Positions 1-61,626 of a DNA stretch of 61,626 nucleotides are shown here, one piece after another (position 1 is the stretch's first letter; every line of letters begins with the position of its first letter). Position numbers and translations under genes: made by a program. This stretch comes from a virus (taxonomy: Duplodnaviria; Caudoviricetes). Where the stretch lies: positions 1-61,626 of IMG/VR virus record IMGVR_UViG_3300036853_000113; one strand, given 5' to 3'. The notes beneath the pieces are model-generated. The model was not told the DNA's origin. It saw only the letters and a program-made list of their open reading frames with translations, and made no database searches.

Positions 1-127
1 CTCGGCTTCGAACAACCTGCGCAGCGTCGCCGTGCTGACGCCCCAGATTTCGGCGAGTTCCTGCAAATGAAAGTGTCTCTCGATGGCGGTCGGCATTTCT
101 GAATCCTCCAGGTAATTGGAGTCGATT
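1..127. repeat. Terminal direct duplication (copy 1), identical to 61500-61626; circular assembly overlap
   Basis: ctcggcttcgaacaacc...ggtaattggagtcgatt occurs at both ends; 127 nt equals a common assembler k-mer. Confidence 0.9.
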
Positions 128-491
128 CTTTTCAATCTGCGCAATGTGTGTCAATCGCGTGCTTCCACAGTGTCTGTGGAAGGTGTCTCGACTTCCTGCG
201 CAGAATCAACACGCATAGCGCAATGTTCTTTTCAGAAAATAAACTTTTAGGGTTATCGCCTTTTCAACGTCTTGTGAGGTGCTGTGGGCGTTCCTGCGAC
301 CTCGCCTGCATGTTTCCCTATCCGCGTCCCCTGCGACGCCTCTCAGAGCATCCTGACGCGATGACGGCACTAAGCAACGAGCAGGTCGTACAGCCATTGT
401 GTCTTTCCACAGAAGCTGTGAATAAATAAAGTGGCGTAGCCACACCAAGACTCATGGATGATGTATTGAGCTGCCGGGGAGAGCTTTAACT

Positions 492-767
492 ATGGGAGAG
501 ACAGAAGCGATACGAAAGAGACCGCACAAGAAGCCTGCGACAGAGAAGCGCGTAAGACCGGCTCTTGAGACGCCTCGCGACAGGACGATGCTCACGATGA
601 TGGAAGCAGCTGAGCTGATTCATTGCAGCCGCAGCCAGATATACCGGCTGATGCAGATGCCGCAGTTCCCGAAGTTTCGCGTGAACTCGATGGTGCGCAT
701 CCCGCGAGCTGCCTTCCTCGACTGGATCGATAAACACTCTGAAGGCACTGAGAGCGATGAAGGCTGA
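492..767 (+). CDS. Excisionase-like helix-turn-helix DNA-binding protein (HTH_17/AlpA-like)
   Basis: MLTMMEAAELIHCSRSQIYRLM...FPKFRVNSMVRIPRAAFLDWI matches the Xis/MerR-like wHTH pattern. Confidence 0.75.
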   Translation: MGETEAIRKRPHKKPATEKRVRPALETPRDRTMLTMMEAAELIHCSRSQIYRLMQMPQFPKFRVNSMVRIPRAAFLDWIDKHSEGTESDEG

Positions 768-827
768 CGACTGGCTCTTCATCGCTCTCGCGGCCTGCGC
801 CGTGACATGCGTCGCGTACCTTTTCAC

Positions 828-2771
828 TTACTGACTGACGGTTACGACTCCTGTCGGGCCCACAGTCAGGGTGTACGTTCCGGGTGCGAGCGTCTGCGTG
901 ACGGGGAACATCGTCACAGCAGGCGCGCTGACGGTTACGGTCCAGGGGGAACTGTAGGTCGACCCGATGCGCGCTTGCACGTTCGCAACGCCTGCAGCAA
1001 TCGCTGTCGCGACGCCAGCCTGATCGACTGCGAGCACGGCTGGGTTATTCGAGGTCCACAGAATTGCACCGTTGGCAATCGGCGTATCCGGTCCAGCGGA
1101 ATACTTCCCGATGGTGGTAAACGCGAGTGCCTTGCCGATGATCAGCTTATTGTCGGTGCTGTGCAGGTACGCACCTGTGAGGTTGCCGAGCGTGGGCGCA
1201 ACAGGCACAACAGGCACAACAGGGACGTCAGGCACCACAGGCGGGGGGATCGGACTGCCTGAGCCCGAGTAAGAGGCGCTCACCATCGGCGAAGGTACGA
1301 ACCCATATCCCTGCGCATAGCTTCTGGTGTTCGCGCCTGTGCCCCACATGCCGATCGCCTTGACGGTCGTGTTTCCTGCGACATTGAAGGGGCCGGTATA
1401 GAGCGAGCTGTTGACGGTCGGGGTCGAGCCGTCCGTGGTGAAGTAGATTGACGTGTTGCCGAGCGGCTGCGGACCGGACAGGTATCCGGCATCGGTGATG
1501 GTGACGAGGCCGGAATAGTTTCCTGACGCTGGCGAGATCGACGGCGCGACGCTCGTGACAGCAGCGACATTGGGGCCGGTGACGTTGCCGGTGAACCGCG
1601 CAGGCGTCCGGTCAGTCCCGCAGGGGAAGCCGTAGTTCTCGTTGATGATGTACTCGTTGCCGAATCCGCCCTGGACAGTGTTGTTCGACATGCTGCCGAC
1701 AGGGCCGCAACCGTAGGCGAGTCCCGACGCGCTGCCCGAAGAGTGCGCAGCCTGCAACAAGATGTGATCGTATGTCGCCAGATGACCCGCAGCTTCCATG
1801 CCATAGCCATAGCGCCCGGGTGAAGCGCTGGTGTTAAAGATCACGGTGTTGTTCGACACGTTCATGAACGGCGCGCTTGTGCCGTTGTAGCAGCACGCCA
1901 TCGAAATACCGAAGGAGCCGAAATACGGCTGGAACCAATCGTGTTCCGAGTTAAACTCCCAGTCTTCGCCGCTGACCTGCTGCGCCTGCTGCTCCCAAGA
2001 GATGCGGTGGATTTGGTTGAAATCGTTGTAGCGCACCGTTATGTTGCGATGGACGGCACCGCCTGGAGGCTCACAGGGATAACGCTGGTGGCCGTAATTC
2101 GGGCAGTTGATATGCACGCCTTCAGCGACGTGGAAGAACGTGTTGTTGGTAATCTGCCAGCCGTCAACCGACGAATAGACCACGATGCCGTTGCAGGCTC
2201 CGACCTGACTGTCTTCAGGCGAGTTGTGATTGGTCATCCCGTTCTGCGGCGAAATACAAGATGCGCTGTCTCCAAACTGATTCCAGTCAAAGACAGCGTT
2301 GGTGAGCATCGCCGCCGTATTGCTGCTCGTGTTGACGCTCTCAATCCAGACCGCCACATTGGACGCACCGCCGTTGCAACACGGCAGGTTGCCGAATTGG
2401 TTGTGCAGGAGATGCAGGTTGTCGAACGGGGTTTGAACATACAGGCCGCCGGAGTTCGCAAACTTCAGATATTGAATCGTCGTCGGCTGGCCACAGTTCG
2501 AGGCGTTGATGCGAAAAATCGACCCACCTTGACCAAACGTGGAATTTAAGACGGCTGGATTTCCAACAGGCCCGGAATAGGTCACGCCGCATTTGAGCGT
2601 GATAGGCGCAGTGACATCGAGGCGGGGAGGAAAGTTGACGACACTCCCAACAGCGGCGTTGCTGATGGTCGACTGGATCGTCGACTGATTCGCGCCAGCA
2701 GGGATGCTGACCTGCGCGAACGCGGGAAGGCAAAACAGAACGCAGAGTAACTGCGCGAGGAGCTTGTTCAC
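828..2771 (-). CDS. Secreted multidomain protein: signal peptide, beta-helix-like region, CHB_HEX_C/Fn3-associated domain, Ig-like (Big_2) domain
   Basis: N-terminal MNKLLAQLLCVLFCLPAFAQ; Asn-rich beta repeats; SIYFTTDGSTPTVNSSLYTGPF; WTSNNPAVLAVDQAGVATAIAAG. Confidence 0.7.
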   Translation of the reverse strand: MNKLLAQLLCVLFCLPAFAQVSIPAGANQSTIQSTISNAAVGSVVNFPPRLDVTAPITLKCGVTYSGPVGNPAVLNSTFGQGGSIFRINASNCGQPTTIQYLKFANSGGLYVQTPFDNLHLLHNQFGNLPCCNGGASNVAVWIESVNTSSNTAAMLTNAVFDWNQFGDSASCISPQNGMTNHNSPEDSQVGACNGIVVYSSVDGWQITNNTFFHVAEGVHINCPNYGHQRYPCEPPGGAVHRNITVRYNDFNQIHRISWEQQAQQVSGEDWEFNSEHDWFQPYFGSFGISMACCYNGTSAPFMNVSNNTVIFNTSASPGRYGYGMEAAGHLATYDHILLQAAHSSGSASGLAYGCGPVGSMSNNTVQGGFGNEYIINENYGFPCGTDRTPARFTGNVTGPNVAAVTSVAPSISPASGNYSGLVTITDAGYLSGPQPLGNTSIYFTTDGSTPTVNSSLYTGPFNVAGNTTVKAIGMWGTGANTRSYAQGYGFVPSPMVSASYSGSGSPIPPPVVPDVPVVPVVPVAPTLGNLTGAYLHSTDNKLIIGKALAFTTIGKYSAGPDTPIANGAILWTSNNPAVLAVDQAGVATAIAAGVANVQARIGSTYSSPWTVTVSAPAVTMFPVTQTLAPGTYTLTVGPTGVVTVSQ

Positions 2772-2899
2772 TGGAGCAACGCTTTCTTCTCAAGAGGCGA
2801 GGGGGGAGGTACAGCGTACCTGACGCGAGGGAAAACCTAACTCAAGGGTACGCTCTTATTCTCTTCGCTGCGTTGCTTAGCAGTGAATCGCACCGAATT

Positions 2900-3259
2900 T
2901 CACCAAGGAGTGATAACTCCCGGTGCGGCACCGGCCTGTTGTGCAAGCGACTCCAGACCGTTGCGGTACGCCTTCACAGCATTCAGAATGCTCGTCAGGA
3001 GCGCTCCAGGGATGGGCAGGGTGGGTCCATTCCCTACTCTAAAAGTTCCTGCTGCCAGATCGAGGAGCAGAGACTGACCCTCTGTATACGCCGATGGAGT
3101 GAACACCCCTCCGCTGAATGTCCCGTAAGGAATCGCGATAGAGACGGACGGACCACTGAAATTAGTCAGTGCGCTGGTCACAGCGGCAGCAGGAGCCGTG
3201 TCCACGGTTGTCCCGCCAATGACAGTAGATGCAACAGATGCAGCTGCGAGAGTGATCAT
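2900..3259 (-). CDS. Hypothetical protein downstream of tail fibre
   Basis: ATG at 3259 with upstream AAGGA; follows fibre gene in operon. Confidence 0.5.
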   Translation of the reverse strand: MITLAAASVASTVIGGTTVDTAPAAAVTSALTNFSGPSVSIAIPYGTFSGGVFTPSAYTEGQSLLLDLAAGTFRVGNGPTLPIPGALLTSILNAVKAYRNGLESLAQQAGAAPGVITPW

Positions 3260-3284
3260 GCTTTTGTTCCTTCCCCATTCTTGA

Positions 3285-6200
3285 TTACGGCACAATGATC
3301 AGGTATTGCCATTGGTAAGTCGTGCTCGCAGCTAGCGCAGATGAGTTAGCCACAAGTTGAAATGCTGTGCCACTGAGACTCACCCAAGGCTGTTGGGTCG
3401 GCGCGAGGGATGTGGTCGCAATGGTATAGGTTCCGTTCGTGAGACCGGGGCTCAGCATCACTAGCGGCAGCGGGCTGCTGCCATACGCTGTATGGAACGT
3501 AACCGTCAACTGGGTGACAGCGGCGGTTGGGCCAGTGCCGGTTGTAAGCGTGATAATCCCTGCGCTATCAGTGCCGGAGATGGTACAGCTTGCGCCACTT
3601 CCGGCTCCCGCTGCAATCGCAATGGTAGGAGCAACCCCACCGGAAATGATGTGGCCTGTGATCGTCAGATTGCCTGCATTGTCGATGCGAAGACCGCTAG
3701 CACTGCCTGACTGTGGGCAGAGTGTGAAGCCTTGAGTAGCGTTTCCTGCACTGGTGGACCAGATAAGTCCAGCATCCCCGCCCTGCACCACTGCGTTGTA
3801 AGCACCATTGCCTTGATTTGAAAAAATCCGCAAGTTCGACGTGCCAGCGTTAAACCCTAGTTGCGCAACAGCGCTCAACGCGGTTCCGTTGAGCGTCAGA
3901 TTGCCGAGAGCATCGAACTTCGCGACTGTTACCCCGGTTGAAAGAAGGTCCAGCAGGTCCGCAGTCGGCGTCGCGTTCGTGTTGCTCAGAATCAGCGGAG
4001 TGCTGCCGGCGACCGACGTCGCTATGGTGAGGTTCGTGCTGTTGAAGGCGAGCGCAGGACAACCGCCGCCAGCGATGTTGTTGAACTGGACAGCATAGCC
4101 TGCCGCTGAGAAGACAGGAACGCCCGTCGCGCTGATCGAAAACTTGCTCGTGCCGTTGACGCCTAAGTCAAGCAACAGTCCTGCAAACCCCGAGGCTGCA
4201 TTGACGCCGATTGCTGTACCGGACGTGCTCCATGTTGTCCTCGCCGCTGTGCCCGCTGGCTGAACAAGAAGATTTGGCACATTCGTAGTTGCAGTACCGG
4301 CAACATTGGCAGCGCCGCTGATCAGCAGGAGAGCTGTGTTCGTCAGTCCTGTCGTGTTCAGAACCGGCATCGCTCCTGATGGCGTCGCCCATCCCAAGTC
4401 AGTCCAGGATGTGACTGCGCCCCCGTTGACGGTTGCAAGCAACGTCTCTGCTCCGGTTGTCCTGCCATAGATCGTGTAACCAGTAGCGCCCGGGACTGCG
4501 CTCCAGGTGACGGTAATTGTGTTAGCGATCCCGAGTCCGGTCGTGATGCTCGTCTCAGCTGATGGCAACGTCGTGCCTACAGCGTCGAAGGCCGCTACGC
4601 GGTAAAAGCGAGCTGTCGAGGCGGAAAGACTGCCACCAGTCGTCGAAGTGGTAAAGGTTCCGTTCACCGGAGTCGCAAGCTGCGTGACAGTCAATTCGTT
4701 GGGGGCAACCGTCGTCATCTGCCCCGAGGCATTGACGCGTCCAACGATGTTCCCTCTGCTGTCTTTGTAATCAACTAGGTCTGCTGTTTGCGGAGTTATC
4801 CCTTGCTTCAAACCAAGAATGACAATGCCGCCTGCGACAAGGCCGACATTTGGGTACGTCCAAGCTGCAGAGTACGCTCCGGCTGCGCCAAGCTTGTCCG
4901 CACTGATTACCCGGGGATTGGCGGCCAATGGGCCAACTCGCGTGGTCCAACCGGCAGGGGCAGAGAACGTCCCACCACTCTGGGCGGTGAATGCCACGGT
5001 GAGAATTAAATCATTTGCACCCGTCGTCGTGATCGGTCCAGCGGTGTACACCGCGTTATTCATGTTCGATGCCAGAATTGCCTGAACGTCCAGCGGAGAA
5101 ACGGTAGCAATTCCAGAATACTCGTGAATCAAAAGCTGATTCCCAGCCTGCTGAAGATTGGTGTTAATGGAGCACGTTCCACCGGCAACGTTGGTCGCCA
5201 CATAGACGGCAACATAAGAAGTTCCACTCTGTGACCCGGTCTGTGAAAGTAGGGTATAGGCGCTTCCAAGATTGTCATAAATGGCCGCAGGGCCTGCTTG
5301 CGCGCTATATGAAGAGTCGCTGTACTGAACGACCAGGATCAAGTTACCAGCCGTCACCGGGCTGTTGAACGTGACTGCCGCCCCGGACATGGACTGAACT
5401 TTTCCCTGGACGAACGTCGGCGTTGCGTTGGCTACCGTCGAGCCGCCAATCAGGAATGGAACGGTGCCTGCAGCTGGCGCGGTGAGCGTGATGGGGGCTG
5501 CCACTGAAGCTACAGCGCTGATGACTCCGGACGCGATGGTGATGGTCGTTCCGTCGATCTTGACGGCCCCCAGCGTCGTTGTGGTCGCGGTTGGCAAGTC
5601 TGTGCCGACAAGCGCGCGCAGGGAAGAGATGCCTGTCGATCCTGTCGGAGTCGCGAGGACTAAGCCCTGCGCTCCTGATGGCAACGTCCCTGCGGCACTG
5701 ATGACTCCAGCTGCAATTGTGACGGAGGTGCCGTCTATCTTCACGCCGCCGAGAGTCGTCGTCGTCGCAATCGGCAGACGCGCAGCAGGCAGAGTGCCGC
5801 TCGTGATATTCGAAGCGGACAATGTGCCCGTTACGGTCCCACTTACCGTAAGATTGCCGGTCTGGATCATGTTGCCGCTGGCATCGAGGCGCAGCCCACC
5901 AGTGCCGAATATAGGTACGATTGCGAGTGACCCGGGGTTGTTCCCGTCGATGCTGTACGTGATCGCGTTGTCTGTTGTCAGGATGACTGGATTCAAACTA
6001 AGCGGTGCTGCTTCTCCTGCTCCATACATGCTGATCCGGCCATTAGACGTCGAGCTGATCGCGGACAGAGCTAAGCCAGCCGCGATGAAGCTACCCGTAC
6101 CCGTCACATCCACGGAACCATTCAGCATGGTCAGACTGGTGACGACGAGAGTGCTGTTCAAGTTGACCGCACCGCTTGCCGTGAGCGTGGTTGTCGTTAT

Positions 6201-8336
6201 TCCTGCGCCGCTAAACGTCGTCGCGTTCATCGTGCCCGGAAGTCTCGCGGCGGCCAAGGTGCCACTGGAGATGTTGGTCGCGTTCAGGGCAGTTATGTTC
6301 GCTCCACTGAACGCCGCCGTGGCTGAACCTGTCCCCCCGTTCGCTACCGCGACAATGCCTGTTACGTTGGCGGCTGTTCCGGTTGTGTTCTGATTCAGTG
6401 TCGGGATGTCCGTTGCGACGAGAGCGCGCAGAGCAGCTATGCCAGTGGACGCGGCAGGCGTCGCCAGAATCAGACCTTGCGCTCCCGATGGAAGACTTGA
6501 TCCCGCCGCAGAGATGACGCCTGACGCTATTGTGACGGACGTGCCATCGACCTTGACGACTCCCGCGACCGACGTGCTCGCGACGGGAAGACTTGAAGAG
6601 ATGAGTTGGCTGGAGGAGTTGGTTCCCACGAAGGCAGCGCTCGCGGGTACAACTGCGCCGCCGACTTTTGAGACACCTGGGTTCGGATAGGTACCTGACA
6701 AGTCACCGCCTGCGGCTCCTGTCGGCGCACCGCCACCCGAAACGGCCGCTACAGCAGTCGTGACGAAGGCCGTCGTTGCAAGTTTGGTCGAGTTGTCTGA
6801 GGACGCAGCTGTGGGCGCGGTAGGTGTTCCTGTCAATGCAGGCGAGGCGAGGCGAGCGAGCAGCGCTGTGTCTGACAGGTTGGTGCTTGCGATAGAAGGC
6901 AGGTCAGCGAGCACGAGAGCGCGCAACGACACTGCGCCTGTCGCGCCGTTCGGTGTCGCGGCAACGAGGTTGCTTGCCCCCGTCAAAGCGGTTTGCTTGC
7001 TGTTGAAGGTTGTCCAGTCTGCGCTCGTGAGCAGACCCGTCACCGATGCAGTCGCGGTTGCAACTTGCGAAGACGGTATGAGGCCGCTTGAATCGAGCGA
7101 AGCATAACCGTTCGCGACGCCCTTATTCGCCGTCAACTCCCGCGCCGTTAAGTCGGTCGTCAGGTTCGTCACCTGTGACTCAGTGATCGCAGTTACCGCA
7201 ACGAGCTGAGCAGAAGAGTTGCTTCCGAGCAACGCAGCGCTGACAGGAATTGCGCCACCATTGACTTTCGCGACAGTCGGGTTCGGAAGAGTGCCGCTGA
7301 GGTCGCCGCCGACTGTACCTGAAGGTGCGCCTGCGACTGCGGAGATGACTCCTGCGCTGATCGTGATCGTCGTGTTATCGATCATCACCGCGCCAAGCGC
7401 TGTCGGAGTTGCAGTCGGCAATAACGATGGATCGACAGAACCGCTCGTCAGGTTGCCAGCATCGGAGGAGAACGCAGCTGCGATTGCGACAGCGGCTGTC
7501 TGCGCATCCGCAGCAGCGCCCGCTGCGTCGAAGTCTGTCGTGTCCATCGTCGCCGCTGTGCCAAGGCCGAGGTTCGTTCTCGCTGTCGACGCATCTGCTA
7601 CGTCTGACAGATTCGCGGCTTGCTGAAGACTCGCAGCAATCGCTGCTGCCTGCGCTGCGGCTGCCTCACCCGCTGCGTCGAAGTCCGTCGTCGCAGACAG
7701 TGCGGCTGTACCGAGGCCGAGATTGGTCCGTGCGGTCGCGACTGATGTGACATCGCTCAGGTTGTCAGACTTCTGCAAGCTGTCAGCAACAGCTGTTGTT
7801 AATGCTGCGAGAGCAGCTCCAACGACGTCGAAGGAGCCAGCCTGCGCCTGCACGAAGGCCGTCGTTGCAAGTTTGGTGGAGTTATCCGAGGTTGCCTGCG
7901 TGGGTGCGGTCGGTGCTCCAAGGAAGGCAGGAGACGCCAATCGTGCGAGCGCAGTTGAGTCGGACAGATCGGTGCTCGCAAGGCTCACAACGCCGACGTG
8001 CCCGTTGACCGACTGCACAGGTATGGCCGCAATCGCTGCTGCCTGCGCTGCGCTTGCTAGTCCAGCCGCATCGAAGTCCGCTGCGTTATGACTGAGGATG
8101 TCTCCGGGGGTGACGCCGCCGACAGTGACGATGGTTGGGTTCGGATAAGTGCCCGTTAGGTCGCCGCCAGCGGGTCCGCTCGCGCCTGTCACTCCAGGAG
8201 TAACGTCGACCCACGCTGTACCGCTGTCGCGAAACACTTGCTGCGTGTCGCTCGTGAAATACAGACGACCCGGCATCGAAGCTGCTGGCATGGCTGAAGC
8301 CGTGCCCATCAAGATGACCTGTTGTAGAGTGCTCAA
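3285..8336 (-). CDS. Long tail fibre protein (1683 aa) built from repeated fibre modules
   Basis: Repeated GGDLxGTyPNP, LARLASPAxxGxPTAPT..DNSTKLATTAFV, NLSDVxxxxTARTNLGLGTAA and LPSGAQGLxLATP..LRALV motifs; G/A/T/S-rich; position after tail-tip gene. Confidence 0.8.
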   Translation of the reverse strand: MSTLQQVILMGTASAMPAASMPGRLYFTSDTQQVFRDSGTAWVDVTPGVTGASGPAGGDLTGTYPNPTIVTVGGVTPGDILSHNAADFDAAGLASAAQAAAIAAIPVQSVNGHVGVVSLASTDLSDSTALARLASPAFLGAPTAPTQATSDNSTKLATTAFVQAQAGSFDVVGAALAALTTAVADSLQKSDNLSDVTSVATARTNLGLGTAALSATTDFDAAGEAAAAQAAAIAASLQQAANLSDVADASTARTNLGLGTAATMDTTDFDAAGAAADAQTAAVAIAAAFSSDAGNLTSGSVDPSLLPTATPTALGAVMIDNTTITISAGVISAVAGAPSGTVGGDLSGTLPNPTVAKVNGGAIPVSAALLGSNSSAQLVAVTAITESQVTNLTTDLTARELTANKGVANGYASLDSSGLIPSSQVATATASVTGLLTSADWTTFNSKQTALTGASNLVAATPNGATGAVSLRALVLADLPSIASTNLSDTALLARLASPALTGTPTAPTAASSDNSTKLATTAFVTTAVAAVSGGGAPTGAAGGDLSGTYPNPGVSKVGGAVVPASAAFVGTNSSSQLISSSLPVASTSVAGVVKVDGTSVTIASGVISAAGSSLPSGAQGLILATPAASTGIAALRALVATDIPTLNQNTTGTAANVTGIVAVANGGTGSATAAFSGANITALNATNISSGTLAAARLPGTMNATTFSGAGITTTTLTASGAVNLNSTLVVTSLTMLNGSVDVTGTGSFIAAGLALSAISSTSNGRISMYGAGEAAPLSLNPVILTTDNAITYSIDGNNPGSLAIVPIFGTGGLRLDASGNMIQTGNLTVSGTVTGTLSASNITSGTLPAARLPIATTTTLGGVKIDGTSVTIAAGVISAAGTLPSGAQGLVLATPTGSTGISSLRALVGTDLPTATTTTLGAVKIDGTTITIASGVISAVASVAAPITLTAPAAGTVPFLIGGSTVANATPTFVQGKVQSMSGAAVTFNSPVTAGNLILVVQYSDSSYSAQAGPAAIYDNLGSAYTLLSQTGSQSGTSYVAVYVATNVAGGTCSINTNLQQAGNQLLIHEYSGIATVSPLDVQAILASNMNNAVYTAGPITTTGANDLILTVAFTAQSGGTFSAPAGWTTRVGPLAANPRVISADKLGAAGAYSAAWTYPNVGLVAGGIVILGLKQGITPQTADLVDYKDSRGNIVGRVNASGQMTTVAPNELTVTQLATPVNGTFTTSTTGGSLSASTARFYRVAAFDAVGTTLPSAETSITTGLGIANTITVTWSAVPGATGYTIYGRTTGAETLLATVNGGAVTSWTDLGWATPSGAMPVLNTTGLTNTALLLISGAANVAGTATTNVPNLLVQPAGTAARTTWSTSGTAIGVNAASGFAGLLLDLGVNGTSKFSISATGVPVFSAAGYAVQFNNIAGGGCPALAFNSTNLTIATSVAGSTPLILSNTNATPTADLLDLLSTGVTVAKFDALGNLTLNGTALSAVAQLGFNAGTSNLRIFSNQGNGAYNAVVQGGDAGLIWSTSAGNATQGFTLCPQSGSASGLRIDNAGNLTITGHIISGGVAPTIAIAAGAGSGASCTISGTDSAGIITLTTGTGPTAAVTQLTVTFHTAYGSSPLPLVMLSPGLTNGTYTIATTSLAPTQQPWVSLSGTAFQLVANSSALAASTTYQWQYLIIVP

Positions 8337-8860
8337 TTTGGAACCCCCAGAACAGTGATCACGTCACCGCCCCCAAAGATGATGTTGTTCTGCCCGTCTG
8401 TCAGCACCTCGTCGTGCGTAGTCGAGCTTCCGCCGCCGCCCCCGCTGCCTGCTGTGCCGATGCCTCGCGCGCTGAAGTAGTTCGCTCCGTCCGTGAAGAT
8501 GCTCATGCTCTGAAACTGCGCTGCGCTGATTGCGCTTGCACCGTCGAGCGCGCGCGAGCCAGGGCTGATTGTTAGCGCGCCTGCTCCGATGTTGGCGGCA
8601 ACGACAGTCCACTGTGGAAAAGGGATCGAGGCCGGGAGTGTCAGCGTCACAGCTACCGCTGAATTGAACACGAGCAGCTTGCCGCAGTCCGAAGCAGTCG
8701 CCGTATAACTCGCGCTCTTCACCGCGACCCCCCCGGTGTTAGGAACACCGAGCGAGACTGATGTCAGTGGAACGCCGCCATCGGTCTGCGGCTGCGCATT
8801 CTGATAGCCGGGCGCGGCTGCTGGAGTCGAGCTATTGAGGAAGATCGCGAGTGAAGCCAT
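8333..8860 (-). CDS. Tail fibre-associated structural protein
   Basis: SYTATASDCGKLLVFNSAVAVTLTLP motif typical of small fibre/adapter domains; overlaps neighbours. Confidence 0.6.
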   Translation of the reverse strand: MASLAIFLNSSTPAAAPGYQNAQPQTDGGVPLTSVSLGVPNTGGVAVKSASYTATASDCGKLLVFNSAVAVTLTLPASIPFPQWTVVAANIGAGALTISPGSRALDGASAISAAQFQSMSIFTDGANYFSARGIGTAGSGGGGGSSTTHDEVLTDGQNNIIFGGGDVITVLGVPN

Positions 8861-11800
8861 CAGTGACCGATCAGGAAGGACTCAGGCGCAGGCCAGCCAC
8901 CCGGTAAGGCAACGGCAGCAATGCCGATGCTGTTGACGTAGATCGCGCCCATGTAGATGAAGCCTTTCAGCCCGAGCTTCGCAGGCGTTGGCTCAGCGAA
9001 CACTTCGAGCGGAATACCGCTGCCTGAGTCGCCATAGAAATTCGGGTCTGCAATCGTCACGTAATACCACTGGTGTGTGGTCCCAGCAGGCGCAGGGATG
9101 GTCAGCGTGCGCGCGTTGTACTGAAGCGTGGTCGCGGCGAAGGCGACCGCTACAGCAGCCAGCTGGATCGTCGTCGAGTTCGGTTGAGTCAGCGCGACGG
9201 CTGGCGTGTTGCTGTAGGTCGTGTAACTCGGAACAGTCGACGTGCCGCCTGCGCCTGTGCCATCAGTCGCGCCTGTGCCGCTGGTCAGCGCGAAGCCCTG
9301 CGCAGAGAGTTCGTCGCTGGTATTCCATTCATAGACTGAAGGATCAGTTTCCTGCACATCAATCTCAGTGCCCAGCAGCGTTACCTCTTCGCCGTCGAGC
9401 TGCTGCTTGTTCAGCGTGAAGCGATGCGCGCTGACTTCCAACAGCTTGCCCGACCAGCCGAGCAGCGCCAGGTTCACCGCGAGGACATCAAGCGCCGTTG
9501 CCTGATAGAGCGCCATGTTGAACCGGAACGTCCCGGTGCCTTGCTGGCGACGCCTGAGCAGTTCTATTTTGCAAAGGCGTTGCGCGCAGGCGACAGAGAT
9601 CGTAAACGGGAGCTGGATGTCGAGCCAGCGCCTGACGCCGCCATCAGCTGCGAGGTTCGCATCGCCGAAAGGGAAGACAGGCGTGCCGCTCTGATAGCCG
9701 TGATCAAAATCCTGCGCATAAGGCGGAATGTCACTCGACTGCCAGTTATTGACCGGGCTGACATAGGTGCCCTTCACGCCGTTGTAGAGGTCACGGATTG
9801 GAAGCTTTGCCTTCCACTGAAACGGCCCTGCCGACATGTTGAGCGCGTCGATAGACAGATTGGCTCCGGCTCTACCCTCGCCCGGTGGATCAGTCGGCTG
9901 TGATGCGCTCGTGAAGTAGACCGCGATTGCCACACCAGAAAGTTTTACGAGTTGCGCTTCTCCGCCACCTTCACCGTAGATTGCTGCTGCAATCGTCGAG
10001 GCTGTTACAGCCTCCGCTGTGTTACCTAGACCAGAGGTGGACCCTAGATCGAGTAGCGGTAGGCAGACGGTAGGTGGAAACACAGGATTGTCTGTGGAGA
10101 GGTTCGGCGTGATGAACCCCGAGATGCCGTCCGGTGTGGTCATGTTGGGGAATTGCCACGCGTTCGCACCCGGACCAACTGCCGCAGTAAAAGCTCCGTC
10201 ACAGGGGCCTGGAGATTCTGCTGTTATCGTCGGCCACAGAGCTTGGATAACTGCATCAGCTGGCAGAACCGGCATCTGAAACCCGCTCCATTCGATGCCG
10301 ATAGTGCCTTGTGGATTGGCAGAAGTTCCGGGGTTGTAGCAGGCGCACGGATCACCCGGCACATAGCGGATGGTTTGAATCGCACCAGTACCGGGGGCGT
10401 TAGGATTTGCGGCTCCAGTCCAGGCCGCAATGACTACAACGCGGCTCGTCGGGTCTGGTGGAGCGGGATAGAGCCGTGTCTCGCATCCTTCATTCAGACC
10501 CGTGTTTACTGACGTTGGATACGCCCACGCTATCCGTTGACCATCGGGAATCGGAACGGGCGCAGGCAACGCGCCCGACGTCCCGTACCACGCAGCAGGC
10601 CAGATGATGTATTCGCCCGCAGAGTATGTCAGACGTCCTGCGCAGCTCGTCAGCATGTTCTGCAAAATCTCGCCGCGCTTCATGTTGAGCTGAAAACTGC
10701 CGTTGAGCGCATAGCGAGGCTCTGCGCCGCCTTGTGCGAGCGCGACCTGTTCGTCGCAGATATTCGCTGCTGCGATCAGTTGAGGAAGCGGGATGTCTGT
10801 TCCGTAGGCTGCGCCGAAACCGTAAACAGGATCGGCGAGGAAGTCAGCAATACAGAGCGCAGCGTTCTCGGTATAGCCAGCGGTCGAACTTCTCGCACCA
10901 CCGCTCGCGGCCTGAAATGAAGTCAGCGCAAGATTGATGTCATAGACTGCATGGCTCATGTCGTCGTGCGCGTCGCAGAAGGCCATGACCTGAACGTGCG
11001 TAATCGTCTGATTGCTCGGGAGCTGAACAGAGTCCCACCCCAGCTCGTGCGTCGGCGAGTTATAAAGCTGAGTCCACGATGCGCCGCTGTCGAACGAGTA
11101 CCAGATGCCTGCGCTTCGCAACGTGACCGGAGCATTGCTCGCAGTGACAGGAATCGCAGAGTAAACATTCAACCACCACGGATGCCCTGCAACAGACGGG
11201 TCAGTGTTCCCCGGCCAGTAACCTGTGAAGCTCCAGATGCAGCCAGCGTACTTGTGTTCGTGGTAGATGTTGACCGTCGCTGCTGTCGCGAGGTTGCTCT
11301 GCACGCCAGCAGCCGCGAGAGGATCGCACGCTGCGTCAGGCGAGCTATAGGGGTGCGTGGTGTCATTGTTCAGCCCCCAGTTCGTCGCCTCGCTTGACCC
11401 CATCTCATAGGGGCCAACGTGCGCGTTATTGCCCCAACCGTTCATGAAGGTCAGAGGCCGCGTGATGACGACATCACTCGCGCCGCTGCTGTCAGTCGCG
11501 CGAGGGTCGAAGATACCAGCCTTTCCGCTGACGTGGAACTTGATCGTCGGTAGACCGTTCGCAAAGATTGAATCAGAGTAATGCAGGCGCAGGAAGACAG
11601 AAGTCTTTCTGAGCAGCAGGCAGGTCGGGCCCCAGGGGTTATTCGCGTTTAACACAGGCGTCCGGCTGAGGTCGCCATCGTAAGGAGTGCCGTTCAGCAT
11701 ACCGGGAAACGTTGCCGTATGCTTTCCGAGCAGCACTTCCATGTGGACTTTCGCGCCATAGTTCGGCCACATCGTTTTCACGACGCCTGAGTTGGTGATG

Positions 11801-12408
11801 CTCGCGACCTGCGCCCCACCGCAGAGATATGTCATCTTCGTGGGGTTCACTAGCGTCATCGGAAACGTGCCGTTGAAGGTGCGATCCGACACGCTCTCAA
11901 CGATGAGAGAATCGCCATCCTGAAGATCAGTCACAGCGTGCGCGAGCTGCATCGTTACGATGTCATTGGTTCTGCTGATGCTGACGATAGAGACCGTCTG
12001 CTGTGTCGGCGGGAAAGAGCAGCCGTTAGCGTCGAGGCGCACGCGCTGCCCGTCGAAGAGAAGGGCGTCGACGCTCGCGCAGGGATGACCAGCGAGCACG
12101 ATGACCATATCGCACCACTGATTCTTGACGCCCCATTCCCCGACATAGACCATTGTGCCGCCTGTCGCAAAGCGGCCATAGCCGATAGTCCAGGGGTCGA
12201 CCGTTCCGCGGTGTGTGGTCGTCGTGCCGGTCAGCGGTCCCTTGCTGAGCAAGGTTCCGATACCAGCAATGACCATGCCGATGCCCGACGCGATGAGCAT
12301 CTCCGTGGCAGGCGTAGCGATGCCGCCTGACATGACCGTGAAGACTATTCCCGCAGCCACCATCGCCGCGCCTGCTGCTAAGTTGACCCACTTCATCAGA
12401 CACGCCAC
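8860..12408 (-). CDS. Tail tip / central host-specificity protein (gpJ-like) with inserted domains
   Basis: GLPTIKFHVSGKAGIFDPR, NAALCIADFL..YGFG, AANICDEQV, LYNGVKGTYVSPVNNWQ, LDIQLPFT..AQRLCKIEL. Confidence 0.8.
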   Translation of the reverse strand: MACLMKWVNLAAGAAMVAAGIVFTVMSGGIATPATEMLIASGIGMVIAGIGTLLSKGPLTGTTTTHRGTVDPWTIGYGRFATGGTMVYVGEWGVKNQWCDMVIVLAGHPCASVDALLFDGQRVRLDANGCSFPPTQQTVSIVSISRTNDIVTMQLAHAVTDLQDGDSLIVESVSDRTFNGTFPMTLVNPTKMTYLCGGAQVASITNSGVVKTMWPNYGAKVHMEVLLGKHTATFPGMLNGTPYDGDLSRTPVLNANNPWGPTCLLLRKTSVFLRLHYSDSIFANGLPTIKFHVSGKAGIFDPRATDSSGASDVVITRPLTFMNGWGNNAHVGPYEMGSSEATNWGLNNDTTHPYSSPDAACDPLAAAGVQSNLATAATVNIYHEHKYAGCIWSFTGYWPGNTDPSVAGHPWWLNVYSAIPVTASNAPVTLRSAGIWYSFDSGASWTQLYNSPTHELGWDSVQLPSNQTITHVQVMAFCDAHDDMSHAVYDINLALTSFQAASGGARSSTAGYTENAALCIADFLADPVYGFGAAYGTDIPLPQLIAAANICDEQVALAQGGAEPRYALNGSFQLNMKRGEILQNMLTSCAGRLTYSAGEYIIWPAAWYGTSGALPAPVPIPDGQRIAWAYPTSVNTGLNEGCETRLYPAPPDPTSRVVVIAAWTGAANPNAPGTGAIQTIRYVPGDPCACYNPGTSANPQGTIGIEWSGFQMPVLPADAVIQALWPTITAESPGPCDGAFTAAVGPGANAWQFPNMTTPDGISGFITPNLSTDNPVFPPTVCLPLLDLGSTSGLGNTAEAVTASTIAAAIYGEGGGEAQLVKLSGVAIAVYFTSASQPTDPPGEGRAGANLSIDALNMSAGPFQWKAKLPIRDLYNGVKGTYVSPVNNWQSSDIPPYAQDFDHGYQSGTPVFPFGDANLAADGGVRRWLDIQLPFTISVACAQRLCKIELLRRRQQGTGTFRFNMALYQATALDVLAVNLALLGWSGKLLEVSAHRFTLNKQQLDGEEVTLLGTEIDVQETDPSVYEWNTSDELSAQGFALTSGTGATDGTGAGGTSTVPSYTTYSNTPAVALTQPNSTTIQLAAVAVAFAATTLQYNARTLTIPAPAGTTHQWYYVTIADPNFYGDSGSGIPLEVFAEPTPAKLGLKGFIYMGAIYVNSIGIAAVALPGGWPAPESFLIGH

Positions 12409-12827
12409 GCGCGCAGAGCGCGATGAAAAGGAAGACGAACGAAGCCGCGATGGTAACAGGTGAGAATCTCGCAGCCATCAAGCGCGATGAGGCCGAGAGA
12501 GTATTCTCGTGACCGCTTCAGGAGAACAACGTCGCCGCGCTGCGCAAACGGGGGTCTGATTTTTAGCATGCCGAAATGTTCTGTAATTTCCTCTGTGACT
12601 TCGAGCAGTGATCCTGTGCCGCTGTTGAGCTGCATCAGCGCCTTCGCTCCTGCGCGGCTGTCATAGCGTTCGCGATAGTTCGCGGCGAGATCGATGTCGG
12701 TCATCTCGCGAATTGCGTCGCAGACGAACAAACCGCAGTCAAAGGTCCCGTAGTGGAAAACGGTCGTCGAGTTGCAGGTCAGATACCACTGAAGACGCTG
12801 CTGCCAATCAGGACGTCGCGCGAGCAT
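12396..12827 (-). CDS. NlpC/P60-like tail assembly protein (DUF6950-like)
   Basis: DWQQRL...FHYGTFDCGLFVCDAIREMTDID...AQRGDVV. Confidence 0.75.
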   Translation of the reverse strand: MLARRPDWQQRLQWYLTCNSTTVFHYGTFDCGLFVCDAIREMTDIDLAANYRERYDSRAGAKALMQLNSGTGSLLEVTEEITEHFGMLKIRPPFAQRGDVVLLKRSREYSLGLIALDGCEILTCYHRGFVRLPFHRALRAWRV

Positions 12828-12830
12828 GAC

Positions 12831-13409
12831 TCACAGGTTGTTAACGCTGGCCGCTGTATGACCCCAGAAAATAGTCACGTCTTGGATCGAGTTAATAAAA
12901 CTCATGCCAGTGTCGCCGGGATAGTCGAGCTGCTGATCCTCGTTCGTGTATCGCCGGTCGACGGCGACGTTCATCTCGACGAGGCGATTTTCGCAGTTGA
13001 TCTGAATCGTCGCTGTCAGCCCGTCGACGTCGAGCGTCGGCTGATCGGTGCGACCTGACCACGCGACGATGGGCGAGTCGATCAGGATGTCGCCATTGAA
13101 GAGGCCGAGATAGACGATGACCGGCAGACCGACCTGACACTCGTCCGTGATGCCGTCGAGCAGCGCAGGGTCGAGGCCGCTCAGCGTCAGCACGACCCCC
13201 TTCGCTTCTACTGTCGTTCCTTCTTCAATCGTCCCGATAGTGCCGAGTGAGCCCATCCCGAGCCACGTCACGCCGTCCCAGACATAGGAGCCGATGCCGC
13301 TCCACATATAGGCTGTTGCGCTGAGGAACTGCACCTTTACAAAGAGTGCAGGCTGAATCGCCGAAGACGTGATTGCGGCAAGCTGTGCAGGCGTGATCGG
13401 GCGCGGCAT
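12831..13409 (-). CDS. Minor tail / baseplate hub protein
   Basis: MWSGIG..WLGMG, LTLSGLD, RRYTNEDQQLDYPGDTG pattern; position between distal tail and NlpC genes. Confidence 0.7.
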   Translation of the reverse strand: MPRPITPAQLAAITSSAIQPALFVKVQFLSATAYMWSGIGSYVWDGVTWLGMGSLGTIGTIEEGTTVEAKGVVLTLSGLDPALLDGITDECQVGLPVIVYLGLFNGDILIDSPIVAWSGRTDQPTLDVDGLTATIQINCENRLVEMNVAVDRRYTNEDQQLDYPGDTGMSFINSIQDVTIFWGHTAASVNNL

Positions 13410-14029
13410 TACGCGAGCGCCTCGCGAATTTCAAATTGCATTCCGTAATATCGCGCTTCAGTTTCCGACCACTTTCGCGCGTTGCTCTTGAGACGAAACA
13501 GCCCCTGCGTGTTCGTCAGGATAAGAGGCGCTCCGTCAACAGGCGACTCCCGCAGGGGGGGCCAGATACTGATTGTCGCGTTCCCCGTAGCGTCTGCATC
13601 GGCTGCAAGCAGTGTCCGATAGAGCCTCTGACCAATCTGAAGCCAATCACCCGGCAGAAGCACGCCGACAGCGTTCGCGGTCCAGCCGCTGGTCGCGAGC
13701 GAGAAACCCTTCTGGCCGTCGCCGCTAACGAGAGGAGAACCTGCGGCACTACCAGCAGGCGCGGTCGCGAGAGGATCGCCCCACATAAAGACATTGAGCT
13801 GACCTCTCAGCCCCATGAGAAATGCAATCCACTGCTGCGCCTGTTTCTGTGTCAGAGGCGGCAGTGAGATAGACGCTTCGAGCCACCCCTGTTGCCAGTC
13901 CTGCGTCTGCTGCTGTGCCGTGAACGGTGACACGCTCACAGCAATGATGTCTGTTGCGGTAAACTCCACCGATTGAGCTGCAGCCGGATTGGTCGGCATA
14001 CTAAGGAGCTGCGCGCTGGGAATCGCCAT
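13409..14029 (-). CDS. Distal tail protein
   Basis: SPFTAQQQTQDW..W.ASISLPPL...WIAFLMGLRG...IWPPLRE; follows tape measure. Confidence 0.7.
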   Translation of the reverse strand: MAIPSAQLLSMPTNPAAAQSVEFTATDIIAVSVSPFTAQQQTQDWQQGWLEASISLPPLTQKQAQQWIAFLMGLRGQLNVFMWGDPLATAPAGSAAGSPLVSGDGQKGFSLATSGWTANAVGVLLPGDWLQIGQRLYRTLLAADADATGNATISIWPPLRESPVDGAPLILTNTQGLFRLKSNARKWSETEARYYGMQFEIREALA

Positions 14030-14034
14030 CGTCT

Positions 14035-17000
14035 TTACCGCCCTCCCGGAACACGTTTCGAGTGTTCCGCGCCTGCGTGCAACGCGCTGCTGACTGCAGA
14101 GCCATGCACTGCGATCAGCGCCTGTCTCGTGCGCTGCTCAGTCAGCACAGGATCAGTGCCGCGCGCGTCGATGGTGTAGTAGGCAGGCGCACCGCCAGAG
14201 CCTGACATCATGCGCTGAGAAGCGGCGTTGCTCGTGATGTTGCCCGACGCGCCTGTCAGAAGCTCAGGCCCCTGCTCGCCGACAAGATACGCGCTGCCAG
14301 GGGAAACGGATCCACCTTCCTTGTGAGGCGTCAGAAATGACCCGAACACTTTCGACAGAATGCCCATGAAGCCGCCGCCGCCTGCGCTCTTGCCACCGCT
14401 GTCACTGCTGCCTGAGTCGCTTCCAAGGCCATCGGATTCGAGTCCTGCAAAGCCGCCCAAGCCTGCGCCGTCGACGAGCTTGACCCAGAAGGGGCTGCTC
14501 TTCGAGCCGTCAGCCTTAGCGGTATCGCCAAGAAGTCCACCCAGTGTTTTACCTAACGCGCCTGTCTTTCCCAACGCAGCGATGCCCTTCTGCATGCCTG
14601 ACTTCAGCGTTGAGTCGAGCATCTGCTTGCCGATGTCTTTGAACATTGCGCCGAAGTCAGCCTTGCCGCCTGTCATCAGTTCCGTCAGGTTGGTCGATAG
14701 TTTCGTGAAGGTCGAGTTAAGCGCGTCGAAGATGATCGACGCTGCGGTCTGCGCCTGCTTTCGCATGTTCAGAAAGAACGCATCGACGCCAGCGCTGAGG
14801 CTGTCCTGCCGCAGCAGACTGTCAACGGTCTGATCAATCATCTTGTTGAAAAGTTCCTGCTGGCGCGCCGCGATTTGCAGCTGCTCACCGTAGCTGATCT
14901 TGCCATTCTTGAGTCTGCTCAACGCAGCGACTGCATTGTCGAGAGCAACACTCTCGCGCTTGTATTGCTCATGAGGCGAGAGCAGCGAGACAGCTTCCTG
15001 CGCGTCGCGCTCGTCCCACTCTGCTTCTGTCATTGCGACGGTTGCATCGCGCGTTTTGATCAGCTCGTCGCGCTGCGGCCCCAGCGCCATCGTCGCAATC
15101 TGGTAATTGATTCCGACCAGCTTCGCCTGAAGCGCTGCCTCCCGCTGCACGTTGATGTCCTCAAGCGTCGCAGATGTAACGAGCTGCTTCGAGGTCAACT
15201 CGCGGCCCATCGCTTCGAGGTTAGCGACAACCGCGACAGTCTCATCAGCCATCGCCTTCGCGTACAAGTCTTTGGCGCGCGCTGCAATCTGATCCGTGGT
15301 CGCACCTTGCTCTGTCAGCTCGTTTTCAGCCTGCGCTTGCGCGTTCTGTTTCGCGATGGCGTCGGTGCCCTGATAGATCGCATTGATCATGCGACCGGCC
15401 TGACTGACGCTGAGCGCCGTCGCGCGAGTCCCAGCTCCGATGAGGTCATTCATCTTCGCCATGTGCGCCTGATCAGAAAGCAGCGCCTCGCCATGCAGCA
15501 GCAGCTGTTTGGTCGATTCACTTACCAGCTTCGCGAAGTCTTTTGTTTGGCTGTGCGTTACTTTCGCGATCTCCTGACCTAGTTTCAGGATTTCGTCGTT
15601 TGCCTTGTTCGTTGCCATCGCCTTGCGCTGCGCTTCCTCGCCCAGCCCTGACGCTTCCAACGTGAGCTTCGAGTCTCTGAGTCGCTCCGCCATATTCGCG
15701 CGCGCCTGCGCGTCTGGATCTTCTGATTCTTTTCCCAGACCAGATGTGTCGGGTGATTCCTTCGCTTTCGGTTTAGGCGCTACAGTCCTGTCATCCCCGG
15801 AAGAAGCAGCCGCAAGCCGCTCGTTCTTTGCTTGATTGAGTGCGTCCACAGCCCACTGAGGCGTGAGCTTGCCCAGCGCGCGGTTGATCCACTCCATCGC
15901 CTTGCTCCACATCTTCGAGAGCGCAGCCTCAATCGCCTGCCCACCGATCAGCGTCATCAGTGAGTTCCAGAGGCTCTTGCATTTATCCACAAGCTTCATG
16001 AACTCGTCGCCGAAAGCGCGCACAACGTTCTTCATGACAATCCATGCGGCGTTCCAGGTATCGCGAATCTGGTACGTCTCGCCCTTCAGCGAGAAGACAG
16101 AGTTGCGGAACTTGTAGAGCACCGCGCCGAGCGCGATGATCGCCATCGCTGCAATCGTCCAGGGGTTGCTGAGCGCAGCCAGCATCAGCGCTTTGCTCGC
16201 GTTCCACGCACCTGAGACGACCATCGACAGGAAGCCGGGAATTGCTTGCAGCGCGCCGCCTAACGAGGCGAACATCGATGCAGGACTCAGCGCCTTGATC
16301 GCAGCGAGCGAGGTGCCGACGCCACCGAAGCCGGTCCTCACGCCGAGCGTAGCTGTCTCCATGAAAGTCAGCTCCTGCGTGGCTCTGCCGAAGGAGCTGC
16401 CCATCGCTGCGATAGACTCACCGAGTTTGGGGATCGTCGCTGCGACGTTTTTCATGCCCGTCATCTTGAGCACGAAGCCACTGATGCCAGCGCCCGCCTT
16501 CGCGAGTCCACCTCCAGCTATCAGGTCAGTGACCAGCGGGAGCGCGATGCGACTGAGCTGCAATGCGATCAGCGCTTCGAGCGCGATCTTCAACTCGTGC
16601 GCGTGCTCGGTGGCAAAGCTGAGAGCGTTACCGACTAAATGGATTGCAGAAGTGACGTTGCCGCCGAAGGATTTCGCGAGGCCCTGCAAGTCGCTGTTAT
16701 TCGCAATCTGTATCAGGCGATTCAGCAGTTCGTCGAGCGCAGGCAGGGTTGCCGCCATCAGCGAGAAACCCATCCCTTCGAAGACTGCCGAGAGGCGGTC
16801 TAGATTGTCGTGCGCACGCGCTGCAACCTCGCCGGTCGACGTCGAGAGCACCAACCCGAAACGGTGCGCTTCCTCGTTGACCTTATCCTGTTCCTCGCCG
16901 TACTGATTCAGCAGCGGCAGCAGCGCTGCCCCGCCCTTGCCGAAGAGCGCCATCGCGAGCGCCGTCTTGGCCGCGCCGTCTCCCAGGGTTGCGAACTTTT

Positions 17001-17463
17001 GCGACACGTCCTGCATGATGACGCCGGAGTCCTTCAGCTTTCCGTTGCTGTCGAGGAAGCTGACGCCAAGCCTGCCGAAGATTCGATCCAACTGGACGTT
17101 GCCGTTCTGCGCCTTGAAAGCGGCCTGACTCAGTTTTTCGAGGCCCTTAGTTATCGACTCCATCGAGACGTTGCTGAGCTTGCCAGCATAGCTGAGTTCA
17201 GAGAGCGTCTCGGTCGTCGTGCCGGCCGCCTGCGCAGCCTTCACCAGCGCGTCCGCGGTGTCGAGTGAACTCTTGATCAGTGCAATCGTCCCGGTCGCAA
17301 TCGCCGCCGCCATTGCGAGCCCTGCTGCCGTGATCTTCTCCAGCGAGCGCGTGATGTCCTTCGCAGTCTTCGCAGACAGCACCGCCATCTTTTCCATCCC
17401 CTGCGAGAAGGAAGCGGTATTCGCTTGCAGGTCGATAGTCAGCGTACCGATGATGACGCTCAT
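14035..17463 (-). CDS. Tail tape measure protein
   Basis: 1142 aa, Ala-rich helical; N-terminal IGTLTIDLQANTASF; C-terminal GGSVSPGSAYLVGEQGPEL. Confidence 0.9.
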   Translation of the reverse strand: MSVIIGTLTIDLQANTASFSQGMEKMAVLSAKTAKDITRSLEKITAAGLAMAAAIATGTIALIKSSLDTADALVKAAQAAGTTTETLSELSYAGKLSNVSMESITKGLEKLSQAAFKAQNGNVQLDRIFGRLGVSFLDSNGKLKDSGVIMQDVSQKFATLGDGAAKTALAMALFGKGGAALLPLLNQYGEEQDKVNEEAHRFGLVLSTSTGEVAARAHDNLDRLSAVFEGMGFSLMAATLPALDELLNRLIQIANNSDLQGLAKSFGGNVTSAIHLVGNALSFATEHAHELKIALEALIALQLSRIALPLVTDLIAGGGLAKAGAGISGFVLKMTGMKNVAATIPKLGESIAAMGSSFGRATQELTFMETATLGVRTGFGGVGTSLAAIKALSPASMFASLGGALQAIPGFLSMVVSGAWNASKALMLAALSNPWTIAAMAIIALGAVLYKFRNSVFSLKGETYQIRDTWNAAWIVMKNVVRAFGDEFMKLVDKCKSLWNSLMTLIGGQAIEAALSKMWSKAMEWINRALGKLTPQWAVDALNQAKNERLAAASSGDDRTVAPKPKAKESPDTSGLGKESEDPDAQARANMAERLRDSKLTLEASGLGEEAQRKAMATNKANDEILKLGQEIAKVTHSQTKDFAKLVSESTKQLLLHGEALLSDQAHMAKMNDLIGAGTRATALSVSQAGRMINAIYQGTDAIAKQNAQAQAENELTEQGATTDQIAARAKDLYAKAMADETVAVVANLEAMGRELTSKQLVTSATLEDINVQREAALQAKLVGINYQIATMALGPQRDELIKTRDATVAMTEAEWDERDAQEAVSLLSPHEQYKRESVALDNAVAALSRLKNGKISYGEQLQIAARQQELFNKMIDQTVDSLLRQDSLSAGVDAFFLNMRKQAQTAASIIFDALNSTFTKLSTNLTELMTGGKADFGAMFKDIGKQMLDSTLKSGMQKGIAALGKTGALGKTLGGLLGDTAKADGSKSSPFWVKLVDGAGLGGFAGLESDGLGSDSGSSDSGGKSAGGGGFMGILSKVFGSFLTPHKEGGSVSPGSAYLVGEQGPELLTGASGNITSNAASQRMMSGSGGAPAYYTIDARGTDPVLTEQRTRQALIAVHGSAVSSALHAGAEHSKRVPGGR

Positions 17464-17812
17464 GCTGCTCCTCTCTTTGGTGGGGTTTTCTTGATGTGCG
17501 CGAAGGCCGCTCTGATGTCTTCGCCGGTCACAGGCTTCAACGGTTGCGGCGGCAACTTGTGAAGCATGAAGACTTCGGGATTGATCGGGTTATCAGGCCG
17601 ACAGAAGCCGTAGTTTGCAGTGGTGGCAGAAATGATGCCGACGAGCAGTTCTTCGCGCTGCAGCTGCTGGAGCTGCCGCTTGCGCAAGGCGTGAAGCATG
17701 CGCGGCGTCATTTCGAGCCACTCATCGTCTGACAGTTTCAGTTCCTGCCGCGCGACTGACCACGCATCGAGCCACGTCAGCGGCGGTCCTACACGACCGC
17801 CTGAGTAGGGTC
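17460..17812 (-). CDS. Tail assembly chaperone C-terminal (gpT-like) segment, probably reached by a -1 frameshift
   Basis: Frame is open upstream of annotated ATG 17711 (...WLDAWSVARQELKLSDDEWLEMTPR), overlapping the gpG end. Confidence 0.55.
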
Positions 17813-18142
17813 CGCGGTGTCATCCTCTGGCGGCATCGACGCCGCCCACGCCTTCAGCAGACCTTCCTGAAGCAGCGCGATGTTCTGCGGCCCGATCAGG
17901 TCGCCGATCTGCTCTAGTGTGTACGTTGCTCCCGCGCGCTTCAAGGCGAGATACAGCAGCGCGCGGATCAGTGTCGCTGACGGGCGCACGATATTCGCCT
18001 CGCCTGTCAGCACGTTCAGCCCCGTCAACGCCTCGCAATCAATCAGCACGTTATGCGTGATGACGATCGGCCAGTTGACGCCATCGAGACGTATCTCCAC
18101 CTTCTCGATGAGCTTGTCTGCGATTGTCTTTTTCCCCGTCAT
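17789..18142 (-). CDS. Tail assembly chaperone (gpG-like)
   Basis: 117 aa between tail tube and tape measure genes. Confidence 0.7.
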   Translation of the reverse strand: MTGKKTIADKLIEKVEIRLDGVNWPIVITHNVLIDCEALTGLNVLTGEANIVRPSATLIRALLYLALKRAGATYTLEQIGDLIGPQNIALLQEGLLKAWAASMPPEDDTADPTQAVV

Positions 18143-18155
18143 CAGACTCTCGCCT

Positions 18156-18605
18156 TTAGACCACAGTCTCTGTCACAGTGCCCGTCAGTTCGATGGTCAT
18201 TGTGAACTCGGTCAGCTTGCTCGGCTCGAAGGGGCCGGTATCATACTTCGACACGAAGCCTTCACCTGAAAGCGTGTAGACCTGCGTGCCCGAGTTGATC
18301 GGCGCGGTGATCTTGAAAGGAAACACGGAGCGACTCTCAGCCATGCCGAGAATGCTGAGCTGCGACGTGTCGCCGATGAAGTTGCCGCTCATCTCGACGG
18401 TGCCCGGTTTGATCAGACCCGGCAACTTTTCTTCAGTCGCGTTCGGGCTTTGAAGGTGCGTCGCGTCAATCGACGGGATGCTGGCGATGCTGGGCTTGAT
18501 GCTTTTCACTTCCGCCATCTGCACGTAATCGAGGGGGCTGACAGCAGGGTTGGCGATGGCGAAGGTTGCTAGATAGCCGATTGAGGCTTTGGTCGATGCA
18601 GTCAT
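18156..18605 (-). CDS. Major tail tube protein
   Basis: IDATHLQSPNATEEKLPGLIKPGTVEMSGNF; ATG 18605 with GGAG RBS. Confidence 0.85.
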   Translation of the reverse strand: MTASTKASIGYLATFAIANPAVSPLDYVQMAEVKSIKPSIASIPSIDATHLQSPNATEEKLPGLIKPGTVEMSGNFIGDTSQLSILGMAESRSVFPFKITAPINSGTQVYTLSGEGFVSKYDTGPFEPSKLTEFTMTIELTGTVTETVV

Positions 18606-18702
18606 GGCGGTCAGTCTCCGTTGAAGGTGGAAGTGCAGAGCAAAATAGAAAAGGCCGCTCAGGATGAGCAGCCTCGGTGAACATTGTCGCGACGCGCCTG
18701 AC

Positions 18703-19095
18703 TTATCCAGACCAGACGAAATACTCAAGCATGCGGCGGAAGCTGCGCGCGTCAGGGTCAAAAATGTCGATGGTGTTCAAGTGAAAGATACCTTGCACGA
18801 ACGTTGCATCAGGGTCTGTGAGCGTTCCCCTGTAACCGTCGAGCACTGCGTCGATAGCGGCTGCGAGCGCGAGCGTGTCGTCAGCCGTCGCACCGTAACA
18901 GTCGACCTGAATGCGGCGCGAGCCTAATGTCTCAGGCCCTGAAAGCAGCGAACCACTGACCTCTGACACGACGAGATAACTCCAGCTCGGAAGAGCCAGG
19001 TCGGATGGTAATTGCGCGAGGAAGCCACCCTCCGCAGCAATCGCTTTCACTGCCGCATTACTCTGAATCAGCTCGACGAAACCCTGCTCAATCAT
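18703..19095 (-). CDS. Tail terminator / completion protein (DUF3168-like)
   Basis: RIQVDCYGATADDTLALAAAIDAVLDGYRG. Confidence 0.8.
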   Translation of the reverse strand: MIEQGFVELIQSNAAVKAIAAEGGFLAQLPSDLALPSWSYLVVSEVSGSLLSGPETLGSRRIQVDCYGATADDTLALAAAIDAVLDGYRGTLTDPDATFVQGIFHLNTIDIFDPDARSFRRMLEYFVWSG

Positions 19096-19529
19096 TTGTT
19101 CATCGTCGCTACGCCTTCACGCACGACCTCCGTGAAAGATTCCAGCGCAGCGTTATGCGCCTCGTCAAAGCCCGGTCGCATGTAAGGCTTCGCAATGTTG
19201 TGAACAGAGCCGACCTCAACAAAGAGGCCGTACAGGCCCGGTGACTGGTCATCGTCGCCAGCCTTCCACTCAGGCCCGATGATTGCTGTGCCTTGTTCTT
19301 CCTTTGCTGACAGCTTGTATTTCACCTTTATCGCGTCGCGCAGCTCACCCGGCTTGCGCTGCGGCGTGCCTTCGACGAGCACAGGAACCTTCGGCAGTAT
19401 CGCAGCGACCATCGTCTCCGCGCCTGCCTTGAGGCCCCTGCGTATCGTCTTCTTGGCTAGCTTGACGCCTGCGTTTGCGAGCGTCTGCTCGACGCCCTCG
19501 AGGCCGACGACGTTGACAGTAACCTCCAT
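19092..19529 (-). CDS. HK97 gp10-like tail completion protein
   Basis: PGELRDAI...YGLFVEVGSVHNIAKPYMRPGFD. Confidence 0.85.
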   Translation of the reverse strand: MEVTVNVVGLEGVEQTLANAGVKLAKKTIRRGLKAGAETMVAAILPKVPVLVEGTPQRKPGELRDAIKVKYKLSAKEEQGTAIIGPEWKAGDDDQSPGLYGLFVEVGSVHNIAKPYMRPGFDEAHNAALESFTEVVREGVATMNK

Positions 19530-19882
19530 TACTGCGGCCTTGCTCCCGGTGCCGGGTCAAGCTGCGGCTGCGCTGAAACGGCTTGCAGGTTGATCGGGCC
19601 GAAGGTGCGCTCATACTGCGCGAGGTTCTGCGCGAGCAGGTTGCAGACTGCCTTCGCCTGCTGGGGGCTGAGGTCTATCGCCTGAAACTCTTTGATGATG
19701 AGCTGCTCAGGAGTCTGCTCAGTGCGGCTGAAGTTGAGCCGAAAATCCCAGACACTGATTTGAACCTGCACGCTGTTGGCATAGCTTTCGCGATAGTCAG
19801 CGGCCTTTACGGTCGCGACGGTCAGCTGCTGGGGGGCTTGCGACGCAGGGGCTTCAACCTGACGGCGCGACTTGGTTTTCAT
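19529..19882 (-). CDS. DUF3467-like protein
   Basis: YRESYANSVQVQISVWDFRLNF...LSPQQAKAVCNLLAQNLAQYERTFGPI; ATG 19882 after AAGGAG. Confidence 0.7.
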   Translation of the reverse strand: MKTKSRRQVEAPASQAPQQLTVATVKAADYRESYANSVQVQISVWDFRLNFSRTEQTPEQLIIKEFQAIDLSPQQAKAVCNLLAQNLAQYERTFGPINLQAVSAQPQLDPAPGARPQ

Positions 19883-19896
19883 AGTTTGTTTTCTCC

Positions 19897-20235
19897 TTAT
19901 TGATTCAGTTTCAGACCGAGGCAAGTCAGCACGAGAATAACGTTCCGCTCACCGGGGTTTTCAATCGACTGGATTATGTACGTTCCATTTTGCGCCTGCA
20001 CTTGCATGTTCGGAAGGATGCCGCTCTGCCAACGAATCTTCACCGTCAGATAGAGCTGGGTGACGTCCTGACCGGCCTTTAACACGTCAACGCCGCGCAC
20101 AGGATCGATAGACGCCCACGTCGTCACGAACGGCACCCAGGCCACGCCAGAGCCCGAGACGCCCGTCCTGCCACGCTGTTGAAGGATCGTGACCCGGTGA
20201 ATCATTTCTCCGGGGTCGATCTTCGGCCACTGCAT
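19897..20235 (-). CDS. Head closure / head-tail adaptor (SPP1 gp16-like)
   Basis: PGEMIHRVTILQ...TWASIDPVRG...VKIRWQSGILPNMQV. Confidence 0.85.
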   Translation of the reverse strand: MQWPKIDPGEMIHRVTILQQRGRTGVSGSGVAWVPFVTTWASIDPVRGVDVLKAGQDVTQLYLTVKIRWQSGILPNMQVQAQNGTYIIQSIENPGERNVILVLTCLGLKLNQ

Positions 20236-20239
20236 CGGC

Positions 20240-20920
20240 TTACCTCGCCCTTACAAGCGAACCGTGCGAGAGGCATGACGTGACAGCATAGGGCCACTCA
20301 GCTGAATCGCTCGCGCCTCGTTCGAACGGAAGGCGATTGTTAAACCACGCAGAGACGAGCAGCTTCATGCCAGTCTTGATGCGCGCCCCCGGCCCTTGCC
20401 AGAAGGGGTCAGTCGACGAGTACCCGCTCGTGAAGCGGATCAGGATCGCTGAACTGGGCCAAGGCGTGAACGTCGGCCAAGTCCCGTTGTATGGCGGCGC
20501 GAGGATGCCCGGCCCTTTCAATGCGTCGACGATGTAATCAGCATCTGCCTGCATCGTGTGAACGACCTTGCTCGAATCGGTGTATTGCACGAGGTCGACT
20601 GACTGAAGAGGCGCAGCCAGCTCGATGCGGTAAGAGGGCCAATAGTCGAGGCTGAGGTCATACTGCTTCTGAACGAGGTCGCGGTTCTGTGCGATCTCTG
20701 CCTGCTCGCGCGCCGCCGAGATCAGCTCAGTCAGCTCTGCGTCTTCGCCGGGGTCTGTGGGCGAGCGTTGCGGAACCTTCAGAAAAGACTTGATTTCGTC
20801 GAGCGTGATCGGCTCTGTAAATATCTGCTGCGGCGACGTCACAGTCAGATTGAGGCTGCCGTAAGTTACGAGCGCACCGTATAGACCGAGGGTGCCAAAA
20901 GGAAAACCGTTGCTGCTCAT
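20240..20920 (-). CDS. Head-tail connector (HK97 gp6-like)
   Basis: EPITLDEIKSFLKV...LISAAREQAE...IRFTSGY...LLVSAWFNNR. Confidence 0.85.
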   Translation of the reverse strand: MSSNGFPFGTLGLYGALVTYGSLNLTVTSPQQIFTEPITLDEIKSFLKVPQRSPTDPGEDAELTELISAAREQAEIAQNRDLVQKQYDLSLDYWPSYRIELAAPLQSVDLVQYTDSSKVVHTMQADADYIVDALKGPGILAPPYNGTWPTFTPWPSSAILIRFTSGYSSTDPFWQGPGARIKTGMKLLVSAWFNNRLPFERGASDSAEWPYAVTSCLSHGSLVRAR

Positions 20921-21624
20921 AGCGGAACCACCTCAAGAGGGCCTGCCCATTTGAAGGAAGAGTCAGCCGGGAAAAGGTCGCCAACGACCATGTGGCGATA
21001 CTGGTCTTCGAAAACGTTGTTGGGGTCGACCGAGTTGTACCAATGAAACTTCCTGATGCGATCCTCCCGGTGCATATAGCCGTAATGAAGCAGGCGCACA
21101 GCCAGCGGCGTCACGCTCGCGAGCAGCTGCGCAGGCGCTGACGAGCAGTGGAAGTTTCCACCGAAGGCGGTCCGTTTGAAAGTCAGCAGCGGACTCACGA
21201 GGCGAAACAGAGATGGACGCCGGAACGCCTTGTACCAGCGGTCGACTCGAATCTGTTGCTCGTTGTCCCAGAGATAAACAATGTGCGTCGATCCGCAGAC
21301 GACCTTCGCGTCTACTGCCTTGACGACCGCAGGCGCGTCATCCGGGTGAAGCGCCTCGTCGCCGTCGACCATCAGGCACGTATCACCCAGACGCGCACCC
21401 GATGCCCAGACTTTTGCCAGCAGATAGTCCTTGTCCCGCGCCTCGTGTATATCCTCGAAGGGCGACGCGAAGACTTCGCAGCCGAGCTGTCGACAGAGCA
21501 GCGCCGTCTCGTCTTCAGAGTTGTCGTCGAGGACGAAGACGTTATCGCAGACCAGCTGTATCGAGCGCACCACTCGCTCTATCCAGCGCGCCTCATTCCT
21601 GACCCGCAGCATGCCGTGGATCAA
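20917..21624 (-). CDS. Glycosyltransferase family 2
   Basis: MLRVRNEARWI...VLDDNSEDET...MVDGDE...LLHYGY; TTG start overlaps upstream stop (TTGA). Confidence 0.8.
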   Translation of the reverse strand: MIHGMLRVRNEARWIERVVRSIQLVCDNVFVLDDNSEDETALLCRQLGCEVFASPFEDIHEARDKDYLLAKVWASGARLGDTCLMVDGDEALHPDDAPAVVKAVDAKVVCGSTHIVYLWDNEQQIRVDRWYKAFRRPSLFRLVSPLLTFKRTAFGGNFHCSSAPAQLLASVTPLAVRLLHYGYMHREDRIRKFHWYNSVDPNNVFEDQYRHMVVGDLFPADSSFKWAGPLEVVPL

Positions 21625-22280
21625 GCCGCCCCCCACTTCTTGAGATATAGTGCCCAGTTCTGCGCATAAGAACGCGATGCGAGCGGGTCGCCTCTGAACG
21701 TGCTCGACAGACTCGCGTGGTCGACATAGCAGTGATCGAAGACACCGCACTTCAGACCGCCTGCTCTGACGCTCTCGCAGTAGTCGCGATCCTCGACGCC
21801 GTAGTCGAGACAGTACCGCTCGTCGAGCATGCCGACCCTCGCAATGGTCCTTCGCGGGATCAGCACGCAGACGAACGCGAAGTGTGGGACCTCGCGCAGC
21901 CCCCAGCCTCGCGGCTTCTGTAGCGGCTGGCCGGTCACGTTCGTGACAGCGCCGATGATGCCGTAGTCGAGATGCTCGCGCGCAACCTGCTGCATTGCTG
22001 AGAAGCCACCCATCGTCTCAAGCAGCGCATCGTCGTTCAATAAAATGACGTCGTTATTCCCAGACGAGAGCATCCCAAAATTGCAGTTTCGCGCATAGAT
22101 GAAGTCTAGAAATACCTCGCGCACACGATAGAAGTCAGACCTCGGTGGACTCCAGTCGTTCTCTTTGCTGCGATCCCAGACGACGATGATTTCGCAGTCA
22201 TCGTGCTGACGCACGGCATCCATGCACGGTATCAGGTTCGACATCGAGCGGCTTGGGATGACGACAGTCAGGTCACTCAT
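21621..22280 (-). CDS. Glycosyltransferase family 2
   Basis: LTVVIPS...YARNCNFG...LLNDDA...VGMLDERY..YGVEDRDYC. Confidence 0.85.
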   Translation of the reverse strand: MSDLTVVIPSRSMSNLIPCMDAVRQHDDCEIIVVWDRSKENDWSPPRSDFYRVREVFLDFIYARNCNFGMLSSGNNDVILLNDDALLETMGGFSAMQQVAREHLDYGIIGAVTNVTGQPLQKPRGWGLREVPHFAFVCVLIPRRTIARVGMLDERYCLDYGVEDRDYCESVRAGGLKCGVFDHCYVDHASLSSTFRGDPLASRSYAQNWALYLKKWGAA

Positions 22281-22398
22281 CTGCTTCCCCCAAACAGTGC
22301 TTCTCCTAACGGACCGAATATTGCTGTGACGAGTCGGATGGGCCAGGGGCGCTTTGGCGGTACTGGACTGCTGTCCGTGTTTTCGCGTTTACATGACT

Positions 22399-22996
22399 TC
22401 ATTGGAGTCTCTTCCATGCCTCGGTCAAATACCTGGGGCTGGTGTTGTTCGAGTGAATCGTTGCGTGCATCAGCTCGCCTGCGTCCACGCTGACAAGTTG
22501 CTTTGCTCGACGCGCCGCCGCGACGAAGTAGTTGTCTTCACCGACCTGACGCGCCTCGAAGGGATGCTGCTGCCACCAGCTGCGCAGGTAGCAAAGCGAA
22601 GTACCCAGTGCATAGTCGTGCGTGCCCTGATACAGCCACCAATGCGTGCCATCGGTGAACCGCATCGAGTGATAACCGGTCACGCTGCACTTTTCCGACA
22701 GCCGCGCCACCTGATCAGCGACTCTTGCAGGAGCACTCCAGTCGTCATCGTCCCAGTGACAGATGACCTCGCCGCGCGCTCGTTCGCAGCCATAGTTGCG
22801 CTTCTCGCCGATGTTGCGCGTCTCAGCCAAATGAATCAGCTGAATGCGCGGGTCATCTGGAACGACGTCGCGCACGTCCTGCCCGTCTGACAGGATCAGG
22901 AGCAGGCTGCTGCGGTAAGTCTGCGTCAGAAAACTCTCGATGGCTTTCGGCAACCACGTCTTCCGGTTGCGCGTTAAACACAGACAGGTTACGAAA
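22399..22996 (-). CDS. Glycosyltransferase family 2 whose N-terminus lacks its own start; possibly reached by a +1 frameshift
   Basis: FVTCLCLTRNRKTWLPKAIESFLTQTY...IGEKRNYGCERARGEVICHWDDDDW...GED. Confidence 0.75.
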
Positions 22997-23191
22997 CGGT
23001 GGCCGCGCGCTCACCGTGGGAGCTTCAGGCGTGATCACTTTCGTCTCGTACTCGACAGCAGGCGAGGCTGCGGTTCGCGCCATGTTCTTCCTGAGCAATA
23101 CCTGCGCTGTTTCGTCGCGCACTTCGAAGGGTTGGTCAGGTGCGACGCTGCCGTACTCGCCTCGCAGCTGCGTATTCGCAATCAGCTTCAC
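22853..23191 (-). CDS. Small head-region protein
   Basis: GTG start overlapping upstream TGA (GTGA); MKLIANTQLRGEYGSVAPDQPFEVRDETAQVLLRKNMA resembles small proteins following HK97 capsid genes. Confidence 0.55.
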   Translation of the reverse strand: MKLIANTQLRGEYGSVAPDQPFEVRDETAQVLLRKNMARTAASPAVEYETKVITPEAPTVSARPPFRNLSVFNAQPEDVVAESHREFSDADLPQQPAPDPVRRAGRARRRSR

Positions 23192-23346
23192 AGACGCAGG
23201 CCCCCGCGAACGAAGACGAGATACAGGATGATCAGCAGCAGGATGAAACCGAGGCCACCGCCGCCATAGTAGCCCGCTCCTGGCCCCATCCGATAGCCGC
23301 CGAAGCAGACGAGAAGCAGCAAGATGACAAGGATAATGAGCATCAT
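23188..23346 (-). CDS. Small membrane protein (DUF3309-like)
   Basis: MLIILVILLLLVCFGG...GYYGGGGLGFILLLIILYLVF; AAGGAG RBS. Confidence 0.7.
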   Translation of the reverse strand: MMLIILVILLLLVCFGGYRMGPGAGYYGGGGLGFILLLIILYLVFVRGGLRL

Positions 23347-23373
23347 TTTCTCCTTCATATTGAGTTGAAAAAT

Positions 23374-23409
23374 ACGGAGCTGCTTCCCCATGGCAAGGAG
23401 CAGCTCCGT
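23374..23409 (-). terminator. Hairpin / likely intrinsic terminator after the major capsid gene
   Basis: ACGGAGCTGC...GCAGCTCCGT inverted repeat followed by ATTTT on the minus strand. Confidence 0.55.
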
Positions 23410-23430
23410 TGGAAGCCAACAGGCAAACGG

Positions 23431-24654
23431 TTAAGCGTGGAAGGGCGAAGTGCTGAACGATCCGCTGACGAACGCATTCGGGCGTTTGGTCAACAGCGCC
23501 AAGCGCTTCTCTGCCCTGATCGCGACGAGGTTGCGCAGGAAGTAATCCTGATTCTCCGTCGAGATTTCCACTTGCATTTCCATGCGGTCACGAATCTCGC
23601 AGGCAATGGGGTTGCCGTTGCCGACGAGGAAGTGACCCGGTGCAATCGTGGTCGTGTACACCACGTCGAGGCCGAACAAGCGAGGCGTCGCGTTCACTTG
23701 CGGATCGCCAAGGATGTACCGACCGAAGCCATCTTTCGTCAAACGAATCGTCCACCAGTCGTTCGTGTTGAGCACGACGAAGGTCGGGTCGATCTCGTTT
23801 GCAGCATTGATCTGCTGCACCGCTGTGCCGATGACGTCGATATAGGTCCAGCCATGTGCCGATTGCAGCTGACTCGGCAGATACGCCGCAGCCTGCGGTA
23901 AGAGGCCATGAAGGTTTTCGCCCGTATCATCACCGGCTAAGAGTTGGTTTTCCTCCTCCAAGTTGATGTAGTACGGAAGCGAAGACTGAATGAGGCCGAG
24001 CAGTTCGCCGAAGTCGTCGAGTACCTGCTTGGTCGCGGGGAGCCACGTTGCGATCAGGCGAACCTTCTCGCTGATCGACGTGAAGGTGAGCGCGTTCTCA
24101 GGTTTGAGACTCGCTTCAGGAACCATCCCGCCTAGTCCTAGCGGCGTGCTGACTTTCACGAAGTCGACAACCTGCATGGTGGTAGGCCGCGAGGAAAGCA
24201 GGTCCCGCAGCTTTAGTACCTGCCTCGCCTCGGTCGTGACGCCGGGAGAGCGGTCGATCTGCAACACCCCCGAGGTCGCGACGCCAAGCGGTGAGAGAGG
24301 ATCGCCCCCAGACGTGCCGGTCGCCGTCGCGCTGATGATGTTCTTACGGTTCATCAGCTCGATGACGTCGCGCCCCTTCAGGTGCAGCACTGCGCTGCCA
24401 CGCTTGTCCTTCATCAGCCGCTGAATGCTCTCGCACTCCTTGACTGTTTTGACGAGCGTCGGGCCTTCGCCATGATCGGCAATCTGCTTGTTGGCTAGCT
24501 TCACATCAAGCGCGTCGACCTGCGCCTGAAGCTCGACCAGCGTGGTTTTGGTTGAGTCGAGTGTGGCTCCGAGCGTTTTCTTTTCGTCGGCAGCCTTCTC
24601 GAAATGGGTCTTCAGCTCTGCCTGCAGAGCTGTCAACTGTTCTGTAAGTTCCAT
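23431..24654 (-). CDS. Major capsid protein, HK97 fold, with N-terminal delta domain
   Basis: VPEASLKPE, EENQLLAGDDTGENLHGLL, KDGFGRYILG, RLFGLDVV, FLRNLVAIRAEKRLAL..RPNAFV. Confidence 0.95.
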   Translation of the reverse strand: MELTEQLTALQAELKTHFEKAADEKKTLGATLDSTKTTLVELQAQVDALDVKLANKQIADHGEGPTLVKTVKECESIQRLMKDKRGSAVLHLKGRDVIELMNRKNIISATATGTSGGDPLSPLGVATSGVLQIDRSPGVTTEARQVLKLRDLLSSRPTTMQVVDFVKVSTPLGLGGMVPEASLKPENALTFTSISEKVRLIATWLPATKQVLDDFGELLGLIQSSLPYYINLEEENQLLAGDDTGENLHGLLPQAAAYLPSQLQSAHGWTYIDVIGTAVQQINAANEIDPTFVVLNTNDWWTIRLTKDGFGRYILGDPQVNATPRLFGLDVVYTTTIAPGHFLVGNGNPIACEIRDRMEMQVEISTENQDYFLRNLVAIRAEKRLALLTKRPNAFVSGSFSTSPFHA

Positions 24655-24689
24655 ATCGATGTCCTTCTTAGTGCTGTGATTTCCCGCAC

Positions 24690-25757
24690 TCACGCCTTCG
24701 GGATCAGCGCCCTCATGTTGAGGAGTTGTGTTGCGGCTGCCGAGTGATCAGTTACGACCGGCTCGGACTTTACTTCCGGTACGGCTGCTGCGCCTTTTGA
24801 AGTGTCGTCGTCGTCATCTTCCTCGTCGTCGTCTTCGGCTCCATCGGGCAGCAGTGTCCCGAAAATATCTGCCAGGCCCTTGATGTGTTCGTGGGCTTGG
24901 TCCAAAGCTTTTTTGGTAGTCGCGCTGAACTTCGCGCCCTTCTTCACTTCCTCCGGCGTCAGCGGAAGAGGCGCAGAGGGCGCAGCCTTCATCCTGCTCG
25001 ACAGCAGCGAGCCGAAGCTCTTCTCTTCTGCGTGCAGCGCGCTCATCATTTCCATGTCGCCGAAGACTGACTCCAGCCAGTCGAGGTACTGCGGCAGATA
25101 CGCCATGTACGCTTCAGAGAACTGATCAATCGTGGCCTTCGATGCGGTGATCTTGTCAGCCTTGGTTAGACCGCTGCCCCACGTCACAGACCCCAGCGAC
25201 TGAAAGAGCGCAGCGCGCATCTGGTATCCGGCGTCCTGCAATTGAATCTCGCTCAGCTCTTCGTTGAAGTCGCCCTTCGTTTCAGCTGCGCCTGCTCCTG
25301 CGCGCATCTTCACTGACGTGATCATCGCCATCTCGTTCATCGGGAACGTGACGATGCTTCCCTCCCACAGCCTGATTTCTTTCAGGCGGCGCACGCCGTT
25401 CTCGACTGAATCCTTGATGGTGTCGAAGCCGATAGACAGGCCCTTGATGACGCGCGCTTTGATGAGGATGTAAGCGCGCTTGGCGTCGTCCAGCTCCATC
25501 AGCAACTCGCCTTTCACCTTCAGCGCTTCCGGCGTGTCGATCAGTGTCAGGGTGCCGATGGGCTTCTCGGAGTTGTGCTGCCACAGCATCGGTACAGTCC
25601 CGCCGCGCTCCTTGATCGTCTTCGCGAACGCCCCCGGCTCGATAAGGTCACCACCGAGATCGAGGTTGTTATAGACAGCGAGGTCGCCCTCGAAGGTGCC
25701 GTCTTCCGCAAGCGACTTGATCTGAAGCTGGATGGGCTTGCCTTTAGTTGCTGGCAT
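24690..25757 (-). CDS. HK97-family prohead protease with long C-terminal extension
   Basis: FEGDLAVYNNLDLGGDLIEPGAF, MLWQH, GLSIGF, LWEGSIVTFPMN. Confidence 0.9.
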   Translation of the reverse strand: MPATKGKPIQLQIKSLAEDGTFEGDLAVYNNLDLGGDLIEPGAFAKTIKERGGTVPMLWQHNSEKPIGTLTLIDTPEALKVKGELLMELDDAKRAYILIKARVIKGLSIGFDTIKDSVENGVRRLKEIRLWEGSIVTFPMNEMAMITSVKMRAGAGAAETKGDFNEELSEIQLQDAGYQMRAALFQSLGSVTWGSGLTKADKITASKATIDQFSEAYMAYLPQYLDWLESVFGDMEMMSALHAEEKSFGSLLSSRMKAAPSAPLPLTPEEVKKGAKFSATTKKALDQAHEHIKGLADIFGTLLPDGAEDDDEEDDDDDTSKGAAAVPEVKSEPVVTDHSAAATQLLNMRALIPKA

Positions 25758-25801
25758 GAGTGTTCCTTTCGGGTCGTAATTACGGTGTAACTAGAGGGTT
25801 C

Positions 25802-27169
25802 TTATTCGCTGATCCGCACAAGCTGCGGCGACTGCGCAGGCGCAACTGCAGGTGCGTTCGGCGGCGGCACGGTCTGCATGTTGAGCTGTATATAGTGCCC
25901 GTCACCACCCTTAAACGGGTTCATGTCTTCCATGTTGCGGACCTCGTTGTCACTCGCAACGCCGTTCTGGAGCATGATCGAGTAGCCTTGCATGCGCGTC
26001 AGAAAGTCGCCGCGCAGCAGTTCGCTCGTGTTGTGCTTGAAGTAGTAGCCCTTCGACTTTTCATCGGAGGTCAGAACACAGCGCCACAAGTCCTGTTCCC
26101 ATCGGGTAAACCACGACTGCATTGTGACCTTGATGAACTCCAGCGCGAGCTGCTCAATGTTGGAGAACGTCGCGCGACTCAGGTCACCAACGAGATGCGG
26201 ACTGACAAGGAACCACCGACAGATTTCGTGAATGTCGAAGAGGCGCGTTTCGATCATCTGCTGGTCGACTGCACTGAGGCCGACCTGCTTGTACTTCATG
26301 TCGTTCTCTAGAATCGGAGCCTTGTGCGGCTCTGAGTAAACCGATTCCCAGTCTGCGCGAAACTTTGCGAAGTCAGTATCTTTGGCGAAGTTGTGCGCCT
26401 TCTCCAACACGTAAGGCACGCGCCCACCGTTCGCGTAGAACCGCGCGACGTTGCGCTCTGCTGCAAGCGCAGTGCCGAAGCTCTGCCGCGCCATCGTGAT
26501 GACGGAGTAACCGCGCAGGCCGTCCCAGCCCAGGCCCCGTATGTGCAGGATGTCCTGCGGCTTTCCTGGCGTCAGGGGGTAAGTCGTGTCTTTGTTATCG
26601 GCGCGCACGATGTACACCAGACGGCGCTGACCGTCCCTCTCGCGGTCGATGCTGACCTGCTCAGGGTTCAGGCCATGCAGCTCGACAGCAACGCCTGTGC
26701 CGCTCCTGCGAACGATCTGCGCGTAGCCGTTGCCGGTCAGCAGCGTGTGACTCGTGCGACTCTCTTTGAAGCTCATCGCAGTCGTCTCGTCGTTCGGCGA
26801 GTTGCGCAATGCTGAGAACATCGGCTTATCAGTCGCCAGCTCCTTGCCATTGCCTCCGTCTTGCAGCATCACTAGCGGCGTCGCACCCTGCGTCTCGCTG
26901 ATGAGGCGATTGCACGCCCAGACGACCGAGTGAGCCATCGACGACTCAAGCGAGACGACTTCACCTGATGCAGCAGGCGCGCCGCCAGAGAGCAGCGCAT
27001 AGAGACGCGGGAAGCCGTTGCGTGCGTACCAGCCGACGTTGGATGCATCAAACGAAACGTTCCCGGCTGTCTTCGCTCCCTCGATGTCAAGCGCGAGCGT
27101 CTCATCGCCCATCCCTGCGCGCAGCGTCTTAACGACGCTCTTTACTGCGTCTGCGATTGCTGGGAACAC
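25802..27169 (-). CDS. Portal protein, HK97 family
   Basis: LLTGNGYA, DILHIRGLGWDGLRGYS, ATFSNIEQ, LLRGD, NEVRNMEDMNP..GGD. Confidence 0.95.
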   Translation of the reverse strand: MFPAIADAVKSVVKTLRAGMGDETLALDIEGAKTAGNVSFDASNVGWYARNGFPRLYALLSGGAPAASGEVVSLESSMAHSVVWACNRLISETQGATPLVMLQDGGNGKELATDKPMFSALRNSPNDETTAMSFKESRTSHTLLTGNGYAQIVRRSGTGVAVELHGLNPEQVSIDRERDGQRRLVYIVRADNKDTTYPLTPGKPQDILHIRGLGWDGLRGYSVITMARQSFGTALAAERNVARFYANGGRVPYVLEKAHNFAKDTDFAKFRADWESVYSEPHKAPILENDMKYKQVGLSAVDQQMIETRLFDIHEICRWFLVSPHLVGDLSRATFSNIEQLALEFIKVTMQSWFTRWEQDLWRCVLTSDEKSKGYYFKHNTSELLRGDFLTRMQGYSIMLQNGVASDNEVRNMEDMNPFKGGDGHYIQLNMQTVPPPNAPAVAPAQSPQLVRISE

Positions 27170-28854
27170 TATCCGACGCTCCGTAATCCTGTGTACGTAA
27201 CCAAGTCGGACTGCGCGACAAGGCCACGATTGAGAAGAGTCACCGTAGCCGCAATGCCGTCGATGCGCTTCGATGACTTCAAGCGCTCAGGCTTCGACGG
27301 TTGGCAATTGTCCTTCTTGTCGTACTGGAGTTGGAGACAGGCCGCGTGCCAGTTATAGACCGGGTTGTTGCCGTGGCGAATCTTCTGATCGAGGTACTGC
27401 GACAGAATGAACTTGGTGGGGTAGCCCAGCTGCATGAAGTTCTGTTGCACCTCGACAGCATCGATCCCCTCGTCTACCAGCTCCATCGCCTCAGTGCGAA
27501 AGTTGCAGCGGTCGAAGGCGAGGTCGTGCATCTCGAACATCTCTTTCCCCCACCGGATACGCTTCTTGACTTCGCGCAGGTCGATGCCGTTGCCGGGAGT
27601 GGCCTCGACGAACCCGCGCGCAATCCAGTCTGCGAACGGCAGGCGGCAGATTCGCTCCAGCTGCGGAACCCTTTCCTCGGGCACCCAAAAAAACGGCAGG
27701 AAGGTCCAGACGTCGCAGCCTTCAAACGGTGGAAAGCCGAAGACGACGCTCGTAAAGTCAGTCGTCCATGAAGCGTCAACGCCCACCCAGCAAGGCTTAT
27801 CGAGCAGGCCCCACTTGCGAATCAGCATGTCGACGTCATAGGTCGGCCACGTCCTGAGATCAACATCCCCGCCGCATAGCTGCCATTTCGTCATGTCGAT
27901 GATCGGCTCCTGTTGCATTGCGATGGGAAGGTTCAGGTGATAGCGCAGAAACTTCGACTTCTGCGCAGGCTGTGCGAGCGCCTTCGACAGCTCGCGCACA
28001 ATGGCTGTGTCTTTCAGGAAGCCGCCGTTATCCTCGTGGCTGGGGTTAGCAGCGACGCGCGCCTCGCGGGACTTCCAGTATTCGGGGTCTGCGTCGAGTT
28101 TCTTTTTGTCAGCTTCCCAGATTGCGGAATAGAAACCCGGCACTGATAACGCGCCTGTGAGAACTTGCTTGGCGACCTCGTACTCCTGAAACCACAGCTG
28201 CGATTCGTACTCAGCCCCCGCGGTCGTGATCGCCAAGTCGAGAGGCTGACTGCGTGAAATTTGGCCCTTGGTCGTGACGTCGTAAAGCGTTTCCGCCTTC
28301 GATGACTTCCAGCGGTGCATCTCGTCTCTGATCAGCAGGCTCGGTCTGATGCCGTCCTGGACGTCGCCGTCAGCTGAGAGCACCTGATAGCTTCCGCCGC
28401 CGTCACGCCTGACGATGCGCTTGGTGCTCGGGATAACCTTCAGGCGCGCTCGCAGGTCAGGGTTCGCGTTGACGAGCATCGCCGCAGCCTTGAAGACGAT
28501 CCCGGCCTGCTCTTTCGCAGCCGCTGCGCCGTAGGCTTCAGGGTTCAGCTCGTCTTCCATCAAGATGTGATAGATCGGCAAGCCGCCTGTAAGGAACGAC
28601 TTTCCATTCTGCTTCGCTGTCGAGACGTAGCCGCGCTGATACTGTCGCGTGCCGTCCTCGACTGTGACGGTCCCGAAGATGTCGCGGATTACTTTGCGGT
28701 GCCACCCCAGCAGCTTGTAACCAAGCGGCGGGTAGAGTATCTGCGAATAGAACCGCTCGACCTTGCACCCCCTGCACATCGGACCCTTGCGGTGCATCTC
28801 GCACCACGTATCGGCCTTGCAGTATGAACAGGTGTCAGGTTTGTACTCACCCAC
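27169..28854 (-). CDS. terL: Terminase large subunit
   Basis: Walker A AKQNGKS, Walker B LIRDEMH, ITTAG, GVDAS, RIDGIAA. Confidence 0.95.
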   Translation of the reverse strand: MGEYKPDTCSYCKADTWCEMHRKGPMCRGCKVERFYSQILYPPLGYKLLGWHRKVIRDIFGTVTVEDGTRQYQRGYVSTAKQNGKSFLTGGLPIYHILMEDELNPEAYGAAAAKEQAGIVFKAAAMLVNANPDLRARLKVIPSTKRIVRRDGGGSYQVLSADGDVQDGIRPSLLIRDEMHRWKSSKAETLYDVTTKGQISRSQPLDLAITTAGAEYESQLWFQEYEVAKQVLTGALSVPGFYSAIWEADKKKLDADPEYWKSREARVAANPSHEDNGGFLKDTAIVRELSKALAQPAQKSKFLRYHLNLPIAMQQEPIIDMTKWQLCGGDVDLRTWPTYDVDMLIRKWGLLDKPCWVGVDASWTTDFTSVVFGFPPFEGCDVWTFLPFFWVPEERVPQLERICRLPFADWIARGFVEATPGNGIDLREVKKRIRWGKEMFEMHDLAFDRCNFRTEAMELVDEGIDAVEVQQNFMQLGYPTKFILSQYLDQKIRHGNNPVYNWHAACLQLQYDKKDNCQPSKPERLKSSKRIDGIAATVTLLNRGLVAQSDLVTYTGLRSVG

Positions 28855-29365
28855 ACAGCTTCATTTCCAGCGGGTCGATTGCGCCGGGATTGCCGTCACC
28901 CCCGCTCTCAATACGACTGCGCGAAGAGGGAGTCAGACCAAACTCACGCCGCTCGATGATTACGCGATTCGCCAGATTTCTGATCGTGCTCATCGCGAGC
29001 CGTCCGCTCGTCATGCTGAACACCTGATAAAGCGCGCCGCCCGGAAGCTTCTTGCCTTCCTCGCGGGCCCTTTTCTCAAGCATGCGCGCCATGTCCCAAA
29101 TTCCCGCATACAGCTCGACGAGCATCGCCTCATCCTCGGCCAATTGCCATAGAGCCTGCTTGTCGACGCGCGCCAGCACGCCAACACCTTGCATCTCTGC
29201 GACAAGCTCATTCCAGATAGATTTAGCGGCGCGACTCGTGCGTGCTGGCTTCTCTGGCGCGCTCGTGGCATAGACTGGCTCGTTGGCAGGGTAGGGACGA
29301 CGCGATGGGTTGCCTTCATACTTGCGCAGCGCTGTCGGCTTCGGCGCCGGTCCTCTCACGCCCAT
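28847..29365 (-). CDS. terS: Terminase small subunit, P27 family
   Basis: MGVRGPAPKPTALRKYEGNPSRRP...EFGLTPSSRSRI. Confidence 0.9.
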   Translation of the reverse strand: MGVRGPAPKPTALRKYEGNPSRRPYPANEPVYATSAPEKPARTSRAAKSIWNELVAEMQGVGVLARVDKQALWQLAEDEAMLVELYAGIWDMARMLEKRAREEGKKLPGGALYQVFSMTSGRLAMSTIRNLANRVIIERREFGLTPSSRSRIESGGDGNPGAIDPLEMKLCG

Positions 29366-29409
29366 AAGATTCGAGTTGCTCCTTTTTTCTGCGGTAACAT
29401 CGTGGAGTC

Positions 29410-29769
29410 GTGAGCACTGTAACCGGATGTCGCTGCATCACTCTTCACGCACACTGGGCCGAAGCTATCTTTGCGCTCGGCAAGGATGTCGAGAATCGCA
29501 CCTGGGCGACCGACTATCGCGGCACCCTGGCCATTCATGCAGGCGCGATCATCGATCGCAGCATCTGTGCGACTCTTCACTTGAACCCAAATAAGTTGTG
29601 TCGCTCGGCCATCATTGGCACCGTCGAACTGGTTAACTGTGTTCGCGACTCGCGCTCTAAGTGGGCGATGGCCGCGCACTATCACTGGGTGCTGGCGCAT
29701 CCGCGCCGCCTAGACCGAATCATCAGACGTCACGGTCAGCAAGGGCTTTACACCGTAACGCTTGACTAA
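29410..29769 (+). CDS. ASCH domain protein (opposite orientation to late operon)
   Basis: WAEAIFALGKDVENRTWATDYRGTLAIHAG...IIGTVELV...GQQGLY. Confidence 0.85.
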   Translation: MSTVTGCRCITLHAHWAEAIFALGKDVENRTWATDYRGTLAIHAGAIIDRSICATLHLNPNKLCRSAIIGTVELVNCVRDSRSKWAMAAHYHWVLAHPRRLDRIIRRHGQQGLYTVTLD

Positions 29770-30893
29770 GCCGCGAGCAACCGCTGCGCCGTCGCCAGAT
29801 CCATAGGTGCACCAACATATTCAAATACCGCGCAGGGACGTCCACCGAAGCCGCCCATTTCGGGGCTATTGGGAATTGTTGACGTCGTGCCTACCCGATG
29901 GCTGTAGGTGCCTCCGCGCTTTTCCAAAGACCATAATTCTCGGCGTTGCGCGAACGACCGAATCAGCGCAGGGTGCGCCGGATACATACGAAAGCGAAAC
30001 CCAGCAGAGCGATAAGCTGCCCCGAGTTTCGTCGCAAGGATGAGAGCCAGTCCGAGTCCCTGCCAATCCGGTAGCGTCACGAGTCGAGAAATACCCTTGA
30101 CGTTCTTCGCTCTAGGGTGCGGTCGATGGAGCACAGCGCAGAAGCTCGCTGCTCGACCATTCGCGAACAAGCAATAGCACGACGCCGCATGATTCAGTTC
30201 TGCCGTCAGATAGTGAAACGGAGAGAAGAGCTTCCAGTAGTCGTACTTGACGCGACGAATTTCAATGTCAATGGGTGGTCTTGGTTGAAGTGACCTCCGT
30301 GCAAAGTGCATCGTTGCTGGCTCCAGAATCCAGTCAGGTTGCAGCCAGTCCAGAATGTCGTAATGACACGACGCGGCAACAAAGCGCGGCTTGCCATGCT
30401 TACGAACATATTTCTGAACGGCATGAGCGCCGATCTGCGCTACCTGACGGTCGACCACCGATGTGAACTCATCCATCACGATTAGCGGCTCTCTCGTGAG
30501 AAGACGCCGCGCCAGTTCGACGCGAAACTTCTCACCATTTGAGAGCACAGAGAAGGGTCGCATCCATGCCGGGATCGTATTGAAACCGACCGACTGACAA
30601 ATTTCCGAAATGTTCTGCATCGAATGCGACGGGTCGAAGTCATCGATCACGCTCTTCGCTGACCACTGGAGTTGTTCAGGAGCAGCGAAGATGCGGCTGA
30701 GAATCGACGACTTGCCACAGCCGGAAGGTCCCACGATGAGGCCGACATTCCAGTCAAACGACTCGATGGGACAGTCGCCCTTGAACTCAATGCGTGCGCG
30801 CTCCGATGCCGGAACGTCGAACATCGCTTCTAGCTGCTTGACGCGAATCGTGCGGTCGATCTGCGTCTGAACTACGAAATCAATAACAGGCAC
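29766..30893 (-). CDS. ABC-type ATPase fused to a GNAT/Mom-like acetyltransferase domain
   Basis: GPSGCGKS, LSNGEKFR, VMDEFTS; C-terminal FHYL...ISRLVTLPDWQGLGLA. Confidence 0.8.
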   Translation of the reverse strand: MPVIDFVVQTQIDRTIRVKQLEAMFDVPASERARIEFKGDCPIESFDWNVGLIVGPSGCGKSSILSRIFAAPEQLQWSAKSVIDDFDPSHSMQNISEICQSVGFNTIPAWMRPFSVLSNGEKFRVELARRLLTREPLIVMDEFTSVVDRQVAQIGAHAVQKYVRKHGKPRFVAASCHYDILDWLQPDWILEPATMHFARRSLQPRPPIDIEIRRVKYDYWKLFSPFHYLTAELNHAASCYCLFANGRAASFCAVLHRPHPRAKNVKGISRLVTLPDWQGLGLALILATKLGAAYRSAGFRFRMYPAHPALIRSFAQRRELWSLEKRGGTYSHRVGTTSTIPNSPEMGGFGGRPCAVFEYVGAPMDLATAQRLLAA

Positions 30894-31510
30894 TTTAGCC
30901 CTTCTCCTTCGAGGCGCTGCATGATCTGCGCCTGATGCTTCTCGCTTTCACACTCGACAATGACGCGATAGGAGAGACCCGGCTCCTGCGTCATGCCTTT
31001 AAGCGGCTTCGACCCATCAAAGAGCGCGCTCAACTCGGTCGGGTTCCAGAGCTGGGTGAGGTCGATTTCGCTCTCCAGAGACTTGAGAATTGCAGTGTCC
31101 CATTCGAGCGACACTTCACCAGTTCGGTTGTCAGCAACCGCGAGTGCCTTCGCTGTCGCGTCCGTGTCAAGATCCAGGTCCATGCGCTGCACAGCGACAA
31201 GCTGCTTGCCGTTCGTCCGCACGACTAAAACGTCGTCAAAACCCGCCTTACCCGCCTGCGCCGCTGTCTTATTTCCAGCAATGATGCGGCCATGTTTGTC
31301 AATAAGAATCGACCGCCCCGCCCCAAAGTCGCGCAGTGACGACTCAACCAGAACGCCTCCGCGCTTGGTTCCTCGATTCGCGTTGCGCTTGTCAGGTAGC
31401 AGTTCTCCCAGCTTTAACGTGCCCATAGTCGCTGGAGTGCTCGCGGACGTCACCTTGCTCGTGCCAGACGTCACCTTACGTCGTTTCCCGCCACGCACTG
31501 CGACTGTCAT
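30872..31510 (-). CDS. ParB/Srx-like N-terminal domain protein
   Basis: LLPDKRNAN...SLRDFGAGRSILIDKHGRIIAGNKT...LAVADNRT. Confidence 0.75.
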   Translation of the reverse strand: MTVAVRGGKRRKVTSGTSKVTSASTPATMGTLKLGELLPDKRNANRGTKRGGVLVESSLRDFGAGRSILIDKHGRIIAGNKTAAQAGKAGFDDVLVVRTNGKQLVAVQRMDLDLDTDATAKALAVADNRTGEVSLEWDTAILKSLESEIDLTQLWNPTELSALFDGSKPLKGMTQEPGLSYRVIVECESEKHQAQIMQRLEGEGLKCLLLIS

Positions 31511-31529
31511 ACGACTGAAATCTCCTAAA

Positions 31530-31615
31530 ACCTGCGAAAGTTAGCGAAAGGGCTGACGCGAGGTTCTGGAACAGAAGCTCTAGGGATTTGAGCCCCCCTC
31601 CCCCTCCCTCAGCCG
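31530..31615 (-). other. Putative cos / packaging initiation region
   Basis: Non-coding G-run then CTCAAATCCCTAG...AACCTCGCG on the minus strand, between the HNH and small terminase genes, as I recall for HK97-like cos phages. Confidence 0.4.
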
Positions 31616-31779
31616 TCAGTCTCTGCCCATCATGACGTTTGAGCTGTCGAACGGGTCGTGGTAGTCAGCGAGCAGGCCGTCCTTGGATCGTGGCACCTTG
31701 GTTGCGAACCATTTCTTCTGGTCTATCGCCCATGCAGCGGCCTTGGCGTCAATCGCACTGTTGACCTCTTCGAGTGTCA

Positions 31780-32187
31780 TCATGGTGTTGGCTTCGCTCC
31801 TTCCTCAAGGCTGAAGGCGTCCATCGTCATCCACGCGCCTGTGACGTACCGCTCAATCTGTGCCTGCGTCGGGTTCGCCACGCCGTGATCCTTCAGCAGC
31901 TTCAGTGCGATAGGTTCGAGCTGCTGCATGACGAACGCAGCCTTCGCGAGGCCGGTGCCTGATGCGCCGTTGGTTGCAACTGCTGATGCAATCTCTGTGT
32001 TCTTGATGAGGGAGACGGCCTCGTTGTAGAGCGGCACAGCCCAAGGGATCGACGCTGCCAGCACGAGGTCTGCTAGCGGCTGCAGACCGACAACGACCTC
32101 GCCTGCGACGTGACCGACTTCTGAGGGATGTTTGAATGCAAAGACGAACTTCAGCCCAACTGCTTTCAGGATGCTAATGGGTGTCAT
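31780..32187 (-). CDS. Hypothetical protein, possibly membrane or lysis-associated
   Basis: ATG 32187 overlapping HNH stop; hydrophobic segment; GASGTGLAKAAFV. Confidence 0.5.
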   Translation of the reverse strand: MTPISILKAVGLKFVFAFKHPSEVGHVAGEVVVGLQPLADLVLAASIPWAVPLYNEAVSLIKNTEIASAVATNGASGTGLAKAAFVMQQLEPIALKLLKDHGVANPTQAQIERYVTGAWMTMDAFSLEEGAKPTP

Positions 32188-32681
32188 GGAACTTGCTCCT
32201 TCCGTCTCCCGGTCGTTGGTACGTTGTCGCGCAGCGTCTTCGCACCGTGACATTCATTGCAGCGCGTTCTGTAGTTGTCGAGGTCGCGCCTAAGATCAGG
32301 ACGGCGCTCGATGGGTATCTGGTGATCAGCGTGGAGATGTCTGTCGTTACGGTTGTAGCGCCTGCGCAGTTCTTCGAGAATGACATCGAGCGGCGGTTCG
32401 TCGAGGTCATAGAGCTGACTGTCACGCACGCAATCAGGCATCCAGCCACAGTCAACGCAGCACCAGTTGTCACGTATGAAGCACAGCAGGCGCAGGCGAC
32501 GATGCACGTCATCGTAGCCGCGTGCTGTCGATGTCTCACGCGAGGCGTCGAGCACCTGATGACGCTTCCGTTCGCAGGCGTCACAGCGAGCTGTCTCTGT
32601 CAGGTTCCTGCACCCGACTGTTCCGCAGGGGCGACGAGGTACGCGACGGCCTGCCTGCGTTACTGCACTATTACGTCGCAA
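32184..32681 (-). CDS. HNH endonuclease, terminase-associated (HK97 gp74-like)
   Basis: RPCGTVGC, STARGYD, CVDC, HADHQIP, DLDNYRTRCNECHGAKT. Confidence 0.85.
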   Translation of the reverse strand: MRRNSAVTQAGRRVPRRPCGTVGCRNLTETARCDACERKRHQVLDASRETSTARGYDDVHRRLRLLCFIRDNWCCVDCGWMPDCVRDSQLYDLDEPPLDVILEELRRRYNRNDRHLHADHQIPIERRPDLRRDLDNYRTRCNECHGAKTLRDNVPTTGRRKEQVP

Positions 32682-33222
32682 CGCATTGACTGAACTGCTT
32701 TCTCGCCCAGTCGTTCCTTGCGTCGCTGATGCCCTTGCGATGACACTGCTGCGCAGCGATAGACCAGCGCTGAAGATTCACAGCCTTACAAAAGCCGGTG
32801 TACTCGTGACCGAGCTTGGTCGCGCCGAGATTGAAGTGCATATCGAGCAGCCCGACTTTCGCCGCCAGGGGATAGGTGTAGAACATCGGGAACAGGTTCG
32901 CCAGCTCGACAGCAGACTCTGCGAGAGTCGCGCGCAGCGTGATGTTGATGGTCGCATCGTCGAGCAGCAGCGATGCACTGCGTCGATACGCAGCTGCGAT
33001 CATTCCCGGCTTCAACGCTTTCACGATGCCGAAGTCAGCGATGATCTCATCTGTCTCTGCGAGTTCAGCATTGGGTCGACGAAACGGCAACTTGACCGCG
33101 CTCATGATGTTCGGCAACATCTGCCCGACGCCTGCTGTGACGTTGCCGCGCGTGTCGAGATACATCCAGTGAACTCGACCTTCCCAGATGCTGACCTGTT
33201 CCACTGCGTCGTCAAGATACAT
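32671..33222 (-). CDS. Endolysin, lysozyme (GH24-like)
   Basis: WEGRVHWMYLDTRGNVTAGVG (E-x8-D-x5-T), LLDMHFNLG. Confidence 0.8.
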   Translation of the reverse strand: MYLDDAVEQVSIWEGRVHWMYLDTRGNVTAGVGQMLPNIMSAVKLPFRRPNAELAETDEIIADFGIVKALKPGMIAAAYRRSASLLLDDATINITLRATLAESAVELANLFPMFYTYPLAAKVGLLDMHFNLGATKLGHEYTGFCKAVNLQRWSIAAQQCHRKGISDARNDWARKQFSQCVAT

Positions 33223-33236
33223 TCAGCTTGGCCTTC

Positions 33237-33965
33237 TCAATGACTCGGTGGCTTCATGGCTAAGATCACCGTTACAAGCGCCGACACGACAGAAATGATG
33301 ACGGCGACTGTTGCGAGCATCAGGTGCCAGTTGACTTTTGTCGTGTCCACAGTGCGCTCTACTCCAGTAGAGCGGCCATCGTTGCGATCCTGCCACGCCT
33401 GCATCACGGTAAGCTGTTGGGTCATGGACTTGAACTGCTGTTCCACCTCGATCCGCGTCACATAGGTGGACTGATCTCTTCGCTGTGCGTCGATCTTGTC
33501 GTTTACGTTTTGAACGAGAGCTTCAATTTGAGGGCGGGGCATGAACGTTGCTGTCTGATCGGTCAGACTCTTGCGAAATTCATTCACTGACTCGAAGCGC
33601 TTCTCTGCCGCCAACGCAGCTTTTTCAATCGCTCTCTCACTGGCCGTAAACGCGATGGCAGTATTTTCTTTTAGAGCGGCAAGCTGGGCACGCGAAGTCT
33701 CTTCCAACGACTTGAACTGCGACTCATATTTGTCGTCTTTGAGGTGGATCACTTCCCGCAAACTCGCTTGCGTCAACTCCGCGTTCTGAAACATGACCAT
33801 ATATCGCTGGTCATTGTGCGCCATCAGCTCTCGGACTAACAGAACGCCAGCGTCTGACGTGTGCTGAAGAGCCAGAATATGGCGCAACAGATACACCCGC
33901 AGCGTGTCGAATGACCATGTTGAATTAGAAATCGGTATTTCTGCGTCCGTGATCAGTTCGGACAT
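33237..33965 (-). CDS. Coiled-coil protein with C-terminal transmembrane helix (lysis module)
   Basis: EKRFESVNEFR; C-terminal hydrophobic helix; upstream of endolysin. Confidence 0.55.
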   Translation of the reverse strand: MSELITDAEIPISNSTWSFDTLRVYLLRHILALQHTSDAGVLLVRELMAHNDQRYMVMFQNAELTQASLREVIHLKDDKYESQFKSLEETSRAQLAALKENTAIAFTASERAIEKAALAAEKRFESVNEFRKSLTDQTATFMPRPQIEALVQNVNDKIDAQRRDQSTYVTRIEVEQQFKSMTQQLTVMQAWQDRNDGRSTGVERTVDTTKVNWHLMLATVAVIISVVSALVTVILAMKPPSH

Positions 33966-33987
33966 TGTTGGACCTCGCTGTTTCCTC

Positions 33988-34332
33988 TTACACGCGCCGC
34001 CTGCGCAGCATAAGGGGGCAGTGGTCGCCCACCTTCAGCATTCCGACGTTCGGCCATGCGCGCACTTTGCGACGTGCCCAGAATGCGTGATGTATGCCTG
34101 ACTCGCCTGCGTTGTCCCGGCTGCAGTTCGCCGACAGGGTGCAGGGACTGATGTGCTGGCTTCCTTCAGGCGCAGGCGTCGATTCGAGCAGTAGACGGAA
34201 GCGATGCGTCTTTGAGCGGACCGGCGTCAGGCGCTCGACGATGCCGCGCGTGATGTAGTTATCCATTTCGGAATAAGAGACATGCGCGATCTCGACGTCG
34301 TTCATGTCGCACAGTACGGCGCGTTTCGCCAT
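33988..34332 (-). CDS. Hypothetical protein
   Basis: ATG 34332, first gene of the leftward unit. Confidence 0.4.
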   Translation of the reverse strand: MAKRAVLCDMNDVEIAHVSYSEMDNYITRGIVERLTPVRSKTHRFRLLLESTPAPEGSQHISPCTLSANCSRDNAGESGIHHAFWARRKVRAWPNVGMLKVGDHCPLMLRRRRV

Positions 34333-34429
34333 CGTTTCGACCTGCTTTTCGTGTGAAGAGAGGTTTCCCGTTGCATCGTCACCCGTCTCGCCGATGAATG
34401 CAGCCTGTGGGAATCTCACGCTGCGCGGT

Positions 34430-34660
34430 ATGCAACTGCTCTGTTAGCTGCGACTATACAACGCTTTAACCCGATGCTGCGACTTATCAGTTTTTCCACT
34501 GTTGCACGCATCGCTCTGTGGTGTTACGGTGTCGAGACTTTCGCAAAGCGCAGTTAGCTCGCAAGGCGCATAAACATTGAGCGAAACGCAATAGACGCAA
34601 TAGACAGACGAGACATCCTGACACATTTAGGGACGATAGAAACATACGGAACAAAGGAGC
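34430..34660. promoter_or_regulatory. Divergent control region between leftward late and rightward early units
   Basis: Strand switch, lower GC, direct repeat ACGCAATAGAC x2 near 34586-34606, AAGGAG RBS before 34668. Confidence 0.45.
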
Positions 34661-34667
34661 AACTTAG

Positions 34668-34925
34668 ATGGAGACTATGGAACAAGCTGAAGCATCTGTG
34701 ACCACCACTGCTGCCGTCGACCTGTCGACCGTATCCACCTCGGCACTTGCTTCAGAGCTTGGTCGTCGCTCGTGGCAAGAGCGCGCGTCGCGGCAGATAT
34801 TCTCACCGTGCAAGTTCTGCGGCCTTCCTTACGGCGTGCGAGCCATGAAGACGCATATCCCAACCTGCACTCGCAACCCGACGCGGCGCAGCCTGCGCAG
34901 GAAGCTGGTCGACAATGCCCAGTGA
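34668..34925 (+). CDS. Small Zn-finger-like protein
   Basis: CKFC...HIPTC; strong RBS. Confidence 0.5.
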   Translation: METMEQAEASVTTTAAVDLSTVSTSALASELGRRSWQERASRQIFSPCKFCGLPYGVRAMKTHIPTCTRNPTRRSLRRKLVDNAQ

Positions 34926-36099
34926 CACCGCTACGACGACAGAGAACGGCAACAACCTCGCGCTTCAGATTCCCGGCGAGGCAAACATCGCGAGCAGCAC
35001 AGCGCGCGTGCAGGCTGAGACGCAGGCCGCAATCATGGTGTCGCAGCGCTTCCGCCGCAGCGAATCGCAGGCGCGTCAGGAACTGCTCACCGCAGTCAAG
35101 GCGTCGCCCAGGTTGGCAGAGAAGGCGACCTATAGCTTCCCTCGAGGGAAGAAGCAGGATCCGGTCACGAAAGAATGGGTCGAGAACATCGTCAGCGGCC
35201 CGTCGACGTACATTGCGCGCGAGGCTGCTCGTGTCTGGGGCAACCTCGTCTACGGCACAGAGATTGTTCGCGAGACGGACAACGAGCGCCAGATTCGCAG
35301 CTACGCATGGGACATGCAAAGCAACATGCGCTGCGTGGCTGAGGCTACTTTCAAAAAGCTGATTCAGCGTAACCGCTGGGTCACCAAGAACAATCAGCGC
35401 GAGAAGATCGTCGAGTGGGTCGAGCCTGATGAGCGTGACCTGCGCGAGCTGTCGAACAAGTACGCCTCGATTGGCGAGCGTAACTGCATTCTGAAAGTCA
35501 TCCCAGCGCACCTGATTGACGAGGTGCTCGAAGCCGCAGCACAGTCGACGAAAGAGGAAGCGGCGAAACATCCCGAAGCCGTGCGTGCGAAGCTCGCAGA
35601 CGCCTTCCTGTCGATTGGCGTCAGCGTGGCGATGCTGGAGGACTACCTTCAGCACCCGCTCAAGGAAACGACGCCTGACCAGATCACGACGCTGCGCTCG
35701 ATGTTCACGGCGATGCGCGAAGGCACGGCGGTCTGGGATGACTTCAGGATTTCGACGACACTCCCGACCGAGGAAGAGGTTCCGCAGCTGCCTCAGTTAC
35801 GCGAGCTGGCGAAGAAACTGCACTGGAACGAGGCGAAGCTCAGCAGCGAAATTGGGCGCAATTTGACCGACATCAGCAAGCTCGTGGCTGCGATGTCTGA
35901 ACTGGCAGCGAAGGCTTCTGCGCCCAAGGCCGCTACTGCGAGTGCCAGCGAGAACAAGCAAGCAGCCGCGCCACAAGCGCAGACTACAGCGACTGCTGAC
36001 GCATCTGCACCCAAGTCAGAAATTCTCCCCCCTGCTGAAAAGCGCACATCACCAAAGACGTCCGCACAAGGCAAACTTGGCGGCCCACAGGATTTCTGA
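34915..36099 (+). CDS. Putative single-strand annealing / recombination protein
   Basis: YSFPRG...VSGPSTYIAREAARVWGN...RNCILKVIP, low-complexity C-terminus; upstream of exonuclease. Confidence 0.5.
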   Translation: MPSDTATTTENGNNLALQIPGEANIASSTARVQAETQAAIMVSQRFRRSESQARQELLTAVKASPRLAEKATYSFPRGKKQDPVTKEWVENIVSGPSTYIAREAARVWGNLVYGTEIVRETDNERQIRSYAWDMQSNMRCVAEATFKKLIQRNRWVTKNNQREKIVEWVEPDERDLRELSNKYASIGERNCILKVIPAHLIDEVLEAAAQSTKEEAAKHPEAVRAKLADAFLSIGVSVAMLEDYLQHPLKETTPDQITTLRSMFTAMREGTAVWDDFRISTTLPTEEEVPQLPQLRELAKKLHWNEAKLSSEIGRNLTDISKLVAAMSELAAKASAPKAATASASENKQAAAPQAQTTATADASAPKSEILPPAEKRTSPKTSAQGKLGGPQDF

Positions 36100-36113
36100 G
36101 GAGTCACACGACC

Positions 36114-36401
36114 ATGCCCTTTCCCGAAGATGAGATTGCTGAAGTACAGTCGCCAATAGCGAGACCAATAGCGAAACACCTTCGCATCGCGCGCGAGCTG
36201 GTCGGGTTAGACCCGATCTGTGCTCCCGGCCCCGTTCTCCGCACGCCTGCCTTAAACGAGATACAACTCACTGCCTATCGCGTGTGGCAACTCGCAGGCG
36301 AACCACTCGACGACGAGAAGGAAACGCTCACCATCTGGCTTGCCGCTGAAGAGGTGTTGCAGCACCTGCCCGAACCGTACCCGATTCCAACCGAAGGTTA
36401 A
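36114..36401 (+). CDS. DUF2934-like protein
   Basis: IQLTAYRVWQLAGEP...WLAAE. Confidence 0.45.
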   Translation: MPFPEDEIAEVQSPIARPIAKHLRIARELVGLDPICAPGPVLRTPALNEIQLTAYRVWQLAGEPLDDEKETLTIWLAAEEVLQHLPEPYPIPTEG

Positions 36402-36408
36402 AACACGT

Positions 36409-37527
36409 ATGCCTGGACCGTCTCTTCATCTCGCTGTTACGACGCCGACAGAGCCGCCGCCACTTTCGCAATCGATGTACGAGGCGATGGCGTGTCCGGC
36501 GTCGTATCAGGCGCAATACATTCACGGCATTCAATCGCCGCCGAATGAGTTCTCCGTACTCGGCCAGGAGTGCCACCACGCGATGTCGGTCTACACTGCA
36601 CATCTGCGCGCCTCTGATCTCAGCGAAGACTGGGATTACTTCATGACGCTGCTGCCTTATTTCACCATTGAGGCGCAGGAGATTCTTTCAGGCTTCATCG
36701 GTTCGATGAAGTTCAACCCGCAGACGATCCTGACGACGGAGATGCGGTTCTATGACGAGGATGCAGCTGGCACGCCTGACCTCGTGACGATGGAGTCGCC
36801 GGAAAACGCGACGATCTTGGACTATAAAAACTACTTCGAAATGATTGACCCTGACACGTTTCAATCGAAGCTCTATCCCCTTCTGCTCTTCCGTCACAAC
36901 CCCAATTTGAAGACAGTTCGCTTCGTGCTCGTCTTCCTGCGCTACGGTCGCACGCGCGAGGTTATATGGACGCGCGAACAGGTGCCGATGCTGGAGCGCA
37001 CGCTTCGCGATGCGCGAGTCAGACAGAAGGAACTGCACAACATCGAAGGACTGGCGCAGGCTATCCCCGGAAAGACTTGCGAATATTGCCCACTGCTGCG
37101 CACAGCTCGCTGTCAGGTGAACGACTGGAATCCCTACGCGACGATGACCGATGAAGAGCGCCTGCGGTACGTCATTTACACCCGCGCAGCACTCGCATCG
37201 AGCACTGCGATTCTCAGGCAGGCGACGCGCTTCAGAGCAATTACGGTTGCCGATGGGAATGGCAAGCAGTATGAAGCGCGTTTCGTGGCCGGCGAAAAGC
37301 GCACGCTGCCGCTGATGCCGACGCTGAAGGTCATCGAGCAGCACGCAGACGAGTCAGGCGAAGACTTGACCGACAAGCTGATGGTGTCGAAGACGTCACT
37401 CGGTAGCCTGCGCAGCGCGAAGAAGCGCGTGCTGCTGGATCAGGCGCTGCGCGACATTGAGCTAGTGAAACCTGTCACCGCATTCAAGATCAGCCGCATA
37501 AACCCAGAGCATCCTGACGAGGAGTAA
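36409..37527 (+). CDS. PD-(D/E)XK exonuclease, Cas4/AddB-like with Fe-S cysteines
   Basis: ACPASY, GQECH, GTPDLV...ILDYK, QSKLY, CEYCPLLRTARC. Confidence 0.8.
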   Translation: MPGPSLHLAVTTPTEPPPLSQSMYEAMACPASYQAQYIHGIQSPPNEFSVLGQECHHAMSVYTAHLRASDLSEDWDYFMTLLPYFTIEAQEILSGFIGSMKFNPQTILTTEMRFYDEDAAGTPDLVTMESPENATILDYKNYFEMIDPDTFQSKLYPLLLFRHNPNLKTVRFVLVFLRYGRTREVIWTREQVPMLERTLRDARVRQKELHNIEGLAQAIPGKTCEYCPLLRTARCQVNDWNPYATMTDEERLRYVIYTRAALASSTAILRQATRFRAITVADGNGKQYEARFVAGEKRTLPLMPTLKVIEQHADESGEDLTDKLMVSKTSLGSLRSAKKRVLLDQALRDIELVKPVTAFKISRINPEHPDEE

Positions 37528-37697
37528 CGCGCCAGCGAGTGAAAGTTATCCATAACCCGCCGAGAGCACCAATGAAGGCGAGTGAGCCACAATCCGCGAG
37601 AGCACCATGGGTAATGAGCGAACCATGTCCGGCGAGAGCACCAACAACGGAGAGTGAACCACCGAGGATGAGAGCACCAGAAAACATGAGTGAACCC
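37527..37697 (+). ncRNA. TIGR-type dual-repeat array A (4 full plus 1 degenerate 36-nt units)
   Basis: GAGAGCACCA-N8-GAG(T/C)GA(G/A)CCA-N8 period, e.g. gagagcacca atgaaggc gagtgagcca caatccgc. Confidence 0.8.
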
Positions 37698-37698
37698 G

Positions 37699-37944
37699 AT
37701 GACAACCACAAACACAGCAACGATTGAGCGCGAGATTGACGACTTCTACGCTTCGGCCCTGCGCTACGGCGAAGTGATTCGCGTGTCGACGCGCCGCAAG
37801 GCCCTCGAGGAAGTTCTTTCGCTCGCGCGCGAGTGCCCGACCATCGACACATTCGTCGTCATCCTTCGCGACCTAATCAATCAAGGCGCAGTCGTAGCGC
37901 CGCCACCGCCACACAGACCAGCAAGGAGACATGCTGCCCGATGA
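37699..37944 (+). CDS. Hypothetical protein
   Basis: ATG right after array; stop overlaps next start (ATGA). Confidence 0.55.
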   Translation: MTTTNTATIEREIDDFYASALRYGEVIRVSTRRKALEEVLSLARECPTIDTFVVILRDLINQGAVVAPPPPHRPARRHAAR

Positions 37945-39824
37945 AAGTGAGCAAAGCAAAGTTGAAACATTTCCGCAGCCACCGCCATACTGTGCTGCAA
38001 TTCGAGCGCGTGAACTTCCTTCGCGGCCTGAACAAGAGTGGGAAGTCGAGCGTCGCGCAGGCAATCGAGATGGCTCTCAGTGGCCGCTGCTCGCTGACTG
38101 ATGAAGGCGGCAGAGGCTGGGAGCAGCTCATCGAAGAAGGTGCGCAGACAGCCACGATCGTGCTGGAGTGTCCTGCGTTCACGGTCACGCTGACGCTCGA
38201 CCGCACAGTCGGTCGCACGTTCAAGGTCGAGCTTCCCGGCACGACCATCCTCGGCAAGCAGGCGCAGGATTGGCTCGCAGAGAAGATTGCGCCGCCTGAC
38301 GTGATCAATGCCGCCCTGAACGCATGGCGCTTCATTCGCATGGACGAGAAAGATCAGGCGTCACTACTAGCGCGCGTTCTGCTGCCTGCGAAGCTGGAGC
38401 TAAGTCAGGAAGTATCCGACTGGCTCGGTGCAAACCGCCTGTCGGTGGTCGAGCGCCCGACACTCTTCGCCACCATCGAGGCGACGCATAAGGCCATCAG
38501 CTTCGCGCGGACTGAGGTTAATCGCAAGCTGCGCGACCTGAAGGCGATTGTCGAGCCCGATGAGGTCACAGGCAGTCGTGATGCAGTCAAGGCGAAGCTT
38601 GGCGACTTGCAGGCGCAGCAGACCGAAGCGAACCGGAAGCTGCTCGCGCTGTCGACGCGCGAGACTGCTGACCGGATGACCGCTGACCAGAAACTGATGT
38701 ACGAGCGAGACATCGACGCGCGCACGAAGGTGCTTACCGAGCTTCCCCCGCTCCTGTCGGCGAAAGCAGTCGAGAAGCTCGAAGCAGCTGCCCGGCTGGG
38801 GGTTCGTCACGCAGAGGTCCGCGCGTTGTTAGCTGCTGAGCGCCTCGCCCTGACGTCGGCTGAGCAGGACGTGGAGAAGCTCAGCAAGGACGACGAAACA
38901 GGCGTCTGCCCTACCTGCAAGGCCACGCTGACAGAAGCCTCGCGCAAGGCTATGTTCGCTCCGTACATGAGCAGGCTGAACGACGTTCACGCCACCATCA
39001 AGCGCTTAGAGAAGGAACTGAAAGACACCAGCGACAGCGAAGAAGCAGCGGCCCAGCTCGCGGCCCACAAGAACGAGGTACGACGTCGCGAGGAACTGCG
39101 CGAGACGCTGGAGCAGCTGCGGGAACGTCACGCCACACTCTTCGCTGTGAGAGAGCGCGAGCCGCTCGACTTCACTGAGACGGCTGAGCAGTTGCAGACA
39201 GAACTCGAAGCCTTGAAGCAGCGCATCATTCGCGGCCTCGATGTGCTGGTGAAGATGGTCGAGGCCGAGGAAGCTGTCAAGCTCTACAAGTCGCAGATGG
39301 CAGAGCGCCAGAAGGCCGAAGCCAGGTTGTCCGAGCTGGAGAAACTGCTCGACTACTTCGGCCCCAGCGGTATCAAGGCGAAGCTCATCGCAGAGCGCCT
39401 GAGCCTCTTTACAGAGCGCGTGAACGCTGTCCTGCAATGGTGGGGTTATTCACTTTCATTCACTATCGAGCCCTACAGTCTGCGCATCACTGAGGCCGAT
39501 ACCCCGCACATCAGCCTGACACCGAATCAGCTGAGCGAAAGTGAGAGTTACCGGCTTGGCATCGCCTTCGCGGTTGCAATCGCGCAGTGGACCGGCCTGC
39601 GGTTTCTCATCGCCGACGCAGCTGACATCCTCGACAAGTATGACAAGTGGAACTTGGCGCAGGCGCTGCTGGAGTCTGACCTCGACCAAGCCATCGTAAC
39701 GTCGACCGGCATCGCTCCTGTGTTCGAAGCAGAGGGTACGGCCTTTTACACGCTGTCGAAAACAGGCGGCATCACGGCAACAGAACTGGACGCGCAGACA
39801 AGTCTCGCGACAACGAGCGTATGA
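37941..39824 (+). CDS. SbcC/Rad50-like SMC ATPase with zinc hook
   Basis: Walker A GLNKSGKS, long coiled coil, CPTC hook, LSESE signature, LIADAAD. Confidence 0.8.
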   Translation: MKVSKAKLKHFRSHRHTVLQFERVNFLRGLNKSGKSSVAQAIEMALSGRCSLTDEGGRGWEQLIEEGAQTATIVLECPAFTVTLTLDRTVGRTFKVELPGTTILGKQAQDWLAEKIAPPDVINAALNAWRFIRMDEKDQASLLARVLLPAKLELSQEVSDWLGANRLSVVERPTLFATIEATHKAISFARTEVNRKLRDLKAIVEPDEVTGSRDAVKAKLGDLQAQQTEANRKLLALSTRETADRMTADQKLMYERDIDARTKVLTELPPLLSAKAVEKLEAAARLGVRHAEVRALLAAERLALTSAEQDVEKLSKDDETGVCPTCKATLTEASRKAMFAPYMSRLNDVHATIKRLEKELKDTSDSEEAAAQLAAHKNEVRRREELRETLEQLRERHATLFAVREREPLDFTETAEQLQTELEALKQRIIRGLDVLVKMVEAEEAVKLYKSQMAERQKAEARLSELEKLLDYFGPSGIKAKLIAERLSLFTERVNAVLQWWGYSLSFTIEPYSLRITEADTPHISLTPNQLSESESYRLGIAFAVAIAQWTGLRFLIADAADILDKYDKWNLAQALLESDLDQAIVTSTGIAPVFEAEGTAFYTLSKTGGITATELDAQTSLATTSV

Positions 39825-40282
39825 CGAAAACAGAGTACGCGGAATATCTTCAATCCGAGCACTGGAAACGACTTCGACGTGAGGCGATTACTGACTGTCC
39901 TGAGTGCTTTCGCTGCGGGATTCCGCGCGACCTTGCGCGGGAGATTTATGACCAGGACTTACACGTTCATCACAAGCGATACAACCTCTGGCGTGAAGAC
40001 CTGAGTGATTTAGAAGTGCTGTGTCGCCGTTGTCATGACATCGAGACACACGGCGGCACGAGGATTCGACAGGCTCCCGGTTACCCCGCGCCAGATCTGC
40101 GACAGGTGATCTCCGAGCCTCCGTGTGAAGTCGTGGTGTATCGCAGCGGCTTCGGTCATCCGGTTATTAGACAGGCTGCTGGCGTCGGAGAACTTGAGGA
40201 CGCCCGCATCTATCTGCGGCAAGGCGATTTGCCGAGACTGATTCGCGCGCTAGTTGCCCTGGAGCGTGGTCGTGCTGAATGA
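39821..40282 (+). CDS. HNH endonuclease domain protein
   Basis: YAEYLQSEHWKRLR...CFRC...LHVHHKRY...DLEVLCRRCH. Confidence 0.8.
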   Translation: MTKTEYAEYLQSEHWKRLRREAITDCPECFRCGIPRDLAREIYDQDLHVHHKRYNLWREDLSDLEVLCRRCHDIETHGGTRIRQAPGYPAPDLRQVISEPPCEVVVYRSGFGHPVIRQAAGVGELEDARIYLRQGDLPRLIRALVALERGRAE

Positions 40283-41196
40283 CAACTTACAGAATCCCAA
40301 TCAGCAATGGGATCTTCGCTCATCGTAAGCGGATCGGGGCAGCGATATGGGTATTTCTGTGGCTGATCGACAAGACGACGAAAGAGGTGGAAGCAGTGGA
40401 CGGTGAAAGCATGGACGGCTTGGTATTCGGTGGTCGCCCGGTCACGATGAGCGCAGTCGCCGGAGACCTACAAATGTCGATCAACGGCGTCCGTGATCAG
40501 CTTAGTCAGCTTTTGAAAGGTGGTTATATCCGGGCGATTCAACATGGTGCCGGAATTGCAAATGGGTACGCAGTTCTTAACTCGAAAAAATGGGGCAGGA
40601 GCGGTACCCACGAGGAAGAGTCTGAAGCTGTAGTAGACCCCACCGGAAAACTGGAGGGGTCCACCGGAAAAGTAGAGGGGCCACCCATCGGAAAAGTAGA
40701 GGGGGTCCACCGGAAAACTGTGGGGGGTCCACCGGAAAACTGTGGGGGGTCCACCGGAAAACTCCCACAGCATAATAGGAAAGACAATACAAACAATACA
40801 AAACAATCCAATACAACCAACGGAGAGTTGACGGGGGATCTGACTCTGTTCGGTGACGACTTCCTGACTCCCGAGCAGGCGAAGGCTCGTGCGGAGTCTG
40901 AAGCGCTAGCTAAGGTCTGGAATCACTACCTCGAACAGACTGGCCGCAACAGCAACATTTACGAGTTCTCCGAGTCGCGACGCGATAAGGGTCTGCTTCG
41001 CCTGAGAGAGTGCGCACAGAAGGCTGGTGGCGACTACGACAAAGCCGCCCAGCTGATGTGTGTCTCTATCGACGCGCTCGTTGCTTCCGACTGGCACGCG
41101 GGCCGTGATCCGAGAACTCACGGTAAACGATACCTCGATTGGGAACGCAACTTGTTCAAGAGCTATGACCAGATGGAAAAGTGGTGGAACGAATGA
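40279..41196 (+). CDS. Replication initiator protein (lambda O-like architecture)
   Basis: N-terminal wHTH (AIWVFLWLI...AVAGDLQMS), internal iterons, conserved-looking C-terminal domain. Confidence 0.7.
   Translation: MTTYRIPISNGIFAHRKRIGAAIWVFLWLIDKTTKEVEAVDGESMDGLVFGGRPVTMSAVAGDLQMSINGVRDQLSQLLKGGYIRAIQHGAGIANGYAVLNSKKWGRSGTHEEESEAVVDPTGKLEGSTGKVEGPPIGKVEGVHRKTVGGPPENCGGSTGKLPQHNRKDNTNNTKQSNTTNGELTGDLTLFGDDFLTPEQAKARAESEALAKVWNHYLEQTGRNSNIYEFSESRRDKGLLRLRECAQKAGGDYDKAAQLMCVSIDALVASDWHAGRDPRTHGKRYLDWERNLFKSYDQMEKWWNE
40640..40820 (+). repeat. Replication origin: six ~21-bp iterons followed by an A/C-rich tract
   Basis: CCA(C/T)CGGAAAA(C/G)T-GGGG(T) x6 at 40640-40761, then repeated ACAATAC, inside the initiator gene. 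Confidence 0.75.
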
Positions 41197-42953
41197 CGCT
41201 GAGCTTCGAACAGATTCGCGCATACTTCGAGCACCTGTTGCCGGGTCAGCGGATCGGAACGCGCAATAAGCTTTCGGTGAAGTGTCCCTTCCATGACGAC
41301 CGCACGCCCTCGATGACGTTGTTCCTTGATGGAGCTGGAGGCGCGCACTGCAACGGCTGCGGCGCTGGTGGAAACATCTTCCAGCTTGAGGCGAGGCGCT
41401 CTGGCTGCACGCTGGCGGAGGCGGAAGCGAAGGTCGCGGAGATCACTGGAGCACGCGCGTCCTTCGGCAGCTATGCAAAACTGGGCCCTGTCATTGCCGC
41501 TTACGACTACCGTGACAGCGACTGGGTAGTGCTCTATCAGAAACGCCGCTATCAGCCTGAAGGCGAGCCAAAGACGTTCCGCGTATATCGGCCAACTGAT
41601 TCGGGTAACTGGGTCAGCGGCATCGACGCACCTGATGAGCCACCCACAAAGCGCGTGCTCTACAACCTACCGTTGCTCATCACGGCGAATGTTGCCATTG
41701 TCTGCGAGGGTGAGAAGGACTGCGAGAACGTCGCTCACTGCGGACTCTGGACACAGCGCAGCACTCTTCGTGCCGCGACAACCTGCAACTTCGACGGCGC
41801 ATGGCGAACAGGAGAAAAGGCAAAGTGGCTACCACACTACAATCCGTTTTTCGCAGGCAAGCTGGTTATCGTGTTCGTCGACAATGACGAGTCAGGCACA
41901 GTCTGGTCGCAGACTGTTGCGGCAAGCATTTACCCGTATGCGTATCAGGTGAAGATCGTCACGCTGCCGGGACTACCGGAAAAGGGCGACGTCTCCGACT
42001 GGCTTCTCACCCACACAACAGTAGAACTTGAAGAGCAGATAGGGCGCGCGAGGGCATGGCGTCCACTGGTTGAGCAGCGCGCGTTCAGTATGTTTCAGGA
42101 CGCTGTAGAGTTCGCGGCTGAGGCCGACAAAACAGTCGACTGGCTCGTGACTGGCGTCATCCCCAGAGCAGGCAACGGAATCATCGGCGGCCATCCCAAG
42201 GCTTCAAAGAGTTTCACTGCGTTAGACATCGCGATTGCCGCGAGCTGTGGTGCTCCCTGGATGGGACATGCGATCTCGACTCGTGTACGGACGGCAGTTG
42301 TCAGCCGCGAAGATGAACCGGGTCTAACGCAACGCCGAATCAAAAAGCTCATCTGCGGTCGACCGGAATATCAACAGCTTGAAGGTTGGTGCCTGCTCAA
42401 CACGCGACGCCACACAGCCGACTTCAAGGTCACCAACGATCAGCAGATGGACTTGCTCATCGAGCAACTGGGACGCTTCAACGCGCAACTCGTCGTGCTC
42501 GACGTCTTCCGCACAATTCACGACGCTGAAGAAAACGACAACACTGAAGTGGCACGCGTGCTAGCGAAGGTTACGCGCATTCAGACTGAGCTTCGCTGTG
42601 CAGTCGCGCTCGTTCATCACATCGCCAAGGTCGACGAAGGCGACATCTTTAAGGGCCTCCGCGGAGCGAGCGCGATTCACGGATGGATGGAGTGGGGAAT
42701 CGGCATCAGTATCAGTAACCCAGAGAGCGAGGACAGAGCGGAGTACATCCGCCGCGCGGAGTTTGAAAGTAAAGAAGGCGCAGCGTCTCCGGTTTACTTC
42801 CAGATTTCAGAGTCTGCTGACAACTCCTCGGTCGAGCTGCGAAGCGTTCCCAGACCGGATAAGAAGACGACCGCGAAGCGTTCAGTTGCGTCGCAGAACA
42901 CAACCAACGCGTTGCTCTTACTGCCAGAGCGTGAGCGAAGGGATTTGATGTGA
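41193..42953 (+). CDS. Primase-helicase (CHC2 zinc finger, TOPRIM, RepA/AAA_25 helicase)
   Basis: CPFHDDRTPS...CNGC; VCEGEKD; DNDESG; GDVSDW; GHPKASKS; VVLD; LVHH; RGASAI. Confidence 0.9.
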   Translation: MTLSFEQIRAYFEHLLPGQRIGTRNKLSVKCPFHDDRTPSMTLFLDGAGGAHCNGCGAGGNIFQLEARRSGCTLAEAEAKVAEITGARASFGSYAKLGPVIAAYDYRDSDWVVLYQKRRYQPEGEPKTFRVYRPTDSGNWVSGIDAPDEPPTKRVLYNLPLLITANVAIVCEGEKDCENVAHCGLWTQRSTLRAATTCNFDGAWRTGEKAKWLPHYNPFFAGKLVIVFVDNDESGTVWSQTVAASIYPYAYQVKIVTLPGLPEKGDVSDWLLTHTTVELEEQIGRARAWRPLVEQRAFSMFQDAVEFAAEADKTVDWLVTGVIPRAGNGIIGGHPKASKSFTALDIAIAASCGAPWMGHAISTRVRTAVVSREDEPGLTQRRIKKLICGRPEYQQLEGWCLLNTRRHTADFKVTNDQQMDLLIEQLGRFNAQLVVLDVFRTIHDAEENDNTEVARVLAKVTRIQTELRCAVALVHHIAKVDEGDIFKGLRGASAIHGWMEWGIGISISNPESEDRAEYIRRAEFESKEGAASPVYFQISESADNSSVELRSVPRPDKKTTAKRSVASQNTTNALLLLPERERRDLM

Positions 42954-43216
42954 TGAGACCGAAGACGTTACACGAGATGTGGCTGCACTTCGCTCTGATG
43001 ACGCTCGACGCGCGAGCGACTCAGGCGCAGATTGACGATACAGAGACTGCGTTCAAAGCTGGCGCGTCGTGCGTTCTGTTGGAGCAGTTCAACGTTGTCG
43101 CTGAGCTTCCAGACGCCGAAGGGTCGACAGCGCTGCGCGACTGGCTTCGCGAGTCGAACGAGCATTTCGCGAAGTATCGCACACCGAAGGAATCGAGAGA
43201 GAACACCCATGACTGA
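42950..43216 (+). CDS. Hypothetical protein
   Basis: Coupled to primase stop; QIDDTETAFKAGA. Confidence 0.6.
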   Translation: MMRPKTLHEMWLHFALMTLDARATQAQIDDTETAFKAGASCVLLEQFNVVAELPDAEGSTALRDWLRESNEHFAKYRTPKESRENTHD

Positions 43217-43436
43217 CGACATTATCCTCGCACGCTTTGAGGCCATTGAAGACGACCTCCGCACCCTTCACGCAACCTTCGACGGCGCTCTGGTCGACAT
43301 GAACGACGTCACAGGCAAACTGAACAGCGTCATCACAGGCACGCTGGCAGGTAACGAACGCACCGAGCAGTTCATGGACGCGATGAACGTCATGCTGGCG
43401 CGCATCACGCTGATTTTGGACTCACTGAAGAAATGA
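43209..43436 (+). CDS. Hypothetical coiled-coil protein
   Basis: ATG 43209 after GAGAG. Confidence 0.55.
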   Translation: MTDDIILARFEAIEDDLRTLHATFDGALVDMNDVTGKLNSVITGTLAGNERTEQFMDAMNVMLARITLILDSLKK

Positions 43437-43440
43437 TCAT

Positions 43441-43540
43441 GTCGCGGTAGGGCCAGCCTGGGCCCGGTATGGCGTGACTGGGCACGGCGGGGCAAGGCGA
43501 GGGCTCGCGTCCTCAGAGGCGCGAGCACAACACTAACGAA
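43441..43540 (+). ncRNA. GGY-NN pentamer tract plus hairpin, unit 1 (putative guide RNA)
   Basis: 11 in-register pentamers 43446-43500, hairpin GCTCGCG..CGCGAGC 43503-43526, A/C tail. Confidence 0.75.
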
Positions 43541-43570
43541 CGATCTCACGGCGAAAGAGAGAGCTTCCCA

Positions 43571-44206
43571 ATGTACAAAACACTAACGCGCACTCTTGTT
43601 GGCGTTTCTCCGCTACTGATGCACAACGGACGGTTGGCGAATCCGCTGGATCCTATTGCAAAGATGATGAAAGAGGTCACGTCAAAGCGGAAAAAAACAG
43701 ATGACGATTACGAGCTGATGTCGAACATTGAGTGGCTGGGTTCGATCTACACCACCGATGACCTCACGGTCAAGATTCAGGGCTACAAGGTAACGGTCGC
43801 GTGCTTCGGCCAACTCTGTATTCCGGGGGAAAACGTGGCGGCGTTGCTAGCGTTCGCCGGAGCCAAGTCACGCCGGAAGCAGGCGTTCACCGCAGGAATT
43901 TTAATCGAGGGCGACTTCCCGTTGCAGCTGGCTAGTTCGCTGAGCATTCCCGAGATATTCGCAAAACCGGGTTATCGCCTCATCGAAGGAGTGCGCGTTG
44001 GGAACTCTCGTGTGATGCGGACACGCGCTATCTTTCGTTCGTGGAAGCTCCCCCTTCGGATTCAGTATCTTCCGCAGTTGCTTAATCCCCGCGAAGTAGA
44101 TGAGACGCTCATCCTCGGTGGTCAGATCGGAGGGCTCGGAGACTATCGCCCGAAGTATGGCCGGTTCTCTGTGGAGAATGTCGCAGGAGAGGCGCAGGCG
44201 GCCTAA
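43571..44206 (+). CDS. Stand-alone Cas7/RAMP-like RNA-binding protein (Vipr-like)
   Basis: LVGVSPLLMHN (beta1), LCIPGENVAALL (RAMP IPG helix), RTRAIF..W, C-terminal Gly-rich loop GGQIGGLGDYRPKYGRF. Confidence 0.75.
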   Translation: MYKTLTRTLVGVSPLLMHNGRLANPLDPIAKMMKEVTSKRKKTDDDYELMSNIEWLGSIYTTDDLTVKIQGYKVTVACFGQLCIPGENVAALLAFAGAKSRRKQAFTAGILIEGDFPLQLASSLSIPEIFAKPGYRLIEGVRVGNSRVMRTRAIFRSWKLPLRIQYLPQLLNPREVDETLILGGQIGGLGDYRPKYGRFSVENVAGEAQAA

Positions 44207-44228
44207 ACAGAATAGACGGTTGCATCAG

Positions 44229-44352
44229 GGCAAGGTGTGAGCGTGGCTTGGTAAGGCGGTGGCGATGGCGCGGCTGGGCGGGGTATGGCAGGATCCGGTT
44301 TGGCATGGTTTGGTTCGGAACCGCGTTCCCAGGAGCGCGGAAGTTTAGTAAG
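44229..44352 (+). ncRNA. GGY-NN pentamer tract plus hairpin, unit 2
   Basis: About 17 units (three are 6 nt) 44229-44316, hairpin CCGCGTTC-CCAG-GAGCGCGG 44321-44340, tail AAGTTTAGTAAG. Confidence 0.75.
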
Positions 44353-44366
44353 TCAGTCTCACACGC

Positions 44367-44468
44367 GGCGGGACACGGCTTGGCGTGGCGGGGCTAGGCG
44401 GGGATCGGCACGACTAGGCGGGGCAAGGCAGGGACCCGCGCTCTCAGAAGCGCGGAAAGTTTAAGAAA
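44367..44468 (+). ncRNA. GGY-NN pentamer tract plus hairpin, unit 3
   Basis: 13 in-register pentamers 44367-44431, hairpin CCGCGCT..AGCGCGG 44436-44455, tail AAAGTTTAAG. Confidence 0.75.
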
Positions 44469-44493
44469 CGATTTCCTCGAACTTCTCGTTCAT

Positions 44494-44643
44494 GGCTTGG
44501 TGGGAACGAGGTGCGGCACGGCGGGGTGAGGCCCGATGAGGCCCGGTATGGCAGTGTAAGGCGTGGCCCGGCTGGGTGTGGAATGGCCTGGTGTGGTGTG
44601 GCAGGGGGCCGCGTTTTCCGGAACGCGGTCACAACTAAACAAA
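44494..44643 (+). ncRNA. GGY-NN pentamer tract plus hairpin, unit 4
   Basis: About 22 units 44494-44604 (19 in strict register), hairpin GGCCGCGTT..AACGCGGTC 44607-44630, tail ACAACTAAAC. Confidence 0.75.
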
Positions 44644-44655
44644 CGGAGATGGGAA

Positions 44656-45099
44656 ATGCAATCACGGTATCCACTCGACTGGGAGTTACTACAAAAGGGC
44701 GACGTGCTCGACGCTGAGACGCTGAAGGATATAACTGGAAAGACGCCGGGAAGTGATGAGTTTCGATTCGCGTGCATGGGCCTGCAAGCATTGATTCAGG
44801 AGAAGACAGGCTTCACTGTGAAGCTGCCGAGTGATAACTCACTGCGCGTGTTGACAGACCCAGAGGCAGCAGCGCACAACGAGCGCCTGTTCTGGCAATT
44901 CATGCGGTCGATGGTTACACGCCACACCCTGAACTGCTCTGTCGACGTCGACAATCTAGAGGCGACACAGCGAGCGCAGCATGACCGCACGCTGCTTGCT
45001 CAATCGCGTTACGTATCAGCAGTGGCGCAGACGACGAAAGAGATTGTGCTTGCAAGAAATCCTCCCGAGCCAGAACCGCTCGACGATGGAACGCGATGA
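44656..45099 (+). CDS. Hypothetical protein, candidate accessory of the RAMP/GGY-NN locus
   Basis: ATG 44656 with GGAG RBS directly after the last hairpin unit. Confidence 0.65.
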   Translation: MQSRYPLDWELLQKGDVLDAETLKDITGKTPGSDEFRFACMGLQALIQEKTGFTVKLPSDNSLRVLTDPEAAAHNERLFWQFMRSMVTRHTLNCSVDVDNLEATQRAQHDRTLLAQSRYVSAVAQTTKEIVLARNPPEPEPLDDGTR

Positions 45100-45617
45100 T
45101 CACGACGAAGGCATTCAATGAGGTCACCGCGCAGAAGCGTCGCTCGATGGCGGCGCGGCTGAAGCCTCGTTACTGGAAGTCAGGCAAGCGCGCAGGCATG
45201 GTGCGCACGCCAGGGTGCGAGCTGCCGTTCAGCCTGCACCAGTTTCGCCAGTGGGCAATGGAGAAGGTCGGCCTCGGCATCGTGTCATGTCACTACTGCC
45301 CTCGGCCTGTCGATGTGTTGAGCTTCGAGCCGGATCACTATGTACCGATCGCACTCGGCGGAAGCTTCGGCCTCGACAACCTTGTGGTGAGCTGTAGCGA
45401 CTGCAACAAAATGAAGGACTCGATGCTGCCGCAGGATTTCATCGACCTGATGAAGTTCCTCGAAACAAATATGTCGCGAGTGAGTGCGAACAACGTCACG
45501 AAGCGCCTGCGAGCTGGCTCGATGGGCATCAAAAACAGATTTCATAAACCGTCAGTTGAGGGAGCGAAGAAACCGCCTGCGCCTGTCGCGACGACGCAGG
45601 AGATGGATTTCTTCTAG
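45096..45617 (+). CDS. HNH endonuclease
   Basis: CHYC...FEPDHYVPIALGGSFGLDNLVVSCSDCNKMK. Confidence 0.85.
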   Translation: MITTKAFNEVTAQKRRSMAARLKPRYWKSGKRAGMVRTPGCELPFSLHQFRQWAMEKVGLGIVSCHYCPRPVDVLSFEPDHYVPIALGGSFGLDNLVVSCSDCNKMKDSMLPQDFIDLMKFLETNMSRVSANNVTKRLRAGSMGIKNRFHKPSVEGAKKPPAPVATTQEMDFF

Positions 45618-46173
45618 CCATCTTCCTAGCGAGCACCAGAAGAACTGAGCGAGCCATGTAACCCAATAGCACCACGAGACAGTGAGCGAGCCAAGCACAG
45701 CGAGAGAGCACCAGCAAATGAGAGCGAGCCATAACATGCGCGAGCACCAGATAAGTCGAGCGCACAGCCGGATGACATGCGAGCACCAATAACGGAGAGC
45801 GAGCCACGAGACGTGAGAGCACCAACAACCCAGAGCGTCAGCCACTTCACTTGCGAGTACCAATCATGCGGAGCGCAGCCATGAGAAAGGAGAGCACCAA
45901 GATTGCTGAGTGAGCCAAGATGCCTGAGAGCACCAGAAAAAGAGAGCGCAGCCAAACAGCGCGAGGGCACCAATGGTAAGGAGCGAGCCCGGATATGGCG
46001 AGAGTGCCAACAGGAGTGAGCGAGCCAACACAGTAGAGAGCGCCAGGAAGAAAGAGCGCAGCCACAATGAACGCGAGCACCAGCGCTCCAGAGCGAGCCA
46101 ATGTAGTAGAGGGCGCCATTGACGCCGAGCGAGTCAAGCAATTCGAGAGCACCCAGAGCACAGAACGATACCA
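45616..46173 (+). ncRNA. TIGR-type dual-repeat array B (15 units of ~36 nt)
   Basis: Alternating G(A/C)GAGCACCA and GAG(C/T)G(C)AGCCA repeats separated by 8-9 nt variable spacers. Confidence 0.85.
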
Positions 46174-46196
46174 GTTACACAAAGGAGCGCAACACC

Positions 46197-47108
46197 ATGA
46201 CTGATCTTGTTTTAGAGCCGCTGCAACGTCTTACGAAAGACCTTGCGAACGCCTCCATCACCCTCACCGTCCGCGAGGCGCGTTACCTCGTCGATGCTTA
46301 CTACATGCTTCAGGAGAATCGCATCGCTGCTGATCATCAGGTGCGCACGCTCATTAAGGGCGACGAGCCGCATCAGGTGATTGAATGGCTCGCGGCTCAG
46401 AATGAAGGGCTTGAGCACCAGATCAAGCGCGCGCTCGACAAGTGGACGGACGGCAATCCTGTCGGCGTGTGGGCGAAAAGCATCTGCGGTATCGGTCCTG
46501 TCATCAGTGCAGGACTGCTCGCGCACATCGACATTGCCGGATGCCCCACGGTCGGCCACATCTGGAGCTTCGCCGGTCTGGACCCGACGAAGAAGTGGAA
46601 CAAGGGCGAGAAGCGGCCATACAACGCATCGTTGAAGTCGCTCGTCGCATTCAAGCTGGGCGAGTCGTTCGTCAAGGTTCAGGCGAATCAGAACGACATC
46701 TACGGGAAGGTATATGTCGAGCGGAAGAAGCTGGAGCAGGAACGCAACGAGGCGCAGCTCTTCGCAGCGCAGGCGAAGGTCGGGCTGGAGCGCGTAAAGA
46801 AGACGACGGACGCGCATAAATACTACAAAGAAGGCAAGCTGCCGCCAGCGCAGATACACGCACGAGCACGACGCTATGCGGTGAAGCTCTTCCTCGCGCA
46901 TTACCACGCGGCTGCGTTCTTCTCGCGCTTCGACATGATGCCGCCGTTTCCGTATGCTTTCAGTCATCTCAAGAGCCACGTACATTTTCTTGCACCGCCT
47001 AACTGCCATTTGATCGAAGGCATGCCGGCTGCGCTTGCACGTTATGAGCGCGAGCTACTGGAGAGTCAGGCAACCAAAGCCGTCGAGAGTACCCAGATTG
47101 CTGAGTGA
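46197..47108 (+). CDS. TIGR-associated Nop-domain protein without nuclease domain (TasA-like; IS110 C-terminal-domain homologue)
   Basis: Coiled coil then WAKSICGIGPVISAGLLAHID...IWSFAGLDP...ARARRYAVKLFLAH; no N-terminal RuvC DEDD; flanked by arrays; AAGGAG RBS. Confidence 0.85.
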   Translation: MTDLVLEPLQRLTKDLANASITLTVREARYLVDAYYMLQENRIAADHQVRTLIKGDEPHQVIEWLAAQNEGLEHQIKRALDKWTDGNPVGVWAKSICGIGPVISAGLLAHIDIAGCPTVGHIWSFAGLDPTKKWNKGEKRPYNASLKSLVAFKLGESFVKVQANQNDIYGKVYVERKKLEQERNEAQLFAAQAKVGLERVKKTTDAHKYYKEGKLPPAQIHARARRYAVKLFLAHYHAAAFFSRFDMMPPFPYAFSHLKSHVHFLAPPNCHLIEGMPAALARYERELLESQATKAVESTQIAE

Positions 47109-47368
47109 GCCACGCATGACGGAGAGCACCACAAACCGTGAGCGAACCAAGTAGGTTGAGAGCACCCGGAACGACGAGTGAGCCATCACGCGGGAGAGCA
47201 CCACAAAACACGAGCGCAGCCAGAACTCCTGCGAGCACCAAGAATAGAGCGAGCCAATGATTCGGAGAGCACCAGTTGGGAGTGAGCGAGCCAAAGAAAA
47301 AAGGAGAGCACCACCAATGCAGAGTGAGCCAGCGACCAAGATAGCACCGGAGCAGGAGAGCGCGATCA
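47069..47368 (+). ncRNA. TIGR-type dual-repeat array C (8 units)
   Basis: Same repeat pair; first unit overlaps the 3' end of the Tas gene. Confidence 0.85.
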
Positions 47369-47673
47369 CAAGGATCATCGCCTTCCTTTACGACCTGTAT
47401 GTCAACAAGTGTCTAGAGTCACTCGCGCGGAAGGACCGGCTGAACTACGTGCGCGCATCGAGCAACACGCGCTTGGAACTGGAGTGGGTGCGCTATACAG
47501 ACAGTCCAGATTGTCTGCTGATGATCCGAAAGCGCTACGCTGACGGGTCGACGGCGCGTATCGTCCTGACGGAACGCGAGGCAGAGGTCATCTTGCAGCT
47601 TCATGCGGAGCCGCACACGATCAACGAATTAGCAACGACTGGAGCAGAAAGGAAAAAGATTCATGCGTGCTGA
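47317..47673 (+). CDS. Hypothetical protein, start uncertain, overlapping the end of array C
   Basis: AAGGAG at 47301 and ATG 47317 lie inside the array. Confidence 0.4.
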   Translation: MQSEPATKIAPEQESAITRIIAFLYDLYVNKCLESLARKDRLNYVRASSNTRLELEWVRYTDSPDCLLMIRKRYADGSTARIVLTEREAEVILQLHAEPHTINELATTGAERKKIHAC

Positions 47674-48331
47674 AGAAACGTTCTTTCGAGGTTATCGCCG
47701 CGAGACACTGATCACTGGGGCGACGGTGCTATGCAACGCAGCAGGCGAGAAGCGACTGAAGCTGTCGATGAGCCTGCCGCTGTCGGGTGATCAGCTTGTC
47801 GGGATGCCATCGTGGGTTGGTGAGCCTTTCGCAATCATCGCCAAGCCGGAATACAAAGTGAAGTCTATCAACTGCACGACAGAGCTTGACCCGATGATCC
47901 TGCACGTCTTCGCGTTGCCGGAAGGCGAGAAAGAGATCATGACTCTGCACTCGGTGCGCCTGTGCAGCTTCAGAATCGAGCGCGAAACCGACGAGGAGTA
48001 TCCGCCGATAGCGCTCAACTTCAGCACATACGTTCCCGGCACTGGGAAATTTCTGAAGTTTGCAGATGACTACTTCGAGAAGTCAATCTTCATTCGGTAC
48101 GAGGCTGCGCAGCAGAGCCTTCTCGACGACAACCCCAACCAACAACCTGTCGACCCGGCTCCGCTACTGATGCCGCCGAACGGAGCAGCGTCGAAGCCAC
48201 CCAGCGATGACTTCGAAGAAGACAGGAAGGCTGCGAATGATTCTGCGCTGGACCCTGAATTTGAAATGCCGAAGCCAGCGGCAGCAGCGAGACGAGCGAA
48301 ACGTGCTCCTGTCGAAGTCGGCGTTCAATAA
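47663..48331 (+). CDS. Hypothetical protein
   Basis: 222-aa ORF with RBS. Confidence 0.65.
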   Translation: MRAEETFFRGYRRETLITGATVLCNAAGEKRLKLSMSLPLSGDQLVGMPSWVGEPFAIIAKPEYKVKSINCTTELDPMILHVFALPEGEKEIMTLHSVRLCSFRIERETDEEYPPIALNFSTYVPGTGKFLKFADDYFEKSIFIRYEAAQQSLLDDNPNQQPVDPAPLLMPPNGAASKPPSDDFEEDRKAANDSALDPEFEMPKPAAAARRAKRAPVEVGVQ

Positions 48332-48512
48332 CCACGAGGGGCTGAGAGCACCAAACGATGCGAGTGAGCCAAGTAGCCAGAGAGCGCCAAGGTCGGCGAG
48401 TGAGCCAGTGACCATGAGAGCACCATTGCACTACGCGCGAACCAATTACGCCGCGAGCACCACACTTGTCGAGTGAGCCAGGATGTCTGAGAGCACCACA
48501 CACGGAGAGCGC
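48330..48512 (+). ncRNA. TIGR-type dual-repeat array D (5 units)
   Basis: gagagcacca aacgatgc gagtgagcca agtagcca ... with 36-nt period. Confidence 0.8.
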
Positions 48513-48672
48513 ATTTCCGTATATCTACCGCTGGCACCGCATGGACCGCAAGGATCAGAGGCTGCGCGTGCTAGCGCGGGGAAAGATGAACAGCGTGCTC
48601 GTCGAGTTCGAAGGCGGTTACATCGCAGTGACGAGTGGGAATGCACTACGCAAGGCGAAGGCGCAGACCTGA
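48466..48672 (+). CDS. Small SH3-like phage protein, start uncertain
   Basis: YIYRW...RVLARGKMNSVLVEFEGG..VTSGNALRK. Confidence 0.45.
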   Translation: MSSEPGCLRAPHTESAFPYIYRWHRMDRKDQRLRVLARGKMNSVLVEFEGGYIAVTSGNALRKAKAQT

Positions 48673-48780
48673 ATGTTGATACCAGAACCAGTGCATACGT
48701 GGCTGTGGTTCTTCTGTCTTGGCGCTTTCGTGTGCTACCTGATCATGCGGAGATAGAACGAAAAAGGAGAAGCAATTGTT

Positions 48781-50106
48781 ATGTCGATTCTCAATCTGAA
48801 TTACGTTCTGTGGGATGAAGTGAAGAAGGCAAAGGTAGCAGGCTGGCCGCTACCGGCAACGTCTGCTGACCTCTACGCATACCAGCGCATCGAGCGAGCT
48901 GCACCGGAATACAAGAAGGCAGGCTTCACAGCTGCGCTCTTTCAACCGAGTCAGCGGGGGGCTGCTGGCAGATTCTCGAATGGCTACGACAAGAAGGACG
49001 ACTACGAACTGGACGGCACTTCATGGGGCGACGGCGCAATGGGCATCGCAGCTGTGAGCGCGCTGCACGATGAAGGCATGAAGGTCTACGGCGATTTGGT
49101 TCTGCATCAGATGAGCGGCTATCCGCGACAGCAGTACACGACACCGCGGTTCCCCAAAGACCCAACCTGCTTTGCGTGGACGCCGGGCGCAGTCAGGTGG
49201 CCGGGCAACGTCGCTCCTGACTCGGTGCCTGATCCCAAGGGCGGCTACCCTGACGGTGATCTCTGCGCGTATGACCAACCGAATCGCTATATGTGGAACG
49301 GTGCAATTGCAGCGACGATCTGGCTCGCAGATGAGATGGGCTTTGACGGCTTCCGCATTGACGAGGCGAAAGACTTGCACGCGGATTTTCTGCGCGCTCT
49401 GATGGATACGCAGAGACTCCATAACAAGTTTTTCTTCGGAGAATACTTCGACGGCAATCCCTTCGCGCTTGCAGGTTGGGTCAACTACTGGATGCACCGC
49501 AGAGCGTCTGCGCTCGACTTCATGTTTAAGTTCAACGTCGGGCGCATCTGTAACAACGCAGGTAATGTGTGGATGGGTGAGCTGTCGCGCATTGGCCTCA
49601 ATATGATTGAGCCTTTCAAGGCTGTCACCTTCCTCGAATCGCACGACACAGACACGACACCCGGCGAGCAGATCATTTCTAACAAGATGCTCGGCTACGA
49701 CATCATGCTCACTTTCCCTGGCGAGCCGATGGTCTATTACCGCGACTGGTCGACCGACGCGCACTGCTACGGGATGAAGGAACGAATCAACAACGGGCTA
49801 TGGATTCATCAGCACCTCGCGCAAGGCGATTTCGTCACTCGTCATGCGGAGTATCAAACCTTTGCGCACGAGCGCCTCGGTCGAGGGAAGGCACCCGGCT
49901 GCATCTGTCTGTTCAACAACGATCCTTACAACGCGCACACCATCACTGTTCAGACTCGGCACCCGCGCGACACGAGGCTGCACGAGTTTACCGGCAATGC
50001 AGGTTACTCTGCCGACGTGTGGACTGATTGGTGGGGCTGCATCACTGCGACGGTCCCGCGCAACGTCAACGGCTGCAACTCTCTCGTTTACGCACCCTAC
50101 CTGTAA
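48781..50106 (+). CDS. Alpha-amylase family glycoside hydrolase (GH13)
   Basis: NGYD, VYGDLVLHQ, GFDGFRIDEAK, FGEYFD, AVTFLESHDTD, PGEPMVYYRD. Confidence 0.9.
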   Translation: MSILNLNYVLWDEVKKAKVAGWPLPATSADLYAYQRIERAAPEYKKAGFTAALFQPSQRGAAGRFSNGYDKKDDYELDGTSWGDGAMGIAAVSALHDEGMKVYGDLVLHQMSGYPRQQYTTPRFPKDPTCFAWTPGAVRWPGNVAPDSVPDPKGGYPDGDLCAYDQPNRYMWNGAIAATIWLADEMGFDGFRIDEAKDLHADFLRALMDTQRLHNKFFFGEYFDGNPFALAGWVNYWMHRRASALDFMFKFNVGRICNNAGNVWMGELSRIGLNMIEPFKAVTFLESHDTDTTPGEQIISNKMLGYDIMLTFPGEPMVYYRDWSTDAHCYGMKERINNGLWIHQHLAQGDFVTRHAEYQTFAHERLGRGKAPGCICLFNNDPYNAHTITVQTRHPRDTRLHEFTGNAGYSADVWTDWWGCITATVPRNVNGCNSLVYAPYL

Positions 50107-50131
50107 AAGTCGCTCGTCGGAGGTTCCTCAG

Positions 50132-52006
50132 ATGAACTGGCTCAAGTCGCTCGTCGCAGTCATGCTGCTGACAGGATCGCTGTCAGCGCAGCAGATGGTT
50201 CCCTGGCTCACTCGCGCAGCTGACAATCAGCAGAGCGGGTGGAACTCTCACGAGACGCTACTCACGCAGGCGCTCATCGCCTCGAAGGGCGTCACGCGCA
50301 GGACCATCATCCCGGTGACAGGCGACGCGCGAGGCATGGAAGCGCAGCCGCTGATCCTGCCTGCTGTCTCGACGCCGCGAGGCGTGCGCGACGTCATGGT
50401 GCTTCCTTCGATGGCGAACGTCGTGCGAGGCGTCGATGCGCACGACGGCACAGGTATCTGGTCGACCTCGCTCGGCGCTCCTGTAACCGGCTCGCCGATG
50501 ATCGACATGCATGGTATCAATCAGCACTGGGGCTGTCTCTCGACCGGCGTAATCGACGCGACGACTCGCAGGCTGTATCAGGTCTGTTGGGCTTCTCCTG
50601 ACGGCTCTGGGAGCCCCCTGACGGCACGCTATTACATGAACGTGCTGAACGTGGGCGATGGAAGTATCGTGGGCGCGCCGATTCTCATTCAAGGCACGAG
50701 CCAGAGCGACGACTTCAATGCGCAGATGAGGAAGCAGCGCGCCTCGCTCGTCGAGGCAACCGTCGCAGGCGTCAGGACCGTCTTCGGGTGCGCTGGGACC
50801 GTCTCAGAGACGTCGAGGGGCTCGGCAGGCTATTGCTTCGCCTTCGACGTCAAGAGCAACACCCTGACAGCTCTGACAGCGCTCACCGCAGGCCAAGGCG
50901 CAGGCGTCTGGATGTCAGGCGCATCTCCTTCTGCTGACAAGGACGGGAACCTCTTCCTCGTGACCGGCAACGGTGCCTTCGACGGGGTAACTCAGCTCGG
51001 CGAGACGTTTCTCAAGCTGACATATATCCCGCCGACACCGAGCACGCCTGCGAGTCTGACAGTCACTGATCACTGGACGCCTTGGACAGACCTCTCGCGC
51101 GCCGGTCAGGTCGCACCCCCCGGTCCGAAGCTCGCAGGCGCACACGCGCCTTCTGAGGCGCTGCGGCAGCCTGTCGGTGGCGGCATGTCGATGTCACTGC
51201 GCAACGCTCGTGCGCGCATCAGCATGACCGCTGACGGCCCCTTGCTGCTCGTCTATCCGCAGATGGCACAAGGCGCATGGGCTGATCAGGATTGGGGATC
51301 GGCAGGGCCTGCGTGTCTGTTTCAGATAGGCGTCTGCATCGTTACAGGGAAGGACGGTATCGCGTACCCGATCAAGGCTTACGCGATGGGCGGCACGACT
51401 CTCGCAGACCTGGCTCACTCGAAAACTAATTGCGCGAAGCTCGCTGCGCCGCCTGTGTGGGCGACGATGAATCCCGGCCCCGTCGATCCTTGTCCGACGA
51501 ACACTGCGACACTGAACTTCTTTCCTCGCGGCGTGACAGCTCACCTCCACATGACGCCAGTTCAGATGTATGATCCGCTCCTGCAATCGTGGACGCTCTT
51601 CCTGTGGGGCGAGAACTCTCAACTACACAAGTGGAAGGTGAGCGACACAGGCGCGATGACTTACGTCGCGCAGAGTCACGAGTTCGCGAGCGCTGATGCG
51701 AGAGGAACCTCACCGGGGGGAATGACGGGCGGATTTTGCGCGGGGTCGAGCAACGGCGGTGATCCTAACAGCGCCATCCTCGTCTGCACAATTCCCTACG
51801 GAAACGCAAACGCAGTCGTCGGCCCCGGTCGCATGCTGGTCTACGATCCCATCCACCTCGCAGCTGATGGCTCTTTGAAAGTTCTATGGGACTCGCAGCG
51901 ATGGGGTGTGGCGTTTCTGTTCAATAAGTTTGATCCTCCGCTGATCGACGGCGGCGAGGTCATCGTTCCAAACTACAATGGCGGCGTCGACGTTTACGCG
52001 CCCTGA
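50132..52006 (+). CDS. Secreted PQQ-like beta-propeller protein
   Basis: Signal peptide MNWLKSLVAVMLLTGSLSAQ; AQPL, GCLSTGVID, GVWMSG, LFLVTGNG, DQDWGSAGP, KFDPPLIDGGEV. Confidence 0.7.
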   Translation: MNWLKSLVAVMLLTGSLSAQQMVPWLTRAADNQQSGWNSHETLLTQALIASKGVTRRTIIPVTGDARGMEAQPLILPAVSTPRGVRDVMVLPSMANVVRGVDAHDGTGIWSTSLGAPVTGSPMIDMHGINQHWGCLSTGVIDATTRRLYQVCWASPDGSGSPLTARYYMNVLNVGDGSIVGAPILIQGTSQSDDFNAQMRKQRASLVEATVAGVRTVFGCAGTVSETSRGSAGYCFAFDVKSNTLTALTALTAGQGAGVWMSGASPSADKDGNLFLVTGNGAFDGVTQLGETFLKLTYIPPTPSTPASLTVTDHWTPWTDLSRAGQVAPPGPKLAGAHAPSEALRQPVGGGMSMSLRNARARISMTADGPLLLVYPQMAQGAWADQDWGSAGPACLFQIGVCIVTGKDGIAYPIKAYAMGGTTLADLAHSKTNCAKLAAPPVWATMNPGPVDPCPTNTATLNFFPRGVTAHLHMTPVQMYDPLLQSWTLFLWGENSQLHKWKVSDTGAMTYVAQSHEFASADARGTSPGGMTGGFCAGSSNGGDPNSAILVCTIPYGNANAVVGPGRMLVYDPIHLAADGSLKVLWDSQRWGVAFLFNKFDPPLIDGGEVIVPNYNGGVDVYAP

Positions 52007-52227
52007 GCCTTCTTTCTTGCGCACTAAGTCGCCGGGGTCTAATAAAGATCAGCTTGAACCAGCCGTTTAGGAATCCAGCAACGCCAATCACAACATGGCC
52101 AAACACGTTGGGCTTGACCGCGATGCCGTTAAGTTGCAACGCCCACAGGAGCAGGTCGACGAGCGTATAGGCGACGCAGAAGCCTCTGACGCCCCACCAC
52201 AAGCGGTGCCTCATGGCTACCAAGATG

Positions 52228-52470
52228 TCAGTACCAGATGAAGGTCAGCTCGGCCCAGTTGTTAAGGTTGGGGTTTGACATCTGCAAGTGATAGCTCATC
52301 GCCTCGAATTGTCGAGCGTTGAAGAGCGTCTGATAGGCCACGTCCTTCGAGTGCTCGCCATCTGTCTCGACGTCCTTCGAGGTGTAGATGAAGCGCTTGG
52401 TGTACTCAGGCATCGCTTGCCCAGGTATCACGCCTGCGCGCACTTCCCACGCCGCTTTCAGTGCTTCCAT
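52228..52470 (-). CDS. Hypothetical protein
   Basis: AAGGA RBS; part of a minus-strand small-gene cluster. Confidence 0.55.
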   Translation of the reverse strand: MEALKAAWEVRAGVIPGQAMPEYTKRFIYTSKDVETDGEHSKDVAYQTLFNARQFEAMSYHLQMSNPNLNNWAELTFIWY

Positions 52471-52875
52471 TTATTCCTTCCTTCCGTCGGACACCACCAC
52501 TTTCATCATGCCTGCACAGTACAACACGACCAGCAGAGTACAAACGATGACGCCTGCGAAAAACCCGAGCAAAAAGTTCATCGCTTTCAACCCTCCTCTG
52601 GCCTGCCAGCAGCGTCAGCGTGCCTCCCCCAAGGACGCCGACGCTTCCGGCAGCTCGCCGGTCACCCGGCAGCTTGATCTCGCTCGATGTCGTCGTGAAA
52701 CCTGTGACAGTTTCCGCAGTAGCGGTGTGCGATGTCCTGCGGGTGGTAAGAGATCATGCCACAGTGCGGGCACTTGATTCGAGGAGAACCTTCCAGACGC
52801 TTCGCGAATTGTTTGCAGATGACGCCTGCTGCGAAAGCGACGACAGCACAGACGAGCAATTCTGGATGTTGCATT

Positions 52876-53100
52876 CTATTCGCGCTCCAGTTCGTACACC
52901 TCACCTGTCACAGCGTTGGTGACAGTTCCTTGCTCAATCAGCAGCGGGATGAAGCCCCCCATCAAGCCGTCGCCTGCACGGACGAATCCCTCTGGCGTGA
53001 GGCCGACTGACTTGCCATTTTCAGAGACGATTGCTACCACCGCCCTCGTCCACTCTTCATCGCCTGCGCGCCTGATGCGCACGAAGTCGCCGCGCTTCAT
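52876..53100 (-). CDS. Hypothetical protein
   Basis: ATG overlaps upstream stop. Confidence 0.5.
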   Translation of the reverse strand: MKRGDFVRIRRAGDEEWTRAVVAIVSENGKSVGLTPEGFVRAGDGLMGGFIPLLIEQGTVTNAVTGEVYELERE

Positions 53101-53471
53101 GTTCGCGCCTTCCCTTCCATCCTGGCGAACACAAAGGGCGCATCCTGCCACTTGCGCATGAACGCGTGCAGGTCGCCATCGTTTAACAGCTCAAAGGAGT
53201 ACGGCTTGGGCAGCTTCGAGCGCGCAATCAGTTCCTGAACGATCAGGCGCACGGACGCGATCATGTAAGCTCTCGTGCCCTTCGCCTTCAGTTCGTACCA
53301 GCTCTTTTCATCAGTCGAGTCAAAAGGCTTTTCGTCTTTGTAATACCGGAATCGATACGTCATTTCGTAGTCAGAGTCAGGCGTGATCTCCCGCAACCCT
53401 GCCAGCCAATCGACGTCTTCCGCAAGGACCACGAACCAAGCGCCGACAATCTTCTCGTCAAACAGAATCAT
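53097..53471 (-). CDS. Hypothetical protein
   Basis: Coupled ORF chain. Confidence 0.55.
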   Translation of the reverse strand: MILFDEKIVGAWFVVLAEDVDWLAGLREITPDSDYEMTYRFRYYKDEKPFDSTDEKSWYELKAKGTRAYMIASVRLIVQELIARSKLPKPYSFELLNDGDLHAFMRKWQDAPFVFARMEGKART

Positions 53472-53685
53472 CGCCCATCAACTCTTTCCGATTCAGCGAG
53501 GCCGTCGCCATCATCAGCCCCTTCTCCGTGTAGACGCGCGCCATGTCCAGCGTCAGCCAGAGCAGCGTCTCGTTGCTCCCGTCCGTCTCTTCGAGGATGA
53601 CGCGCTCAGCAGCTGCAACAGCCTTAGCGATTATGTTCATGCGCGTGATTTCGCGCTCCTCTCGTTCCTCTCGTGACAGCATCAT
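53458..53685 (-). CDS. Hypothetical protein
   Basis: Coupled ORF chain. Confidence 0.45.
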   Translation of the reverse strand: MMLSREEREEREITRMNIIAKAVAAAERVILEETDGSNETLLWLTLDMARVYTEKGLMMATASLNRKELMGDDSV

Positions 53686-53969
53686 TGAACCTCTTTCCTC
53701 GTCGCGACGATGACGTCGCCAAGAATCGACCAGCCGGGATAACCCCCTGCCTGCGCGTACAGTGCTGACGCGATACCGTTGACTGGCGGTTCTGGCGTCT
53801 TACAGTGGGCGTCGTCGTCGCAGACCATCAGCCGACCGTCTGCCAGCTTTACAACGTCGATGCAGTCGCAGCCGAGGAAGCTATGGATTTCGCGCAGAGT
53901 GAAGCCTTCCTTCGGGTCGAGGGGGAAGACTTCAATTTTGCTGCCGTCAGTTCTGATCAGTGTCGCCAT
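53682..53969 (-). CDS. DUF3846-like protein
   Basis: FTLREIHSFLGCDCIDVV...MVCDDD...NGIASALY...ILGDVIV. Confidence 0.6.
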   Translation of the reverse strand: MATLIRTDGSKIEVFPLDPKEGFTLREIHSFLGCDCIDVVKLADGRLMVCDDDAHCKTPEPPVNGIASALYAQAGGYPGWSILGDVIVATRKEVQ

Positions 53970-53973
53970 TGTT

Positions 53974-54537
53974 TTACGGTTGAAAATATTCCTGCTCTGG
54001 GTCACCGTCCTTGCGTCGCCAGCCTGTATGAAGCTCGCGAAACCAGCCGTCAGGCGGTCGCGTGTCAGGCGCAGGATTCTCCCACTCTTCCATTGCTTCG
54101 AGCGCATCACGCAGGCTCGGGTAACACCACGACCCGGTAGGACCGTAGTCGTACCTCGATTTGCAGTACAGCAGACGACCGTTGCCGGTAATCGTCCTGT
54201 AGACAGCAACGAGGCCGTCGTCAGGCAGGATGCGCTTGTGCGGGTACTGCGCCGCAGCGTCGAAGATCGTCTCTTCGAGTGCGCCATCTGCTGACAGGTC
54301 GCGCATAAACTTCTCACTTTTTAGGAGTCCTTCGGCGAGCACCTGCGCCGGAACAGCAAACGTGCCATCCATCAGCTTCTGCCTGCTCCTGGCGACGAGC
54401 GCCTGAACTTCAGGGTCGCTGTTGCCATGCTGCTCTTCTATGAAGCGCTCCAGCATCTGTCTCATATAAGCGAAGCGCTCCTCGTCCTTAGACCGCTCTC
54501 TCACCAGCACGAAGTCATCATCGTCTTCTCTGCTCAT
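53974..54537 (-). CDS. Hypothetical protein
   Basis: First gene of the leftward cluster, GAGGGG RBS. Confidence 0.55.
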   Translation of the reverse strand: MSREDDDDFVLVRERSKDEERFAYMRQMLERFIEEQHGNSDPEVQALVARSRQKLMDGTFAVPAQVLAEGLLKSEKFMRDLSADGALEETIFDAAAQYPHKRILPDDGLVAVYRTITGNGRLLYCKSRYDYGPTGSWCYPSLRDALEAMEEWENPAPDTRPPDGWFRELHTGWRRKDGDPEQEYFQP

Positions 54538-54847
54538 AGCACGCTTCCCCCTCCCCTACATAATATGGTAAAGCTTTCCTCGCTGAGCCCAAAGTCCAGA
54601 CGCAGCTCCTGTTGCGTATCGGAAACATAGGCGTGCAATCGTCAATAAATACGCATGCAGTCGTCATGCAAGCCAATCTTTCGATACCTGCACCCAGAAG
54701 CGTCACCGGCCTCCCCTTAACATCCAACAGCACAAAGCAGCAAGTTTTCCCATGCGTCTTATTCTGCCATTATTTTATAAAAGTGCTCCACAGATTAAGT
54801 TGATGGGGTTAATATCTCTGAGTGTCAGAAAGGAGCCATAAGCGCTC

Positions 54848-55315
54848 ATGGCTGTTTCACTTCGATATAGCTGCTCTTATTGTCCCGACAGGTTCACGAC
54901 TGAGCGCGGAAAGAACATCCACCTCGCTCGCCGCCATAAGGACGTCAGCACGTCAGCGTCTAACCCCCTCGCCTGCCCTGAATGTGGCCGGGACGACTTC
55001 AATGACACTAAGCATCTCGGTCGGCATCGCCGGTTCGAGCATAAGGTAATTGGTCGCGCTGCTAGAGCAATGATGAAGAAAATGACTGCGATTGAAAGGA
55101 CTATCCCCAGCAATGAAACGAGCAGCAGCAGCACAGGAAGCACAGCCGCCGCGCCCCCAGCTCCTTCCCCCGAAGCAATCCAAGCGGTCACTTATGCGCT
55201 TGCCGTCGGGGCTGTCAAAGAGTTCTGCCGCCACCATGCTGAAGAGCATGGCATCCCTTCGCGAGAGTTCACCCGGCGATTCGCTGAATTATTTCTTCGT
55301 GAGACGCGCCGGTAG
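54848..55315 (+). CDS. Protein with two C2H2 zinc fingers
   Basis: CSYCPDRFTTERGKNIHLARRH and CPECGRDDFNDTKHLGRHRRFEH; AAGGAG RBS. Confidence 0.7.
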   Translation: MAVSLRYSCSYCPDRFTTERGKNIHLARRHKDVSTSASNPLACPECGRDDFNDTKHLGRHRRFEHKVIGRAARAMMKKMTAIERTIPSNETSSSSTGSTAAAPPAPSPEAIQAVTYALAVGAVKEFCRHHAEEHGIPSREFTRRFAELFLRETRR

Positions 55316-55490
55316 ATACGTCGGAGCATCCTGCATCTGCCCCCACTGCGGTGATCGACCTCCGCGTGGAATGAAAAACAACCGCTGGCGATGGCTTGCC
55401 ATGCACGAAGTCGCCCAACACAACAGGCCACAACCGTAAATCGCTCACGCAGCTCTCACCGGTACGACAGGGGCCGGAGGTCCCTTCTCG

Positions 55491-55811
55491 GTGCTATTCG
55501 CTCAAATAAATATTGATGAACTGAAACAGACGATCTGGCTGATCGTCCTTGAGGCTGCCAATCTACAACGAATGCAGGTCGCCGACCCGATAAACCTCGA
55601 AGCAGACAGTCGCGGCGGTCTGATTCACACTCCCAAGTATCCAGACAATATGAGCGTTCTCGTCGCCTATGAGTGGGACACCGGACCTATCGACCAGCTC
55701 TCACTCTCTGGCGACCTATACAGCTTCCTTGACCACCTTGAGCGAGGCCGCAGACGCCTCAGCAATGGCGGTTTCGGCTACGTGCTCAAGGCTCATGGAG
55801 TCCAAACATGA
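55491..55811 (+). CDS. Hypothetical protein
   Basis: GGAGG RBS; coupled to next gene. Confidence 0.5.
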   Translation: MLFAQINIDELKQTIWLIVLEAANLQRMQVADPINLEADSRGGLIHTPKYPDNMSVLVAYEWDTGPIDQLSLSGDLYSFLDHLERGRRRLSNGGFGYVLKAHGVQT

Positions 55812-56077
55812 ACGGCGAGAGATCGGACCCGAACGAGGTCGGGCGCGCTCTCGCGCCGAGAGAACTTATCGAGCGCACAGTCGTTTGCGTTGCGCGCGAG
55901 GATCGTCCAAGCTTTATGACGCTCTGGGTCGAGCAAGTCACGAAAGATCACATCGTCTTTCAGGCTGGCGCTGCTCGTCCTGTCATCCATTTCATCGTGA
56001 TGCGCCGCCCTGACGACACGCTCGTCGACGACGAAGGCAAGCGCATCCTCGTTCATGAATATCTCGGAGAGGTGTAA
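55808..56077 (+). CDS. Hypothetical protein, paralog 1
   Basis: SDPNEVGRAL..ELIERTVVCV...DDTLVDDEGKR..V.EYLGE. Confidence 0.65.
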   Translation: MNGERSDPNEVGRALAPRELIERTVVCVAREDRPSFMTLWVEQVTKDHIVFQAGAARPVIHFIVMRRPDDTLVDDEGKRILVHEYLGEV

Positions 56078-56081
56078 CCGC

Positions 56082-56357
56082 ATGGTCGGGATCGAAGAAT
56101 CTGACCCAAACGAGATCGGGCGCGCTCTTTCGGCGAACGAACTTATTGAGCGCACAATCGTATGCGTCTCTCTCGACGAAACTCACACACAGTTCGCCTC
56201 GTTCTGGGTCGAGCATGTCGCCGAAGATTATGTTGCTTTTCTGGCAAACGCTGCTCAGCCTGCTATGCATTTCATGGTGATGCGCTTTGCTGATGACACA
56301 CTCGTCGACGCCGACGGCAAGCGTGTCGCCGTTCGCGAGTATCTAGGAGAGGAGTAA
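56082..56357 (+). CDS. Hypothetical protein, paralog 2
   Basis: SDPNEIGRAL..ELIERTIVCV...DDTLVDADGKR..V.EYLGE. Confidence 0.65.
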   Translation: MVGIEESDPNEIGRALSANELIERTIVCVSLDETHTQFASFWVEHVAEDYVAFLANAAQPAMHFMVMRFADDTLVDADGKRVAVREYLGEE

Positions 56358-56360
56358 ACA

Positions 56361-56639
56361 ATGCGCATAGTTGAAGCCGGGGCCCCGACACCGCAGTATT
56401 GGCTATATGAAACAGGTGGCCTGCTCTCGACAGCAGTGATGGCCTACCTGCGCAACGAGCCGATGACCGCAGACGATATAACTCTGATGCGCCGCTACCT
56501 GACGCAGTGGATCACGTCACCTGTGTGGCGAGGCCCCGGCGTCGACAAGCTGCGCCTCGACGTCCACGATATTCGCAGCAGAGCTGACATCGACGCGTGG
56601 CTCTATCGCGCGCTTGAGGAAAACATCGACCCACTCTGA
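56361..56639 (+). CDS. Hypothetical protein
   Basis: GAGGAG RBS. Confidence 0.6.
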   Translation: MRIVEAGAPTPQYWLYETGGLLSTAVMAYLRNEPMTADDITLMRRYLTQWITSPVWRGPGVDKLRLDVHDIRSRADIDAWLYRALEENIDPL

Positions 56640-56850
56640 CAGGGGAGATACAGGTTATGACACCGTACACTGGTGGACTGCGCGTTTCCCTCAAAGAAAC
56701 GCACCGTCAGGCGACGCTGCTCGGGCTAGCGGTGCTGTGCTTACAGCGCCCTGGCTGGGAAGAAATGCTGGGAGAGATTGCCGATCAGCTACATGGTCGA
56801 CAGATGTGGCGCGAGTTTATGCGGCAGAATGCTGACACGGTGCAACGACT

Positions 56851-57495
56851 ATGAAGAGTCCTGTCGCATTACCGAGAGACATGCAGCACTTGCCTGTCGA
56901 CGAGAAGCGCGGATTCGTCGTGCCTTGGTTCGTGCAATGGATCAACGGAGAACCTGAGTTTCGCGTGATGGATCGCCGGAAGTTCTATCAGGCAATCGAG
57001 GAGCATCTCTGCTGGGTCTGCGGTCGTAAGCTGCGCAGCAATCGAAACCCTTTCGTTGTTGGTCCGATGTGCGGAGTGAATCGAGTCAGCTCAGAGCCGC
57101 CGAGTCATCCTGCCTGCGCGCGTTACTCTGCGATGGCGTGCCCGTTTCTTAGCATGCCGAAGATGAGACGTCGTGAGGACGAGCTGATGGCGACTGTGAA
57201 AGTGGCTGGCATCGGCATCAAGCGCAATCCCGGCGTCGCGCTGCTGTGGTTCTCTGACTTCTCGACCTTTGACGATGGCAAAGGCGGCACGCTCTTCAAT
57301 CTGCGCGAGCCTTCAGCGACAGAGTGGTACTGCGAAGGACGACCTGCGACGCGGGAAGAGGTTTTCGCCTCGATTACTTCCGGCCTGCCCATCCTGCAAG
57401 AGACGGCCGAGCAAGACGGTCACGAGGCAGTGCTGCTGCTGCGTCGACAGACTGCGCGCCTGATGCGCTACCTGCCGCAAACGCAGGCGTGGTGA
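56851..57495 (+). CDS. Conserved phage protein with Cys/His motifs
   Basis: VPWFV...LCWVCG...GPMC..NRVSSEPPSHPACARYSAMACPFL. Confidence 0.65.
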   Translation: MKSPVALPRDMQHLPVDEKRGFVVPWFVQWINGEPEFRVMDRRKFYQAIEEHLCWVCGRKLRSNRNPFVVGPMCGVNRVSSEPPSHPACARYSAMACPFLSMPKMRRREDELMATVKVAGIGIKRNPGVALLWFSDFSTFDDGKGGTLFNLREPSATEWYCEGRPATREEVFASITSGLPILQETAEQDGHEAVLLLRRQTARLMRYLPQTQAW

Positions 57496-58357
57496 GCGAA
57501 CAACTATGCAGACGCCTCGACAATGGAGTGCGCTTCAGTTCCTCGCAGCTCTGGAGCCGCTACTCACCGGCACCTGTCCACAGTGCAGCGACGGGCTGAA
57601 AACGCGCGCCGCTTTCATTTCTATTCACTCGCTGGAGTTCGGTGACGCCTGCGCCGGTCAGGGGCGCTGCCTGCAGCTAATGATTCCGTACTGTCCTCGA
57701 TGCGAGCCTGTGCCCGAGGGCTTCGGCTGTATTCACGCGAGGTTGTTCACACCATGAGAATCATCATTCGGCTTTTCATCGAAGGCGTACTCGCCGATGT
57801 CGACGAGGTTGACGCAGCTACACCCGACGACTTCGGAGAGATCTTGCCAGCTTTAGCACTCAAGCACGCTCTGATGGTGGGGAAGACGCGACGCCACATG
57901 ACCGAATTTGAGTTCACAGGGTTGCCGGAAGGGGAACGTTTCATGCGTGTCGGCTCGGACCAGCGCCAGATGGTCGAACCAATGCGGGTCATCATGCTCG
58001 ACCGACACACAATGGAGAAGCACCGTGACAATTGACGACGACGAAAAGTGGTTGAGAGATTTCTTCAAACACGCGAAGGAAGAAATGCTCCCGAAGATGA
58101 AGGGGTCAGCGCTCAGCGTCGTTATCGCGGCTGAACCCGACATCAAGCTGTGCCTCGAAGTCGGCGCGGCAGTTCTTTACGACAAGCCGATCGTGGTCGT
58201 ATTGCCGAAGGGTCGTGCGGTGGGCGCGAATCTGAAGCGCATCGCCTCAGTCATCGTTGAAGGCGAGATAGGCGACCCGGATTTTTCTCAGCGCCTTCAG
58301 GATGCTCTAAAGGCAGTCACCGACAACGACATCAGGGCGAAGTGAGTCTTCTGTCCA

Positions 58358-58597
58358 ATGTATGAGCGAGTCAGCACGACGAAGCACAACGGTGAGCTGC
58401 ACGTCGAGGTCAGAGCAATCTGCGAAGGCGGCTGCAATCGCACCTTTGACTTCCTCGTGCCGCTCGACGACTGGCAGAAGTGGCAATCAGGCGCGCTGAT
58501 TCAAGTCGCGCTGAAGTCAGTTCACAAAGACTTGCGCGAACTGCTGATTTCAGGTCTGTGCGGTTCGTGCTTCGACAACCTAATGAGTGAGGAGTGA
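58358..58597 (+). CDS. Small Zn-ribbon protein
   Basis: CEGGC...LIQVAL...RELLISGLCGSCFD. Confidence 0.6.
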   Translation: MYERVSTTKHNGELHVEVRAICEGGCNRTFDFLVPLDDWQKWQSGALIQVALKSVHKDLRELLISGLCGSCFDNLMSEE

Positions 58598-59247
58598 AAG
58601 AGAAATGGCGGTAGGTCCCGGCAAGTATGATGCGGCCTGCACAAAGGTCCGCGAAGAGACAGGCGGCTCCGTGCTGCTCTGCGTAATCAGTGGCATCTAC
58701 GGCAGCGGGTTCTCAGTGCAGGCGACGCCGTATGTCGCGGCTCACATCGTTGAGATACTGCGTTCGACAGCTGACCAGATCGAGCAGTCGATACCGAGGG
58801 CGTAACGCGATGCCGAGAGAACAGTCCATCGAAGACCTTATCCGCTTCATTCGCGAGCACAGTCATCCTGTCACATCAGATACGCGCCTCGACTACATCG
58901 TCGGCAGTCGGTGCGCTTACGTCGAAGGCTCTGAGGCGTTCGCCTGCTCGATGTGCGGGCGCACAGTCTACCTGTCGGACGGAGCGCAGATGAAGAAGCT
59001 GCGGCCAGAGATTCCAGTCGCTTGCCTGGAATGCGTCGTTAGGGAGGTCAAGTGAAATGAAAAACCTGGAGTCAGGATCGACATCGCTCAGTGCGACAGC
59101 GTGGGTGTATCGAGAGACGCATCAGTCCATCTGCATTCACCAGAAGCGCAGTGAACCCTACATCGAAGAAAAGCAGATTGTCATTCTGAACGCGGAAGAG
59201 ATGTGGGAACTGTATCAGTATTTGCAACGAGTGCTGGAGGTCGAGCG

Positions 59248-59508
59248 ATGAAGCGACGAATCTTTTCCCTACCGGCAGGCGCGCTCGACCCGGAGAAGGT
59301 CATCGCCGCGCGCGAACTGCTCGACTGGACACCGAAAGAATTAGCCGAGGCCGCTGACGTCAATCTCGCGCTGCTCTGTCGCTTCGAGCGCGGACAGGTC
59401 GCAGTGCAGGACATTGAAGATTCTGAACTGCTGCGCGCCATCTTCTACACGTTGCGACGTCACGGCGTCTTCTTTAAGGAAGCAGGCCCGGTCAGGTTTA
59501 CTTCTTAG
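59248..59508 (+). CDS. XRE-family HTH protein
   Basis: IAARELLDWTPKELAEAADV...FERG...LRRHGVFF. Confidence 0.7.
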   Translation: MKRRIFSLPAGALDPEKVIAARELLDWTPKELAEAADVNLALLCRFERGQVAVQDIEDSELLRAIFYTLRRHGVFFKEAGPVRFTS

Positions 59509-59809
59509 GCGTCAGGCGTTCCCGCACCCGCTTGGCCACCTCTTCCGGTATCCGCATTTGAGGATGCTTTCGTCCTGGGATGTACATCACTCCAGGCTCG
59601 TTCTTGAACATTTGCCGAACAGTAGAAGGCCCCACGTGCCACAGATCGGCCAACGTCGCGACCTTGAAGATTTTCTCTTCCTGCTCTCTGTAATGGACCA
59701 GCCTACTTTCGAGCTGATTTATCCTCTCCAGCAATGCCTCGACGACCCTGCGCATTGCCTCTTCTATCTCTTCTTTTGTTGCCACATTTCCAGCATTTTC
59801 CGTGTGCAT
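59498..59809 (-). CDS. Excisionase-like wHTH protein with N-terminal coiled coil
   Basis: FKVATLADLWHVGPSTVRQMFKNEPGV...MRIPEEVAKRV; paralog of 61371-61595. Confidence 0.6.
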   Translation of the reverse strand: MHTENAGNVATKEEIEEAMRRVVEALLERINQLESRLVHYREQEEKIFKVATLADLWHVGPSTVRQMFKNEPGVMYIPGRKHPQMRIPEEVAKRVRERLTPKK

Positions 59810-59829
59810 GTTTTGTGCACAAATTACCA

Positions 59830-60020
59830 TAATTCAGCGCGATTTGAGTAAAAGCGCGTGAATCTACGTGCACACGAAATCAGTAAGTTATAGATTTTAT
59901 AGGGTGTTAGGAGCTTCTCGAAGTATAACTACACCATTTTTTAACTCTACTGTTTTCAGTTGTTTACGGTGATCGTAGAAACCCGTGTGTCGCTTTTGTG
60001 CCTCTTTTCTACTATAATTA
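59830..60020. promoter_or_regulatory. AT-rich divergent region upstream of integrase; candidate attP/promoter
   Basis: AT-rich, TATAAT at ~60013, imperfect inverted GTGCAC-containing repeats ~59795-59880. Confidence 0.35.
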
Positions 60021-60028
60021 GCCTCACC

Positions 60029-61435
60029 ATGAAGACCTCCAGCGAAGATAAATACCAACTGAAATCGCCGCAAGCAATCGTCAAAGCCTATACCCGGCAC
60101 ACAGCGAAATGCCCTCATAGACGAAAGAAGAACTTCAACCAGTGCTCTTGCGCGAAACATCTCAGCATCAGGCTTCGCGGGCAGCAGCCGGTCAGACGGA
60201 CGCTAAACACACCGTCTTGGGCAGACGCGAAAAAGGAAGCCGATAAGGTCATCGAATCGCTCGATCCGAAAAACCAGCGGCTGGCCGAACTGGAGCGCGA
60301 GAAAACGAAACGTGTCTTCGCTCGCGTATCGCTCGCCGAATCAATCACGCGTTTCCTCGAAACCAAGCGACAGGAATTGGCGAAGGACTCCAGAACGCCG
60401 AATCAATATAAGGTTGCAACCAATATGCTGACTGTCTGGGCGAAGGAGCGCAGCGTCACGCATCTAGACGAGATCAAGGACACGGACCTGGAACGCTGGT
60501 ACTGGCAGACGGATGTACCGACAGCTTGGGGTCGGTTGAAGGAGAGCACCCGTTCCCAGCGCTGGACCATGCTGCGCAGCTTCTTTCTTTTCTGTAAAAC
60601 TCGACGGCTGATCGACGACAACCCCATCGCGCTGATTAAGAAGTGCAAGGCGGACAAGTCGGTCCAGGGTCCTTACTCTGTAGCACAGGAAGAGCAGCTA
60701 CTTCAGGCAGCGCTTTCGCTTCCCATTCCCTACTCAATTCCGCGCCGCGACAAGGCGGTCTATCGTCAGCGCCTCTTTGCCTTTATCTTGCTCCTGCGCT
60801 ATACCGGCTCTGACGTCTGCGACGCGATGGAGTTCAGACCGGAACGAATCAGGAGCCAGGAAATTGATGGCGAGCTGGCATTCAGCTACAGCTACTTCCG
60901 GCGAAAGACGCGAAACAGCAAAGCGCACCGAATCCCCTGCGTCATGGAACTGCCTGACTGGGTGGCGAAGACTCTCCTAAACGTTCCCCTGTCGTCGACC
61001 GATTCCGCGGAACTGCCATTCCGCGGCCAAGGTCAACTGCGCTCCGATTTCTGGTCAGCTCCGATCATGCGCTGCTTGACACAGGCCGGGATTACGCACG
61101 TCTCCTGCGGCAAGGGAAACGACAACGTCGAGCGCTTCCATACAGCGAACGTGAAGCAGCTGCGCCACACCTTTGCCGTCCGACAGCTGAGTCTGGGTTA
61201 TTCCTGGGAAGAAGTCGCCGGTATGCTAGGCCACACCGATACCGAGATGATGCGGATTCACTACGCGCCGTTTGTTGACGAGCTCTATACTGCGACGGTT
61301 GCGCGACAGGCAAGAATGCGGAGAGCTGCCGAGGGCTCGACGCGGAAAGCACTCTCAGCGAACCACGGTCTCACCCTCGTTTCCCCAGCTTCGCGTGAAC
61401 TCGCTCAGCTACGCTTTCCGGAATCCGCATCGTGA
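60029..61435 (+). CDS. int: Tyrosine recombinase / integrase with atypical catalytic motifs
   Basis: SAM-like core (LRSFF.FC..RRLIDDNP), RYTGSD, KQLRHTFAVRQL, MLGH, MRIHYA. Confidence 0.85.
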   Translation: MKTSSEDKYQLKSPQAIVKAYTRHTAKCPHRRKKNFNQCSCAKHLSIRLRGQQPVRRTLNTPSWADAKKEADKVIESLDPKNQRLAELEREKTKRVFARVSLAESITRFLETKRQELAKDSRTPNQYKVATNMLTVWAKERSVTHLDEIKDTDLERWYWQTDVPTAWGRLKESTRSQRWTMLRSFFLFCKTRRLIDDNPIALIKKCKADKSVQGPYSVAQEEQLLQAALSLPIPYSIPRRDKAVYRQRLFAFILLLRYTGSDVCDAMEFRPERIRSQEIDGELAFSYSYFRRKTRNSKAHRIPCVMELPDWVAKTLLNVPLSSTDSAELPFRGQGQLRSDFWSAPIMRCLTQAGITHVSCGKGNDNVERFHTANVKQLRHTFAVRQLSLGYSWEEVAGMLGHTDTEMMRIHYAPFVDELYTATVARQARMRRAAEGSTRKALSANHGLTLVSPASRELAQLRFPESAS

Positions 61436-61595
61436 AGTAGCTACGCTTGAGCTTGCGCCCGACACGGCGCGAGGGCTGCCCGATCAACAGGACGCCGTCC
61501 TCGGCTTCGAACAACCTGCGCAGCGTCGCCGTGCTGACGCCCCAGATTTCGGCGAGTTCCTGCAAATGAAAGTGTCTCTCGATGGCGGTCGGCAT
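61371..61595 (-). CDS. Excisionase-like wHTH protein
   Basis: ERHFHLQELAEIWGVSTATLRRLFEAEDGVL...MRIPESVAERV; GGAGG RBS. Confidence 0.65.
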   Translation of the reverse strand: MPTAIERHFHLQELAEIWGVSTATLRRLFEAEDGVLLIGQPSRRVGRKLKRSYFTMRIPESVAERVHAKLGKRG

Positions 61596-61626
61596 TTCTG
61601 AATCCTCCAGGTAATTGGAGTCGATT
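61500..61626. repeat. Terminal direct duplication (copy 2 of 1-127)
   Basis: Exact match to the window start. Confidence 0.9.

Follow-up and report, generated by a model that had tools for sequence, protein, structure and literature searches.

A VIPR system beside a TIGR-TasA system in an uncultured soil phage looks like rare stacking of two independent RNA-guided weapons

Our analysis indicates that an uncultured soil phage (IMGVR_UViG_3300036853_000113:1-61626; the window, below, is this whole stretch of 61,626 nucleotides) carries a VIPR system directly adjoining a TIGR-TasA system at positions 43441-48512 of the + strand. The genes encode, among others, a RAMP, an accessory protein of 147 aa, an HNH protein and a Tas that lacks a nuclease domain; alongside them lie four GGY/NN guide RNAs and three TIGR arrays, with a fourth array outside this interval (Table 1). 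Judged by sequence, both modules are systems that have already been described, VIPR and TIGR-TasA, and their neighbourhood looks more like two separate weapons that were stacked, a rare event, than like a combined new machine, because the relatives of the phage hold VIPR or TIGR-TasA, never both. Taken as a whole, the locus is probably best explained as two self-sufficient RNA-guided repressors joined by mosaic recombination in the replication-gene region. The segment 41000-50000 is identical, with no differences, in a contig built by a second assembler (run X1, possibly the run of origin), thus the VIPR/TIGR junction is not an assembly chimera.

The original prediction had described two unrelated RNA-guided modules packed side by side, and this description holds: every listed element was found, all on the + strand and closely spaced, and neither effector has a nuclease domain. 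The overlapping stops and starts are also present, namely the ATGA shared by the accessory stop and the HNH start (45096-45099) and the 11 nt shared by the ORFs 47257-47673 and 47663-48331. The ATGA overlap is compatible with translational coupling; a scan of the region for consensus promoters and terminators gave nothing better than shuffles. The prediction made no mention of the fact that VIPR and TIGR-Tas are already named and characterised. Its remark that the combination was not known to have been described agrees with our literature search, which found no paper on VIPR paired with TIGR-Tas; the one paper found with both terms handles them separately.

Table 1. Features of the two modules (positions counted from the first letter of the window)
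Feature	Coordinates	Strand	Description
TIGR array 0	37562..37697	+	~8 half-repeats; between PD-(D/E)XK nuclease and SMC-like ATPase genes (Pfam)
vrRNA1	43446..43545	+	11 GGY/NN pentamers 43446-43500, hairpin ~43502-43526, tail
vipr	43571..44206	+	211-aa RAMP, homologous to SUSP1 Vipr
vrRNA2	44245..44365	+	tract with register slip, in phase 44267-44316; hairpin ~44321-44340, tail
vrRNA3	44367..44480	+	14 pentamers 44367-44436, hairpin, tail
vrRNA4	44510..44650	+	19 pentamers 44510-44604, hairpin, tail; overlaps RBS of accessory gene
vap-like accessory gene	44656..45099	+	147 aa; 44656 is the likely true start
stand-alone HNH endonuclease gene	45096..45617	+	173 aa; PF14279 36.9 bits, PF01844 35 bits
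TIGR array 1	45616..46155	+	~29 half-repeats, GAGCGAGCCA-N8-GAGAGCACCA-N8; begins at HNH stop codon
tasA	46197..47108	+	303-aa Nop-domain Tas, no nuclease domain
TIGR array 2	47085..47365	+	~15 half-repeats; overlaps tasA stop and 5' part of next ORF
ORF, no family	47257..47673	+	up to 138 aa; first part is array sequence
222-aa ORF	47663..48331	+	conserved beside tasA in sister phage, 69% identity
TIGR array 3	48344..48512	+	~9-10 half-repeats

The first module (43446-45099), which consists of vrRNA1, vipr, vrRNA2-4 and the vap-like gene, is identified by homology as a VIPR system. Profile A1 matched the PDB chain 36pp_D, 'SUSP1 Vipr protein', with an E-value of 4.2e-56, the alignment covering positions 3-187 of the 189 in the profile, and the vipr product matches phrog_4652 (E 6.3e-41). 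The AlphaFold2 model of Vipr reached a pLDDT of 94.4; the matches listed in a Foldseek search of this model against the PDB are CRISPR RAMP/Cas7-family chains, the best being a type III Csm3 (E 1.6e-4, TM ~0.47). The pattern GGYNN x5 with at most one mismatch occurs 35 times against 0.19 expected, always on the + strand within 43446-44607, and an in-phase GG scan of the window found only four places with at least 8/10 units, all in the vrRNA region. The four tracts hold ~10-19 pentamers each, GGY is kept in 9/11, 9/10, 10/14 and 16/19 units (vrRNA1-4), and all of them end in a conserved hairpin, CGCG-N8-10-CGCG, followed by a tail.

Homologues of the accessory gene lie downstream of vipr in 29/84 and 18/80 Vipr loci (tblastn; 47/164 together) and at none of the 117 other Tas loci; its cluster contains 36 loci. 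By these comparisons the accessory gene travels with Vipr and belongs to the RAMP module only, contrary to the idea that it is common to both modules. A tblastn search of GenBank phages gave no match to it. The model of the accessory protein has a pLDDT of 90.6, and its fold matches, mostly winged-helix regulators, are weak (E 0.2 or worse).

The second module (45096-48512 together with 37562-37697) is assigned, on its repeats and its effector, to the dual-repeat TIGR-TasA systems. The pattern GAGNGNNCCA-N8-GAGNGNNCCA was matched 34 times against 0.02 expected, 33 of the matches falling inside the four arrays (37562-37697, 45629-46155, 47085-47365 and 48344-48512), in which ~61 half-repeats of two alternating types, spaced 18 nt apart, make up ~30 units of 36 nt. 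The Tas ORF as listed spans 46119-47108 (329 aa), its likely start being the ATG at 46197 behind AGGAG, and its stop codon is embedded in the repeat that opens array 2. NF052498 TIGR_Tas_endo matches residues 54-265 of this ORF with 199.8 bits (cut-off 100); the protein also matches phrog_4285, and its profile finds TasR (9mty_A, E 5.3e-22) and TasH (21kl_A, E 5.1e-13) in the PDB. No nuclease family was detected in the Tas protein by Pfam or NCBIfam, and as the Nop match begins after only 53 residues of the 329-aa ORF (~27 in the 303-aa protein), there is no room for a nuclease domain. In its conserved C-terminal stretch, which aligns with TasR, H261 is invariant and Y253 nearly so. An identity with TasH, in which HNH is fused N-terminally to Nop, was considered and rejected: the HNH and tasA are distinct genes, parted by an array and by 9 in-frame stops, the HNH's own included. 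Of the two genes downstream of tasA, the ORF 47257-47673 has an uncertain true start because its first part is array sequence, and the sister phage lacks a homologue of it. The 222-aa ORF gives a weak lead to phage DUF669/FtsK-gamma-like DNA-binding proteins.

The occurrence of the two modules elsewhere was scored in 164 other Vipr loci (84 + 80) and 117 other Tas loci, the phage's own locus excluded; the loci are the best 80 matches of each scan with flanks of up to 10 kb per side, and many metagenome loci are short, with only 12/80 flanked by 3 kb or more on each side. By tblastn and HMM, Tas was found within the sampled DNA of none of the 164 Vipr loci and Vipr at none of the 117 Tas loci. 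Guide arrays with at least 9/10 units in phase show the same division (132/164 other Vipr loci, 0/117 other Tas loci). Whole-record checks agree. The sister phage G002 (98% complete) has the HNH (71% identity), TasA (82%), the 222-aa gene (69%) and TIGR arrays, and its whole record holds no Vipr; the complete phage G003, bearer of the closest Vipr, has Vipr (66%) and vap (71%), and its whole record holds no Tas. Apart from Vipr and vap, its 17-kb locus L007 contains nothing resembling the window. Among GenBank phages, Vipr occurs in 130 records and Tas in 3, with no overlap, and the 2 distinct Tas phages were checked as whole records. Gene families of SSB, exonuclease and helicase flank both kinds of cassette.

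These counts bear directly on the notion of one integrated island with common parts, which the original prediction had put forward together with a synteny count as its check: run on the sampled loci, the count found the modules carried separately, the outcome that had been named beforehand as refuting it. One would argue that the modules still form one functional island, sharing the HNH or guide processing or aiming at the same competitor, given that they are contiguous and co-oriented, that vap and HNH overlap by ATGA, and that some VIPR types are reported with nuclease vaps, HNH domains included. However, co-occurrence is 0 in 281 other loci and likewise absent when the closest relatives are taken as whole records, and the HNH of the sister phage has no vap upstream. 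Common RNA processing is unlikely on published grounds as well: 10.64898/2026.09.09.750476 reports that dual-repeat Tas cuts its own precursor via a Y/H loop. According to 10.64898/2026.04.26.720920, when the VIPR loci of SUSP1 and P. fulva were cloned in E. coli, vrRNAs were expressed and co-purified with Vipr, in a description that includes no Tas. We regard a single functional island as very unlikely.

The HNH gene deserves separate consideration. Its motifs are intact (C65-x2-C68, D80-H81, N95, C100-x2-C103-N104), the motif residues are invariant in the alignment, and the protein ends in a conserved E-x-DFF tail. The family is tiny, with 13 clusters among 5.8 billion proteins, and every visible context adjoins this TasA clade, so that a functional tie between HNH and TasA may exist. 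In the sister phage, which has no Vipr, the homologue sits between a mini TIGR array (L086 8221-8262) and a long array (8825-9560), upstream of tasA. Because of this position, we conclude from gene order that the HNH travels with the TIGR locus and is not a shared part of both modules, and the suggestion of its common use is not upheld. We infer that the HNH and 222-aa genes ride with the TIGR locus as lineage-specific passengers.

The same synteny, together with the small family, its invariant catalytic residues and the conserved tail, could be read in another way, with the HNH as a trans-acting nuclease of TIGR-TasA, in the manner of a TasH split in two: the site would be located by TasA and cut by the HNH, with VIPR independent. 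Both genes probably share a contig in a third lineage, as P0245 (HNH, 61%) and P0123 (Tas, 75%) each lie on a single contig of 23160 nt with the same sources, and TasH demonstrates that HNH and Nop domains can cooperate (PMC12045711). However, the lineages that share the HNH are relatives, so that the HNH/TasA synteny may be plain inheritance. The HNH is missing at other Tas loci: besides L247, a record 100% identical to our sequence, and L086, the sole tblastn match among 118 covers 39 residues in L144, and the next-closest Tas loci (66-69% identity) are also without it. Nor does it match the solved TasH in sequence, TasH being absent among the 12 PDB matches at E <=1, which are free HNH (4h9d) and Cas9/IscB HNH domains. 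Additionally, free-standing HNH genes commonly ride in phages as passengers, and TasA on its own represses in the assays published in 10.64898/2026.09.09.750476. A split TasH is, on balance, unlikely. It is quite unlikely, too, that the HNH is recruited in trans by TasA or Vipr-Vap, turning a silencer into a cutter, with two guides and one nuclease on a single early RNA; if true, two RNA-guided systems of unrelated kinds would here engage in natural cross-talk.

How the preferred pair of self-sufficient repressors might work can be sketched from published relatives. By homology with SUSP1, each vrRNA would be coated by Vipr protomers that grip its GGY triplets and expose its NN dinucleotides; these would pair with double-stranded DNA following the published scheme in which two bases pair and one is skipped, and the binding would block transcription of a competing mobile element. 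The TIGR arrays would be cut to 36-nt tigRNAs, whose two 8-nt spacers, as in published TasA, would pair with one DNA strand each and direct a TasA dimer that has no nuclease domain, and this dimer would block transcription. VIPR and TIGR-TasA would work in parallel, not as one machine, having become neighbours in this soil phage through mosaic exchange in the replication/recombination gene region. The inter-phage competition proposed in the original prediction corresponds to the printed function of the relatives of the RAMP module, since the VIPR preprints describe silencing of satellites and prophages (10.64898/2026.04.26.720920, 10.64898/2026.04.26.720927, 10.64898/2026.10.15.759431), and TasA is described as an RNA-guided repressor in 10.64898/2026.09.09.750476. 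In our phage, vrRNA targets scored by the one-base-skip rule in the window and 364 loci did not exceed shuffles, and no tigRNA spacer pair matched the window with <=1 mismatch. As no guide target was found, the role in competition is put forward by analogy only. A different use, in which either system, or both, would control genes of the phage itself or of its host (timing switches, host takeover) instead of combating mobile elements, would suit effectors that are repressors and not cutters and arrays placed at gene junctions within the replication region; the discussion of PMC12045711 lists gene regulation as a possible role. The failure of both kinds of guide to match the window speaks against it, as does the statement in the VIPR preprint that self-targeting was not above threshold in type III, type V and one further clade. 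We consider such regulation highly improbable.

Compared with known systems, the first module resembles the type II VIPR of the Escherichia phage SUSP1 in its homologous effector (E 4.2e-56) and in pentamer GGY/NN guides with a conserved structured 3' tail. Like VIPR in general, it is phage-encoded, has several vrRNAs (here one upstream and three downstream of vipr) and a small downstream accessory gene. Unlike in described VIPR systems, the vrRNAs downstream of vipr, three in number, precede the accessory gene instead of following it, and vrRNA4 has 19 units against 9-16 in 10.64898/2026.04.26.720920. The tail is read here as a simple hairpin; a pseudoknot is reported for the SUSP1 clade. The accessory protein has no detectable similarity to the vap1-position gene of Felixounavirus, that of wV8 giving an hhalign probability of 3.2%, and the host label is Acidobacteriota instead of the Enterobacteria and Pseudomonas known for VIPR.

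The second module is like TIGR-TasA (FpTasA, MbTasA) in that it is phage-encoded, with a Nop-domain Tas without nuclease domain, 36-nt units in which two kinds of 10-nt repeat alternate, set apart by a pair of short spacers, and arrays on both sides of tas that overlap coding-sequence ends. It has 8-nt spacers and 10-nt repeats, unlike the mostly 9-nt spacers in print. Unlike in FpTasA and MbTasA, its arrays are scattered over four places, with one lying 8.5 kb upstream, and a stand-alone HNH and a 222-aa gene occur among the arrays, where the literature gives a ParB-like partner. As in TasH, the HNH-Nop fusion of Salicola phage CGphi29, an HNH and a Nop protein occur at one TIGR locus, but here as separate genes 0.5 kb apart. 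Finally, the presence of two unrelated RNA-guided systems side by side in an accessory region recalls bacterial genomes and defence islands that stack CRISPR-Cas types; unlike those, the pair has no adaptation genes, both of its systems are nuclease-less silencers and its carrier is a virus.

The comparison with related phages implies that the VIPR and TIGR-TasA modules, both known RNA-guided silencers, are stacked in the window as a rare and probably incidental pairing. The elements that the original prediction had listed for 43441-48512, namely GGY/NN tracts, a RAMP gene, an accessory ORF, an HNH gene, TIGR arrays and a Tas gene, are present side by side, and each module shows the testable defining features of its published family. 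In this region two kinds of periodic non-coding sequence, GGY/NN pentamers and TIGR half-repeats, stand far above chance. The window is a complete viral contig of 61.6 kb; its structural genes lie on the minus strand, and a long replication and recombination block runs on the plus strand from about 34.9 kb. An assembly chimera was ruled out, since a second assembler's contig from the sequencing run X1, possibly the window's own source run and source DNA, covers 41000-50000 without one difference.

Features of the VIPR and TIGR-TasA modules in the window
Feature	Coordinates	Strand	Remark
211-aa protein (Vipr)	43571-44206	+	phrog_4652
147-aa protein (vap-like)	44656-45099	+	stop overlaps start of HNH gene
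HNH endonuclease	45096-45617	+	
303-aa Tas protein	46197-47108	+	NF052498
Unassigned ORF	47257-47673	+	
Unassigned ORF (222 aa)	47663-48331	+	
TIGR array	37562-37697	+	
TIGR array 1	45629-46155	+	
TIGR array 2	47085-47365	+	
TIGR array	48344-48512	+	

Scanning the window against Rfam and for tRNAs gave no match, and a promoter/terminator consensus scan scored no better than shuffles. PADLOC returned no match for Vipr, vap, Tas or the two unassigned ORFs and weak HNH-motif matches only for the HNH gene; Atlas searches with the 222-aa ORF and with vap led to unnamed viral clusters only. After the last TIGR array, 48781-52006 holds two genes that may be auxiliary metabolic genes, one GH13 alpha-amylase-like (a weak Pfam match of 20.1 bits, short of the cut-off) and one of 720 aa without a family; neither had a homologue in the fetched sister-phage loci.

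According to the discovery preprint (10.64898/2026.04.26.720920), Vipr is a minimal RAMP encoded by phages, which coats vrRNAs made of GGY/NN repeats and a 3' tail, and on double-stranded DNA the complex pairs two bases and skips one. The VIPR preprints, this one included, name competing satellites and prophages as the silenced targets. The pattern GGYNN x5 with at most one mismatch matched the window 35 times (0.19 expected), always within 43446-44607 on the plus strand, and the pentamers fall into four tracts, each with about 10-19 units and a conserved hairpin and tail at its end. The tract of vrRNA4 (44510-44604) has 19 units, compared with 9-16 given in the preprint, and may represent two staggered guides. 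No Pfam family matches the 211-aa protein; its AlphaFold2 model (pLDDT 94.4) resembles Csm3, Cmr4 and other Cas7 RAMPs in fold, and the profile of its relatives matches the solved 'SUSP1 Vipr protein' (36pp_D) of an Escherichia phage over the full length (E 4.2e-56). The coupling of the GGY/NN array to the vipr gene is general across the fetched loci: at least 9 of 10 GG units are in phase in 71/84 IMG/VR and 61/80 metagenome Vipr loci, and in 0/117 other Tas loci.

With tblastn, homologues of the 147-aa gene turned up immediately behind vipr and its arrays in 29/84 IMG/VR and 18/80 metagenome Vipr loci; the 117 other Tas loci had none. Therefore we assign this gene, as judged by its neighbours, to the VIPR module. 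Its protein model (pLDDT 90.6) gave weak fold matches, mostly to winged-helix regulators, none at E 0.001 or better. We call it vap-like and name no VIPR type because no similarity could be detected between it and the gene that occupies the vap1 position in Felixounavirus wV8. In 19/84 IMG/VR and 10/80 metagenome Vipr loci (for example L018, L019, L023-L025 and L070) the gene immediately upstream of vipr encodes an HNH protein of another family (PF01844, 22.5 bits) and may be a VIPR accessory gene of the nuclease type; its homologue in the window, at 39821-40282, is 3.3 kb upstream of vipr. One further Vipr locus, L074, carries GGNNN arrays on both strands (4091-4548 minus, 5277-5668 plus), face to face upstream of vipr.

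TIGR-Tas was described in PMC12045711. The 18-nt TIGR half-repeat pattern matched the window 34 times (0.02 expected), with 33 of the matches inside the four arrays, which are built of about 30 units of 36 nt, GAGCGAGCCA-N8-GAGAGCACCA-N8. A third repeat variant, GAGCGCAGCCA, replaces the usual edge-type repeat at 45758, 45871, 45942, 46054 and 47212, inside arrays 1 and 2, with the spacing off by 1-3 nt. The outlying array at 37562-37697 is 8.5 kb upstream of tasA, between the genes of a PD-(D/E)XK nuclease and an SMC-like ATPase; the equivalent junction of the sister phage has only 79 nt and no TIGR array. The 303-aa protein scores 199.8 bits against NF052498 (cut-off 100), and its profile matches the TasR and TasH structures. 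It is a Tas protein of the TasA kind, since it has no nuclease domain. When targets of the vrRNAs were sought with 0-3 skipped bases, no match in the window plus 166 loci, nor in 364 loci, exceeded shuffles, apart from a trivial self-match at skip 3 only. The tigRNAs had no self-target in the window at up to one mismatch (0 matches; 0 in 5 shuffles).

The original prediction saw the adjoining modules as one operon that might share processing or the HNH gene, and it proposed a count of co-occurrence. We ran this count on fetched loci, drawn from the best matches of each scan: 84 IMG/VR and 80 metagenome Vipr loci, and 82 IMG/VR and 36 genome Tas loci. Flanks of up to 10 kb were included, and the loci were searched by tblastn and by profile HMM on six-frame translations. 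Neither method detected a Tas gene in the 164 Vipr loci or a Vipr gene in the 117 other Tas loci within flanks of up to 10 kb; at least 3 kb on both sides was present in 55 Vipr and 64 Tas loci, L247 counted, and the metagenome set adds little. The sole locus with both genes is L247, the window's own 100%-identical copy. Whole phage records agree. The sister phage G002 (98% complete) shares synteny with the window over 32671-39824 and 52876-59055 and carries arrays, HNH (71% identity), TasA (82%) and the 222-aa gene (69%), and its whole record holds no Vipr. The complete phage with the closest Vipr, G003, has Vipr (66%) and vap (71%) and no Tas in the whole record; its 17-kb locus contains nothing resembling the window apart from these two genes. 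Among GenBank phages Vipr occurs in 130 records and Tas in 3, with no overlap. Related phages thus carry the modules separately: their adjacency is confirmed, and the reading in the original prediction is borne out in part, with no co-occurrence in relatives to support a coupling.

Incidental stacking is also consistent with the neighbourhood. SSB, exonuclease and helicase genes surround both kinds of cassette in other phages, and therefore a chance adjacency is easier. The replication block of the window consists of the other-family HNH gene, a 305-aa gene, a primase-helicase and the VIPR cassette, and the sister phage has a DnaB helicase there. Because the sister has the TIGR locus but another replication block without VIPR, the VIPR cassette would have arrived beside a TIGR locus already in place. 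The replication module itself is swapped: a primase-helicase (phrog_239) at 39821-43436 of the window versus a DnaB-type helicase (PF03796, 164 bits) at 5145-8124 of L086, the sister's TIGR locus.

The HNH gene among the arrays travels with the TIGR locus rather than being shared, since in the sister phage it has a mini TIGR array on one side and the long array on the other, and VIPR is absent from its surroundings. It is not a general Tas partner: among 118 Tas loci tblastn found it in L247 and L086, plus a 39-residue motif match in L144 only, and it is absent from Tas loci at 66-69% Tas identity. The gene gave no match to solved TasH, the HNH-Nop fusion, and a single HNH-array-Tas frame with the array inside a TasH-like gene was ruled out by 9 in-frame stops, HNH's own included. 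Its family comprises 13 clusters among 5.8 billion proteins. In the family alignment the catalytic residues and a basic N-terminal region are invariant, and the conserved C-terminal E-x-DFF tail looks like a docking peptide. A third lineage probably carries HNH and Tas together on one 23160-nt contig. Because of the tiny family, the invariant catalytic residues, the conserved tail and this third lineage, we keep a trans-acting nuclease at the TIGR locus as an improbable reading, for which this rare family is a concrete candidate. The only loose end in the stacking picture that deserves bench attention is this embedded HNH gene.

Each system entered the literature as recently as 2025-2026, and each is believed to give a virus the means of silencing mobile elements that compete with it. 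In keeping with the original prediction, the combination seems new, and the window appears to be the first case in which both systems are complete: we found no paper reporting both in one phage, though locus lists in supplements may include one. The available part of the VIPR discovery preprint mentions neither TIGR nor Tas; one paper, in its accessible part, recovers both array kinds separately by entropy periodicity and does not place them in one phage. With the window, the range of both systems comes to include phages of soil bacteria labelled Acidobacteriota. Given the negative co-occurrence in the fetched loci, each would be a small, self-contained cassette that moves independently of the other, with the same replication-gene neighbourhood as landing site for both. 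Because this phage has both in complete form, with about 36 guides altogether, it offers a natural setting in which to ask whether RNA-guided silencers of unrelated origin are redundant, complement one another or interfere. TasA has been shown experimentally to be an RNA-guided transcriptional repressor, and in the TasA loci described in the same report (10.64898/2026.09.09.750476) the arrays flank tas and overlap coding ends, as they do in the window.

Follow-up and report, generated by a model that had tools for sequence, protein, structure and literature searches.

Situated among the replication and early genes of a complete tailed phage that is temperate, the tasA locus very probably constitutes a dual-repeat TIGR-TasA system that guides DNA binding. 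The window, meaning the whole 61,626-nucleotide stretch of DNA that was analyzed, carries the complete phage genome (61.5 kb) with terminal repeats, and an integrase gene at positions 59960-61435 (PHROG 1, E 2.7e-21) identifies the phage as temperate. The system is built from one gene, tasA (46197-47108, + strand), which encodes a 303-amino acid Nop-domain protein without a nuclease, and from four arrays of short repeats on the same strand. By analogy with published members of the family, TasA most likely functions as an RNA-guided DNA binder and repressor.

The stretch is present in one listed sequencing run of DNA, a soil metagenome that is possibly its source, and no RNA run containing it is listed. 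Pyrinomonadaceae is a candidate host lineage, as assigned by binning only. VIPR, an unrelated RNA-guided silencing module, lies 1.4 kb upstream; among the best 80 of 412 related loci, Vipr is a neighbor of tasA in none.

Organization of the repeat arrays

Two 10-nt repeats, GAGAGCACCA (A-type) and GAGYGAGCCA (B-type), alternate strictly along the + strand. Both repeat types start with GAG and terminate in CCA, an ending found on 28 A-type and 25 B-type repeats of the window. Over the four arrays there are 57 steps from one repeat to the next (range 16-21 nt), and 43 of them measure exactly 18 nt; the unit is thus 36 nt long with 8-nt spacers, and the arrays hold 28 complete units of this length. 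GAGAGCACCA with up to one mismatch occurs 32 times against an expectation of 6.78 +/- 2.56, and GAGYGAGCCA occurs 34 times against 16.58 +/- 4.55; neither number was reached in any of 100 shuffles. Within the arrays lie 26 of the former occurrences, all on the + strand, and 23 of the latter.

The first-pass annotation had described alternating 36-nt dual-repeat arrays on both sides of the gene with 15 and 8 copies of repeat A, and parsing anchored at the CCA end of each repeat returned the same copy numbers and the strict alternation. In array 2 (45629-46154, + strand), 15 A-type repeats, the putative edge, and 14 B-type repeats, the putative loop, form 14 complete 36-nt units. It begins 12 nt past the stop codon of an HNH gene (45617) and decays into the ribosome-binding site of tasA (AAAGGAG, 46181-46187). 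Eight, six and seven stop codons in the three + frames mark this array as non-coding. Array 3 (47085-47349, + strand) consists of 8 A-type and 7 B-type repeats in seven units. Its first repeat falls inside the final codons of tasA, whose stop codon is at 47106-47108, and its last units contain the ribosome-binding site and ATG (47317) of the following ORF.

Two arrays beyond those described earlier carry the same repeats. Array 1 (37562-37697, + strand) has four A-type and four B-type repeats with 8-nt spacers, the last B-type repeat being degenerate, and all seven of its repeat-to-repeat distances are 18 nt. It follows an exonuclease gene that stops at 37527, precedes a small ORF with its start at 37700, and lies 8.5 kb upstream of tasA. 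Array 4 (48344-48498, + strand), with five A-type and four B-type repeats in four units, begins 13 nt past the stop codon of a 222-amino acid gene (47663-48331), and its equivalent is found in 82%-identical relatives.

Three of the four arrays both start and finish with an A-type repeat, and the B-type repeat accounts for 10 of the 14 length variants; these two observations are the sole basis for the putative designation of the A-type as the edge repeat. In published arrays an edge repeat stands at either end and a rho-independent terminator comes after the last one, an arrangement described as typical and not obligatory (Faure 2025, PMC12045711). In the window, no rho-independent terminator follows any array (11 terminator-like sites versus 14.7 expected between 34 and 50 kb), and the arrays run directly into the next gene. 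Promoter-like sites number 4 versus 4.4 expected, and searches for Rfam families and tRNAs each returned zero matches. As for the method of detection, Tandem Repeats Finder alone recovered only fragments of the arrays and fixed-lag autocorrelation recovered only array 1; a motif-chain finder was used instead.

TasA is a nuclease-less Nop-domain protein

TasA is the product of the sole tas gene of the phage genome and is organized into a helical hairpin at the N terminus (roughly residues 12-85), a Nop domain and a flexible C-terminal loop. The GIGP and AGLDP motifs that had been claimed for the 303-amino acid product were located at residues 98 and 126, respectively. Its claimed lack of a RuvC DEDD domain agrees with the Pfam search, where the only match was a 40-residue piece of PF02371 (residues 94-133, E 2.5e-4). 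No DEDD, RuvC or HNH domain was detected in TasA by Pfam, and for DEDD there was no match at E-values up to 10. The part of TasA that aligns with TasR from residue 139 onward has only some 56 residues ahead of it. In the model, the region before the Nop domain forms the helical hairpin, and the sequence upstream of the start codon is array with stop codons in all frames.

A comparison of the protein with TasR and Nop5 by Foldseek had been proposed in the first-pass annotation. The AF2 model (pLDDT 90.1, pTM 0.87) displays a Tas-type Nop fold, and the top ten matches in the PDB are all cryo-EM chains of TasH or TasR (E 3.4e-7 to 1.1e-5; TM 0.50-0.59 on the query), with IS110-family recombinases ranking below them at E 2.9e-3 and worse. 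A phmmer search of the solved structures agrees, giving E-values of 1.2e-11 for TasR (9mty_A), 5.1e-6 for TasH (21kl_A) and 0.098 for the IS621 recombinase. By local tblastn, TasA identified TasH in the Salicola phage record at E 1.6e-8, and a tblastn search of the phage collection at E 1e-5 gave no match. The Nop fold, the missing nuclease domain, a dual-repeat layout of the published kind and the presence of a CCA 'box C' on both repeats together uphold the earlier assignment to the TasA class of TIGR-Tas systems.

When two copies of TasA were submitted for complex prediction, the pair scored 0.53, compared with 0.00 for the best of three controls. Among proteins of solved structure, 20 of 30 same-chain pairs and 1 of 23 single chains attained the mark set for this score. 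At least 70% of the contacts agree between runs, the pLDDT of the partner is at least 78, and the interface spans residues 12-79. TasA is thereby predicted to dimerize through a coiled coil; since Tas dimers have already been solved, the passing score may reflect likeness to those known structures.

Conservation of the gene and its arrays

Relatives of TasA are encoded in 412 of 437 candidate stretches of viral contigs, and the best 80 of these 412 loci served as the comparative set. The family amounts to 5,939 proteins at E-values up to 1e-3 among 7,221 candidates, and 43 positions are invariant across 40 TasA relatives. Within the best 80 of 412 loci, an array of at least six repeats is found on the tasA strand in 77, and altogether there are 150 arrays on the tasA strand and none on the opposite strand. 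When the most frequent box C of each repeat type is taken, 43 of these loci have CCA/CCA, 17 have CCG/CCG and 3 have CCC/CCC, and in 74 of 75 loci both types share the last base of box C. Covariation of box C between the repeats is expected for a symmetric dimer by the published account (Faure 2025, PMC12045711), and the best 80 of 412 loci supply independent, sequence-level support for that model.

Gene order is also conserved. In a relative with 82% identity, the order is HNH, array, tasA, array, g47663 and array, as in the window. A downstream array beginning at or before the tasA stop codon is seen in 14 of the 63 loci of this clade. The spacers turn over while the repeats are kept, with 0 of 61 window spacers recurring behind box C in relatives whose TasA is 82% identical.

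Guide processing and a proposed mechanism

The codons from Tyr253 to His261 (46953-46979, + strand) delimit a candidate catalytic dyad for cutting of the guide precursor. Tyr253 and His261 of TasA align with Tyr289 and His296 of SpTasH, and the Tyr/His pair of SpTasH is described as catalyzing guide-precursor cutting (PMC13421893). Among 40 relatives, His261 is invariant and Tyr253 is at least 90% conserved. Both residues fall within the sole low-confidence loop of the TasA model (pLDDT 53 for residues 251-260), and this low confidence is consistent with a flexible loop. By analogy, Tyr253 and His261 are a candidate for the precursor-cutting dyad of TasA. Self-processing is not universal in the family, because TaTasR is reported as not cutting its own precursor (Faure 2025, PMC12045711).

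A mechanism can be outlined with the published family as a guide. The arrays would be transcribed by read-through within a + strand operon, as deduced from published family members. A TasA dimer would then bind the repeats at their CCA ('box C') and GAG ('box D'-like) ends, and the Tyr253/His261 pair would cut the precursor inside the A-type repeats to yield 36-nt tigRNAs (5 + 8 + 10 + 8 + 5 nt). In the published description, TasA binds RNAs of 36 nt (Faure 2025, PMC12045711). Each RNP would recognize a 16-bp DNA site in which spacer A pairs to one strand and spacer B to the neighboring part of the opposite strand; with both strands paired, the site would read as spacer A and then spacer B in reverse complement. 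Without a nuclease, binding would block transcription or replication of the target. Repression of targeted genes and binding of target DNA in EMSA are described for MbTasA (Xu 2026 preprint, 10.64898/2026.09.09.750476), which is the kind of activity that the first-pass annotation had proposed for the window locus. A competing mobile element is the most likely target, with the host as a further possibility; this class assignment is the weakest step of the mechanism because the searches described below found no target.

The placement of the arrays invites one further thought that is on balance unlikely. The arrays begin 12-35 nt past the preceding stop codon, or inside the preceding gene, and reach the ribosome-binding site of the next gene. 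Instead of being separate transcription units, the four arrays could be parts of the gene junctions of one early operon, in which case guide maturation would cut the polycistronic mRNA. If so, cutting of A-type repeats by TasA at its own Tyr/His site would sever the message at four junctions, and one cut located 14-23 nt before the tasA stop codon would leave a stop-less tasA message. Guide production would thus be coupled to feedback control of TasA and the neighboring replication genes.

The neighboring HNH endonuclease

One alternative would restore DNA cutting to the system. A free-standing HNH endonuclease (45096-45617) might act in trans with TasA as a split nuclease, cutting guide-selected DNA in the manner of the fused TasH. 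The gene immediately precedes array 2 and shares its orientation, with 12 nt between the gene's end and the array, and its Pfam matches are to HNH_5 (E 3.5e-9) and HNH (E 1.6e-8). An HNH protein of 71% identity occupies the same position in the 82%-identical relative, and the nearest solved relatives include Cas9 HNH domains (E 1.1e-4) and IscB-like proteins. However, TasH is absent from the 12 PDB matches of this HNH protein at E-values up to 1, and tblastn at E 1e-3 gave no match to it in the Salicola phage genome that encodes TasH. Among the best 80 of 412 related loci, a homologue of this HNH protein adjoins tasA in just one, as scored by tblastn at E-values up to 1e-5, a search by which other HNH families would be missed. 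A second free-standing HNH gene at 39821-40282 indicates that such genes are scattered through the phage. Cutting in trans is therefore very improbable, and a nuclease-less TasA that binds DNA through its guides is preferred.

Searches for guide targets

The site sought in each search consisted of spacer A and then the reverse complement of spacer B, an order deduced from two details of the published description (Faure 2025), an 8-nt overhang at the 3' end and the 'C - 5' rule for cutting. Three other arrangements and a shifted pairing served as controls, and spacer gaps of 0-2 nt were permitted in all searches other than the first one of the phage's own genome.

That first search bears on the possibility of self-regulation, whereby guides would be directed at promoters or the origin of the phage itself and, for example, silence lytic genes in the lysogen. 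The phage is temperate by virtue of its integrase, and viral life-cycle regulation is named as a possible role in the Xu 2026 preprint (10.64898/2026.09.09.750476). Yet with the arrays masked, the phage genome contains no site with one mismatch or fewer for the 29 A-B and 28 B-A pairs, in the expected or in the three control arrangements, and sites with 2-3 mismatches are no commoner than in the control arrangements. Regulation of the phage by its own guides is accordingly very improbable.

The same outcome was obtained with other sequences. Five related phage genomes (310 kb) contained no target, with zero exact sites for their own 190 guide pairs. The 53 loci that surround capsid and primase relatives (657,592 nt) had no exact sites, and the best 80 of 412 related tasA loci (692,570 nt) had no target. 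From the MAG holding the contig, 120 contigs with 1,111,951 nt of about 4.3 Mb (26%) yielded zero exact sites. In all of the target searches, matches with one mismatch equalled those of the control arrangements.

When the direction was reversed, 2,312 distinct guide pairs from the 80 related loci were compared with the window phage, and one exact site in the expected arrangement was found at 16008 with a 2-nt gap, where about 0.2 would be expected by chance. Against the related loci, these 2,312 guides gave no exact match in the expected arrangement versus 5 and 7 in control arrangements, and for this reason the single site at 16008 is treated as chance. As controlled negatives, the searches narrow where targets are not.

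Transposase names and other repeat systems

That tasA might be a decayed IS110-type transposase beside simple repeats that carry no meaning, a relic devoid of any RNA-guided role, is suggested by database names, as Pfam (PF02371, E 2.5e-4) and PHROGs (phrog_4285, E 4.6e-47) recognize TasA only as an IS110-family transposase and several database sources label its relatives 'transposase', but this is exceedingly improbable given that the DEDD domain is absent, the structural neighbors are Tas proteins and not IS621, gene and array are paired in 77 of the best 80 of 412 loci, always on the gene strand and with covarying repeat ends, and 43 positions are invariant over 40 relatives within a large family (5,939 proteins). 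A mobile IS110, named in the first-pass annotation as the case that would overturn its reading, finds no support either. An IS110-family recombinase was rejected since the DEDD domain is lacking, IS621 matches TasA at only E 0.098 by phmmer and falls below all Tas chains by fold, and synteny is conserved in the 82%-identical relative.

CRISPR-Cas loci have a single repeat of 25-36 nt, spacers of similar size and cas genes. This class was rejected on account of the two alternating 10-nt repeats with 8-nt spacers and because no cas genes are present among the annotated neighbors.

Comparison with known systems

TIGR-TasA systems as a kind have already been published. The window locus brings no new principle, and it may already be catalogued in table S1 of Faure 2025 or in TIGRSafari. 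Its value is as a clean native example in which a complete temperate phage carries 28 complete guides, four arrays and one gene.

Among the more distant systems, the IS110/IS621 recombinases (PDB 8wt6, 9t56) share an RNA-binding Nop-like domain with TasA (the PF02371 piece; Foldseek E 2.9e-3 to 2.7e-2). A DEDD catalytic domain, a single bridge RNA and mobility are features of those recombinases, and none of these is seen in the window locus. No solved structure matches TasA better by sequence than TaTasR (PDB 9mty, E 1.2e-11), which also has in common the Nop fold and coiled-coil dimer. It differs from the window TasA in its N-terminal RuvC domain of about 130 residues, in spacers of 9 nt and in the reported absence of cutting of its own precursor (Faure 2025, PMC12045711).

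SpTIGR-TasH from Salicola phage CGphi29 (PDB 9w03, 9w04, 21kl) is among the best structural matches and is also borne by a phage. Likenesses extend to a total of 16 nt of variable sequence per guide (Faure 2025, PMC12045711) and to the Tyr/His processing pair at aligned positions, as it is described for SpTasH (PMC13421893). With an identity of about 20%, TasH differs by an N-terminal HNH nuclease and by DNA cutting, both of which are missing from the window protein. In terms of activity, the nearest parallels by published description are MbTasA and the dead-RuvC TasR repressors, which are nuclease-free Tas proteins with RNA-guided DNA binding and reversible repression (10.64898/2026.09.09.750476). 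The function of MbTasA is experimental, whereas that of the window TasA is inferred.

In its overall layout, the locus resembles FpTIGR of Flavonifractor plautii, where a solo Nop-domain protein without a nuclease is described (Faure 2025, PMC12045711). According to the same description, FpTIGR-type systems have alternating short repeats, short spacers, a 36-nt unit and arrays on both sides of the gene, along with a CCA end on both repeats and a phage or provirus as carrier (PMC12045711). The spacers of the window differ in length, being 8 nt (16 variable nt per guide) in place of the 9 nt given as usual (PMC12045711). The window also differs from the FpTIGR-type as described in its number of arrays, which is four, in the 8.5 kb that separate one of these from the gene, and in arrays that abut neighboring genes without a terminator (PMC12045711). 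Finally, the repeats of the window start with GAG, whereas TasR arrays are reported with UG.

The TIGR-TasA locus

By its sequence, the locus is a dual-repeat TIGR-TasA system, with predicted RNA processing and DNA binding. Systems of this kind were published in 2025 (Faure 2025, PMC12045711), and a repressor function for TasA is reported in a preprint (Xu 2026, 10.64898/2026.09.09.750476). The first-pass annotation had already read the region as TIGR-TasA, and that reading holds: every defining feature that can be tested by sequence was found, with the exception of the 'typical' terminator after the array. The locus is chiefly of value as a clean native example, with the phage genome complete, a candidate lineage for the host and a VIPR module adjoining.

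The TasA protein

The sole tas gene of the phage genome, tasA (46197-47108, + strand), encodes a protein of 303 amino acids and carries AAAGGAG 10 nt before its ATG. The claim that the protein is nuclease-less is borne out by Pfam, which matched no more than 40 residues of PF02371 (E 2.5e-4) and found no nuclease domain, and by an N-terminal portion of approximately 56 residues, a helical hairpin in the model, that precedes the region aligning with TasR from residue 139 onward. Conceivably, TasA could be one half of a split nuclease whose other half is encoded by the HNH gene adjoining array 2. Such an arrangement is unlikely, since this HNH has no specific tie to TasH and accompanies tasA in only 1 of the best 80 related loci.

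PHROGs places TasA in a 'transposase' family (phrog_4285, E 4.6e-47). An identity as an IS110 element was nevertheless rejected because the protein has no DEDD domain. Compared by sequence with solved structures, TasA has TasR as its top match (9mty, E 1.2e-11), with TasH at E 5.1e-6 and the IS621 recombinase at only E 0.098. An AlphaFold2 model built with 40 relatives as input was confident (pLDDT 90.1, pTM 0.87). When this model was searched against the PDB with Foldseek, as had been proposed for verifying a Tas-type Nop fold, the top 10 matches were without exception cryo-EM chains of TasH or TasR (E 3.4e-7 to 1.1e-5) and the IS110-family recombinases ranked next, at E 2.9e-3 or worse. TasA was also predicted to form a homodimer through residues 12-79, with a score of 0.53 versus 0.00 for the best of three controls, at least 70% contact agreement between runs and a partner pLDDT of at least 78. 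The mark applied to this score is reached by 20 of 30 solved one-chain pairs and by 1 of 23 single chains. Since Tas dimers have already been solved, the predicted dimer may pass through likeness to them and not as independent evidence.

A candidate guide-processing dyad is formed by Tyr253 and His261, which align with Y289 and H296 of SpTasH, the TasH of Salicola phage CGphi29. In that protein, the two residues are reported to act as a pair in catalyzing metal-independent cleavage of the guide precursor (PMC13421893). Among the 40 relatives, His261 is invariant and Tyr253 is at least 90% conserved. Residues 251-260, which include Tyr253 and end directly before His261, make up the one floppy part of the model (pLDDT 53).

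Repeat arrays

A reading of 44800-48200 and the mapping of both 10-nt repeats across the window revealed four array clusters and not two, all on the + strand. With the CCA end of each repeat as anchor, array 1 (37562-37697) holds 4 A-type and 4 B-type repeats, array 2 (45629-46154) 15 and 14, array 3 (47085-47349) 8 and 7, and array 4 (48344-48498) 5 and 4. The A-type repeat reads GAGAGCACCA. The B-type reads GAGYGAGCCA and also occurs in forms extended by 1-3 nt, for example GAGCGCAGCCA; the two types alternate strictly in each array. Successive repeats are mostly 18 nt apart (43 of 57 distances; range 16-21), which gives a 36-nt unit with an 8-nt spacer after each CCA. Together the arrays comprise 28 complete A-to-A units and 61 spacers, 60 of them distinct. 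In 100 dinucleotide-preserving shuffles, none reached the observed count for either the A motif (32 versus 6.78 +/- 2.56 expected) or the B motif (34 versus 16.58 +/- 4.55). All three + frames of array 2 are interrupted by stop codons. The motifs, coordinates and repeat counts given in the first-pass annotation (15 upstream and 8 downstream of tasA) are thus correct. A CRISPR identity was rejected for arrays 1-4.

The only duplicated spacer, AGATTGCT, is followed by the loop repeat GAGTGAGCCA both in array 2 (45900-45917) and at the start of array 3 (47095-47112), where the sequence also encodes the last residues and stop codon of tasA. Copying of units from one array to another may have left this duplication.

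Related loci

The TasA family is large, with 5,939 of 7,221 similarly sized candidates belonging to it at E <=1e-3, and relatives are encoded in 412 of 437 candidate stretches of viral contigs. The best 80 of these 412 were compared using a motif-chain finder, for which the opposite strand provides a built-in control: 150 arrays were called on the tasA strand and 0 on the other. At least one array of six or more repeats lies on the tasA strand in 77 of the 80 loci. Arrays precede tasA in 38 loci and follow it in 62, with 23 loci having both. Dispersed arrays are not peculiar to the window phage, since 13 of the 80 loci have at least three array segments, some of them kilobases from tasA. The downstream array begins at or before the tasA stop codon in 14 of 63 loci.

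CCA is the commonest box C of both repeat types in 43 loci, as CCG is in 17 and CCC in 3. The last box C base is identical between repeat types in 74 of 75 loci, an agreement that the finder does not impose. On the sequence level, this matches the covariation that section 8 of Faure 2025 (PMC12045711) ascribes to binding by a symmetric dimer. Relatives with an 82%-identical TasA keep the repeats and the order HNH, array, tasA, array, g47663, array, while sharing 0 of the 61 spacers. Such conservation of repeats alongside changing spacers is what guide arrays are expected to show. In one of these relatives, classed as a provirus, tasA runs up to the final contig base and HNH plus an array lie within the first 700 bases; the record thus resembles a circularly permuted genome whose break falls inside the array.

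Proposed mechanism and target searches

By analogy with published members of the family (Faure 2025, sections 5-8; Xu 2026, sections 10 and 12), transcription of the operon would take in the arrays, and the precursor would be cut inside the edge repeats. The edge repeat is probably the A-type, which stands at both ends of three of the four arrays and is the less variable in length. Each 36-nt tigRNA so produced would recognize DNA through its two 8-nt spacers, one pairing with 8 bp of one strand and the other with the neighboring 8 bp of the opposite strand. Lacking a nuclease, the complex would act by blocking transcription or replication. Given the 'C - 5' cutting rule and the 3' overhangs of 8 nt reported in Faure 2025 (PMC12045711), a target site should consist of spacer A and then the reverse complement of spacer B; the reverse spacer order served as a control arrangement.

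Guides of the window had no exact site in any sequence searched, and sites with one mismatch were equally frequent in the control arrangements. No target was found in the phage's own genome, in five related phage genomes, in 53 loci around related capsid or primase genes, in 80 related tasA loci (in both search directions) or in 120 contigs (26%) of the metagenome-assembled genome (MAG) in which the phage contig is binned. One guide from a related locus matches the window phage exactly at 16008, with a 2-nt gap in the site. This site was discounted as a real target, with about 0.2 expected by chance and with related guides giving 0 exact sites in related loci in the expected arrangement versus 5 and 7 in the controls. 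At 16 nt per site, larger databases cannot discriminate, a point also made in the discussion of Xu 2026.

Phage genome and neighboring genes

The window is the entire record. Its first 127 bases recur at 61500-61626 as a direct terminal repeat, which shows the genome, of about 61.5 kb, to be complete. The viral collection likewise assigns it direct terminal repeats and 100% completeness. Its genes for a terminase, a portal protein, a major head protein and a tyrosine-integrase-like integrase (59960-61435; PHROG 1, E 2.7e-21) identify it as a temperate tailed phage. GC content is 58% in the phage versus 54.5% in the first 80 contigs of the MAG, which is about 4.3 Mb and titled Pyrinomonadaceae bacterium. 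The same phage contig (61,618 nt, with a 100% identical TasA) is binned in this MAG, and it is the binning that suggests an acidobacterial (Pyrinomonadaceae) host.

The TIGR-TasA system sits in a + strand replication block, in the order exonuclease, array 1, SbcC-like gene, HNH, DnaD-like loader, primase/helicase, Vipr protein, unknown gene, HNH, array 2, tasA, array 3, two unknown genes and array 4. Within 34-50 kb, no promoter-like or terminator-like signal stands above chance. Since the arrays abut neighboring genes, we infer that they are transcribed by read-through.

The Vipr gene (43571-44206) encodes 211 amino acids matching the SUSP1 Vipr protein (PDB 36pp_D, E 1.1e-23) and is followed by runs of GGY-NN pentamers at about 44230-44620. 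Together they are a second, unrelated RNA-guided module (43441-44650), 1.4 kb upstream of array 2. No mention of TIGR was found in either of the VIPR preprints searched. Vipr is absent from all of the best 80 related tasA loci, so its pairing with TasA is particular to the window phage. The replication block also holds two free-standing HNH endonuclease genes (39821-40282 and 45096-45617), and the PDB matches of the latter, which adjoins array 2, include the HNH domains of Cas9 and IscB.
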